Below are positions 1-64,000 of a DNA stretch of 64,000 nt, in pieces; the first letter of the stretch is position 1, and every line of letters starts with the position of its first letter. The stretch comes from Takakia lepidozioides (taxonomy: Eukaryota > Plantae > Bryophyta): positions 62,001 through 126,000 of the forward strand of contig CM060734.1 in assembly GCA_030704615.1 (NCBI GenBank), given 5' to 3'. Below the pieces are notes generated by a model. That model had not been told where the DNA came from, did no database searches, and saw nothing but the letters and a program-made list of their open reading frames with translations. Position numbers and translations under genes: made by a program.

Positions 1-29
1 TTGCATAATTCAAATATGATGAGACCTTG

Positions 30-1420
30 TCATTAAGAATGTTGGACTATAACGTAATAATTTGATGATATTTAAAGAACAACCAGATCTAATATGTGGA
101 CGTATAATCTATAGCGTTCTAGTTTATTCGTATTACTTAGAATTTTTATATAATGAGATGTGCAATAAAATATTGTGAATTAAAAATCACAAAGGGGTAG
201 AGATTGAATTAAAATCTATCCTATAACAGCCTTATTAAATGCATATGAAATATCACAATTCAGTGTTCACTCTTACATGTGTTTTCTATTATTATATTGG
301 TCATTTATGTGTACACATAAGTAGAATATTCTCATTGTCCTGCAATAAGTTATTTTTAATTAAAAATACAAGGATGTGTGAGACCGGATTATAAAAAAAT
401 AACAAAATGCAGATAAGATTTCATAATTTAATATTCACTCGTACACGCACTTGCTATTATTATTATATAGATCATTTATGTGTATCCCATGAATTCAAGA
501 AGATTATGAGTAACCTATGCATAGGATGGATGCATAGGAATTGTGATAAAGAACAATTGGATCTAATAACATGTGTGCACGTATACTCTATAGTTTTCTA
601 GTTTGTTCGTAATACTTGGAATTTTTGTATTGACAGATATGCAATGAAATATTTTTAACTAAACAAAATTACAAATATGTGACAGATCCAATAAATCTAT
701 TCTATAACAGCCTTCTTAGATGCATATAAAATATCACAATACCCTGTTCATTCTTATTTTAAAATTTAAAATTTATTTTAAAATACAGATAAGACTTCAT
801 AATTTAATATTCACTCGTACCTGCACTTGCTATTATTATATAGATCATTTATGTGTATCCATGAATTCAAAGATTATGAGTAACCTATGCATAGGATGGA
901 TGCATAGGAATTGTGATAAAGAACATTTGGATCTAATAACATGTGTGGACGTATACTCTATAGTTTTCTAGTTTGTTCGTAATACTTGGAATTTTTGTAT
1001 TGACAGATATGCAATGAAATATTTTGTATTAAAAATAATTACAAACATGTGACAGATCGAGTTAAAATCTATCCTATAACAGCCTTTTTAAATGCATATA
1101 AAATATCACAATTCCCTGTTCATTCTTATATGTACCTTTTATTATTATATTGATCATTTATGTGTACAAAATTTTCATTGTCGTGCAATAAGTTGTTTTA
1201 AATAAAAAATCACATGGATTTGGGAGATCAAATTGAAAAAATGAATAACAAATATCATTTTAATATGCAGATTAGATTTTATAATTCAATATTCAATCTA
1301 ACATGCACCTCCTATTATTATATAGATCATTTATGTGTATCGCATGAATTGAGTGACCTATACAACTGAGTGTTATGAGTGACCTATACATAGGCTGCAC
1401 GATTTAGATATGATGTATAG
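30..1420. repeat. Degenerate AT-rich tandem repeat, unit about 370-480 bp, 3-4 copies
   Basis: Blocks such as 'gatcatttatgtgta', 'tctatagttttctagtttgttcgtaatacttgg' and 'ggatgcataggaattgtgataaagaaca' recur at about 370-bp spacing (409-780 vs 786-1150). The two similar ORFs at 407 and 720 are by-products of the repeat. Confidence 0.85.
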
Positions 1421-3985
1421 ATACACAGTCAATGCATTTCTGTACTTAAATACTTATAAATGTTTGAAATATTGTGTTCATAAAACTTAGAATGTTTTGT
1501 ATTGCTAGACATGCAATGCAATGTTCTCAATAAAAAATCACAAGGATGTGACAAACGAAATATAAAAGATTATATAGCATCATTTATAAATAGGTATAAT
1601 ATTTAACATTTTCATTTTCATTTCTACAATGTACATGACACATGTACCCCCCAATATTATGTAGGTCATTTATAATAAGTATATCATATAACCAAGATGA
1701 AGTACTTATACAAACACGCAACATCACAAAATATATATATGTATATATATTGCAAATGACAACATGTCACTTGTAAATATTGTGTGCTTTTTCTTCATGG
1801 AGTTATTGTCTCCTCCACTAGACTACACAAAGCAATGCCCACCCACCTAAATCCCAAAAACAATGTTTATTTGCACATGGAAGTACTAAAACCCAATAGT
1901 AAATGAATGGGCGGGGTCTACCTATATCACATGGCTAGGAATGACATGCAGTTCAATTTAAAAACTCTTCTTCAATTAATGTTACCTTATGGCCCTGTTT
2001 AGGTTAATTTTTTCCTCTATCTTTTTAATTTGAGTAACGTTTCGATGGAGTTGCATCTGGAGTCTTTGTGTTGTTTGGCCATGTCGTGCAAAACTCTAGC
2101 TCTCTAGCACTTATGGACAGAGTTGGACAGACAAACTCTAGCTCTCTAAAAGGATAGAGTACCCATATGGGGAAGAGGCTCTTCTTGACGCAACCTTTGG
2201 TTGGCGTCGATATACATATATATGATTTTAATACATGATTATTACGTTCAACGGTTAGTATATAGAATATAGAGTATATTATGTATCATTATACAAAATA
2301 AAGCCATAACTCTGCTTATTTTATTGTATAAATATTATGCGGCTTGTATTTGTGTAATATAGAATCTCTCTTTAGATCTTAGATATCATAATTCCATATT
2401 AATGCAATAAGACCATTTTGTGCTTCCTACTACTTTAAGTTCATCATTGATATATAAGTTCCTCGCTAGTTTCTTGGTTTTTATGTTCTGATTATTACTT
2501 GTACTTTCAGTTCTCCATCAATGAAGTATTGAGAATCAGCCAAAAATTATTGACTTGATGAATATGGATTGAAAATATAGTAACACAAATTAATACAACA
2601 TCTTGTTAGTTTGGGTGGTATAGGACCATAAATAAAAACTGCGGATGCTTGAAGCCGCAGAACAAAATTGAGCCAAAAACAAAATCGATACGTGCCAGAA
2701 ACCCCCAATGAAAGGCAGTGCAAACCTATTTATTGGCTACTAAATCTTCTTTTTGCTAAGCTTTGGGGAATTGCATAATCCCCCATCAATTGATGCACTA
2801 GCCGTAGTAGTTTTGTTACAATAATACTTGTTGCAGGATTCATATTTACACATAAACTGGGCAGTAACAAAAGATTATAATGAGAACCAACATTCAATGT
2901 ATGGGAACGGTTGAAAGGATAATAAGAAGTAAATTTGCAAGAGGAGAGGAGGTGACACTTGAATGAAAGGCATAATAGGAGTTTAGCGATCCTTAATTTT
3001 TGACATTGATTTCTAGTCTTCTCTTTTGAGTAAACAAAAGCCAATAAATAACAAAATATTAATTGAAGCCCAAATGTGTGTTTATTTCAGCTTGAGTAAA
3101 GTACATGAAAAAGAGAAGAAAAAAACAAGGAATGAATAATCCCATTCTCATATCCCATTGCGTCGAAACATTATATCGCCAAAATGTTGCTTACAACTAT
3201 GAATCATATATCCATTGGTAAATTTTGTGAATTCAAGAATTTGTACTTGGTCCGCACTACAACTTCAACATGATGAATTTTCTAGAATACCGGCCGATGA
3301 AAATATGCTAAGATCTAAGATAAATGTATATGGAATATGATACCACTGTAAGAGTATCAACTTATAAGAGTTGTTATCCCTCACCTCTATCAAACGTACA
3401 TCCCAATTTAAACATGATATTTTTGTAAGAGTATCGACACAAAATCCTTTTATATAGTAATCTGATTTAATATCATGATCCGTTCGTGGGCTTACATTGG
3501 ACTTAAAAATGACTGTGGCACTTCTACAACTCTTTCCAAATTTGTAAGAAATTATTAACAAACGCCACAACCATTTTCTATTTGTGGATTGCGAATGCTC
3601 CCAAACGCTAGAAATTAATATTGGCCAAAGCGCTACTTCCAGTTCATAATCTTGTATTTAAGACCCCAGGTCCCCATGACTAATCATGTTTCCAATCATT
3701 CCCACTTCACATTCCCAACCCCTCCCTCCCTTCATATTTATGTAGACTGCCGAGTGTATACGTTTCAGAAATTCAATGCTTCAATACATCAAACAAGTCA
3801 AAGATACTCAACTAGCTTTAAAAAAAAAACAAAAAAACACTTGGTCATTTTGTGGTATTATATGTCAAAAATACTGATAGTCTGGTGAAAATATATGGTT
3901 GAAAATATAATAACATCCATCAAATATTCATATAATTTTAATTTTAATGCAACATCACCATGTCTGGTGGTAAGACACTCGTGTA

Positions 3986-5250
3986 GAAGAGAGAAGAAGA
4001 AGACTCCGGCCGAAGCCGGCGTAACTAAGAGCCACTTTGCCTTGCGGCTATTGCCCCTTAACAGAGGTGGGCCCTATGTAAAAATCAAGGCCCAGGGGAT
4101 ACCCTGGGGCAGATTGGGAGAACGGTAGTAGTGGTGAAGGGTGCCGCTTGGCACTCGTGGGCCCACGGGTACCAGTGGTACCCAGAGGCGTATGAGGTGC
4201 TTAGGAAGCGGGAGGGAGACTGGATTCGAGTTTGTCGTTTGTTGGTGATGATTGCAGTGAGGGATCGGAGCGCGGTGAGGTGTATGGCTTTGAAACATTT
4301 GTGAACAGATGTGATAGGGATTTGAAAATTATTTTGAAAGGTAGAGATGTTGGCATTATGGATGCCTCATCTGGTGCCAGCAGTTATGACAGTGAGTGGG
4401 CCGGTGCCCCACCCTCGTCGGTGGATGTCAACGATTAATGGTGCGTATTTTTTACGTTTTTCTAAAATAGAGGCGCTAGGGAAGCGGTCATGGCAGTATA
4501 TGAATTCTATAAAATGTATGGTGATGTCTGATGATGGTGCAGGAGGGGGGGGGGGGTTAACGGGGAGGCCCTGGAGTATGAGGATGTCCGGGCATAGTTT
4601 AGCGGGGCATGTGCAGGACCCGCAAGGTTGACAGATACATGGAAGGAGCCAAGTACGTATTGTATGGTCTGGAGGCCGACCCTGGTAGGCCAGCGTTGAT
4701 GAGTGTAAACCATCTGGTTGCACTACATTGTAAGAGAAGTTTGTGGATGTGCCATATGGCGTGATTATGACGAGCAATTCGCAACCCGTGGATGACAGGG
4801 TGTGGACATTCGCTGAGAATACGAGGCCAGATATCACGTTTAGCATGAAGGTGTGAGCAGAGTGGGCAGTGTGGGCCCTGGGGATGGGAATAGGGTTGGC
4901 CAGAAGATGTGTTTGCGTTGATGGCCCATATATTGGGCGTATCTAAATTTGAGTGTTTGCCTTATTTGTGCAATCTGAGGCGGCTTTGGAGTGCCAAAAG
5001 TGGTTTGATAATTTATAGTGCAGGACATTGGAAAGGGTCCATTTTTGGATATGAAGCTTGGTATGGCTGAGAGAGGTTGAGGCTTGTTTATTGGCTTCTT
5101 TAGTGAGGGTTTTAAGGAGGTTGCGGATTGGACGAGGTGATGGAGGGTCAGGTACCGGGTAGATCATCCAAAAATGGTGTGCATGACCGACGTGAATGGG
5201 GTCGACCGGTGGTTCAACTGAGGGTTTGGAGGCCCCCAGCTGGGCTAAGA
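3986..5250 (-). mobile_element. 5'-truncated non-LTR retrotransposon 3' end (zinc-knuckle region plus restriction-like PD-(D/E)xK endonuclease), frameshifted
   Basis: Minus-strand frames give QTLKFRYAQYMG...FWP, LRIARHN, then PDILIL...IHFIEF...EKRKKYAPL...GW...TVITAGTR, the C-terminal RLE layout. There is a (CTT)n-like tail at 3986-4003 and a 14-bp TSD aag(a/g)cactcgtgta at 3972-3985 and 5251-5264. Confidence 0.8.
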
Positions 5251-7539
5251 AAGGCACTCGTGTATCAGCATGTCGGTCTGTGGTTCAAACACTTGTCATC
5301 CATCTCTCTTACATTTGGGCTTGGGCTCTACCCCTATAATGCCTCCATGGCGAAGAAAGGGGTTTTTTTTTCCCCACCTCAAGGGCCAATTGCTTGGGCT
5401 GGTGTTTGTTTTGAAACTAAAAAGAAAAAAAATAAGAAAAAAAATGATTGACCTACAAAATCATATTGAAGTTGGCACATATGTCAAAGTACTAAGTGAT
5501 AAAAATGTGCCAATATGGCTATGTACCTACATCAAACATGATACCACTGTAAGAGTATCAACGTATAAGAGTTTGATATATTAAACATCTATCAAACAGA
5601 CATCCCAACGTCGACATGATACCTTTATAAGAGTATTGACAAAATATTATTTTCAATAATTCTCAAGATGGATGGTTGTTATCATTTCATCCAAACCCTT
5701 CAAAAACTTCACATATTTGTGTTCCTAATAATAAATATGTATCCTCTTCCACATTGAACGACAAAGATTTTTGGGATTTAAGGATTTTTTGGATTGGGCA
5801 GCAGTTGTCTTTTTGGGTGGAGGTTAGGTAACAAGATCATGTCCAGTTGAAACGATTTTGCATCTGTCTCAGCTTTTGAATCGACTTTTCTATTAGGGGC
5901 CAATGGTTTTTCCAGCTTTGGGCCCATGTCACCCATCTAACTTAGGGTAATGTTTTTTTTAGATTATATTTAAAGGAAACCTGGGAGTGATTGCTTACAT
6001 TTCAGACCCTTGAGAAGGGGAAAAAATAACCCCCCTTTAAGATAAGGCATTGGGCACACAAGGGGGAAACGTCACCCCCAGACCAACCGGTCAAGACCCG
6101 CAGGACCAAAGTGGTATGATTTGAACCTTGCAAGGGTGACACACAGTGCACTTATCCAACCGAGCTACCAACCCTAGGTGGGTAACTTATGTGGCTCGTT
6201 TTTCTTTTCAAATAAAATACAATGTATGGGGTAGACCAACAAATAACCTCACATGACAAGCCATGGAGGCTGAGAAAGGGGACACGGCCTTGGAAAAGAT
6301 CTAAAAAAAGATCCATCAAAAGAGAGAGAAATTGTGGCTCGTTTTGATACAACAACTAGATTTGGATTATGAATGTTGTTTACATGATTTCTCTTTTATC
6401 TTTGTTTTTGATTGGTTTAGATTTCAAATTGTTTGGATTTTCATTTGTAATGTTTTCATGAAAAAAATATTGTTTGTAATGCATATTTGTTCCGGCGTTC
6501 ATAATTTATTTTGTCTTTATTTAAAGCATATCTTGCAATTTGAAGTGTTGCACAAACCCAAATTTTCGAGGTTTACTGTGGACATTAACATTTTGATATA
6601 ATTCAGGATAACGACCATATATCCGAAGATACATTCTTGAAAAAAACATTGTACAGAGATTACTTCCAGCTGATTAAACTCATACAACATAGTCTTGCAG
6701 GGCCTGAAACTGGTATATTCACCATATATGTGGTGGTACATGTCCCAGTAGAGCATTTCCAGGCCAAGTATTTGCCACTCATGGATATGAATTATATCTG
6801 GTTGGGTTCTTGTGATCTGTGTGTATAAGAAGAACGATAAAAGTGGGATGAGATAGATGGGTTAGTGGTCTCAAATGAACAACCTAAGGTTGAATGTTTG
6901 GGCCTCTCGACTGCAGCAATATCAAACTAGCCACACTTTTGTCTGAACAATCTTTACACTATCTAGTATCTAGCTTTGTAGAAAGCATGAATTCCATTTC
7001 TGACCTAATTGTACAATATGATCGATTTCACAAGGGGCTGATGGAGCAAACATGTCAAGTTACCAAATTGTGAAGGGCAACAGCTCAGACCTGCATCCAT
7101 TCAAGGTTGGCATGGCTGAAAAACAAATATGCTTCCAGGTCATCATAAGACCCTCCATAGATTTGTGACCCCTTCAAAAATTGGTTGTTTGGCTCCAAAT
7201 AGAATGGGTACTCCCACTACAACACACCCTATGTAATTTCGACGATTTAGTTTGACGCTGGCGTTGACTGTTGTCACTTTCGACTGTTCCAACCATTTTG
7301 CAGTCAAAAATTATATTAAAATATTTGAGGTGCTAGACAACCGTGAAAATTTATTTTGACTGTAGTGAGAGACTTTGACTACCTAAAATGAGCTGACTGA
7401 GACAACCAGTTAAGCAATGGCACGTGTAATCACAATATATAATTTACATAGCAATATATATGTGGATAATAAGAAGTAAAAAAAATAACTATTTTTTCAC
7501 TGACCCAGTACATTAATAGTAAATTAATCGTGTGCTGGT

Positions 7540-7800
7540 TAAGGTTAGTGAAACAAAACAACTGAATTATATGAACGAATGATAAACAAACGCCTTGCTG
7601 GCAGCTTTTGGATGAACGTATGAAAGGTTAGTGAAACAAAACAACTGAATTACCTGAACGAGTGATAAACAAACGCCTTGCTGGCAGCTATTGGATGAAT
7701 GTATGAAATATAATTTTTGTGCACTGGATGAACGTATGAACGAACGATAAAGAAAACGCCTTGCTGGCAACTATTGTATGAACGTATGAACGGATGATAA
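7540..7800. repeat. Short tandem repeat cluster
   Basis: 'aaacgccttgctggca' x3, 'ggttagtgaaacaaaacaactgaatta' x2, several 'gaacgtatgaa' copies. Confidence 0.75.
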
Positions 7801-8139
7801 TGCACTTGGCTCGAGTGTGCAGCCGCCCTGGCTGGGACTTCGTGTTTTTTGGGTCGGCGTGGTTCGAGAGCTCCGCAGGCTTAGGGACTTAGCGTTTGTT
7901 TGTTTGTCTTTGTGCCACCATCTGCGTTTTCTTAAGGTTCGCGAACCAGGATAAGCGGTTTCTAAAAGACTAGTATCTTGCTGTGTGCACATGAGAGAGC
8001 GGGTGGGCGGGGGGAGGAGAGAATAGAGAGAGAGAAGTGCCGCGCAGCGAGTGTATTGTTTGTGGGATCGACCTGTATGTTTGCTCTTGTTGTGTCGGCC
8101 ACGGTCACGACGTGTGCTATATGGGAGCTTTAGAGCGGA

Positions 8140-11100
8140 GACAGCAGGGAGTGTTCAACAGTATGGCTGAACGAGATGTGGTGTCGTGGAGTGCGATGAT
8201 TGCAGGATATGCACAGCGGGCGCGGGATGGAGGCTTTGCAGACATATGAGCACCTTCTTCAACACATTTCAGCCTGTTTTCCCTGTTATCAGGATTCAGA
8301 GTCATCCCTAAACTTTCGGGTTGAATTCTGCAAGTTAGCTCGACGTTGGTGCAAAAAGGTGAATGCCTGTTGGAAGCGCAAGTCAGCATAGGAACTAGTG
8401 TGAGAAGTAGGGTTAGGGTGTTTGCTGGAACAAATCTAGGCTGTCATTGTCCGCTGCTAGCAGCAAAGCAAGGAGGTACTATGCATGATTTGTGCAGAGG
8501 TATGGATAGCCGAAGGAGCAGGGCTAGAGTGTGGGTCCAGATTCATCCAAGAGGGCCGGATTTCAAGCTCCAGATTACCTATGAATCCCTGTGGAATGAT
8601 AGCTACAAGGAACCTGCATGCGTAGATGGTCAACTGGAAGCCGCAACAGCAGTAGCGGCGGCACAATTGATAAAATTCAGGTACTGCTACTCAAGGCACC
8701 TTCTTCAACACATTTCACCCTGTTTTTTCCTCTTATCAGAACCGGCCCTAAATGTCTCTTAAGGCCTTCAGCAGATGGGTTGAATAGAGTCACGTGGTTT
8801 ACTTTTTCAACTTGATTTTCAGATCTTAGGGCATGCGAGAGACAGTGTCAACAATCAATCATTCTTCCTGCAAAGTCTTGGTATGCACAATCTGAGACTT
8901 GAGATCCTCCACAAAGGCCAGCAAGTTTTTAGTTGAGGATCCACCCTCTGCCATATCCTCATTAGCACAATATTTGAGCTTCCCTACCCTGGTTCGAATT
9001 GCCATGCCCTCCTCCCCTATCATTAGCTCCCTAATGTGTGCATGATTTGTGCAGAGGCAGAGATAGCTGAAGGAGCAGGGATAGAGAGTAGGTCTAGATT
9101 CATCCAAAAGGGCCAGATTTCAAGCACAAGATTACTTATGATTTCCTGTAGATCAATAGCTACAAGAAACCTGCATGGGTAGATGGTCAACTGTCATGCC
9201 GCAACAGCAGCGGCACATCTGACTTTGACATGATACTGCCATTGTGACAACAGGAAAGTATCCAAAAATACGGAACAGAGATGAGGAGAAGCTGTGGAAT
9301 GAATACTTTTCTGACCCCAGTCAATGGTGGGACACCAGGCAAAAAGGTGAATGCTTGTTAGATTACAGGAGAGTAGCAGACGCAATTCAGTATAGGAACT
9401 AGTGTAATAAGCTGAGTTGGGTGTTTCCTAGAACAAATCTAGGCTGTCATTATCAGCTGCAAGGCAAGGATGTATGCATCATTTGTGCAGAGGCATGGAT
9501 AGCTGAAGGAGCGGGGATAGAGTGTGGGTCCAGATTCATCCAAGAGGGCTGGACTTCCAGCTTACCTTGATTTCAGGTGGATCAGTAGCTACAAGAAACC
9601 TGCATGTGTAGATGGTCAACTAAAGGCAGCAGCTGCAGTGGCACAGTTGATAAAATCAGGCACCTCAACCATGACCACAGCTGTTGAAATTAGAGGATCA
9701 AGAGAGGGAGTCCACAATGCCTCTTCTGGCACTTCTGGCATGTGAAGATACTTTGTGCGGCAGGCAGACTGACAGAGGCTCTACAGACTCTAAACCAAGG
9801 AGGCATTTCAGCAGATTCAGATATGTCTGTCTGTTGCTTAAGTGCATCAAGATGATGGTCTGGAAGCTGGAAAGCAGTGCACACTCACATTATCCAAAGT
9901 GGATTCACACCAAATGTTTTTCTACTACTCAACACCCTTGTCAACATGTATGTTAAGTGCGGGAGCATCATGGATGCTCACCAAGTGTTCAACAGAATGC
10001 CTCAATGATCTTTGATCACGTGGAATATTATGTTGGCAGGATTTACCAAGCGTAGGTGTGGTAGGAATGCTTAGGAGACCTATGAGCAAATGTTGCGTGA
10101 AGGTGAAGCCCAACCACATCGCGTTTGTTTGTGTTTGCAATGCGTGTGCAAGCCTGGGAGCTCTGGAAAAGGGCAAAGGTCCATAGTGACATTGTCAAAG
10201 CTGGAATTGTACCAGATGTCATCCTGGAAACAGAAGCGGCAGCAGCCCAATTGATAGAACAATTCGCTGCTAATGAAGGTACCTTCTTCAATACATTTCA
10301 CCCTGTTTTGCCATGTTATCAGAGTCGTCCCTAAATTTCATGTAGAATTCTGCAAGTTAGCTCGTTCATGATGTGAGCTGGCATGAGTTTTATAAAGATC
10401 CTTCACGATGGTGGGACAACCGCAATCACAAGGTGTGGCTTTTCTTAATGTACGATGTGAAGAAGTTTGTCTATCCTGCAAAGGTGGGCTCTTGGCTCCT
10501 GTTAGTACCATGATTTGGTGTTCTTCCTGATGTTTACAAGGTTCTTGGGAGAGTCAGCTTGGTCTTAGTAGGCCGTGTTTCAATCTCTGCCTGCTCAGCT
10601 GCACCGTGGTGGTTCTCACAGACCAATCCAACATTACCTGACTGGGTTGATGCTCGGTCAAATCCTCCATGGGTCAAGGACAATGTGGTGAGGCACCTTC
10701 TTCTTTGACCTGTCCAGCCTGTTTTGCCCCCTCATCAGACTTGGCCCTGAGATGCATATTGAATTCTGTAAGTTAGCTCATTGGGTGGATCTGTGGTGGT
10801 TTGGAGTGACTTTGAACTAGTGTGATAAGTAGGGTTGGGGTGTTTGCTGGAACAATTCTAGGCTGTCATTGTCAGCTGCTAGCAGCAAGGCAAGGATGTA
10901 TGCATGATTTGTGCAGAGGTATGGATAGCTGAAGGGGGCAGGGATAGTGTGGGTCCAGATTCATCCAAGAGGGCTGGATTATTCAAGCTCCAGTTACCTA
11001 TGATTCCATGTGGATCAATAGCTACAAGAAACTGCTGCAATGGGTAGTGGTCAAGTAAAGGTAGCAGCTGCAGCAGCACAGTTGATAAAATCAGGCACCT

Positions 11101-12480
11101 CAACCATGACCACAACTTCTAAAAGAGGATCAAGAGAGGGAGTCCACAATGCCTCTTCTGCTGGGCATGTGAAGATGCTTTGTGAGGCAGGCAGACTGAC
11201 AGAGGCTCTACAACTTTAAACAACAAGGCATTTCAGCAGATTCAGATACGTCTGTCTGTCTCTTGCTTAAGTGCATCAAGATGAAAGGTCTGGAAGCTGG
11301 AAACAGGTGCACACTCACATTATCCAAAGTGGATTAACGCCAAATGTTTTTCTACTCAACACCCTTGTCAACATGTATGTCAAGTGTGGGAGCATCATGG
11401 ATGCTCACCAGGTTTTCCACAGAGTGCCTCAACGATCTTGATCACGTGGAATATAATGTTCGCAGGATTTACCAAGGATGGGTGTGGTAGGAGTGCTTTG
11501 GAAACCTATGAGCAACTGCTGTGCGAAGGGTGAAACCCAACCACATCACATCTGTTTGTGTTTGCCATGCGTGTGCAAGGCTGGGAGCTCTGGAAAAGGG
11601 GAAAGAGGTCCATGGTGACATTGTCAAAGCTGGATTTGTACGAGATGTCATTCTGAACACTGCCCTGGTGGACATGTATGCCAAATGTAGGTGCATTAAG
11701 GATGCGAAGGGAGTTTTCAACACTATGGCTGAACGAGATGTGGTGTCATGGAATGTGGGGGGAATGTGATGCTTGCAGGGTATGCACAGCAGGGACATGG
11801 TATGGAGGCTTTCGAGACCTATGATCAAATATTGATGGGGGAAGGGATGAAGCCCAACCACATCATGTTGCAGCATACTGGTACTTCACAGCCATGGCGG
11901 CTCTCTCAGCCCCTCCATTTTTTCTTCTCTTGGTTTTTTTGGCGCTGGGAGAGAGCAGCAGCTCTGCTGTCTCCTTCCCCTTGCTTATGCCGATTGTTAA
12001 AGGGGAAACTGTCATTCTGAACTCTGCCTTGGTGGACATGTATGCCAAATGTGGGTGCAGAAAGCCTGATGTGAAGGGAGAGTTTGACAATATGGCTGAA
12101 CGAGATGTGGTATTTTGGAGTGCCATGATTGCAAGGTATGTGAAGCCAGACCAGACCGTCATGTTCATTTGTTTTTGTAATATGCATATGTGAGCCTAGC
12201 AGCCCTGGGAAGGGGCAAAGAGGTTTATGGTGACATTATCCAATCTGGAATTGTACCAGATGTCATTCTGAACATTCCCCTAGTGTACATCTACGTCAAA
12301 TGTGAGCCTGGCAGCCCTCAAAAGGGCACAAAGGTTCATGACGACATCGTCAAAGCTGGAGTTGTCACTCTAAACACTGCCTTGGTGGATATGTATGTCA
12401 AGGCAGCCCTGGAAGTGGATGTCACTTTGGGTGACAAGGTAGCTGGCACCACCATTCTCTGGAACTCATTCTCAAAATGA
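8140..12480 (+). pseudogene. Cluster 1 of shuffled, frameshifted PDF-motif/PLS-class PPR gene copies
   Basis: PPR motifs (VFNSMAERDVVSWSAMIAGYAQ; KPNHITSVCVCHACARLGALEKGKEVHGDIVKAG; NTALVDMYAKC) at about 8140-8250, 9740-10230 and 11165-12410. They are interleaved with OSB PDF-motif exons (IHP[R/K]GPDFK[H/L][K/Q]ITY..LW...KPAWVDGQL at 8541, 9098, 9534, 10959; EEKLWNEY...PSQWWD at 9281; WHEFYKDPSRWWDNRNHK at 10379). Many stops and frameshifts. Confidence 0.85.
8859..9040 (-). pseudogene. Captured C-terminal fragment of a UDP-glycosyltransferase (family 1 GT)
   Basis: IRELMIGEEGMAIRTRVGKLKYCANEDMAEGGSSTKNLLAFVEDL matches the conserved UGT C-terminal helix (VRELM.GEEG..MR.R...LK..A..A..EGGSS..NL..FVE). 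Confidence 0.8.
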
Positions 12481-13069
12481 TTTCAAATGTTCTCTTGACA
12501 TGTCCACGATAGTGCTGGACCTAGCTGCACTGCAGATTATCCTTACTCAATGACTTCAGTTGGGCAGTGATCTATGGATATGGCAACATGGCCCTCATGT
12601 TGGTCATTTGTAGAATGTGGCCAAAACTTGTTTTGCAAAACACTCTTGATATAAACCAGTTTTGAGCCATCCAAAATTTTGGTTCCGACCTGTATTTGTA
12701 TTCTATGTTTTGTTGTATTTGTAATATATTTTCAATACAGTGCAGCGAATCAAAAAAATTAAATACAGTATCCACTAATTCACATACGTACAGATATAAA
12801 CTAAAAGTAAATGAAAAAAACGAAATAACAGTAACAAACAAAAAAAACCCAAATATTAAATAAAAAGCCTCCCAATTCATATATATATATATGTATATAC
12901 ACCCCAAGAGTGAAACATATTTACTAAAATGTGTCCTCTTTTACTGCTTCACAGTAGAATATTACACTGTACAAAATCAAGCAAACTCACTAACACTGAT
13001 GTACAGTCAAACCGTATACTAAACATCATGGAACATAGTCAATATGTTCCACTTCAGTTAAACCACTTT

Positions 13070-13250
13070 ACTACACGTCATGCTCCACGTCACTCTGCGC
13101 TTAAGCCACTCATTACACGTCATGCATCCACCTTATAATTCAGTTAAACCATTTTACTACACGTCATAGCCACGTCGCATCCACGTCATACTGTGCTGCA
13201 TACACGTCACCCCCTAGGTTTTACTGTCACATTTCACTGTCAGAACGTGG
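13070..13250. repeat. Cluster of CACGTC(A) motifs, probable TE subterminal region
   Basis: About seven 'cacgtc' copies within 180 bp, next to the inverted MULE fragment. Confidence 0.5.
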
Positions 13251-13354
13251 CATCTGGATTCGACTGCTTGACTGAAACGACTTGACCTTTGTCACGCATG
13301 TTCGACTATGGAGGCTGGGAGTAAAAATGTTGCAAACGACTCAAAAATGAGTCA

Positions 13355-14732
13355 AACACGAGCTTGGAGCATTCTTGCGGACTCCACTTTGTCAAAGTGT
13401 TCAGCGGTTGGAGGGAAACGCCGAACGAGCTTTCCATCTCGTTTGGTTGGCCACAAGTCAGGATTTGCTGAGGGACCCCGGAGGGACGCAGAAGTAGTAG
13501 CACATGCATGGAATTGGGGTTGTCTCGCAAGGGAAAAGTCTGCCTCCTCCAGCATTTCAATCTCCTGAAATCTGAGATGTGTTCCCACCTTCACGGGCCA
13601 AACGGTTGGAGGAGATGGCTTCATCACTACGGAAGGACGCACAGTTCCATACACACATCTGGCACAATCATTTGTGCATAACCAGAACTTGTGGTTTTTG
13701 GCTTCTGGTTGACCGTATGGACACATCAAACCTGTGAAAGTCGGAGCAGGAGTTCGGGCACCACCTCTGGATATAGATGAAGTGCACTTCTCGAAATTAG
13801 TTGCCCTGATCGCTGTACATTTCACACGAGACCCCACACTTGTGCGTTCTATATGTCAAACGTGGTCGGGGCATGCGGACTCAAGCACATCAAGGGGTTG
13901 TTTCTCTCCTGCACCATTTCAGTGGCACTGTTTGATGCTGGAGCTTGCCGTCGTGTTGGAGGTTCCTCCACAATGGAGGTTCCGGACATGGAGCTGTCAT
14001 ACAGGGGAACACGAGGCTTGGAGAAGTTATCACGGTCTGCCCTGTGTGAGTCGGAATCCGAACCAGGTGGAGTGTTCAATTTCCTCTTACAGGAGCCGAA
14101 TCTCTCCTCCCCTTCAAGATGTGGAACTCTAGAAACAAGTGGCATTCCCTGGGCATACATGCTCACCGCCCGTGCTATCTTGATTGGATCCCCAGATCTG
14201 TTTGCAGCACGCAACATCAACTCCCATTTGTCCGGACCTTTGCCACCAACCCCACCTCGCAAGAAATCACGGTATCGGTTTGTTGTTGCAAGGCACGTAT
14301 CAAATCATCTGTTGTTGCCACATACAAATCCCGACCTCGTTTCCCAGACTGCTACAACCATGCGTTGTGCACAGTTTCTGCCAAATTGCAAGATGGCATG
14401 TCCGTCATTTCCTCAATGGACATGTTCTGCAAAGTGGAGAACCACACTTCAAAACAGTGAACAGAAAACAACATAAAGAAAGCGAGGACACAATAAAATG
14501 GAAAGTAAATGTATGAATAAAGCAAGAAATATAAGCCTCGTACCACTGGCATGGCTACTCCCCACTGTCTATACCGGAAGTGCCAAAACGCCAGCCAATC
14601 TTCCAATGCTCTCATACTCTCAAGTGATGCAGCTCCAGAAGAGAACCATCAGGCACGAATTGTCTGGAACAAAGTGTCCGCCTCCTTCATTGTTCTAGCA
14701 TCTTTGTACTCTTTGCACAATTTACGGTGCTG
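13355..14732 (-). repeat. Inverted duplicate of the MULE transposase segment 25169-26537
   Basis: Near-identical reverse complement; the ORF track gives the same peptides on opposite strands (e.g. HRKLCKEYKDARTMKEADTLFQTIRA, GKGPDKWELMLRAANRSGD). The intron is retained. Confidence 0.95.
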
Positions 14733-15459
14733 GCTTCTATTCTTCCCCTCCATCTCTGTACTATTTTCATTACCTTGTACTTGTAGTTGCCAAAGCCTCT
14801 CTTGGTGGAGGCCAGTCAGTCCGGGGTTTTGGGCTGGGCTATTCTGCAGGATCAGCATTGCAGCTGGATTTTGGTGTGGGGGTGTTGATGTTTTGATTTC
14901 TTGTGTTTGGATCCCCCCCAACACCTGCATGCTTGACTGTGCGCCATGTTGGTTTTGTGTGGGCGCTTGCTTTCATAGGGATTAGGCCGGATTTGATCCC
15001 CGGTCAATCCTAGAGTATGCTGTCGGTGGTGAGGCTGGAGTGATGACCAGCAAGACCACCAGTGTTTCTTCTATGGTGAGGCTGGGTTGATGACCAGCCA
15101 ACCATAGGAGTTCTTGCGGTGGATGCAGGTGCAGGTGCCCTGAGCCATTGGGATATGACCCTTAACTGCAACAGGTGCCCACCCGTGTCACTATTAGATT
15201 AGTACTAGAGCCTTATAGTGTCACGTGGAGGAGGTGCACATTGTGAGTGTCATTACGGAGTTACCCAAGGGTTTTGAGGGGAGTACGGCTACAGGCCAGT
15301 AACAGTGAGAGTGGGTTCACAAGACGAGGTATTCGGTTCAGACCACCTTCACCGCCACCCTCAATTACTGTAGAGTCAGACACAGACTCGGAGGCTTCAT
15401 CAACAGGTGTGCACTTTCATTCGCCATTGTTGTGGGACGACATGGAGGAGATGTATGGA

Positions 15460-16560
15460 GCTACCAAGGGGCCTCGTAGGTACTCCGAGCTGTGGGCACA
15501 ATCGAGTTGGATGACTTTATCCAGGAGTTCGACAGCTGGTGTGATTTGCAGCAGATGCGCAATCCACAGCTATTCACCCCATTCATGGCGTGGAAGGGAC
15601 TGTTCCAGCATTTGGAAGGCCCGCCTATGGACGATTACCACGAGTTCAGGCGAGGACATGAAGCAGAGATTGAGGAGTGGAGGATGTATTGGTCACCTGA
15701 CTACGTCTCCATTACTCGAGGCACGACGCGACCAGTAGCTGCATCAGTACCAATAGCTCCACTGCCAGCACTAGTAGTGGAGCAAGTAGTGCTGGTACTT
15801 CTGCAGGTGGTACCAGTTCAAAAGGTGCTACTACTCCTCCTGCCACGACTACAACACATGTGCCTAGATTCAACCCGGTGGTGGAGTTCTTCCAGGAGTT
15901 GCGGAGGAACTACCAAGGTGTACGGACAGAGAAGCTGCGAAGTGCAAGACCAGCGCAAACCCAGTGAGAGCCTGCGAGAGGCGTACACTCGTATGAGGCG
16001 CTTGATAAGTGTGACCCAAGGGGTTACTGAAGCTCAGGCAATCCAGTTTTGGTATGGAATTCTGGACAAGGAGCTCAAGAGAAGGGTGCGAGATGCAACC
16101 CTGTTACAAGCAGCCCAACCCACATTAGCAGATGTGTTTCTGCTGGCTGAGCGGATTGAGCTCAACATGGTGGAGGAGCGAGTTGTTACAATTGGATTTG
16201 GCAAGGACATGCCTACACGAGGCACAGCTGTCAGCCCACAGGCACAAGGGACTGCCCAACAGCGTGGTCAGGGGGCAAGGTTGCCCAGCCCAAGTTCCAT
16301 GGAGCTTACAGGGGACCTCAGGTGCAGAGGCCCGTGGCATCTTTTGCAGGCCAACAGCAACCAGGGGTGATATGTTGGACATGTGGAGGACCCCATGTCA
16401 AGAGAGATTGCCCAGAGAGTGGCAAAAGGCCGGCACAAGCACAGCCTGCACAGTTGCAGTGTGGGCATTGTGGCAAGTATGGGCATGGAGATGCCCAGTG
16501 TTATGACTTGCATCCTGAGTTGCGCCCAGGCCAGTTCCAAGGAAACAATGGTGGCCGGGG
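15460..16560 (+). pseudogene. Gypsy gag with two CCHC-type zinc knuckles
   Basis: ELDDFIQEFDSWCD; QRKPSESLREAYTRMRRL...FWYGILDKEL; CWTCGGPHVKRDC and CGHCGKYGHGDAQC. Confidence 0.85.
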
Positions 16561-17439
16561 GCGAGGTGGACCAGCCCAAAGAGGACGAGGTGTGGTCGGG
16601 CACGAGGTGCAGGCCAAGGGCAAGCTCACATGGCCAAGGACGCGGAGGTCAGGGTGTTGACCAAGGCATGGCCAACGGCTTCAGCAGCTAGAGCAGAGGC
16701 TCGCTGCCATGGCTATAGCTCAGGCGGTACGGTGGCTCCCAGGCGGGATGGTCCACCTCCTGCTCCTGAGGGAGGAGATATGGGAGGCATGGGATTCATG
16801 TGCGGAGCAGCACTACCACTAGAGCAGGTGGAGTCTGCTGCAGCCGTGACTCGAGGAGCAGCACGAGTTCCTGAGCCACGAGGTGCAGAGGTGGAATTTG
16901 GATCCACAGCGTGGGGAGGCAAGCCGTCAGGCGAGGCTTCCTCAGTCATTCACATTGGCGGAGACTGTGTCGACGCCATCCATGGCACCTAGTTCTCGCC
17001 CGACTGTTACCGAGAGCGGAGGTTACTATGCCATTGGGGAGAGCTACACGGCACTGACACCTGCTACCAAGGCTAGTGCAGCCGGTGTGTTATTGGGGGC
17101 AGCCACCTCTGTGTGTCAAGCCCCACTGTTCTCGGCAACCATGATTGCGACGCCGGGGGTAAGGCCAGCTGCAGTGTTCAGACTAGCAGCAACACTCTGT
17201 GAGAGTGGGGAGGTCACTTCATCTTCTGCGGAGTTAGTGGAAGGTGTAGTGGCAGAGGGATCCTCGGATTTTGAGGGTCAAGACTGCCACGGCTGCGCCC
17301 TGGCAAGCTGCAGCTGCCAGGTTGACGGAGCTGCCAGCTAGGCCAGCCTTTGAGCGCGCCATGGTGACACCTGGAGTTGTCTTGTTAGACAACCAGGAGG
17401 CATTTTCACTTTGAGTGGACCGGCAGGCAAGAAGTACCG

Positions 17440-17760
17440 GCCACTGCGGGTCTTGTTGGACTCGGGAGCTCAGCCACTGATGTTGGGCAGAGCTGCTATT
17501 GCAGGTTTGGGCCTCATGGAGGCGGATATGGAGCCTTGTCCTTTCCAGATACAGACATCTCTGGGAGGATCAGAGCAGGCTCGGGCATGACACGGCATCA
17601 GTTGGCCATTAGACTACAGCCGGATCATCCTGATGGCTCAGTGATGCGAGCCAAGGCCATTGTGACAGACGCGGTCTCTTACGATGTCCTCGTTGGTGGG
17701 GCAGTGTTATACCCCATGGGCTTCACCCTGGACTTTTGGGAGGAGTCAGCATCCTACAGG
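17440..17760 (+). pseudogene. Retropepsin-type aspartic protease domain
   Basis: RVLLDSGAQPLMLG (DSG at 17459) and a downstream YDVLVGGAVL. Confidence 0.85.
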
Positions 17761-18164
17761 CCTGGATGGCAGTCAGGCGGATGGTCGCGTGCACAGCTCC
17801 CTGTGACATTCATTGGGGGTATAGCGGCTGCCAGCGGGGCAAGATGCCAACACTAGCCGCCTTTACAGCTGCAGTTAGTTGGCCTGGAGAGTTGCTGGAA
17901 GGCAATGCCCATGCAGAGGATGTGCCACCTCCAGCAGAGCAGGATGACATGCATGGTATGGCGGAGTTGCCTGCCATGGTTGCTCACACTCCATTGTGGG
18001 GTACGAGCAAGGATTTGCAGCAGGTTGCTGATCGACGGGTGCAACAAGCCTGGGTAGAGGCTTTTGTACCGTCAGGAGAGGAGGAGAGTGCGGGGTTGCA
18101 CCAGGACCACCTCAGTTGTCACCATTGGATACCACACCTATTGTGTGGCAGTATCCGGATGAAG

Positions 18165-19100
18165 GCATTTGCCTTCTGGACTTGTTTGGCGGGATCAGCA
18201 CCGGATTGGCTGCTGTGCTACAGGCAGGTGTACGAGTTCGACGTTACCTGTATGTGGAGAGGGATGAGACTGCACGACGCGTCTCACTGCGCCATGTGCT
18301 CAGTTGGTACAGCAGTACCCTGCTTTGTTGCCAGTGTCTGCAGTTCGTGGATACCAACAAGCCTTGCCAGCAGACATTTCGTTGCTGGGGGGCAGGATTT
18401 GGAGCAGGTTGGCTCCATTGATCTGGTAGTGGCAGGTTGGCCCTGCCAAGGGCATTCATCAGCCGGGCATGGCAATGGATTGCGAGACTCGAGGACGGGT
18501 CTGTTTTGGGAGATGGTGCGGATTTTGCGCCACTTGCAGCTTCATCAAGCTGTATCTCCAGCATACATCTTGGAGAATGTGCCACTGATGGGTGATTCTC
18601 GGGCCAGGTGATGGCCAGTGTGCATCAAGTCCGGTCGTGGCTTGGGTCAGCAGTGTTGCTGGATGCAGCTGCAGTGGGGTCACGGGCTCATCGTCCACGG
18701 CTTTGGTGGACTAACTTGATGCCACCCGCACTGCTCAAGCGTGCATTTGATGGGGTGCAGCGGCCAGCACACCTCACCGTGGATGGCATTTTGGACACAG
18801 GGAGGCAGTCTCAACGTGTGAGACACGATGACCGTTCGCCTTTGGCAGTGGTCAACAGGGTGGGTCAACCACGAGCAGCATTACCTACACTGCTCAGCTT
18901 CCCAGGATCCCATGCTTTTCGGGATGGTGGACCTGGCCTCTGTGGGATGCTCAGTTGCAGCAGTTAGTGGAGCCTAATGCGAGCGAGAGCGGGCTATGGG
19001 GTTTTCCACTGGGACCACGGCGGTGCCTTCTCTTTCTGAGGCATCACGTCGTCAGGTGTTGGGGCAAGCAATGGATCTCAATTGCTTGACCTGGATTATC
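18165..19100 (+). pseudogene. C5-cytosine DNA methyltransferase domain inside the Gypsy polyprotein
   Basis: Motif I LLDLFGGI, II YVERD, IV IDLVVAGWPCQGHS (catalytic PC), V DSRTGLF, VI YILENVP, VIII AHRPRLWWTNL, IX ERAMGF, X RRQVLGQAM, all in linear order, split by several single-base frameshifts. Confidence 0.93.
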
Positions 19101-19539
19101 AGCTTGGCTATGGCTGAGCAACGTAGAGTGCGGAGTGCACTTCCCTTGACGGTCTCTCTGCCTACCGAGACGGTACAGGCAGCGAGTGGGGGGCGAGCCG
19201 GTGAGGACCACGGGGTGTAGACATCCATGGCACACGTGGGAGGTGCTCGAGGTTCAGAGGGAGTTGGCAGCCAAGGCAGCTGTGATGGATGAGGTTGGGG
19301 ATTCTTCTCGGGTTGAGGAGGTTCTCAATGATGAGATGATGGGGCAGGATGAGGCCTTGTCATTGACTGAGCAGGAAGGGAGTACTGCTCAAGAGGTTGC
19401 AGCATAGCAACCACGGGACGCGTCCTCTACCTCTAAGCCCACTGGACTTAAGGTTGCAGTTACGGAGGACAATTGGGAGCCTGACATTGGACCCATTGTC
19501 ACCGGAGGAGAGAGACGACGTATACGGCGGTTCCTGAGG

Positions 19540-20900
19540 GCTTACAGGAATTGCTTTGCCTTCAGTTTGAAGGACTTGGGAGCACTGAAGGGTCAAGAGA
19601 TCCGTATTGAGTTGGCCACTGACACGCCAATCTTTCGGAGACCCTATAGATACAGTGACATGGAGAGGTCTTTGATTCAGATGAGGACTCAAGATCTCTG
19701 GGAGGCAGGTTTGGTGGAGCTCTCTGGTGGAGAGTATGCTTCAGCCACAGTGATGCCAGCTAAGAAGGATGTCTATGGCAATTGGACGGAGAGACGTATG
19801 TGCGGTGATTACCGGCCTGTAAATCGTCAGACCAAGTCCGATAGGTATGCCATGCCGACACCAGAGGAGATCTTTGATGCCATTGGGCATTCCAAGGTCT
19901 TTAGCACGTTGGATTTACGATCCGGATATCACCAGTTGCCGATCAAGGAGGCGGATAAGCAAAAGACGGCATTCTGGGGGATCAATGAGCACGGGAAGGA
20001 TTGCCTATACCAGTGGCGGTTCTTACCATTTGGGCTTAAAAACGCTCCCGCTGAGTTTCAAAGAGTCATGGACAGGATTCTAGCAGGGGTGGAGTTTGCT
20101 CGGTGCTACATAGATGACATCATCATCTTTAGTGCTACGGTGGAGGAGCATGAGAGACACCTTCAGGGGGTATTTGAGCGCTTGAGGACGCACGGATTGA
20201 AGTTACATCCGGGAAGTGCAAGTTTTTCCACAACCAGATTGAGTATCTGGGTCACATGATATCCTGGAGGATTGGGGGTACAGCAGACTAAGGTAGAGTC
20301 CATTGCACAGGTTCCACGCCCCACGGATGTGAGCCGAGTTCGAGCTTTCATGGGGTTAGCAAACTATTACAGACGGTTTGTTAAGGATTTAGTGCCATTG
20401 CAAAGGCTCTAACCAAGCTGACCAAGGTGGACCAGGAGTGGCAGTGGGAAGATGAGCAAGAACAAGCTTTTCAAGAGCTCAAGGCGAGGTTGACCTCGGC
20501 GCCCATCTTGAGACGACCTATCAGGGGGCGTCCTTTTCAGCTGCATACAGATTGGAGCATGCTGGGGCTTGGAGCGGTGCTCACACAGGTGGATGATGAG
20601 GGAAGAGAGTTCGTAGTGGCTTATGCTAGCCGCTCGAACAATGCTGCAGAGTCTAAGTATAGCTCATATGAGGGAGAATGCTTAGCTGCAGTGTGGGCCG
20701 TGGCAACACTTCAGGTGCTATCTATACGGCAATCTCTTCACCCTTGTCACGGATCACCAACCACTCAAGTGGTTGATGGAGTCAGACAAGCTTACGGGGG
20801 AAGCTTGCACGGTGGGCACTCATCCTTCAAGAGTATGACTTTCAGGTGGTGCATCGACCGGGTTTGGTCAATCGCAATGCAGATGGGTTGAGTCGCAATC
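19540..20900 (+). pseudogene. Reverse transcriptase and RNase H (Gypsy)
   Basis: RMCGDYRPVN, FSTLDLRSGYHQL, LPFGLKNAPAEFQ, YIDDI; LHTDWS, VVAYASR, YEGECLA, NADGLSR. Confidence 0.96.
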
Positions 20901-21269
20901 CATGCACGAGCCAGCAGGATGACACTGGAGCTCGGTGGCATGGTGAGACGGACGAGGAGATGGTGCCCGGATGGCATGCATCTGCATTTCTGTGTATCTT
21001 GGCAGCGGAAGGCCAGGTTGGACCTGCAACAGGGATGACTGTAGATCAAGTGTCTGAGGACCCTGAGGCCAGCAATGAGCAAGGTGGCGCCAAAGATATA
21101 CATGAGGATTCAGTTGTGTTGGACTACCTCCGCACTGGAGACACAGCCACTGTGACTGCCAAGGAGAGGGATCGGATCCTACAACGAGCCAAGAGGTTCA
21201 AGTGGGAGGGGACACACCTGCTCCGAGTGTGGGAGGATGGTCGAGTGAGGATTGTGCCTCACCAACACA

Positions 21270-22535
21270 GCGGGCACGGTTAGTGCGGCATGCCCATGAG
21301 GAGTTGGGGCATTTTGGGGTGCGACGCACTCATAGTCTACTGCAGGGGCAGTATTGGTGGCGTGGTATGCACACAGAGGTGCAACAATTTGTGGCTAGGT
21401 GCATGGTGTGTGACAGGGTGCGTGCTTCATTCAACGCCCCTACTCCACAATTGCACCCTCTTCCGATCATGGGATTGGGCTACAGGTGGAGTCTTGACTT
21501 CGCAGGCCGTTGCCACTGACCATGCGCCACAACAAGTACGTGTTGGTGATGGTGGAGCACTTCTCCAAGTGGATTGAATTGGTTCCATTGCCTGATAAGG
21601 CTAGTGAGGGAGCTGCGTATGCATTCTTGGATTGTGTGCTTAGCCGATTCGGTGCTCCAGCTGAGGTACTCACGGACCAAGGGAGAGAGTTCTTGGGGGA
21701 GTTTCAGGCTTTGTGTGACAAGGCCTTGATAGACCACCGCACCACTTCTCGGGATCATCCTGAGGCCGATGGCTTGGCAGAGAGAGTTGTTCAGACAGTA
21801 AAGAGGGGTTTGCGCAAGTATGGCTTGCAGAAGGGACACCTAGGAGATTGGGACCTTCAGTTACCCTGGTTAGCCATGGGCTACAGGTTCAGCAAGCAAG
21901 CATCACTTGCCTCCTTCTCACCATACTTTCTTCTCTTTGGCCGAGAGCCGGATTTGCCTACATCCATTCGCAGAGAAGCTGCTACAGTTCTTAACCTTGA
22001 CGATCCGGACGTGTGGGCACGTGCATGTGAGCAGCGTGCAGAGTTGTTCAAGAGAGTCATGCCCATGGCTTTCGAGAACCTTGCCATTGCACAACACCGT
22101 GATACGTTGAGGTATGCTACCATACGTGGTGGGGGCTATCGTCCTGGGGTTCGGAGATTCAACCCTGGTGACTATGTCTATCTGCAGCAGACTGCTCCTA
22201 CGACCCTGGATGTGACTGCAGGACGTGTTATTTTGAGGGTTCGAGAGGTCTTGCCCTCAGGCGTCTTGGTCTTGGAGGGTCGGGATGGCATAACTTGGAA
22301 GGACCATGTGCGTAATTGTGCGCCATGTCACCTTCCGAATGTCGATGGCAGGATTGACCCAAACCTGGCAGTGGTATCTGCAGGTTTGAGGTGCATGTTG
22401 TGTGGGTCTGCTAAAGGGGCAGCCACCATGCTGGTGTGTGATCGATGCTCTAGAGGTTGGCATATGGGATGCTTGACTCCACCTCTTGAGATGGTTCCGG
22501 ATGGGGATTGGTTATGTCCACATTGCATTGGATAG
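21270..22535 (+). pseudogene. Integrase (HHCC, DDE core) with a C-terminal PHD finger
   Basis: HEELGHFG...CMVC; WSLDFAG, LTDQGREF, GLAERVV; C-terminal CMLC...CDRC...WHMGCLTPPL...GDWLCPHC (C4HC3, 22392-22526). Confidence 0.95.
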
Positions 22536-22794
22536 TGGGAGTGGATACAACCATGGAAGGCTAACAAGAAACGCAAGGCCAAGCTACTAGGAGACCTTGA
22601 ACACACGAGATCCTGGCTCAAGTTCACAGATTGCAAGACGGCGACTAACGATGGGGCTACTCTTGTACCCGGCCTCTTGGTCTATAGAGTTTGAGTACAT
22701 AGGGACAGTGATAGAGGACTTAGTACGGCTGTGGCTATTACATCTTGTAGCTATCTGGAGTTAGAGGGACCTATCCACCAGCTAGGGGGGCGAT

Positions 22795-23233
22795 TGTGGC
22801 AGACTACTTTATTGTGCATATATGTGGTGTGGTTTGGACAGCGATGTAGTTGTGTAGCGATATGTATGCGCACGACAGCTGTCAAGTTAAATAAGCACAG
22901 TGTGAAAACAACTAGAATAAAGCTAGTTATTTGTATTTAACACTTGGATTTAGGTCAAGTGTTAAATCAGGTGTCAAGTTTAGTTTGACACCTGAACCGT
23001 CTTATCTTCACGAGAGCGGCAGTCGCGGCTCATCTCTCTCGAGTTGAGCCTGCGCGACCGAGCTCCTTCATGCGTTTAGATTTGAGTGTGCTTATGATGG
23101 GAGTGTAGGTTGTTGTGGGGTGGAGTCCCCATAGCTTGGGGTGCCCCTGGCTCGACTTCTGTTTTAAAGAGTGATAGCGATGGATTCATGTTGTTTCTGG
23201 TGTGAGCAGTGTGTCTCTTAGCTTGTTCTATCA
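22795..23233 (+). repeat. 3' LTR (439 bp), followed by a second truncated LTR start at 23235-23319
   Basis: Begins TGTGGCAGAC just after the PPT and ends TTCTATCA. The first ~85 bp recur at 23235. Confidence 0.8.
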
Positions 23234-23347
23234 TTGTGGCAGACTACTTTATTGTGCATATATGTGTGGTGTGGTTTGGACAGCGATGTAGTTGTGTAGC
23301 GATATGTATGCGCACGACAAAGGTATCAACGTACGCGAGGAAAGAAG

Positions 23348-26300
23348 ATGGCTTCCTCTGAAGCGGAGTTCTTCTCTGACGACAAACCAGTGTCGTTCTC
23401 CCAGGAAGTCCTTGACAATGGATTTGCAATTGTTCTGGAACATGTCTTGGCTACCCGTTTTCAGCTTCAGAATGGCTCCATCTTTTTGGAGAAAGAGGTG
23501 TACGATTTGAAAGGGAAGTTGTTGAAATACTCTTTCCAAAACCATGATGAGACGGCTCATGCTAGCCAGTGGAGAGTGCGCCCTGGTCGATACAGAGTAC
23601 TTGGAGAGCCTCGGCGAAAGTCCCTTGGGTCATATGTGACGTCCGGGACTGCTGCTTCGGTCGTTGAAGACAAGAAGGGGGTGGTGGTGAAAAAAGAAAA
23701 GACGTCCTCCACTCCAATCGTTGAGCTTTCGGATTCGTCCGATGATGACATAAGTGAAATTCCAAATCCAGTCCTTCCTACTGTGGTTGGAGAAGTTGAT
23801 GAAGAAGATTTTGTAGTGTCATTCCAAAATTACGGGCGATGGGAGGAATGGCTGGATTCAAAAGTGAGTTGCGAGGAATTGATTGGGAATCTTTGAAGCA
23901 GGTGCCTGTGAAGTTCTTGCCAGAGACTTTTGATGGCGATATCCTATTCGAGCTGTCTCCTCCTCCGCGAGTTGGAGGTGTAACAATCATGATGCATGGA
24001 ATGGACAAGAAACACGACGGGCACCCGTGGTGCAGAACAAAAACATCCAATATTCAGAATGATGACAAGCTTGTTTTCAGGAGAACAGTTTGCAATGGAC
24101 ACCTTAGGTGTGATAATTTGAATTGCAGACACTTTCTTCAGTCTGGGGTTCATAATCAAAGCGAATGGGAGGGTTTGGCGGAAAATCCATTTCAGCCTGG
24201 GACTGCCCCCATCGGCAAACACTTTTGTCTGCAAATTCTGCAAACTTGTGCCATCTTGCTTGGCGCTCTGCGGAGCAAGAATGTACTATGTTGTCCACCG
24301 TTTGGAAACAATGACAAGAGCTTGTGTGCATTTCGGATTCCATAACCATCCTGTCTCGAAGGGGGATTACAGGGACAGTGTTGAGACAGTATCGAGGTTG
24401 ATTAAACAGGAGTTCGGGAAAAACCCATCCGCAACAACATCTGCAATTGCTCTTGGCGCAAGCAAGTCCTTCTTGGAAAGCCATATTTTGAGTGAAGGGG
24501 ATTCTGTGGGGACTAAACTTGACGGTGCAGCATTGGACCTGGTCATGGATCATTTCTCCACTTTGAGTTCACCTAACATTCGGCATCAGATCAATGCATT
24601 AAGAATGGGCTCTGGTATCAGAGGCTACATAGACAACATTTTGGAGTTGAAACAAGTGAGCAAGTACGATTACATCCAGGACAATGTATTCCCAGGTCAA
24701 GGTGCCATCAAAGTTTTTCTTTTCAAAATGTCGACTGTTGGGGAGGGCAGTGGGGTTAGCCTCGTGAAGCGGATGCAGAAGACTGGGGACTTGCAGAACT
24801 GTTTTCTTATGTTTGATCATGTGAAACGAGTGAAGGATTGGACGACAATGGCTTGTCATGTCTACGATCCAGTGTACCAACGAGTTATGACAATTGCAGT
24901 TTGTGACATGCAATCCGAGGATACGGAATCCCAGAAGCTCATGTGGAATTCCCTGATACGTGTCATGGGCTGCCATGGGCTGCCATCTCCAAATTTCGCA
25001 GGTTTCATGGCGGATAGTGCTCAAGCAAATTTCAATGCTGTTCGTATTGTCTTCGGATCGGGCGACCCAAAAGTGCCAATGCGAGGAAGAGAGCGTACAT
25101 GTCTATTCCATTGGACACAATCTCTGGAAAAACATACAAAGTCGGACATCAAACCAGAGATGCAGACTCAGCACCGTAAATTGTGCAAAGAGTACAAAGA
25201 TGCTAGAACAATGAAGGAGGCGGACACTTTGTTCCAGACAATTCGTGCCTGGTGGTTCTCTTCTGGAGCTGCATCACTTGAGAGTATGAGAGCATTGGAA
25301 GATTGGCTGGCGTTTTGGCACTTCCGGTATAGACAGTGGGGAGCAGCCATGCCAGTGGTACGAGGCTTATATTTCTTGCTTTATTCATACATTTACTTTC
25401 CATTTTATTGTGTCCTCGCTTTCTTTATGTTGTTTTCTGTTCACTGTTTTGAAGTGTGGTTCTCCACTTTGCAGAACATGTCCATTGAGGAAATGGCGGA
25501 CATGCCATCTTGCAATTTGGCAGAAACTGTGCACAACGCATGGTTGCAGCAGTCTGGGAAACGAGGTCGGGATTTGTATGTGGCAACAACAGATGATTTG
25601 ATACGTGCCTTGCAACAACAAACCCGATACCGTGATTTCTTGCGAGGTGGGGTTGGTGGCAAGGGTCCGGACAAATGGGAGTTGATGTTGCGTGCTGCAA
25701 ACAGATCTGGGGATCAATCAAGATAGCACGGGCGGTGAGCCCAGGGAACACCACTTGTTTCTAGAGTTCCACATCTTGAAGGGGAGGAGAGATTCGGCTC
25801 CTGTAAGAGGAAATTGAACACTCCACCTGGTTCGATTCCGATTCGCACAGGGCAGACCGTGATAACTTCTCGAAGCCTCGTGTTCCCCTGCATGACAGCT
25901 CCATGTCCGGAACCTCCATTGTGGAGGAACCTCCAACACGACGGCAAGCTCCAGCATCAAACAGTGCCACTGAAATGGTGCAGGAGAGAAACAACCCCCT
26001 TGATGTGCTTGAGTCCGCATGCCCCGACCACGTTTGGCACATAGAACGCACAAGTGTAGGGTCTCGTGTGAAATGTACAGCGATCAGGGCAACTAATTTT
26101 GAGAAGTGCACTTCATCTATATCCAGAGGTGGTGCCCGAACTCCTGCTCCGACTTTCACGGGTTTGATGCGTCCATACGGTCAACCAGAAGCCAAGAACC
26201 ACAAGTTCTGGTTCTGCGCAGATGATTGTGCCAGATGTGTGCATGGAACTGTGCGTCCTTCCGTAGTGATGAAGCCATCTCCTCCAACCGTTTGGTCCAT

Positions 26301-26820
26301 GAAGGTGGGAACACATCTCAGATTTCAGGAGATTGAAATGCTGGAGGAGGCAGGCTTTTCCCTTGCGAGACAACCCCAACTCCATGCATGTGCTACTACT
26401 TCTGCGTCCTCCCGGTCCCCCCGGCAAATCCTGACTTGTGGCCAACCAAACGAGATGGAAAGCTCATTCGGCGTTTCCCTCCAACCGCTGAACACTTTGG
26501 CAAAGTGGAGTCCGCAAGAATGCTCCAAGCTCGTGTTGGAAGCACCACGGAAGTACCCGATCCAGGATATGGTCGGGTATTCACAATCATCACTTCCAAA
26601 TCTGCTGTTCATGACAGGACCTACGACATCACGGTTTCCAATTCCCCCAATTGCACATGTCCTGATTTTGTGAATATGCTATCAACCAGTTTGGGCAAGA
26701 GAGTTATTTTTGAAGAGGATGGGTTGCGATCCCAAACGTGACAACTTCATTCACCAGGCCACTATGAGTTTCAACGAGGTCGATACTCTATTGCAGCGGG
26801 ATACAACACATGGGTAGCAT
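23348..26820 (+). mobile_element. Mutator-like (MULE) transposase pseudogene: WRKY/GCM-like Zn finger, DDE domain, SWIM finger
   Basis: DGHPWC...C...C...CVHFGFHNHP (WRKY/GCM-like); LMFDH, FMADSAQANFNAV, TCLFHW, NLAETVHN (MULE D, D, CxxH, E); YDITVSNSPNCTCPDF (SWIM start). GT-AG intron at 25358-25474. Frameshifted. Confidence 0.8.
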
Positions 26821-27949
26821 CAACTATGCAATGTGGTATGTGGACGACCATGATTTGAAATGTGTAATTCACATCAATTCGTCGGCGGTGCAATGATATG
26901 ACCTCCAACTATACGGAGTGAGCTCTGAGTGGCAACTTTTAAAAGCACATTTATCATTGCACCGTTCGAAGTCTACATGTCTTGCTGTCGCTATGCACTA
27001 CAATCATCTTTTGAAGATGATCCTAACTCTCATTGTTATTTGAGGAGGGAGGAAGGTCTTCCCGTGGCAGCCTCTATGGCGCACACTTTGTGAGGATATT
27101 TTCTCGTCCTCGTAATTGTAAAAGTGAAACAAGCATTTGTAATTGCACAATGTTGGATGCTACAATTGTAGGCCTCATGGTAGTCTTGATTCTATTTAGG
27201 CAAGATTCCCTGCATTAATTCCACAGTCATAGGACCATCCTCGGTTATAGGCGGCGCATGTTAATGCTGACGTGGCAGATGACGGACAGTGCCACGTCAT
27301 CATTTGCCGCCACATCAGCATGCTGACATGTCGCTCACGCCACGTCAGCTGGCGTGAGCGTACGCTCGCGCGCTCACGCCAATGCGTCGTTGTCAATGAT
27401 GGGAGCGTTGTCAGGCTTCCCTACCTTAGCGGCAGGCGATTTCTGCTCCTTCGCCGGCGCCTTCTCCTTGTCCTTCGCCATACTACTAGCTTATCCCTAC
27501 GCCCACAACACTACTACCGTGTGATTTCACATGCCAAAAACAAACAAGGCCTGACCTCCCCCTTCCCCTCTCTCCCTCTCCCTGTATGGAACCCAATCAA
27601 GAGTAGATAGTCGTAGGATGGAAAAAAATTCGGCTCTGGCTCCTTTTTCTTACCAAGTACCACAGGGCCATGCTGGTTCTTACATGGGGCAGGAGTGCTG
27701 AGAGCACCAGCACTTGATGCTGCTGTCAGCCCCCCACCATTCCAAAAAGCAAAAAAAAAAAAAGTGGGGGGGGACTGAGAGCAGCAGCAGCAAGTACTTG
27801 TTGCAGCGCCCCCCACCATTGCCAAAACCAAAAAATGAAAGGTCGGGGGGGGCTAAGACCAGCAGCAGCAAGCTACTCTCAGCACCCCCCACCATTCCAA
27901 AAACAAAAACAAAAAAGGTGGGGGGGGAAGTGACTGAGCAGCAGCTGCT

Positions 27950-29930
27950 GCTGAGTCACACCCCCCCCCCCCCCCCCAACCTTCTTTTTTATTTTTCTTC
28001 CCTCATCTCTCCCACTCTCTCCCTCTCTCTCCCTCTCTCCCTCTCCTTCCCTCTGTCCCATCAGGATGTGGAGAGAGAGGGACTGTTGAGGGGGGACAAA
28101 AAAGAAAACGGTGGGGGAGTGGGGAAGTGACTAGAGCAGCTGCCCCCCCCACCTTCCCCCCCTCCCTCAACAGTCCCTCTCTCTCCCTCTCTCCCTCTCC
28201 TCTATAAATCTTTGGATTTCATCTGGCCTTAACCTTTTGAGGTTATTTAGTTTTTCATCCCTGCCTTTTTCATCCAAATCTGGATGATTTTATTTTATTG
28301 GATGATGAAACTTAATATACAGAAAGCTAGAGTTACCATCTATTTTTTTCATCTAAACTGGATGATCTACATAAATAATGGTTACCTATTATAAAATCCA
28401 AGAATAATAAAACTACCATCATAAATGATGGCAGTTATTAAACCTAAACCTATACCATAACCCTAAAAGATACATTTCTATGGGATGTCATCCAGTGACA
28501 AAATGCCTATCTTGGTAAAATGTGATATTTCATCCATCCTGGATGAAAAATCGGGAAGTTTTGCCCTAAGCAGGCCGACACACTTCAAGCACTGAACTCG
28601 TGCTTCAGTGAACCTTGATGATGCGCCGTATAAACCTGCTCCCCTGCTGCTACATGGTACTCGTGATTGCTGGCTCTTGGGATGCGCAGTGGTGGTTAAA
28701 CAGATTCTTCTATGGCAGACGACAAAGCGTGATTGCTCTGATCAGAACTCATGGTTCTTTATTTTGCAGCGGCGCTTTTACTCCTTGTTGGGAAGTACTC
28801 TATCCCTATTTATCTACAGATTACTTGTTGCTCTCTCTTCGTGTATGAGCCACTCTCTAGCTGTGAACGCTTCTACTCTGATTGCGTTCTGTTGGAGACA
28901 ATCTGTTGGACGCCATGGCGCAGGGCATACCACAAACACTCAAGGTTTTTTGAGTTTACCATTGCTTGAATTGTGATCTGTACTTGCTTTAGAATTCAAC
29001 ACTGACATGGATAGCAACTGTGAAGACCTGCCACTTACCTGCTGCATCCTCACTAACACACATCGCTATGTGGTGGTTTTTGGGACGGGCACAGGTGAGG
29101 GTCTTCACTTGTCTTGATTTCTTGAAGCTTGCAGTTCCTGTTCTTGCAAGTGTGGATACTGCTGCTGCCTAAGCTGCTGATGCCATCTGCTGTTTCAAAC
29201 TGCCACCATGCCGCTTCAGACCTGCTCCAAGATTGCTCCAATGAGGATCTGCTTCTCTCCTTACCCCTGTTTACGGTTTTTTACAACCACATTTGCATGT
29301 GTAGGAGTTTAGCTATGAAGGATACAAGGATACAAAATAGCAGTTATTACTTTGACTGCCTTGATACTTGGCTCTGAAATGAGAACTCTTGGTATGACTC
29401 TGATGGATCAAAAGGATAGGCTTTGATAGATAACACACATTCTTCAAGGCCCTCATATCATTTTGGTTTCATGGCTTGATAACAAACTGGGGTTTCTGAG
29501 CTGCTCTTTCACCTTGGCAGAACTACTTTATGTGGCCTTAAAATACCATTCTAGGCCTATACCTGCTTAAGGGGGCTCTACACTGTTGTTTCTTCTTCCT
29601 TTTTAAGAATCTTGCTTATATCTTGGTTCTAAAACATCATCTTAAACCAAACCTGCAATCTGGTTTTTGAAATGAGTTTAAAATGGATTCTTGAGATGAT
29701 GATGTGTACTATGGTGCTTTCATGATATGAATGACCTGGAATCCCACCCTCCCGCCCTGTTTTTTCAGAGACCCTGAAATGTAATTGGGTATTCAAATGA
29801 GATTGTAAACATGAAAGAGAAAAATGTTAGATGGTGCCCTGTAAAGGGCTGTTTTGTCTTTCAATGACAATGACCTTAGCGGTCTTGTCCATGTCTTGAC
29901 AGGACATGTATATCTTTCCCTCTTTATTTG
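27950..29930 (+). repeat. About 2-kb repeat unit A, copy 1
   Basis: Highly similar to 34430-36345 throughout (e.g. 'cagggcataccacaaacactcaagg', 'ggatcaaaaggataggctttgatagataacac', terminal 'cttgtccatgtcttgaca.gacatg'). Confidence 0.92.
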
Positions 29931-30039
29931 ATCAGTGTACTTATGGTTTTGTACACACCATCTACCCTTATCTTTCTCCTTTTTCACCTTCTCATTTTGT
30001 TATATATTGACAAATGTTCTCGGGTGGCTTTGACAGAAA

Positions 30040-31590
30040 GTCCCAAAGGAGGTCCTAGCTAGAATGAGGACCTCATAGCTCTGGGGTATCAGTCCCCACT
30101 ACTCCTCCAATTCTTGCTGTGCAGGCAACCCTCGCACAAGTCACACCAAGTGACTTCCATGCTGCATTGCAAAAGATGGATATGAGGCCGTGGAAAATTC
30201 AGGTGATGAAAACCCCGTGTTATTACTTGAAACCTTGGCTTTGGAAAATGGGGTTGCACTTGGCATCATGGCAAATAAAGAATGGCAGGTAAACCTGGAG
30301 AAGCTCCAGGAATTCAATACTAAAATGATTGAGGTACTGGAAGATGATGCCGTGAGCTTGATACAATGGGGAAAGAAGGGATCAGCCATTGAGGCAGCTC
30401 TTAGAATGGCGAACCCAGAAGATGACCAGACTGTCTCCACGCAGAAATCTACAAACACATCTGAAAAAGACTTCATTCATCCCTTCTGTAAGTAATCACC
30501 CACCTTGGGCACATGATTTTACCGGATGAAGAAAAAGAGGCAGTGGAGAGAATTATGTGAACAAGTAGAAATCTCACAAGTGGAACAAGAAAGGGCAGCA
30601 GGTGCCACTCCTGGAAATCTGCAATTTGTCCCTGGTTGCCTCCCCGTGCAGTTGAATTAGAGGTTGCCAATAACGATCACATGATGTGGCACCCACATGC
30701 TAATATCAATTTATTGGCACCCATTTCTATTGAAATGTGGGTCAAATGGGGCAACATAACTCCTGCTGAACGCAGTAGGTGTGCACAGGATGCTAAGGAG
30801 GGTTTCAGAGAATAAAAAGGAACCTATTGCTGTGGCATGGCCACTAAGGACCTTCTACTACAAGCTCTGTGACAAGGTGAGAACCTTACCCTGAGGACCA
30901 AAAATGACTTGCCGACTGGTCGGCCAGATCCAAAAATCACAAGAGTCAACTCTTCAACTAGCATCGTCCCTACATAAGATGTAACTGTGGACAAGGAGGG
31001 GCACCCTCTTCTTTGCATTGGGAGTGTTGCTTGGTTTGACACATATGGTATGGTATATGCTGAACAATCTGATGTGTTCTTCCCTGATGATGCCTATTCC
31101 TTCGTGCAAACCAAGTATTACAGCTTTCTGGTATGGATCATGCGGGCTGCCAGATCTGCCGTTCTTGCACAAATTACCTTCCAGATGACCCGGGGCTTCA
31201 TAATGGAAGCAGCTTGTGAATTGCTTGGGAATTTAGGAGAATCCAAGGGGGCCAGATACATTGAGAAACTTGTGAAACCTGGGTTTTTTTCAGACAGCCT
31301 TCCCAAGGCCACAATTCAAACAGCTACAAACGGCAGCGTATGGAGGGGCAGACGCCTCCTCAACAACGCAAGAACAATGCCACGAGGCAGAGGTACCCCT
31401 GGTCGTGGAAGAGGTCTCTACCAAAAAGGAGGACGCTCTGGCAGGGGGCAATACTCTACCACCAACACCTCTGAGAATTCAAGAGCAACGAATCGGTCAT
31501 CACTTGGGGTTCGGGTGCTAATTCCAGTAGTCCCACCATCAACATCGCCAGCCAGGAGTCATACAAGACTCGTCGTATCACTGACGAGTT
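30040..31590 (+). other. Degenerate unidentified coding region between repeat units, with an RG-rich end
   Basis: ORFs 30190-30495 and 30987 onward look coding (LEKLQEFNTKMIEVLEDDA; RGRGTPGRGRGLYQKGGRSGRG). No family recognised. Confidence 0.3.
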
Positions 31591-31599
31591 CTCCCCAAC

Positions 31600-34420
31600 T
31601 CTTTTCCCGCATCTCTCCCTCTGTCCCATCAGGATGTGGAGAGAGAGGGAGAGAGGGAGTGAGGAGGAAAAAACAAAAAGAAAAACAGGTGGAGGGGGGG
31701 AGTGACACTCCCCCCCCCCCCCCACCTTTTTTTTTTTTCTTTCCCTCATCTCCCCCTCTCTCCCTCTGTCTCCCTCCCTCTTTGGAATTGCCGGTTTTAT
31801 CAGTGTTAATTTCCTGTTTTTCCATCTATACCGGATGGATTGTGACAGTTTTTTCACCCGCCCTATAACAATTTTTCATCTATACCGGATGAACTACCAG
31901 GGTGGACACTAAATTACTCTAAGCTAAGTCTATGATTTTTTCATTCTTCTTTTATTGACTTTCACCCATACCGGATGAGTCACCAGAGAATGAGGAATTA
32001 CCTCTGTAGGGGTTGCCACTGGCATCCTATTTTTTCCATCCATACCGGATGAAAAATACCAGGATACTAATTCGTTCATTCCTCTTTTATTGTTTTTTTC
32101 CGTACTGGATGAGGCAACAAAAAAAATCTTTTGGGGATGTTGAATTACCTGTTAGGATGTAAAACCGATGTTTTGGATGTTATTTACTGTTTTTCCATCC
32201 TACTGACGAACTTTCTCCAACTGATGAACTCATCTGAACCGGATGAAATATACAACTTATGATGGCCTTGGACTGATGATTAATTACCCTTAATTATGGT
32301 TAATTAAGGAGTGAAACCCTAACCCCTACCCTATAACCTATTGTTTAAACCTAGTTAATGAATGACATCCATCGGGTTTTCGAAAAATGTGGTGTTGATT
32401 ACTCATCCTGCACGGTTGAAAAATTGGGCAAGAGCCTAGGGTGGCTCTCCCGCCGTCAGAAGCACTGCTCATGCTTCTGAGCTCGCGGGATGAGCGTTAT
32501 GGCGTCCGCGTTTTTGCTGCTACCCGTGTTGCTGCATCGTACCCATGCTGGACGATCTCCTGGGGATGCGCATGGCGGCGCCGGTCTTTGTCTTTTCTCA
32601 CAGGCGGGAGACAATGTTGTGAATGCATCGTCTTTTTCCCTCCTCTGGCTTTTAATTCTTGCAGCGGGCGCTTGTGTGGGGAAGTATCCTCTCTCCCTTC
32701 TTAAACCTAGCAAGTGTGCTTGTATGCTTCACTTCTCCTTTGCTTTGCTGGAGGTGGCTTGCTGGTGGTGATGGCGCACAGTTCTCTTCCCCAATCGCTC
32801 AAGGTGCTTTTGGTGATTAGGGTTCCTTTTGCTTTATGTCTTTCTCTCTTGCTTTTGAGAGGTTCTTAGTTGACATCGATGACAAGTGTAGGGGTCTGTG
32901 ATTCACCTGGGGTTCCACAATCCTCACTAACCTGTTGGTTTTTGTAGGGGCTTGTGATGGGACCAGGTGAGGATCCCTACTTGCTTTGAATTCTCTTGAG
33001 CTTGCAGATAAGGATGTGGCAAAGGGAACCTAGTGTGTATGACATCTTGACTTGGCTGTTGCCTGCAGCCCCGATTTCGGCCCGCTTGCTCCTGGTTTGG
33101 CATGCTGATGCTTACTTTTGACTTATGTTTTGCTGCCTTTGATGGAGCACTTTGGCCTGACAGACTTGTCTCTTGAAGCCCAGCATCTGGACCTTACCTT
33201 GTCTTGAATCTTTGACAACATTGCCTGTGGATTATTAAGCTAGGTATTGTTTTGGCCTTAAAGAGGAGTTATGGTTTATGGGTAAGGCATCAATGGCTGT
33301 TTGGTTCTAAGGAAGAGGAGGCCTTGTTTTAAAGATGGCAGCCTGATAAGGCAATGACATGCCTCTTTCAAGCCTGGATTTGGTGTGGAATGGAGCATAG
33401 TGAGGTTTTTTGCAAAACCCTGCATAAACCTCCTGGAAAACAGTGTTGGTAAGCTCTACTGGACCTTTGCCAGAGATTATTTGCTTTATTTTGCCATCAG
33501 AGCAGGCAGCTGCAATGTATGATTTATTTTTTGGCCAGTGGGCTTGGTCTCGGGCACTCAAAGTGTTTGTGTATCCATATCTTGAATCTGTAACATGGCA
33601 AGCCTTTCTTCCATGCCAAAACGCCTTACATGATGCATGTCTTGGGGCAATTATACAGGGTGTAGAATGAAGTTGCAGTCTATCTTGTCATGCCCATGTG
33701 GGTCACTTGGTTGCATGTTTGGAATCTAATAAACTGCAGGCTAGTCCATCAAGATGCTTGTTATACATGTCTTGAATCTGTAGTATGGCAGGCTGTTCTT
33801 ACCTACCCAAGAGGCCTTGCATGATGCATGTCTTGGGATATTTACAAATGGCAAAGAGTGAAGCTGCAATATGTTTTGTCATGCCCAAGAAGTTTACTTG
33901 GTTGCATGCTTGAAATCTGATTAATTGCAAGCTGGTCCTTCAAGGTACTTGTATGAACATATCCTGAATCTATAGTAGAACAGGCTGTTCTTACCTACCC
34001 AAGGAGCCTTGCATGATGCATGTCTTGGGGTACTTACAAATGGCAAAGAGTGAAGCTGCAATATGTTTTGTCATGCCCAAGAAGATTACTTGGTTGCATG
34101 TTTGAAATCTGGTAAATTGCAGGATGGTCCTTTAAGGTTGCTTGTATAAACATACCTTGAATATGTACTAGGGCAGGCTGTTCTTACCTACCCAAGAGCC
34201 TTGCATGGTGCATGCCTTGGGTTACTTACAGGAATTTGAACATGAATAAACCCCGCCCTCCACCCTATTTTATCATGATTGAATGGGTGTTGTCACTTGG
34301 TCTACTATGACAAGACTGGAAGTGTTAGATGGTGCCTTGTTTATGGGTTGTTTATGTCTTTAATTGACATGACCCTAGTGGGTCTTGTCCATGTCTTGAC
34401 ATGACATGAGTATCTTCCCT
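31600..34420 (+). repeat. Diverged relative (unit B) of repeat unit A, with an internal ~192-bp tandem array
   Basis: Shares the start 'ctgtcccatcaggatgtggagagagagg', the TCATCC..GGATGA palindromes and the end 'cttgtccatgtcttgacatgacatg' with unit A. Tandem units at about 33580, 33770, 33963, 34156. Confidence 0.75.
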
Positions 34421-34429
34421 CTCTCTCTC

Positions 34430-36345
34430 TCTCTTTCCCTCATCTCTCCCTCTGTCCCATGAAGATGTGGAGACCCCCCCCCCCCCCACCTCCTTATTTA
34501 TTTATTTTCCCTCTCTCCCTCTCTCCCATCAGGATGTGGAGAGAGAGGAAGTGTTGAGGGAAAATAAAATAAAAATGAAGGGGGGAGGGGGAGTGACCGA
34601 GCAGCTGCTCCCCCCTACTTCTTTTTTTTATTTTCTTGGCCCCCTCTATTCTTCTATTCCTCCCCCCTCTCTCCCTCTCTCCCTCTCTCCCTCTCCCTCT
34701 ATAACTCTTTGGATTTCATCTGGCCTTACCTTTTGAGGTTATTTAGTTTTTCATCTAAACTGGATGAACTACATGAATAATGGTTACCTATTATAAAATT
34801 CAAGAGAATAATAAAACTACCATCATAAATGATGGCAGTTATTAAACCTGAGCCTACACCATAACCCTAAAAGATACATTTCTATTGGATGTCATCCATT
34901 GACAAAGTGCTTCTCTTGATAAAATGTGATTTTTCATCCACCCTGGATGAGAAATCGGGAAGTTGTGCCCTAAGCAGGCCAACACACATTCACAGCACTG
35001 AACTCGTGCTTCAGTTGAACCTTGATGATGCGCCGTATAAACCTGCTCCTCTGCTACTACATGGTACTCGTGATGGCTGACTCTTGGGATGCGCATTGGT
35101 GGTTAGGCAGATTCCTCTCTGGCAGACGACAAAGCGGTGATCGCTTTGATCAGAAACTCATGGTTCTTTATTTTGCAGCGGCGCTTTTACTCTCTTGTTG
35201 GGAAGTACTCTATTCCTATTTATCTACAGATTACATGTTGCTCTCTCTTTGTGTATGAGCCATTCTCTATCTGTGAACACTTCTACTCTGATTACAATCT
35301 GTTGGAGACGATTTGTTGGATGCCATGGCGCAGGGCATACCACAAACACTCAAGGTTTTTTGAGTTTACCCTTGCTTGAATTATGATCTGTACATGCTTT
35401 AGAATTCAACACTGACATGGATAGCAACTGTGAAGACCTGCCACTCATCTGCTGCATCCTCACTAACACACATCGCTATGTGGTGGTTTTTGGGACGGGC
35501 ACAGGTGAGGGTCTTCACTTGTCTTGATTTCTTGAAGCTTGCAGCTCCTGTTCTTGCAAATGTGGATTCTGCTGCTGCTGCCTATATGCTGCTGATGCCA
35601 TTTGCTGTTTCAAACTGCACACCATGCCGCTTCAGACTGCTCCAAGATGGCTCCAATGAGGATCTGCTTCTTCTCCTCCTTACCCCTGTTTTGGTTTTTT
35701 TACAACCACATTTGCATGTGTAGGGAGTTAAACTATGAAGGGTACAAGGATACAAAATAGCAGTTATTACTCTGACTTCTTTGATACTTGGCTCTGAAAT
35801 GAAACTTCTTGGTATGACTCTGATGGATCAAAAGGATAGGCTTTGATAGATAACACACATTCTTCAAGGCCCTCATATCATTTTGGTCTCATGGCTTGAT
35901 AACAAACAGGGGTTTCTGAGCTGCTCTTTCACCTTGGCAGAGCTATTTTATGAGGCTTAAAATACCATTCCAGGCCTATACCTGCTTAGGGGGCTCAACC
36001 CTGTTGTTTTCTTCTTCCCTTTTTAGAATCTTGCTTGTATCTTGGTTCTAAAAACATCAACTTCAAACCAAACCTGCAATCTGGTTTTTGAAATGAGTTT
36101 GAAATGAATTTTTGAGATGATGATGCATACCATGGTGCTTTCATGATATGAATGACCTGGAATCCCACCCTCCCACCCTGTTTTTTCAGAGACCCTGAAA
36201 TGTAATGGGGTATTCAAATGAGACTATAAACATGAAAGGGAATGTTAGATGGTGCCCTGTAAAGGGCTGTTTTGTCTTTCAATGACAATGACCTTAGCGG
36301 TCTTGTCCATGTCTTGACATGACATGTATATCTTCCCTCTCTTTC
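34430..36345 (+). repeat. About 2-kb repeat unit A, copy 2
   Basis: Direct repeat of 27950-29930. Confidence 0.92.
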
Positions 36346-38723
36346 TCTCTCTCCCTCTCTCTCCATGAAATTGAAACTGAAGAACACTTCTTCTATGTCC
36401 TATATACTATGAGATCCGTGGGGATTCCACTGTCTACTCCGTGGAACCCAAACTCTCACTGAAATCTCTCACTATGAAGATCAGAAATGCATGGCTGCTT
36501 ACCTGCAATTGGGTGCCTCACGCAGCAGCTCCTTCACGCTGGCGCTCCGCCACCAGGTCGCGTGGGCGCACTCCCTCGCTCAAACAACGGAAAAAGAAAA
36601 AAAACCAAAACAAAACAAAACAAAAAAACAAAAAAACGAGGGAGAGAATGAGGGGGAGAGATAAGGGCGAGAGGGTGATTGCAGCTTATAGTGTCCATTT
36701 TTTGCTGTCACAACACTGTTTTTCCCAGACATAGAATAATGGTAAATTATCATACTCCTACATGACAATGCCATCAATAAAAAGGGACTCATATATAGAG
36801 GCTCATCTACATATACTTTCACACTTTTAAATCTCATTATCAGAAACCAGAATCTCTAGATGCTATGGACTTTTAAAAAGTCCATAAGGAATTGTCACAA
36901 TCCATGAAAAAAGGCGTTATGGATTTTTTTTTAATATAGGAGTTAGAACAAAGTCAAGAAAAGGGACTCTCTCAACCTTGCTTTGGAGAATGAGGAAACT
37001 GGAATGAAAACTATCATTCAAAAATATGAAGTTGAAAAAAAATTATGTACTATATTGAGCCTAAAAAATAGCTATTCTCATAAAGTCCTTTATGACTAAA
37101 TTCTTTTGAAATAACAAAACTTTTTTCATTAGATGCATTCATTCACCATAAATGCAGAGTTGAATATGATCAAATTTCAAAAAAACATTTGTGAATTGAT
37201 ATTATCGCAATTTGAAAATCTTGGTTTTAACAGTCAATAATAGACGGTCAAGATTGTCAGTTGAAGCAAATCCGATGGTTGAGGATTCACCACATCATCC
37301 TTTATGTACTCTTTATATATATTTTTTCACACAATTCCATGGAGAATGTAAAAAGTTATTCAGAATTTTCTACACCCAAAGCCCGAAACGGGCGTGGTGG
37401 GCGTTTAAGGGTTAAACAAATGCAGCCCAATGACATCTTGAAGGCATTGGTACTGGAATTGGGATTTTTGTTGCAGTGTAGCATTTACAAGAGTAGCGCG
37501 GGTTGCTTCTCACATGTGTCTCGTTGCTTGTGTCTTATGCATCAGTGTAATTTCTTTGGTTAGAAATCTGAAACCACTGGATAATATGTCCATCCTGGAG
37601 TCATTATTTGTTTTTCCGTCTACTTTAAGAGTAGAAAACAAATCTAGCCTCTTATAGCCAAAGCCTCAATTTTGTTCCTTGCTAAGGTAACCTCACCCAA
37701 TTCCAACAGCCAACCTAAAACCAACACCTATCATTGATGAAATGCATGGTAACCTATTGCCACATCTAGTAGACACCACAAACACACAAATCTGGGTTTC
37801 CGACCAACCAGCATTCCACATTCCTGGGTTCGAGGCAATCCAGCTCATTACCTGAAGGTGCGGCAGTGACATTTATGCACCACTCATGAGATGAGAGGCT
37901 CAGGGATGTTATGTAGTAGCTTTGTGCTTGTGCTGAGCCCCTCTCAGAACGTTTTTGTATTCATGAGATCAGGCATGTTTCGATACCATTTTTCAAATGA
38001 GAGGCCAAGGAAGTTTTTACACTTGTGAGATCACACCTGCAGTCACACCAACTTATGTTGCTTGGGAAAGAGCCATAACTAGGTTTACAAATACAAAGCT
38101 TTCAATATTGCTTTGGAGATAGTCTACATCCCAAGCTATTCCCCACTGGTCCAAATATTCTGCCAGCAACCTTGGCCACTCATACCGGACAAAGAACACT
38201 GTATCCCTGTGATCAATAGGGTGATAATATCGGAAAAGAGCATAAGGCTACGTATCACCTAAAAGGCTCCACCACGCTGATGATGCCATGTGGACTCCTT
38301 TCAAGAATTCTGCCACAACATACCATACAGGTCTAGCATATCTGAACATGGGGTACAAAAGAGTCGGAACCATACCAGTCTCTCCAACTTAGGTACTCCA
38401 AGAACCTACCAGCCTACATGCACTCCTCCTTATGCTTCAAAACAGCCAAATGTATTAGAAAACTTGGCAAAGAATAAAATCCAGTGTCTGCATCTCTAGT
38501 CTTGGCAGTCAGCAGTTGCCGTCACCGTATCATATGTGATACTGAGTTTTTCAGACATATCACTGACATCGGAATTTGCTGCTGCTATATTCTATGAAGA
38601 ACAATAGCAGTTACACCAGCAGCTCTTTCCAACTCTCTAAGTATCAAATGCCACTCATTTACACCGAAAATCAAGTGTATCAGCTACATAGTCACCAATG
38701 GATGAAACCGTCCCCACTTACAA

Positions 38724-39862
<1,139 letters not shown>

Positions 39863-41115
39863 CTAGCAGATCATTCGTACAAAGATGAGCTACACTGAGC
39901 ACGGCTCGAGAAGAGAAATGAAAGACCAGACAAAGAACTGCGCAGAGCAGGCGGTGTAGGTAGCAAGGGAAAAGAGAAATGACACAGACTGACCGACAGT
40001 CGCCAGACTGACTCTAGAGCGCTTTCCACCACATCCCTCCGTGACCTGGCACTTTCTCATTGGCTACCCTTCATTTCAGCCTTCAACAAAACCTTAACCC
40101 AACGTGACCTGGCATCACACATAAAAGCCTACCCAAAATCTGGACGAATTTTACCTATTTGTTACAACTGGGGAGTAGGAAAAGAAAAAGCAATTAGGGC
40201 ATGTTTAACCCCTAGGCGCTAGGAGCCGTTTTGGGGGGGGGCCACCCCAAGAAGAGGACATAGCCTCATGGATGAGTTGTATCTGCCAGTGAAGATTCAT
40301 GCACAAAAAATAACCTTACCAACATTTAGCTACCTACTACATCTACCTACTCACAAAATTGTGCAAGAATTGACCATTAGAATTGGTAGATTACAACAAA
40401 AACACATTGTGGTTTTTTCAACTCCACACATATATAATTGGGAGGTGGCTGGGGACAGGTTTTTGTTCCGATGGAGTTCCGCATATGCGGTTAGAGGAGG
40501 CTGAGCACTTAGAAAGTTTTCTTCGTGCCTCCGGCTCGCCCCCCTACCCCACTCAAGTTCCCCCCACTACTTGTTTAAGTTTGAATCCTCGTCTCTAAGA
40601 TGAAGAGAGAAGATTCGGACTCCGAGTCCCTTCCTTCCATCTCCTCGGATTCCTGTGTTGAATCAGAGTTTCGGACGATACTCTAATGCAGTACAACCAT
40701 TCTTGAGCCATCCCCTTCCTGGGGGGTTGTTCATCCATGAGAAGCCCTTCGGGATGTGTGGATGTGATTATGACATCTTTTAATTTCCCAAACCACACTC
40801 ATCACTAAGCTTGCTCTCACTCACATACAGTTTGTTTATTGCTTAAGCTGACTGACGACTGTGGGCTGCCTAGTTGCACATCTGGATGTGACGTGGTGCT
40901 AGCACGTCGGATGTCACGTCCAGATGTGCGTCGCGTCGCGTCACATCAAAAACGAATGGTCTCTTTCGTTTTTTTTCTAATTTTCTACTTTTACAATTTA
41001 CTTTCATTATTTGTTTACGATGTGGCAGCCTAGGTGGATATAATTTTTTAAAGCATATAATATAATTGGCTATTTTGATAAGTACATGCTATTTAATTTA
41101 TTTATTAATTAGCTA

Positions 41116-41655
41116 CGACCGCCGAACTTAGACGGTCGCGCCAATTTTTATTTTTGTAACTGACATGTGACCACCGATTATTGGCGGTCGTATGTATTTA
41201 TTTTATTTATGAATTATCTGTGACCGCCGAAATCAGGCGGTTGCACCAATTTAATTTTTTTCAAAATTGCATGCAACCGTCTATTATTGGCGGTTGCATG
41301 TATTTGTTTCATGTTTTAAACACATACGGTCGCTGAAATTCGGCAGTCGCATGTTTTTTTTTTTTTTCTTAAATATATGCAACCACCGAATTTCGGCGGC
41401 CGCATGTTTTTTTTAAAAGAAAATATAAGTGACGCCGAATTTCGCAGTCGCAAGTTTTTGTTTTATTTTTTTAAATATAAGCAACCGCCGGATTTCGGCT
41501 GTCACATGTATTTGTTCTTTTCTTAAAATATAAGCGACCGCCGAATTTCAGCGGTCGTAAGTATTTGTTTTGTTTTTTAAATATAAACGACCGCCAGATT
41601 TGTTGTTATTTAGTTTTTTTAAATGTAAGTGACTGCCGAATTTCGGCGGTCGCAG
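41116..41655. repeat. Array of 11 palindromic GACCGCCGAAnTTCGGCGGTC motifs with a 53-bp period
   Basis: Unit starts at 41117, 41169, 41222, 41275, 41328, 41381, 41431, 41483, 41536, 41589, 41631, separated by AT-rich linkers. Confidence 0.9.
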
Positions 41656-41679
41656 CTATTTATTTTCGTTTATATTTCA

Positions 41680-43461
41680 TGTCTAACCAAGGAGGCATTT
41701 CAGCATATGCAGATACGTATGTCTGTCTCTTGCTTAAGTGCATCAAGAGGGAAGGTCTGGAATCAGCTGGAAAGAAGGTGCACACTCACATTATCCAAAG
41801 TGGATTCACGTCAAATGTGTTTCTACTCAACACCCTTGTCAACATGTATGTTAAGTGCAGGAGCATCATGGATGCTCACCAATTAAGGATGCGAAGGAAG
41901 TTTTCAACACTATGGCTGAATGAGATGTGGTGTCATGGAACGCGATGCTTGCACTGTATGCACAACAGGGACGTGGTATGGAGGCTTTGGAGACCTATGA
42001 TTAAATGATGGGGGGAGGGGTGAAGCCCGACCACATCACGTTTGTGTGCATTTGAAATGTGTGTGCAAGCCTGGCAGCTCTAGAAAAGGGCAAAGAGGTC
42101 CATGGCGACATTGTCAGAGCTGCAATTGTACCAAATGTCATTCTGAACAATACCCTCGTAGACATGTATGAAGGGAGCGTTTGATAGTATGGATGAATGA
42201 GATGTGGTGTTGTGGAGTGCGATGATTGCAGGATATGCACAGCAAGGGCGCGGGATGGAGGCTTTGGAGACCTATGAGCAAATGATCTGCGAAGGGGTGA
42301 AGCCCAACCACATCACGTTTGTGTGCGTTTGCAGTGCATGTGCAAGCCTGACAGCCCTGGAAAAGGGCAAAGAGGTCCATGGTGACATTGTCAAAGCTGG
42401 GATTGTACCCAATGTCATTCTGAACTCTACCCTGGTGGATATGTATGCCAAATGTGGGAGCATTGAGGATGCGAAAGGAGTGTTCAACACTATGGCTGAA
42501 CGAGATGTGGTGTCAGAAAACGCGATGCTTGCAGGGTATGCACAGCAGGGGCGCGGGATGGAGGCCTTGGAGACATATGAGCAATTGATGGGGGAAGGGG
42601 TGAAGTGCAACCACATCACGTTTGTGTGCGTTTTGCAATGCTTGTGCAAGCCTAGCAGCCCTGGAAAAGGGGCAAAGAGGTGCATGGTGACATCGCCAAA
42701 GCTGAAAATGTACCAGATGTGATTCTGAATAATACCCTCGTGGACATGTATGCCAAATGTGGGTCCATCGAGGTGCAAAGGTAGTGCTTGATAACATGGC
42801 TGAACGAGATGTGGTATCATGGAACGCGATGATCGCAGGATATGCCCAGCAGGGTCACGGGATGGAGGCTTTGGATACCTATGAGCAAATGATGGGCGAA
42901 GGGTACCACTGACAGTTTGGAGGCTGTGATGGCTGTATATGTGTGGGGGAAAAGAAGCGAAGGGATAGAGTGTGGGTGTAGATTCATCCAAGAGGGCCAG
43001 ATGTCAAGCACAAGATTACCTATGATTCCCTGTGGATCAATAGCTACAAGAAACCTGCATGGGTAGATGGTCAACTGGCAGCAACGGCACAATTGATAAA
43101 ATCAGGCACCTTCTTCAACACAATTCACCCTGTTTTCCCTCTTATGAGAATCAGCCCTAAATTTTCATGTTGAATTTATGCAAGTTAGCTGGTTGAGTGA
43201 ATTTAGTTTGGAGTGACTTTGACATGATATTGCCAATGTGACAACAGTAAAGTATCCAGAAACAGGTAACAGAGACGAGGAGAAGTTGTGGAATGAATAT
43301 TTTTTTACCCCAGTCAATGGTGGACAATCGAGGCAAAAAGGTGAATGCATGCTGGACAGAAAGTAGCAGATGTCATTGAGCATAGAAACTAGTGTGATAA
43401 GATGAGTTGGGTGTTTCGTAGAAAAAATCTAGGCTGTCATTGTCAGTTGCTAGCAGCAAGG
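41680..43461 (+). pseudogene. Cluster 2: PLS-class PPR tract followed by a PDF-motif module (continues at 44403-44560 and 52403-52889)
   Basis: ORF 42204-42722 has clean P-L-S motifs. IHPRGPDVKHKITYDSLWINSYKKPAWVDGQL at 42982; EEKLWNEY at 43275 and 52635. Confidence 0.88.
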
Positions 43462-44402
43462 GAGGGCAGCTAGGTCATGAGCATGGGAGTTGAGCTCACG
43501 CTTGACTGACATGGCGTGAGCCCAAGCTCCATCTGCATGACATGGCGTTCACGCCACGTAAGCGTGAGCGTCCGCCATGTCAGTAGACATCATAACACAT
43601 TTGGCAAAAAAAATGTGTCTATACCCGAGGGACCTATAACCGTGGGAATAGGCATTTATGCTGCATATTCCAAACAAACCGACAATGAAAAGAGACTCCG
43701 TGACTGCAATGTTGTGCAGTTTGCTAACTTAAGCTGCATATTGCAAACAAACCGACAATGAAAAGAGACCCGTCTGGGTTCCCTTCCCCTTTCCTTTGCC
43801 TCTCCTCTCACCCGCAAGTCCCTTTTTGCCTTTTGAGAGAGTGTTCTGAGCCGGTGTACTTTACAGACAAAAATAAAAAAATAAAAATTACGTGTGTGAG
43901 ATGGGCAGCTGCAGAGAAAATGTGCACCGCAGATGCCCTGAAAGTAGTGTGCGGTGCCGCACACTACTTTTCAAGGCATCTGCGTGGGAACTTGCCTACC
44001 TCCATCCGTTCCTCTCAAACAATCCAACAGTAGAGACACTTTTCGGATGGATGGGAAAGCTGCATGAGAGAGCTACATCATAAAAATAGATGATAAAGGT
44101 GGATGATAAAAGTGGGTAGGAAAGCTACATCATAGAGCTACATCATAAAGGTAGATTACAAAGATGGATGATAAAGGTGGATGATAAAGCTACATGATAG
44201 ACCTACAAGATAAAGGATAATGACATAGGTGGATGATATTGTGGTGGTGTGCAATGACTGGAAAGAGAAATTACTTCCGCCAAAATAGGAACCTCCCGCG
44301 GAAATACGTCCAGTATCTTGGAAATAAATGCATGACGTGGCGTGAGCCTGGCTGGGCTCACATGCTCATGCCTCCAAACTCACGATATAGCAATCCCCGC
44401 AC
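43462..44402. mobile_element. 941-bp non-autonomous insertion into a PDF-module intron
   Basis: Interrupts the conserved 'cagcaaggcaaggatgtatgc'; CAAGG on both sides (possible 5-bp TSD); internal inverted repeat CATGAGCATG (43476) / CATGCTCATG (44361). Confidence 0.6.
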
Positions 44403-45039
44403 CAAGGCAACGATGTATGCATGGTTTATGCAGAGGCATGGATAGCTGAAGGGGCAGGGATAGAGTGTGGGTCTAGATTCATCTAAGAGGGAAGCTCCAG
44501 ATTACCTATGATTCCATGTGGAAGGATGGCTACAAGAAACTTGCATGGGTAGATGGTCAATTTCTTGTTGCGGTAGTGCTTAGCAACATCGTGCTTGAAG
44601 AATGAAGTATATTTTGGGAATACATATAGGCACACTGGTTCAAACACCATGTCAGTGTCTGATGTATTAACATCCAATATCGTTCGAAGGTGTATAATGT
44701 CCTCTAAGGTTGTGTTGTGGTGTTTCTATGGATGGCATGTTTGATTGTAGTTGAGTCTTTCATATTGTATCATATTGTTGCTTCTGCCAGTCTATGCAAT
44801 AGGGTTGGTGGTAGAATCTTTCTTTGCCACTCTTTGCAACTGCCAGCAGGGTTGGGGGTCGATTCTTTGGTCATTCGAAGATTAATGCATGCTCTCTTTC
44901 CCTGCAGAGGGGCTGCGTCTTGGTATAGATGGCCTTTCCTCCACATGGTTTATTAAATTTCATATTAATATAATATAATATAATATCTAAATTAGTCATC
45001 TAAAATTAAATAATATTTAATAAATTATAAAATCTACAT

Positions 45040-45488
45040 GATCGACACGTGTCAGTCACACCTGCTCCAACAAGACCACGTGACATCTGTAGTGTTGTAG
45101 TGATATAGTCATACCCATAGTCGTGTAGTCATAAAGATATGACTGCTCCATTGCACCATCAGGCGATGATTACACATGTCAAATCCCAAGGATCCCACGT
45201 GTCACGCAGAGGCATCTCCATATAGGCGCAATGTTGTAGTGATGTAGTCATAACCTCAGTCATAACTTTCATTCGTGTAGTGATACTTGTTATGACTACA
45301 TCTCCAAACCCTGCATCACTATCCCACGCCACGTCCTCAGTGACCGCCATGACTTCGCACTTAACACTCCGTAGTCATGGTAGAACTGACGTCGCGTTTG
45401 TCACTGCAGAGTGAAGTAGTCATAAAAGCACTTATCACTGCAAATGCAGTGATATCAGTAGTCATAAAAATGTTAATTTGTACTAGTG
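45040..45488. mobile_element. CACTA-like element terminus
   Basis: Ends in TAGTG (45484-45488; minus strand reads CACTAGTACAAA) after dense (A)GTCAT/ATGAC subterminal motifs. Similar motif-rich tracts at 51961-52260 and 53560-53970. Confidence 0.55.
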
Positions 45489-47973
45489 ATAACCTGGACC
45501 ACCGGCATTACGTCTTCCACTATATCGGTCATGACTGACGAAGCAAGTACCCCCCGCCTGTTCTCCTGGTACGGGGATGTTTCATGACTCGTAAGCCCGT
45601 TGAAAGTCCAAGGTTTGTACGTGACAGACCCCTTTCTCTTCCACATGTCACCTTCCTCTACCTCGTTTAGATACGCCCTTACATCCCTTCGTAGCTGAGG
45701 CGATATCTGCAATAGTTGGCCCAAGGTGATGTCTACATTGCCATCCATCACTTTCATGGCCAACTGTTGAGGTTCTGTCGCGGATTGCTGGCGCGTTTTG
45801 TCCAATTCATCGACCATTCACTCCGTTACCCACAGTGATAGAAGACGACAAACTAGAGGACTTATCAACTTCTCTTCTTCCTCGGGCAGTGAGTTCTTTT
45901 CATCTGGGATGGTCGCAGCTCCTGCAGTTCTTCCTCGCATATACCCTTCCCCTTCTGCTTCTGATTGCGGGTTACACTACTGCATTTGGGGCGGGATAGC
46001 GATGCCCCAGCGACCTCCAACCACCGCGATTAGCGACGGAGATACTCTACGGCGCCCGGGGCGCGCCGGGGGCAATTTGCGACATCGGGAACTTGCAGCG
46101 ACGTCGGTCTGACGCCGCTCCTGGAACGTCGCTAATTAGCGACCTTGGGGCCTGGGGGGGGTCACTATATGTTATTTTTCCATATCACGTCAGACAAAGC
46201 CGACACAACCATTCTCACTGTGTAGAGAGATCTGAGTGAAGCTAAGAAGGAATAGAAATTACCCCCATGATACACTAGTTGTAGGTCATGACTGATTGTT
46301 CTGAGTGGGAGGAGTACTTAGAGATATCCACCTCTTCTATCTTGGAGTTTCCACCTCGGATAGCGAAGGGATGAGTAAAAGCCGCTCAACATGCGGTACT
46401 CTATGAAATTTCTAGGAACGACGACCCAGTTCGCAGCTAGCAGCTCTTTCATCCCTCCCCGTTGTACCAGGAAAGGATCTCCAATGATACGGGCTTACGC
46501 GCATCAGTTCATCACTCTCCCCAATTTGCACCCATCACTGAAGTCACGAAGAACAAGCTCAAGTGGCCCTCAAGACACCCAGTCAATGGAGGTAACCCGG
46601 CTGCTACCTCTCTCTGCATAGTTCACACTACTCTACACTACCTTTGTGTGCCTAGACTGACAGGGTATCACGATGTTATCCATTGTTGTAAGGAGGTTTT
46701 TGCACACTTATCTCGCTGCAAAACCCGCGGGCCCAGCCATGTTCAAGACGCGGCTACTCTTTGGAGCCACACAGGCCCGACATCCATGATGCCCTCCTAC
46801 TTTTGGAGCCATGGCACCCTCCCTAATTTCTGCAAGACAAGTGCCTAGGGCACCCGTGCACGGCGTCATACAACCGATCTTGGAGGCTTAGTCTAAACCT
46901 TGAGCACCTCAGAGGATGCAAGAAGGGGAGTAGGGCTCCCAACCCGCTGCTCAATGGTCACGATGACACCCCCCCCACACCAGCTAATCACCAGTCCAAT
47001 ATCTCGGCCTCGACCCAGTCACAACTTCACTAGGTGCAATTATTCCTCACCTACTTGTTGCTTACCCAAATGCTTACAAGGTACTTTGTCCCTCTACTGC
47101 CATTATTTTCCGCTTCACCATCTTACAGTTACTAATCTTTCCCCCCAAATCAACTCCCATACTCTCACAATGTGCCCTCACTTCCACTACCATCTCATAA
47201 CGTCTACCAAGATGCTGCCTGCACTCCCGTGCAGCCTCACTAATCCCAACCAAAACCCACACTTACAGAGATCTCAAATTACAGTTGCCTCTTCCAATTA
47301 CTATGCCATGTTGCGTTTGCCATATACTCTTCCTTGCATTACTATAAACTCTGTAAGTTCTACCTCACTCACAATCCATTTTTATTGGCAGCCTAACAAT
47401 ATCTCTTGGTTCAGCTCTCCAAGGCATCACTCCGCCCGCTGCAATTCTAGTATCTATAGATGCCTGGTAGCTGACTCCTCCGATCCACAAAGCATGTATA
47501 CTGGTCACCAGAACCACTCGACCTTAGGATATGCTCAACATGGGCAAGCTGGTCTAGGGAAAACAACAATTTTGAAAGAATGTTGAGTACATCAAGAAGC
47601 CTCTTTCTACATACACCGAGATGACCAACCCTGCCGCTATTGATTCAATAAGACAACAGTCCGAGTATTTTTACTCTATGAAGAGCCCTGCTGCTGTAGC
47701 AAACAATGTTATGTCTTATGCGACTCTCTCTTCCAAGCAGCATTGCGCTGAGGATGGCGCCACCCTTAACTGCTGGCCTCTCAACTTTTCCAGCTCGCCC
47801 ACCACGCCCTCCACTCGCATGTCTTCCCGCTGGGTTATCGTCCTTGCATGTGCCTCAATGCAGCCTCAGCTCCAGCACAACAGCATCAGGAAGGCAGGTA
47901 TTTCAAAGGAAAGGTATGAACCCAACCTCGCATGGACCAGAATGAGTGGTAGCATGTTCAGCTACTCTACTTC

Positions 47974-50900
47974 TCATGGTCTTGGTATTTGCAGCACCTG
48001 CTTAGTAACGTATTCAGTAGCAACAAGAATATAACGCTTTTGACCATTGCGGGAAGCAAGAGCAATAGGACCAACAAAATCGATGCCCCATTTTTCAAAG
48101 AGAGTTTGAGCCAGAATGGGGACGAGCGGCATCGAGCTCGATCGCACAGGCTTACCCAAGTGCTGACAAGCATCGCAGCCACGCACATAAGCAAAAGCAT
48201 CTTTGAACAGAGTGGGCCACGAATAACCCGATAATAGAACCTTCCGACCAGTTGCATCACTGGCAAAATGGCCACCGCAGGAATCGGCATGACACCTCCA
48301 ATATTGTAGACACCTCGGCCTCCAAAATACATCGACGTAAAACTCCATCTTTCCCAAGCCGATACAGAGTGTCACCAATAATTGTATAAGGAGTAGAGGT
48401 CTCAACCAATCGTTGTTTCTGCTTGTCCGTGTACCCGTCAGGAAATTGTAATGATGACAAATAATTGAAAATGAGAGCATACTCGCCAGTCATGACATCA
48501 ATGACAAATAACTTAGCATCAGGGAAAAAATCGTCTATCGGCTTAGAACCTACTTCCTTTTATAATTGACTCAAATGATCCGCATTGGCATGTTTGCGAC
48601 CAGGACGCACAACAATTTTGTAAGTGAATTCTTGCAATAATATAACCCATCGAGGCACTCTTCCGCTCAGCTCAGGTTTATTGATGAGATATTTCAATGC
48701 ATCGTGGTCAACATGAAAAACAAAAGGGTATCCCAATAAATAATGGCGAAACTTTTGAACAGAGTAAATCATGCCCAAACCCTCCCATTCAGTGGTAGTA
48801 TAATTTATCTCAACTGCAGCCAATTGTCGGCTAGCAAAATAAATCGGATGATCAAAAGATTTCTCATCCTTTTGGCTTAAAATACTACCAATGGCATAAT
48901 TTGAGGCATCGACATAAACCTGTAATTCTTTTGTCCAATTGGGTGAAACCAAGATAGGCGCCTTTATCAATCGTCCCTTTAATTCATTAAATGAGTGCTG
49001 ACATTCTTTTGTCCATTGTGGCTCGGCATCATGCTTCAATAATTGCGTCAAAGGTAAAGCAATCTCAGCATATCGACGGATAAACCGGCGATAGTAATCC
49101 ACATGGCCCAAAAACGCGCGTACCTCCGTCACTGTCGTGGGGGTAGGTAAAGACGATAATCTCAATCTTGGTGGGGTCAGTCGATATGCCTTGAATCGAC
49201 ACAATATGGCCCAATAGTTTCCCCTTGGTGACCAAAAATTGGCATTTGCATTCAGGGAGATTCCATACTCCTTACATTTCTGAAAACACAGCTCCAACAT
49301 CTCAGCATGTGTTTGTTTACTACTATAGACACAAAAATCATCCAAAAAGGTCTCTATGAATAACCGCAAGTAGTCCTGGAAAGTTGCAGTCATCACTCGT
49401 TGAAATGTAGCAGGAGCATTGCAAAGTCCAAAAGGCATGACTTTGTAGGCATAAGTACCCCAGTCAGTAGTGAAAGTGGTCTTTGGGCGATCTTCCTTTG
49501 CAATCGTGATCTGATTGTAACCAGAAAACCCATCGAGGAAAGAATAGCACTCATGACCAACAACTGCATCTAAGATAGAATCAGTGAAAGGCAATGGAAA
49601 ATAGTCCTTCCTAGTGACTGCATGATGATTGTCTCCGAACCAGAGATGACTGCAAAGGAAATAGCAGGTTACAAATAATCCAGATCCTTCAAAATATCAT
49701 AATGGACCAAGCCTTTAGTCATTGCCATAACCCGCCTCCGACGCGATCCCTTGACATGTCCTATCTTGCCATGACCCATTTTTGGACCAATATACTTCCT
49801 CAATTTCTCCGCTGGACTGGCTCCGTTCTAGGTTGGGGTATAGCAACCGATATGATAGGGTTAGGGTCGATAGGATCAACGATAGTGGAAGGTGGATGGA
49901 CTACCAAACTAGGCGATATCATCGGAGGTATTGGATGAATATCGGGAACGGTCGGCAACGATTGTCGAACCTCATCGGCTTGTCTGGGGTTCACACTATT
50001 GGGATTCTTTAGGGCAGATTCCTCTAGCTTACGACCTCTGGTAGTCACTGCTTTGACCATGGAAACATCTGGCTCAGCATTGGAATAGTACGATTGCAAG
50101 AGGGTATCAGCTACTTCCATCTTGTCTTTACCTTTCAGGGTTCTTTTATCAGCCAACAGTCCTATCCTCCACACAATCCTGTACTGTTACTCGATTCACA
50201 ACTTGATTGGTATTGGTGTTTCCAAAATAATGTGATGGCCCTGCAACTGATGGAGTTGTACCCGAAACTGGAGGCATAGGAGTTGATGAAGATTGCTGAT
50301 GGATAGGATTTTGTGGGTATGGACTGTCGCATTGTTCAGCAATATGGCCTTGACCACCACAACGTCCACACAGTGGTATGTAATCGACCGGGGCTTTTGG
50401 ATTAGGGCACTCGCTGGCAATATGTCCAAGTTCATGACAACGAAAGCAGACAGGGTATTACCCATTTCTCAATCGCTGTGTATTAGGCCGATAGGGATAA
50501 TTAGGTTATTGAAAATACCTTTGTTGTTGACCACCTCCAAAGGATTGCCCATAAGCACCTTGGGGCGGTATTCCCCTCCATTGTTGGCAATTTGGCTGAT
50601 TAGCTGGCTGATACCAGCTTTGTGGCCCTCGGGCAGGTCTCCAAGGCTGCTGACTTTGGGGAGATGACTCTGACCATTGTGCAGGCATCGCCTGCACCAC
50701 AGGCGCCATTAAAGACCCAACCTGATTGACGTCCCATCCTTTTGTCTTCTGATTGGTCTTGGCCGGGGTTAACCCCATAGCCGTTTGGAGATGCCAACAC
50801 TGCAAAATAACATGACCTGATTTACCACAATATCCACACTTGGCAGCATTAATGGGGTTTGATACTGGTGTCAATGGGCATTCATGGGCTAAATGACCAT

Positions 50901-51950
50901 GAACCTGACAGGTAGAACACCACATATTGGCCCGCTGATTATTTGGCTTTGGTCTCCCTTCTCTCTTCGAAGCCAATTGCATGGAGAGTTCCTCCATCCA
51001 TTTAGTTAATGCAGCAATCTGCCCTTCCTTGGGGTCAATTGTCACACTAGCTGGTAATTGGTTCTGTAAGGATACAAGGGCATACATTCCCACAGTAGGC
51101 TGAACTGGGGAAGGGACATAGTCAATGGGACTGCCGATACTTGTGGGGCCCAGGAATTAGTGTCAAACAATGTCGTGGGCCCAACTGAATAAGTGGTAAC
51201 ATTAATGGTTTCCCAAAGCTTCGCCCGATTAATAGCCGCATGTAAATCTGCAGGAATGCCTTCTTTAACAAAACGTTTCAGCTCTAGTGGAAACAACCCT
51301 TCCACAATAGACCCATCTGCATATGGTTGGGAATGTTATGATTGTTCCATCGCCGAAGAATATCCTTTAGATGACCTGCAAAAGAATCTACTGACTCGCC
51401 TGTCACCATATGGAGTTTTGTCAGTTGCTCACATAGGCGATCAGTGAAACCCAAGGGTCGAAATTGTGTTAGGAAAGCCGTTTTTAAGGAATTCCAATCG
51501 GGAAAGGCTCCATGGTGCTGCCGATCATACCATTGAAAGGCTAACTCACGCAAAGTGGCGGGAAACATCGTCAGCCAACAGAATTCCGTCCTGGCATTAT
51601 TAGCAATACAGGCTGTCATAAATTGAGCCAAATGGCGGTCGGTGTCTGACCCATGAAGTCCCGTGGCATGGGCGATACATTGACGGTTCTATCATCGGGT
51701 CCTCTCAAATTCACCACCACTGGGATTGACTGTAAGCTGACTCCAATCGGTACGGCGGCCATTGGTGCTGGTACAATAGACGGTACAATAAATATGATAG
51801 GAAGCGCAATAGGAGGTAAATTAGGCGGTGCCGATGCAACTAGTTGTGCGGCTAATAATGCACGTCATGCTATCCGTACTGCCAATTGATCAGCCCTTGC
51901 CTTAGCCTGGTGCTCCCTTCTCACAAGAGACTCCCTCATTCCCCATACCA
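47974..51950 (-). mobile_element. Second Gypsy remnant (gag, zinc knuckles, RT, RNase H, integrase N-terminus)
   Basis: QWYDRQ...WNSLKTAFLTQF; CSTCQVHGHLAHEC and CGYCGKSGHVILQC; YSFLDGFSGYNQI, MPFGLCNAPATFQ, FLDDF, YVDASNYAIG, HANADHLS; CDAC...WGIDFVGP. The protease and RT start are deleted near 49620 and the integrase is truncated near 47990. Confidence 0.92.
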
Positions 51951-54884
51951 TGACAGATTTGTGGCAGAAATGCTATTTGCAGTCGTAAAATGCTTTTGAA
52001 GTCATAATGCAGGTCTGGGGAAGGCGTATATGTGCCTGCATGGCTCCGGACTCTGTGCAACACAGGTCAAACATGATTGACCACGAATATTGGCATGGCA
52101 GATATGACTACCAGTCACGGTCATGGCTCTAGAATGACGTGTGCATATTGCTAGACAGACATATGACTTTATGACTCTCACTCTAATGCAATCTGACATA
52201 TCATCACATGGTTGAATCACTACATGACTGCATGTGTCGACACATGCTTTTCTAGTTATATATATAATATATGAGTATTTATATTTTGAAAAAACGGCCA
52301 CTAGAATGAATTTTAAAAAATAAAATAAAAATCAAAGTGCAAAAAGATTTTAAAAAAAGCACATCGGCTAGTAAGTGCACAGTGTGTCGCCCTGGTGGTT
52401 TGGGGTAGATGGTCAACTGGCAGCAACGGCACAAGTGATAAAAATCAGGCACTGCTAATGCAGGCATCTTCTTCAACACATTTCACCCTGTTTTTCCCTC
52501 TTATCAGAATCGGCCCTAAATTTCCATGTTCAATTCTGCAAGTTAGCTGGTTGAGTGAATCTAGTTTTTAGTGACTTTGACATGATACTGCCAATGTGAC
52601 AACAGGAAAGTGTCAAAAAACAGGTAACAAAGATGAGGAGAAGCTGTGGAATGAATACTTATCTGAGCCCAGTCACTGATGGGTCAACCGGGCCAGAAAG
52701 GTGAATGCCTGCTACATTTCAGAGAGTAGCAGACGCAATTCAGCATAGGAACTAGTGTGCTACGCTGAGTTGGGTGTTTCCTAGAACAAATGTAGGTTGT
52801 CATTGTCAGCTGCTAACAGCAAGGCAAGGATGAATGCTTGATTTGTGCAGAGGCATGGATAGCTGAAGGAGTAGAGATAGAGTGTGGGTGACGCAGGGTG
52901 CTGGGCAATGGGCAAGACGTATTTGTATAAATGTGAGTGACCTTCCTATCCTCCTGGCTCTCATTTTTAGTGCATGTTTCTTTGTGAAGTATCTGACGAC
53001 TTCGCCAACACACACACCAACCTTTTTGCTTTGGTTTGTTTACAAGTCCATGGGATAGAAGTTACCATAAACAACACTGGCATTGGTTTTTCATATATGG
53101 TATTAGATAATTCTCTTAATTGTTTCCGCCTTGGCAGGTTGCTCAATGACCTTCCCTGGACGCTTTGGAGTATAGCGAGTGAGTGTCTCACAATGCAATG
53201 TTGGTTGGTGCGTCTTATGCAAGAACTTGGAAAACAAACAGATGTCCTTGCTGTAGTAATTCTTAAAGCCATGCAAGCCTTAGTTTTTGATGGGTTGCAG
53301 ATTGATGGAATACATGAGTAGTTAGAAGATTCTGGGTGAACACTTTTCAAAGTGTTATAGTTGGACAGTATAATTCACAAGAGAACATGTGACTATTTTA
53401 TGTATTTTTAGATCGCGACAAAAATGATAATGATAAATAAATTGGTAAATAGAGATGGTGTACAATCTCTTGGTTTTGCTCAGCTTGTTGCAATTATGTC
53501 TTGTTGCCTTGTTCTCTTTGTATTATATATTATATTTCATTGTTGTAATAGACATGTACATGACTGCTATCATAGTCATAATAATGACTAACATCAATTT
53601 TCACTCTCCAATAGTACTACACCACGTGGCAGAAATACAAATATGTAAAAAAATAGCAATACACCAAAAAAAAACACCCATCATAACACATGTCAATTTG
53701 TTGAGGGACCACGTGTAAAAACTGCAATGCGCCACGTGTTGCAACCGGATTAGCACGCCCGTAGTCATAGTTCGCAGTCATGGAGAGCAAACACTCTGCC
53801 ACGTGTCATTTTCTGTATCGAGCACGTGTCACTCTTGCACAGCCGCTGACATGAACTACACTGTCCGTTCAGTCATTCAGTAAAGCCAGCGTGTATGACT
53901 ACCCCCACAGCTGCTCAGGCGCCACGTCACAGCTAGCCTGGAGAGTCATATCTGCCATGTCACAACTGACTAGGCTTTTACGTCTTCAGAGTCAGGAAGT
54001 CGTAAATGGCTTCCAACACTGCATTTGCAGTCATAACACAGAGACGTAAAACCGCAATCTGTTGTAGTGCGATTTCGTGCGATAGACAATTCAAATGTCT
54101 TTGACGTCTCCTCCTCTTTAGGTAACAATTGAATCTGCTCCTCCTGAGCTATCGCCAGAGCTAGCATCTCTGCTTTTCTTTGGCTTAACACCCGGAAGTT
54201 CAATTGTCTCACCCTTCCTTTTCTTACTCCAAAAGCATTCAAGGATTTTTGCCTTCTTATGCTGATTACGTAAATTGCAAAAAGGGCATAGTTTTAAGTC
54301 AGCTGGGGGAACCTTGCTGTTACGAATGTCCTCCCCCGTCATCTCGTCCGCTTTCAACAATCGCAACAATAAAAGAAAATCGTGAAGGTGTATTAAAGCA
54401 TCATTATCTCAAACCGCATTGTCTTTCCCCGGCAGCGGCGCCAAAAAGATGTAGAATAAAAACTATAATCAATCCTAAAAGAAGGACCAATCAGTTTCAA
54501 GATTCGTTCGCAGGGAAAGCCCTATATGATTGCAAAATAATGATGCTCGACTAATCTATTTCTCTCTAGGTAATGGGCACATACCACGTTGGATGTAGTT
54601 GTGAGTTCAAACCACGGTCTGGTGTGTCATGAAGGTGTCCACCTTTCAGCTGGAAGGCAATAGCCCTTGAGAAGAAGTGACACCATAAGTTACGCTCCCT
54701 TCAGAAGGCGTCATACTTTTACTTTTACTTTTCTCTCTAATCTTCTCCACACATCACTATTGATTGTTTTGCACCACCAATCTTGCTTATTCAATTCCTC
54801 CATGGATTTTCCCTCACCAAAGGTCTGATTCCATTTTCCCATAAGTTCAGGATAATTCTCAAAAGGTCGATACCATATTTGCAA

Positions 54885-55444
54885 CTAATTGTGCTTCCAA
54901 TAACAATTTCTGTATAGTGTTGATAACTCTATGTACCATCCTCTATTCACTAGCTGTAACGAGAGTACCTCTCTATCACTACAACAAAGCTTCTGAAAGA
55001 TTCTTAGATGGTCTAGTAATCCAGTGATCAACTGCGATAATTCTTTTATCCCTTCATCATTTGTCTCTACCATGCAAATGGTTTTTACTTCACTGTTATT
55101 CTCTTCCAATTAATTCAATCGAAGACTTTCTATCTTCAAGTCCTTAATCTGTTCCTTCATATACTCTGGATATCCATCTAAAGGACAACACCACATATTG
55201 ATCCACTTACGTCCCAAATGACGATACGTGATGATAATTCTTTTTGCCAGGCTTTACTTACACTCTCTATTCGCACTAATTCTGCATCATTACATGATAG
55301 ACTCTTAAAGATCCGGATCGATACATCTCTGGGCAACCCCAAAATTAATTCTCGCTTGGAATCTTTATTCTCTCCATTTGTGCACATTCTCACTATCTCA
55401 CATAATTCTAATTCTTCAACCATTGCATTCAGAATTAGTCTCAC
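54885..55444 (-). pseudogene. Two tandem F-box-like motifs
   Basis: LILGLPRDVSIRIFKSLS...LVRIESVSKAWQKELS and LITGLLDHLRIFQKLC...VLSLQLVNRGWYIELS fit L..LP.D....IF..L.....L..V.K.W. Confidence 0.55.
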
Positions 55445-55889
55445 ATTCCATCATTCTATTCTTCACACAAAACAAAGTGAATTGAACTTCCTTTTTCTCC
55501 TTCTTCTCTTCTATTCATTCACCAACATTACATCACAATATCGAAGTATTAATCTATCATTGAAGAATAATTCTATTTTCTAACTCGTACTCACTCCACT
55601 CTGCTCTGGTCACGGCTCTCTGGCTCAACTGACAATGATCTATTGTCTCGCAGCTCAATCATAGCAAGCTGCCTCAACAACTTCCATAACCGCCTAACTT
55701 CTTCTATCCATCCACAATAGTCATTCATCCATTTTCTTCGTTATCGATTAAAGTCAGACTGTCGACCATCACAAAATATCGAGTAATGTCACTATATCGA
55801 ACCGGTATCGATAGTGCCACAGAGTATATCGAGCATAGAATACACTAAATAGTCTAAAAAGTAAATCTCAACCAAAAATTCCTATTATT

Positions 55890-57818
55890 CTACAGAACTC
55901 TCACTGTGTTCATGTCTGATGCAAAATTAGATAGCCCATCCTCATCCATTGGTGTGAATAAGCTTTGGCTGGCGAGTACACCTGCTGTCTGTTCCACTGC
56001 CATAACCTCTGTTTTGATCTGAGTGTCCTCAGTCAGTGGCTCTACAGTCAAGTTCTTGCAGCACTCGTGAAAGTTGCCAATTGTTGGCTTTAGGTGGTTC
56101 ATGGTGTGAAGTGGGAAGTAAGGCACATTTAGACCAGACCCATATCTTACTCTCAACGTTTCTGTTTCCGTATCAACTGCTGCCCCGAACTTCTTCAAGA
56201 AGTCCAGCCCGAGCAACATACTGTAAGTGTCAGTATCCACCACCATAAGAGTGATCATGTTGGTCAGTTTTCCAACAGTGACCTTGAAATTGTCGAGAAC
56301 ACCCATTGTTGTTTCTACAGCACCTGAGGCCACCCGATATGACATGTCTCGATCCGTTAACACACAGCCCATGACTCCCAAATCCCTTACTGTTGTTGCT
56401 GCTATCGCAGATATCATTGCCCTTGTGTCTATGTGGCCCATTACTTGGAAGTTTCCAATGGTTACCAGAGCATGCAAAGCCTTTTCTTTGCCTATGAATG
56501 CATAAGAGATGGCTTCCATATCCTTGTTGCTAGTTTCAGGTGTCAGTTTTACCTCTTGTTGAACTCGGTTGGCTGGAAAAGCGCCCATTTTGCTCTTCTC
56601 CACTACCTTGACCAGCCTCTTCAGTTTTTCAAACTTTCCTAGCACGTGCATGATGTCCTCCATTGGTGACATGGATATACATCCTTTGTAGAAATGATTC
56701 AGTATTTTTGATCTTCCTGTCTCAGATTTTGGGTATTTCTCATATCGTATTGGGAAGAGGAATTGCCCCAAGGGTCTCGTTTGTTCCTTTGGCACTTCTT
56801 CCTGTGATGAAGCCATGTCTTTGCCTTGTAGATTAGGACCTCCCTTGAGATTTGGGGTTGCCACCGGTGTTTGCACCTTGGGAAGTCGACGTGTCTCTTT
56901 GATCTCGTGATGTGCCATTAACTGATTCAGCTGTTCCAAGACCTCATCTTCATCATCACATATAATCTCAAGCAGATTGTTAGAAGGTAATGCATTTGCA
57001 CCTTGTTCCTTTTTCAACCTACAGTTTGGTTCGAAGTGTCCTAGAACCTTGCAAAAGGTACATCTGATTCCACAAGTTTCTGTCCGGTGACCATAGTGAT
57101 TGCATTTTGCACATTTCACTGGAGTCTTCTGTGTTGGACAGTATGCAGCCACATGACCCTCCTGCTGGCAGAGATTACACAACCAAATTCCACGAACTGG
57201 AGTTTGACTACTAGAACCTTCCGTGTATACATTCTTCTTTTCAAAATACTTACTTCGTGTTAGATTCAAAGCATCTAGGCGCTGATCAACCTGCCTAGTC
57301 ACCAAAACCTCTCCTACGTCTTCCCCGTCCAAAGGTTCGAAGGGTGTTTCTCCAATCTTGGATAATCCTCTCTCCACATCCATGGCGGTTTCCATTGCTC
57401 CATCAACACTCTGAAATCGGGTTTCTAGCATCAGCTTCATTATCTCATGCCTAAGATCCCCCATAAACCTTCGACGTTGTTCTAACTCCGGAATTTGCCC
57501 TTTGACAAACAACCGATTAAGTCGGTCAAAGTAAGCCTGAATCCTTTGTTTTGGTTCTTGCTTCACTTTGTCCAGCTTCATCTTTAAATCCGCCATATCC
57601 ACATGCCCAAACTTTGCCAACATGGCCACTTGTAAATTCTCCCAATATATTGGTTTTGGGTTTTGACGCCTATACCAATCATCAGCTTTACCTTTGAGGT
57701 TTAACCTTGCCACCTTGAATATCTTGTCATCTGATAAATCTCTTACATCTCCCGCCATTTGCAATTTCTCGATCCAATCAACCACATCTTCTGATTCCCT
57801 ACCAGTAATAGGGTGCAT
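55890..57818 (-). CDS. Gypsy gag-protease ORF, 642 aa, three CCHC knuckles; protease motif altered (DTR)
   Basis: LKGKADDWY...WENLQVAMLAKF, KQEPKQRIQAYFDRL; CNLCQQEGHVAAYC, CAKCNHYGHRTETC, CTFCKVLGHFEPNC; GHIDTRA...MLLGLDFL. Confidence 0.88.
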   Translation of the reverse strand: MHPITGRESEDVVDWIEKLQMAGDVRDLSDDKIFKVARLNLKGKADDWYRRQNPKPIYWENLQVAMLAKFGHVDMADLKMKLDKVKQEPKQRIQAYFDRLNRLFVKGQIPELEQRRRFMGDLRHEIMKLMLETRFQSVDGAMETAMDVERGLSKIGETPFEPLDGEDVGEVLVTRQVDQRLDALNLTRSKYFEKKNVYTEGSSSQTPVRGIWLCNLCQQEGHVAAYCPTQKTPVKCAKCNHYGHRTETCGIRCTFCKVLGHFEPNCRLKKEQGANALPSNNLLEIICDDEDEVLEQLNQLMAHHEIKETRRLPKVQTPVATPNLKGGPNLQGKDMASSQEEVPKEQTRPLGQFLFPIRYEKYPKSETGRSKILNHFYKGCISMSPMEDIMHVLGKFEKLKRLVKVVEKSKMGAFPANRVQQEVKLTPETSNKDMEAISYAFIGKEKALHALVTIGNFQVMGHIDTRAMISAIAATTVRDLGVMGCVLTDRDMSYRVASGAVETTMGVLDNFKVTVGKLTNMITLMVVDTDTYSMLLGLDFLKKFGAAVDTETETLRVRYGSGLNVPYFPLHTMNHLKPTIGNFHECCKNLTVEPLTEDTQIKTEVMAVEQTAGVLASQSLFTPMDEDGLSNFASDMNTVRVL

Positions 57819-57912
57819 CTACCCCTTAGGGGCTAGCCATTTTGTTACGTTGTTTTTCTTCGGTTTTTCTTCAAATTGACAACAACTCTACTATATCTTA
57901 CTCTTCCATGTC

Positions 57913-58702
57913 CTAATTTCTAGTACTAGGACTCCAGACTCCGTTCTGAAGCACTTCATCTCGTCCGCTTATTGCTACTCTTCTTGACATGGCGGAAACC
58001 ATTACCCAAGCATATGCCGCTCTGACCCATAATACTACTGTCACCCGGTTTCCAGCATGTATGACTCGTACACAGAGGTCTCCATTATGCGCTCTTGACG
58101 ATTGATGGTAGAATACTGGTCTCGGGTTAGTATATGGCAACAGATCTAAACTATATGAAATCAAAACATCTCCTACCTCTGGATGATCAATCACTGATGT
58201 CTGGCATGTTTCACCAGTGTTATCAGTGCTTGACTACTCCTCTTAGTGGGTTCTTGTATGACAAGATCTCACGTTTGGTGACCAACCACTCTCTACCTCT
58301 ACTGATGGTGTCTATCATTTCCCACACAAGCATCCTAGACTTATATCCTTGGTGCTCCAAGCGGACGAGCACATCACCTTCTTTGAACTCTACAACTTGT
58401 CCCGTTGTCCATAAACTATATCTAGTATTGCCCGTTGGCCTCAGATCCACAAAGATATCCCCTGGTTCGGGAAGCCTGTGCAGTGCTGCTAGCTCGGGAT
58501 CTACATCCTCTAGTGTGTGTTCTACTGGCTGATTCCTAAGTTCAGATTCGTCGTCCGAAATGGACTGATCGGACATGACTGGTGGGTTTATAGCATCATG
58601 ACCAGCATCAATCCAAGTGTTTCGGTCATGACATAGGATCCAGGCCTTAGCATAAGCTCCTCCACCAGTGTGCACAATACGAATCGCTGTATCTCCTGGC
58701 AT
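57913..58702 (-). other. Extra ORF(s) between the PBS and gag of the third Gypsy element
   Basis: ORFs 58223-58702 and 57913-58194 share PE.GD and GD..[IV]R..H[TA]G patterns. Confidence 0.45.
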
Positions 58703-58880
58703 ACATTAAAAAGACAGCAGATTCAAACCTGCAAGTAAGATGCGACCAAAGCTTTCTATACGTAAAACCAAGTCACCTATCTCTGGCCCTTGAGTTGTAT
58801 AGTTAGAACTGTGCCATTGTGCTACCAAATCGCCAGCTCTCTCTTGCGCCAACTTGAACTTGAAATGGCCACGATCAGCA

Positions 58881-58892
58881 GCTCTGATACCA
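58881..58892 (-). promoter_or_regulatory. Primer-binding site complementary to initiator tRNA-Met
   Basis: Minus strand reads TGGTATCAGAGC, 5 nt after a putative LTR-terminal CA. Confidence 0.9.
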
Positions 58893-58897
58893 AAAAT

Positions 58898-60280
58898 TGG
58901 GGCCTTGTTTCACCACCCGGGGTAAATCTACTAGTTCCCTCTTGATCAGACAACCAGTCAGTCCAGTTTCAATGCTACATGAGCCGCAGCGGAAGCAGGA
59001 AAACATCATGACACCTAGACCGGACTGTTATGCTACTCGTTCATTTGTTTGACATCATGTCACCATCCCGTCTTTGGTATGGCAAATGCTCAGAAAAGAT
59101 ATATTGACCCCTCCTAGGGCGTTTGCTGCAGCACCCGCACTCCGTTATCTCGTTTGCATGGTTCGCCATGTGCATGGGTAGTCACTTAACTCACATTCCG
59201 TCCATCCTTCATGGCAGTGATCCTTGGCTACTTTGCTTACTTGTGCTATTTATCCCTCAATGCATACTACCCGGGTTTCTATCTCCACCTTTCATCTCGA
59301 TTTGGCATTTACAGGGCCTGCCCTTGATTAGTTCTACTTGAGATCCCGCCCAGCTCTACCCTCAACTTATCTCTCTTGTGTGCACCATCTCTCTATCCGT
59401 GACTATCTCGTGACAACTTCATGGTATCCTGGTGTAATCTCTAACAATGATCGTTCTCTCTACACTTATTGCAGCTCAAACGTTTTCCAGTGTTGCTTTG
59501 TTAATCGTCGGTTTCAACAATATATGCTCTTCTTCGTAAATCCAGTCTATCTCCTTTATATCACATGGCTTACTATGACGGCCGCTTAGTATCAGTTCTG
59601 TCTCCATCGCCTCTCTCAAACTTGAAAGTAAAACTTAACTTCAAAATGAATCGTCTCTTTTGGAATGATCTCCGTCTGCTACCTTGTACCTTGCAGCAGT
59701 CCATGGAATCGCTTCTTTCCCAAGTCCCTACTTTCTAATCACCGCCCCAACATCTACTAATCAGCTAAGCCTTCCCAGGTCGTGCCTGCTGATTAAACAC
59801 TAAGTTATGGACATGTGGCCCTGATCCACGTCTTGATAAGATCTTACGAGCCCAAAACTTAATTACATGGTTTCGCTTAGTCATGCACCTTAGTGTCACA
59901 AGACGACGTCCCCTGGTCCGTTGATCAAAGTTAGATCAATGATTTGCATGCTGCCAAATTGTGTTCATCCACCCTGCTCGTCCGTTGTTTATCCTGTGGC
60001 TTCATCCATCTTGCCATGGCGCTCAAGCAACGTCTCACTTGATGAATGTACCTTCGTTATGCTGACTGTTCATACGACATCCATCCTGATCCATGTAATG
60101 AACCAAGACCTTCATCCTGCTCCTCGCTCATCCACGTTCATCCTACTTTATTTACGTTCATTCCCTTCCACTGTTCATCGATTTGTCTTGCCTCCTTCCT
60201 TGTTATCTCTTTCTCCTGCACACTCTATATTCTACTTGCAAAATCCAAGTGTGTTTCTCATCACCTGTTTTCCCCTTACA
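58898..60280 (-). repeat. Putative 5' LTR of the third Gypsy element
   Basis: Minus strand TGTAAGGGG...GGCCCCA ends next to the PBS, and LINE sequence begins at 60281. No second LTR is visible to confirm the boundaries. Confidence 0.55.
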
Positions 60281-62318
60281 ATACCCTCAGCTGCCCCCTC
60301 TCCTAACCACGCCCCCCCTACTCCCAGCGACTGCCCCAGCGCACTAACTATCACCTCTTGGAATGTGGGATCACTAGCCACTAACATACAAAGCTTACTC
60401 CATCTCTTCACCAACTTTGATGTTACAGTGGGGTACGGGGGAAAGAATTATGGGCTGAGGTGGGGGGGTATAATGTACATCTGGGAGGGGTCGGAAGGGG
60501 ATGAGGGAAGGGGAGGAGGTACACGGAGATCGGGTAGTGGTCCGAGTTATATAAGCTATTGACGTGTACGTGGCTTAGGAGATATGATGGGATTTCATTG
60601 CCGGTTTTGAGGTAACCATCAAGTAGGCTTAAGGAGGAATAGTTAAGACCCCCTTGCCTGGTGTAGTGGGAGTCCACGGGAATGTATTTGAGCTGTAATA
60701 GGTTGGTGAATCTAGCCCAGTTGTGGTCCACTGGGGATGGGGGTTGTGAGTACCGTTGTATGAATGGCCTTGCAGTGCAATATCTCTGTTGAAGTCGCCT
60801 GCCAATATGGTGGTGTTGGGTATATGGGTGAGTAACTGTTTGGGAGATATCTAGTGTTCAGTATATCAGGTATGAGGGGAAGATCGTCGGTATGTGAGGG
60901 CATATATAAGTGTATGAGGATGATAGGGCATAATGTTGGGGGGTGTAGGTGGATAATTTGAAGGTAAGACCGGAGGGGGACAAATATGTTAATTTTGGTG
61001 GTGGTGTTGGGGGAGTGATGTGTCCTAAGAATACCAAGTGCTACACCGCGCTCAATGGGTTTGTATGGTGTAGAGCGGCGTGAGAGATACTGCGGGGCAG
61101 TTAGGGGGGTGCCATATAAAAAGAAGTAATCGGGTAGTAGTTTATTTATGTAGGAGCTGCTAGTATTATGGGTGTGTAGTTTGGTTTCTTGTAGCAAGAA
61201 GATATGTGGTTGCGAAGTTCCAAAAATATTTCCACCCTGCCTCTTCAAACTTCATACACAAGATCTCCCACATACTTACCGATACTAACCTACGATCATC
61301 CCCCGATGCTACCTGGACCGAAGCCGAGATTATACTAGCATCCACAATACAAGAAATGACTAAGAGTGTTTTAGCCACATACTTCGCCCCTCCCGACCTC
61401 CCCAAACCGCTCAATCCAAACAAAATGGGGGCTATCTCACCCGGACCCAGAAACGCGAATGGACCTCCCACCTCAACGTCTATCATACCATACGTCGGGC
61501 TCTTACTATCATACCTCCCCCCTCTACCCCGTCATATAATAACTGGAGAACTGACCCCCGCATCACCTGCTTGAGCACTTTACCTACATGCCAATCTCTT
61601 ATGGCCCCACCTAAGGACTCATCTTCTCTTTCCCAATGGGCTGCCTCCCTCTCGAAACTTGGACGGGAAGAAAAAAAAGCTGCTTATATTATCACGAAAC
61701 AAAAAGCCACCTCCAACCACAAAAAAAATTGTCGCCTCATTTGGCCATTGCTACATGAACACCCCAAAAGGGCTCACAAAGCCATCTTTAACCCTGCAAT
61801 CAATCCGCCCATCGACTGCCTTAGACACAGGCTAGGTCACCTATTAACTAAACCCACCGACATCAACATAGAAATTTGGCTCCAGGCCTCGTCCTCCTAT
61901 ACACCTACCGTCACTAACTATCTTCATCCCATCCACCACGCACCCAACTGCATATGTAAAGTTAAACACTACCCATGGCACGATCTCGACGGTTTCTCAC
62001 TAGACAAGAGAGGCTCCCCCCCCTGACCGTATCTTTGATCTCTTCACAATTGACCTATATGACTCCTGCCTAAAAGCTCTATCCAAAGAAAAGGCCCAGG
62101 GCCCAGATCTCATCCCCAATGCCATACTTCAAGCATTTGACCCCCAATTCCATGCTCTTCTATTTAAATTCCTTCAACTCTGCTACCGACTGCATCGTAT
62201 ACCACACTCCTTGAAGCATAGTCGGACCATCCTACTATTTAAAAAAGCCCACCCCACAAACCTTAGTAACTACAGGCCCATAGCATTTGCAAACACCATA
62301 TACAAACTATTCACCATT
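60281..62318 (+). mobile_element. LINE ORF2 fragment (APE endonuclease plus RT start) with an internal ~800-bp inversion
   Basis: Plus strand ITSWNVGSL; minus strand 61219-60420 PHIFLLQETK, RGVALGI, IHLYMPS, LLDGYL, NSDHYPI; plus strand again to KAPGPDLIPN...LSNYRPIAFANTIYKLFT. Confidence 0.88.
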
Positions 62319-62846
62319 TAGTGTTTACCCACCCCTTGTTTTGGGTAAAACATGTGTACAAAACCAAAGGGGGCAGGTATTGGGACTTAGGTAATGAAGT
62401 CTGGCAGGGGTTTACCACCTGGTTATATTCAGACAAAACATGTACCAGCAGCATATCATAATTGGGTATTTTTTTATGGTGCTATAAAGAGCAAAGCCAT
62501 AACCAGGAGAAAACATGGGGGGGGGCATATAAGGCAAGGGAGGCTCATTCTCCCCTCACTTCCTCTCCACACAACTTCTATGCGTGGCATGTAATTATTC
62601 CACGACACGTAGTCACGTGGAGAAGGAGGCCATTGGTTGGGTGGGAGGTATTTTTTGCCGCGATTTCTGTGAGGTCGTTGCAAAATGCTCCCATAGGCCC
62701 TCATCTGGCTTCCATGATCATTTTATTCTACAAAATTAGCTTTTAGGAAGTATTTTGACACCTACTCAAACCTACTTAACGGGGGAAGGGTTTAGAGGTA
62801 CGTCTTTTTAGAAAACCTCGTTTAGTGTTGCTCCAATTGTTGCAGA

Positions 62847-64000
62847 ATGGCAGAGGGCCAGGATGATGAGCGTCATGGAAGAGATGACCCCAATGAACAT
62901 GGACTGCCCCCTAAGAAAATCAAGGGTCAAGGCAAGACTTGAATTGGGAAGTATATGATGACCCTAGCATACTAGCAGAAGAGGGCTGGGAGGATGTTCC
63001 AGAAGAGTTCAGGTGGCCGATGGCGAGATGTAAAAAAATCGTGAAGTGGTACCACATCAATCGATTGTGGCCTTTAAATAGGCATGACGTGCAAACCCGA
63101 AACAATTACGTAGAGTCCAGGTCTTGCACGAACTTGCATTTCCAGCGTAGGGCAAATGAGGTGCATTGCACATTGTGGGGTCAACCTCTCTTAAAGGGCC
63201 AAATCCCGTACACCTTGGCAGCCATGTTGTACGTTGAGGTGATATTGTTGCGTCCGGTGAATTGACAAACTGCTAGTAGGAGGAACGCAAGGATGCTATA
63301 CGATTTGGAGTACATCCCGGACACGTTTGGAACACATCCGGCTGCAACGTTAGAGGAACAACTGGTGGAAAGAGACCAGCAAATCATGACCCTGCATGAC
63401 CGACTGGACTGACAAACACTGCGCATAGCCGAGTTGGAAGCTAGATTGCAAGACATGCCTCCAAACAATGAAGGCACTGTTGTCCACAATGAGGTTCGAA
63501 CAAACGTCGTGGACATGGACGCGGAGTTTGCAATGTCCGATCGCAATATTGACCGCATCATTCACGAAATTACGGACGCCCTTGACCCTGCGGCCGATGA
63601 AACCATGGTTGAGGAACAACGAATTGCGGATGAAAGAAGGAGGAAAGGAAAAGAACCAGTAGTGGATACTGGGGAATGCTCGAGGGTCGCCATTCAATCC
63701 GAGATGAATGCGATATCTGATGTCGACCACGTTACAAAGGAGAGGGACATTGCAATGACAACTACATGGCACTTGTCCAAAACATTAGAGATTCGGGCAT
63801 GGGTCCCATTGAATGACGATTGGGAGAATTGGGTATAATGGGTGACCCATTTGGCCTCCAGAGAAGCATGGGTAGAGCGGGCACTGTCAGCCTTGCAACG
63901 TGTCGCACGCATGTCAAACCATAGCGTGGATAGCATTTATGCCAACATGCAAAGGTATAACGATCTCCGCAATGCATCAAGCGTGTTCGCCGGGTATACC
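62847..64000 (+). other. Degenerate unidentified coding region, probably TE-derived
   Basis: Frameshifted coding-like stretches (ORFs 62939 and 63434) downstream of a hairpin 'tgtttaccca...tgggtaaaaca' at 62322-62352 where the LINE is truncated. No family recognised. Confidence 0.3.

Follow-up and report, generated by a model that had tools for sequence, protein, structure and literature searches.

What does a PHD finger do at the end of a retrotransposon integrase, and does it act together with the DNA methyltransferase (DNMT) that the same element carries? In chromoviruses, the place after the integrase C-terminal domain is taken by a chromodomain, and chromodomains are the standard example of histone readers guiding LTR retrotransposons in plants and fungi. 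The question is raised by an element of Takakia lepidozioides found in the window analysed here (the whole stretch of 64,000 nucleotides, contig CM060734.1, positions 62,001 to 126,000), for which a sequence-only reading had proposed that a PHD finger directs integration to chromatin with unmethylated H3K4, thereby rebuilding a DNMT3-like reader-writer logic from separate parts. The integrase end of this element is made up as follows (positions are those of the window).

21286..21477, + strand: integrase H2C2 zinc finger, in a frame that differs from that of the core (Pfam Integrase_H2C2, 58.3 bits)
21498..22535, + strand: stop-free frame with integrase core, SH3-like C-terminal domain and PHD, terminating at a stop codon
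21513-22007, + strand: integrase core (rve; Pfam, 48.4 bits)
22098-22349, + strand: SH3-like beta C-terminal domain of integrase, preceding the PHD
22392..22526, + strand: PHD finger (C4HC3) at the integrase C-terminus (Pfam PF00628, PDB matches, counted spacing)

Translation of 22392-22526 gives 45 residues with canonically spaced zinc ligands (CxxC-x11-CxxC-x4-H-x2-C-x14-CxxC) and an LTPPL..VP.GDW loop, and the curated profile PF00628 scores 42.3 bits there (E 7.8e-11, cut-off 24), so that spacing, loop and profile agree on the finger being intact and in frame with the integrase core, as first described. In the PDB, 82 solved sequences match it at E<=0.001, the best being CHD4, PHF12, KDM5B/5A PHD1, ATXR5, DPF3 and BAZ2A/B, which bears out its assignment to the KDM5/BAZ/CHD type. 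Within the frame 21498-22535 the finger lies C-terminal to the SH3-like domain, and its placement in the chromodomain position is thus borne out as well. An AlphaFold model of this frame is of mediocre confidence (mean pLDDT 61.5) and was used for fold confirmation only; the modelled fold matches those of foamy-virus and Ty3 integrases. The Pfam chromodomain PF00385 is absent from the window, from the 120 + 120 relatives listed and from 16 long polyproteins.

The element as a whole is a decayed Ty3/Gypsy retrotransposon with the order gag-protease-DNMT3-like-RT-RNase H-integrase-PHD, where RT is the reverse transcriptase. Upstream of the integrase, the following parts can be recognized.

14733..15487, + strand: remnant of the 5' leader, the true 5' end of the element being lost
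15488..16501, + strand: gag-like region (translation), with DNA similarity to relatives from near 15488
16373-16501, + strand: two CCHC zinc knuckles of the gag-like region (translation)
17459..17467, + strand: DSG, which we take to be the aspartic protease active-site motif (read from the translation; no profile match)
18167..19103, + strand: DNMT3-like cytosine methyltransferase domain, split into four frame segments (Pfam DNA_methylase, 47.1 bits)
19405..19413, + strand: in-frame UAG followed by CAA CCA between DNMT and RT, a predicted readthrough site
19627-20264, + strand: RT, frameshifted
20535-20902, + strand: RNase H, frameshifted

The gag-like region has no Pfam match, and the DNMT retains motifs I, IV (with the catalytic PC), VI, VIII and X. 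Gag, DNMT, RT and RNase H are split over several frames, and an open frame is shared only by the integrase core and the PHD; the word 'intact' therefore fits these two parts and not the element, and because its domains are scattered in this way the window copy is dead. Beyond 14732, the contigs of other copies of the element continue into different sequence. The same organism has many copies: in run X1, which possibly comes from it, 92,176 contigs map to the region, a figure that is not a copy number.

The 3' end is formed by split repeats.

22784..22790, + strand: G run resembling a polypurine tract, ahead of the first B repeat
22793..22877, + strand: repeat B, first copy, ending in GACA (97.7% identical to the second copy)
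22880..23232, + strand: repeat A, 3' copy, starting with TGTC (assigned from the A-coding-B-A-B order of related loci)
23233..23319, + strand: repeat B, second copy, which is the 3' end of the element

No second copy of repeat A occurs within the 64-kb window, the 5' A having been lost. The full A-coding-B-A-B layout is found at seven loci (L018, L019, L025, L030, L056, L067 and L071), seven related loci share the G run, and the ends of the full-layout loci resemble TGTC...GACA. An exact 4-base target duplication flanks four of the seven, one of them with a decayed end; two more have duplications with one mismatch and one is without duplication. At the B-A junction, both in the window (22874-22883) and at these seven loci, GACA is followed by two bases and TGTC, which resembles the joined ends of unprocessed linear cDNA.

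These features identify the element as a member of the published KnitGypsy-Dnmt3 family, described from Klebsormidium nitens by de Mendoza et al. (2018; PMC5890265, partial text), in which DIRS-like repeats go with a Gypsy Pol that includes a Dnmt3-related domain. The window element has the Ty3/Gypsy protease-RT-RNase H-integrase order, a Dnmt3-related DNMT with catalytic motifs and the DIRS-like split repeats, as B-A-B in the window and in complete layout at the seven relatives. Its integrase finds a match of 59% identity in K. nitens KFL_009030040, which has a DNMT before RT, RNase H and integrase, and in a tree of RT-RNase H-integrase (74 of 112 rows kept after thinning of near-copies, no outgroup) the window and the K. 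nitens element (P0127) fall on the same side of a branch with SH-aLRT 100. Other named matches come from Marchantia, Sphagnum, Calypogeia, Closterium, Haematococcus, Tetrabaena, Pleodorina and Volvox, and the part comprising C-terminal domain and PHD is matched by 294 clusters (50% identity) at E<=1e-30.

Is the finger a property of this family or of a single copy? The census was queried with the integrase core alone, so that the PHD was unseen by the search, and 120 of 191 matches were listed. A PHD was found in 108 of these 120 by the family profile (107 by precomputed annotation), which answers the concern that it might be absent or degenerate in relatives. The 12 proteins without it either stop before the C-terminal domain (five) or 4-29 residues past it (six), or have a divergent Cys/His tail (one), and no chromodomain was found among the 120 of 191 relatives listed. 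The gap between C-terminal domain and PHD has a median of 13 residues (276 proteins). Selection points the same way. In the PHD region of the run X1 copies, 13 variants are common and 8 of these are synonymous, where 28% would be expected (p=0.013); none of the 13 alters a zinc ligand. Compared with five related loci, which are close kin and not independent, the PHD has dN of 0.21-0.28 and dS of 0.79-1.30; its rate of evolution exceeds that of the integrase core (dN about 0.25 against 0.13). By these sequence measures, the PHD is a family-wide, selected part of the integrase, under purifying selection.

Some side observations were made on these relatives. In L022 (9192-12352), integrase-PHD units of different subclades stand in tandem, suggesting the nested insertion of a family member. 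Chlorophyte-type loci have long ORFs 3' of the PHD (L023 11450-13831, L060 11043-13766, L053 4639-9135, L052 6951-9170 and L069 7272-8738), with no Pfam match above the cut-off, which are possible extra element genes. In the ESM Atlas, an 80-member integrase-PHD cluster of mostly mollusc records (score 0.89, a lead only) suggests that integrase-PHD fusions occur in animals too; further leads there are two chlorophyte PHD clusters and, when the PHD was excluded, mixed Gypsy clusters, none of which places the family.

Which histone state, if any, would the finger read? Contact residues were scored in 202 PHDs, near-copies included, after 17 decayed loci with a mutated zinc ligand had been left out. 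The aromatic-cage Trp for methyl-K4 sits two residues before the zinc His. None of the 202 PHDs has it, and a K4me3 reader is therefore unlikely; an Asp stands right after the third Cys in 185 of the 202. When the contacts of KDM5B-PHD1 (PMC4225485, partial text) are transferred via alignment to 2MNY, the window PHD retains the equivalents of L325, D328, P347, G349 and W351, which in KDM5B hold H3 A1 and R2 (PMC4225485). As far as KDM5-PHD1, BAZ2 and ATXR5 are covered by the text available, it shares with them the spacing, an LLCD-type strand, the R2-binding Asp, the P-x-G-x-W pocket and the lack of a methyl-K4 Trp, but differs in being neutral at the positions that correspond to D308, E321 and the acidic wall. 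D308 is a K4 contact, named the main source of K4me0 recognition in KDM5B, and its change to Ala shifts binding from 6.4 to 41.7 micromolar (PMC4225485, same excerpt); neutralization of the acidic patch of BAZ2A lowers binding 17-fold (PMC5415848, partial text).

The loss of acids is common to nearly all of the window subclade, which marks it as a lineage trait rather than decay. An acidic wall is found in 0/19 PHDs of this subclade versus 36/47 in the sister clade, and any T3/K4-side acid in 3/19 versus 37/47 in the sister clade and 146/183 in all others, the mean net charge of the finger being +1.3 versus -4.3 in the sister clade. The R2-binding Asp (18/19), the hydrophobic strand residue (19/19) and P-x-G-x-aromatic (14/19) are kept in the window subclade. 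Set against what marks a reader of unmodified H3, the window PHD is free of the Trp and has the A1 pocket and the R2-binding Asp, and lacks the K4-facing acid and the acidic wall. The family as a whole thus looks, at the level of sequence, like a reader of unmodified H3. Without the T3/K4 acids and with a net basic charge, the fingers of the window branch are predicted to hold the H3 tip less tightly and to show little selectivity for K4, and the window finger may no longer bind H3 at all, given that the acidic wall is absent from all 19 and that neutralizing the corresponding patch cost BAZ2A 17-fold. K4me0 specificity, which the sequence-only reading had proposed, is consequently not supported for the window copy, whose neutral residues are shared by nearly the whole of its subclade.

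The explanation that we favour, with some confidence, is that the PHD is a chromatin tether of the integrase, helping it dock on nucleosomes, and that it probably does so independently of the element's DNMT. As an analogue of the chromodomain, it would hold the integrase on nucleosomes by way of the H3 tip, thereby biasing the sites at which new copies land. The ancestral finger would have bound the unmodified H3 N-terminus, which would in turn have biased insertion away from H3K4me3 promoters; in the window PHD, mark specificity is probably relaxed, to judge from the residues lost.

A different role is possible but rather unlikely, namely that in the window lineage the PHD no longer reads histones and is kept as a structural, oligomerization or nucleic-acid-binding part of the integrase. 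The positive charge and the missing acidic wall described above would suit such a role, as would the conserved short link to the SH3-like domain. However, contacts that are no longer used would be expected to drift, and the high retention of the H3R2 Asp, the strand residue and the P-x-G-x-aromatic pocket in this very subclade therefore counts against it.

Tethering by the PHD, our preferred reading, leaves the DNMT to be accounted for. The two domains do co-occur in most long members of the family, a point that the sequence-only reading had wanted checked: a DNMT is present alongside the PHD at 35 of 37 informative loci, and 63 proteins have both within one reading frame. Its position varies. 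In the window clade it stands before RT, whereas the other clade has it between RNase H and integrase (SH-aLRT 100 for the split), with 1032-1230 residues between the end of the DNMT and the PHD in the former arrangement (5 proteins) and 484-680 in the latter (58 proteins). Within the second clade, two nested lineages lack the DNMT at its position there and retain the PHD; nor was a DNMT found in the 572 (P0085) and about 960 (L046) residues before RT. A DNMT-only tree has support too weak to separate one move from two gains. Two candidates for loss were rejected: L004, whose similarity to L071 begins just before RT, is truncated, and in 41 proteins that start less than 500 residues before RT the upstream DNA is not covered.

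The in-frame stop between DNMT and RT recurs at the aligned place in L001, L002, L003, L007, L049 and L071, integrase synonymous sites being near saturation between these six loci and the window. The window context CAA CCA fits CARYYA, a known readthrough context (PMC3441728, partial text), which the six loci match at 5/6 bases. The stop is not universal, and is missing from P0013 of the same subclade and from another moss-type subclade. In that other moss-type subclade, an apparent second conserved stop 228 bases before RT was discarded as decay, Gln standing there in most copies. In the other clade, single in-frame stops between a long upstream ORF and Pol were seen in L023 (4857-4859) and L057 (1397-1399), without CARYYA context. 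Ty3/Gypsy Pol is cleaved by its own protease. Given this stop, which would be leaky, Gag, protease and DNMT would be produced upstream of it, the DNMT working as a separate protein, and integrase-PHD would come only from readthrough; the DNMT would then most likely act on the element's own cDNA, as has been proposed for DIRS elements (de Mendoza et al., PMC5890265, partial text).

As to the enzyme itself, the DNMT of the close relative L003 has DNMT3A/B as its best PDB matches, and 74 of 78 DNMT domains retain the catalytic Cys, 19 of them within the canonical PC. Most family DNMTs have GWECQ or a similar sequence in place of PC at motif IV, with the Cys kept.

In animal DNMT3, the ADD is a reader joined directly to the catalytic domain. 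This module is confined to animal DNMT3 (PMC12344493), and nothing of that build is seen in the window copy, whose DNMT and PHD are separated by more than 1,000 residues and by an in-frame stop. A reader-writer of the ADD kind, in which an H3K4me0-reading PHD would recruit the element's DNMT to the insertion site or switch it on there, as in animal DNMT3, appears improbable to us. In its favour are the co-occurrence at 35 of the 37 loci and in the 63 single-frame proteins, the arrangement of the larger clade, where the DNMT follows RNase H and precedes integrase, no stop separates it from the PHD and 36 of 47 PHDs keep the acidic patch, and the resemblance to DNMT3A/B. Yet both domains look ancestral to the family, so that their co-occurrence amounts to one event and not many, and the DNMT has changed place within the family and has gone from its usual position in two lineages with a PHD. 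In the window copy, the DNMT is far from the PHD and before a conserved stop, and the K4-side acids are absent. The K. nitens domain, moreover, was inactive in yeast, a result that the authors call inconclusive (PMC5890265, partial text). Distance, two placements, the stop and the lineages lacking a DNMT together make a DNMT3-like link in cis unlikely for the window copy as judged from its sequence, and on this point the original proposal is not supported. Against an uncoupled DNMT, it should be said that the co-occurrence with the PHD and the kept catalytic Cys are also what coupled function would predict.

A mixed history seems to us equally doubtful as that coupling: the green-lineage family would target its integration by the PHD throughout, a chlorophyte-type DNMT-integrase-PHD fusion would read unmodified H3 and methylate the fresh insertion, and the moss-type branch would later have been uncoupled when its DNMT moved before the readthrough stop and the acidic patch of its PHD was neutralized. 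Finally, an origin of the PHD as a fragment captured from the host, or its presence as a neutral passenger in a single copy, is scarcely credible and is refuted by conservation across the family, for although this copy is broken and lies in a rearranged repeat region, the same domain stands in the same place in 108/120 listed relatives, green algae and a liverwort included, and is under purifying selection.

How does a PHD that tethers the integrase, as we propose, compare with what is known? KnitGypsy-Dnmt3 shares the Gypsy Pol, the Dnmt3-related DNMT and the DIRS-like repeat layout, but in the available text it is reported from K. nitens alone (PMC5890265), whereas liverwort, peat moss and chlorophyte records are added here, together with two DNMT positions and the in-frame stop of the window subclade. 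The word 'PHD' is absent from the main text and three supplements of PMC5890265, although Fig. 4c and the main supplement may show one; more broadly, a pairing of PHD, integrase and DNMT was not found in the literature searched, subscription papers, figures and Repbase being outside its reach. Chromoviruses likewise have a histone-reader-type domain after the integrase C-terminal domain (PMC6317226, partial text), and that REXdb text, as far as available, contains neither 'PHD' nor 'methyltransferase'. They differ from the window family, which has a PHD for the chromodomain, split A/B repeats for two full LTRs and, in addition, a DNMT. In the green-algal transposon REM1, a PHD and a chromodomain are reportedly carried in a separate antisense ORF.

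The PHD is a common accessory domain of green-algal transposons, including Gypsy-7a_cRei, REM1 and Chlamys PLEs, and has been suggested to limit harmful insertions; Gypsy-7a inserts between genes 2.6 times more than expected (PMC9940879, PMC8557442, both in part). The Chlamydomonas elements resemble the present family in carrying a PHD, and the available portions of these two papers do not mention a DNMT for them. The PHD has also been likened to chromodomain targeting of heterochromatin (PMC6673714, partial text). EpiLTRs are LTR retrotransposons that, as here, combine a histone reader with DNA methyltransferases, but their chromodomain pairs with DAM and a DNMT4-related enzyme, and the streptophyte Gypsy-DNMT3 is called a distinct acquisition in the same work (bioRxiv 10.64898/2026.05.21.726589, partial text). 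Ginger1 elements have a Gypsy-like integrase with extra C-terminal domains (in one case with a PHD), 4-bp duplications and TGT ends; they are, however, animal DNA transposons with terminal inverted repeats and no RT (PMC2836005, partial text).

Going by these partly available sources, Gypsy-borne DNMT3, transposon PHDs with the suggestion of targeting (PMC9940879, PMC8557442, PMC6673714) and EpiLTRs are thus already in print. Added here are the loss of K4-side acids in one branch, the stop conserved between DNMT and RT, the placement of the DNMT at two positions, with its loss in some lineages, and the target duplications of 4 bases. The PHD represents a second, family-wide solution at the chromodomain position, and the family offers hundreds of natural variants, in which the DNMT is placed in two ways or missing and the PHD is acidic or basic. 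This makes it possible to test if insertion is directed by the PHDs of transposons and what purpose DNMTs serve in retrotransposons. Since split repeats probably hide the family from standard LTR finders, annotations of moss, liverwort and algal genomes may under-represent it.

The surroundings of the element deserve a brief description. A 1.38-kb inverted repeat (13352-14732 / 25169-26540, 96.6% identical) brackets the retroelement; its left arm repeats part of the downstream ORF region in inverted orientation and has taken the place of the element's 5' end, with the junction at 14732. This is either a local rearrangement or an assembly artefact. Between 23320 and 26700 lie broken Cys/His-rich ORFs that resemble a DNA transposase (presumably of Mutator/GCM type) and have no Pfam match; deep contig cover suggests that this stretch is a repeat, and the 3' end of the retroelement just precedes the first ATG of its ORFs. 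Other Ty3/Gypsy pieces occur at 46897-51156 and 55890-57818, neither of which has a PHD or DNMT by the family profiles; their Pfam matches are on the minus strand.

48560-49696, - strand: RT-RNase H (Pfam)
50506-51156, - strand: zinc knuckle (Pfam)
55890-57818, - strand: gag-protease (Pfam)

Degenerate repeats at 8100-12400 and 41800-42900 are, we assume from their appearance, fragments of PPR genes, and a 53-base tandem array is present at 41092-41664.
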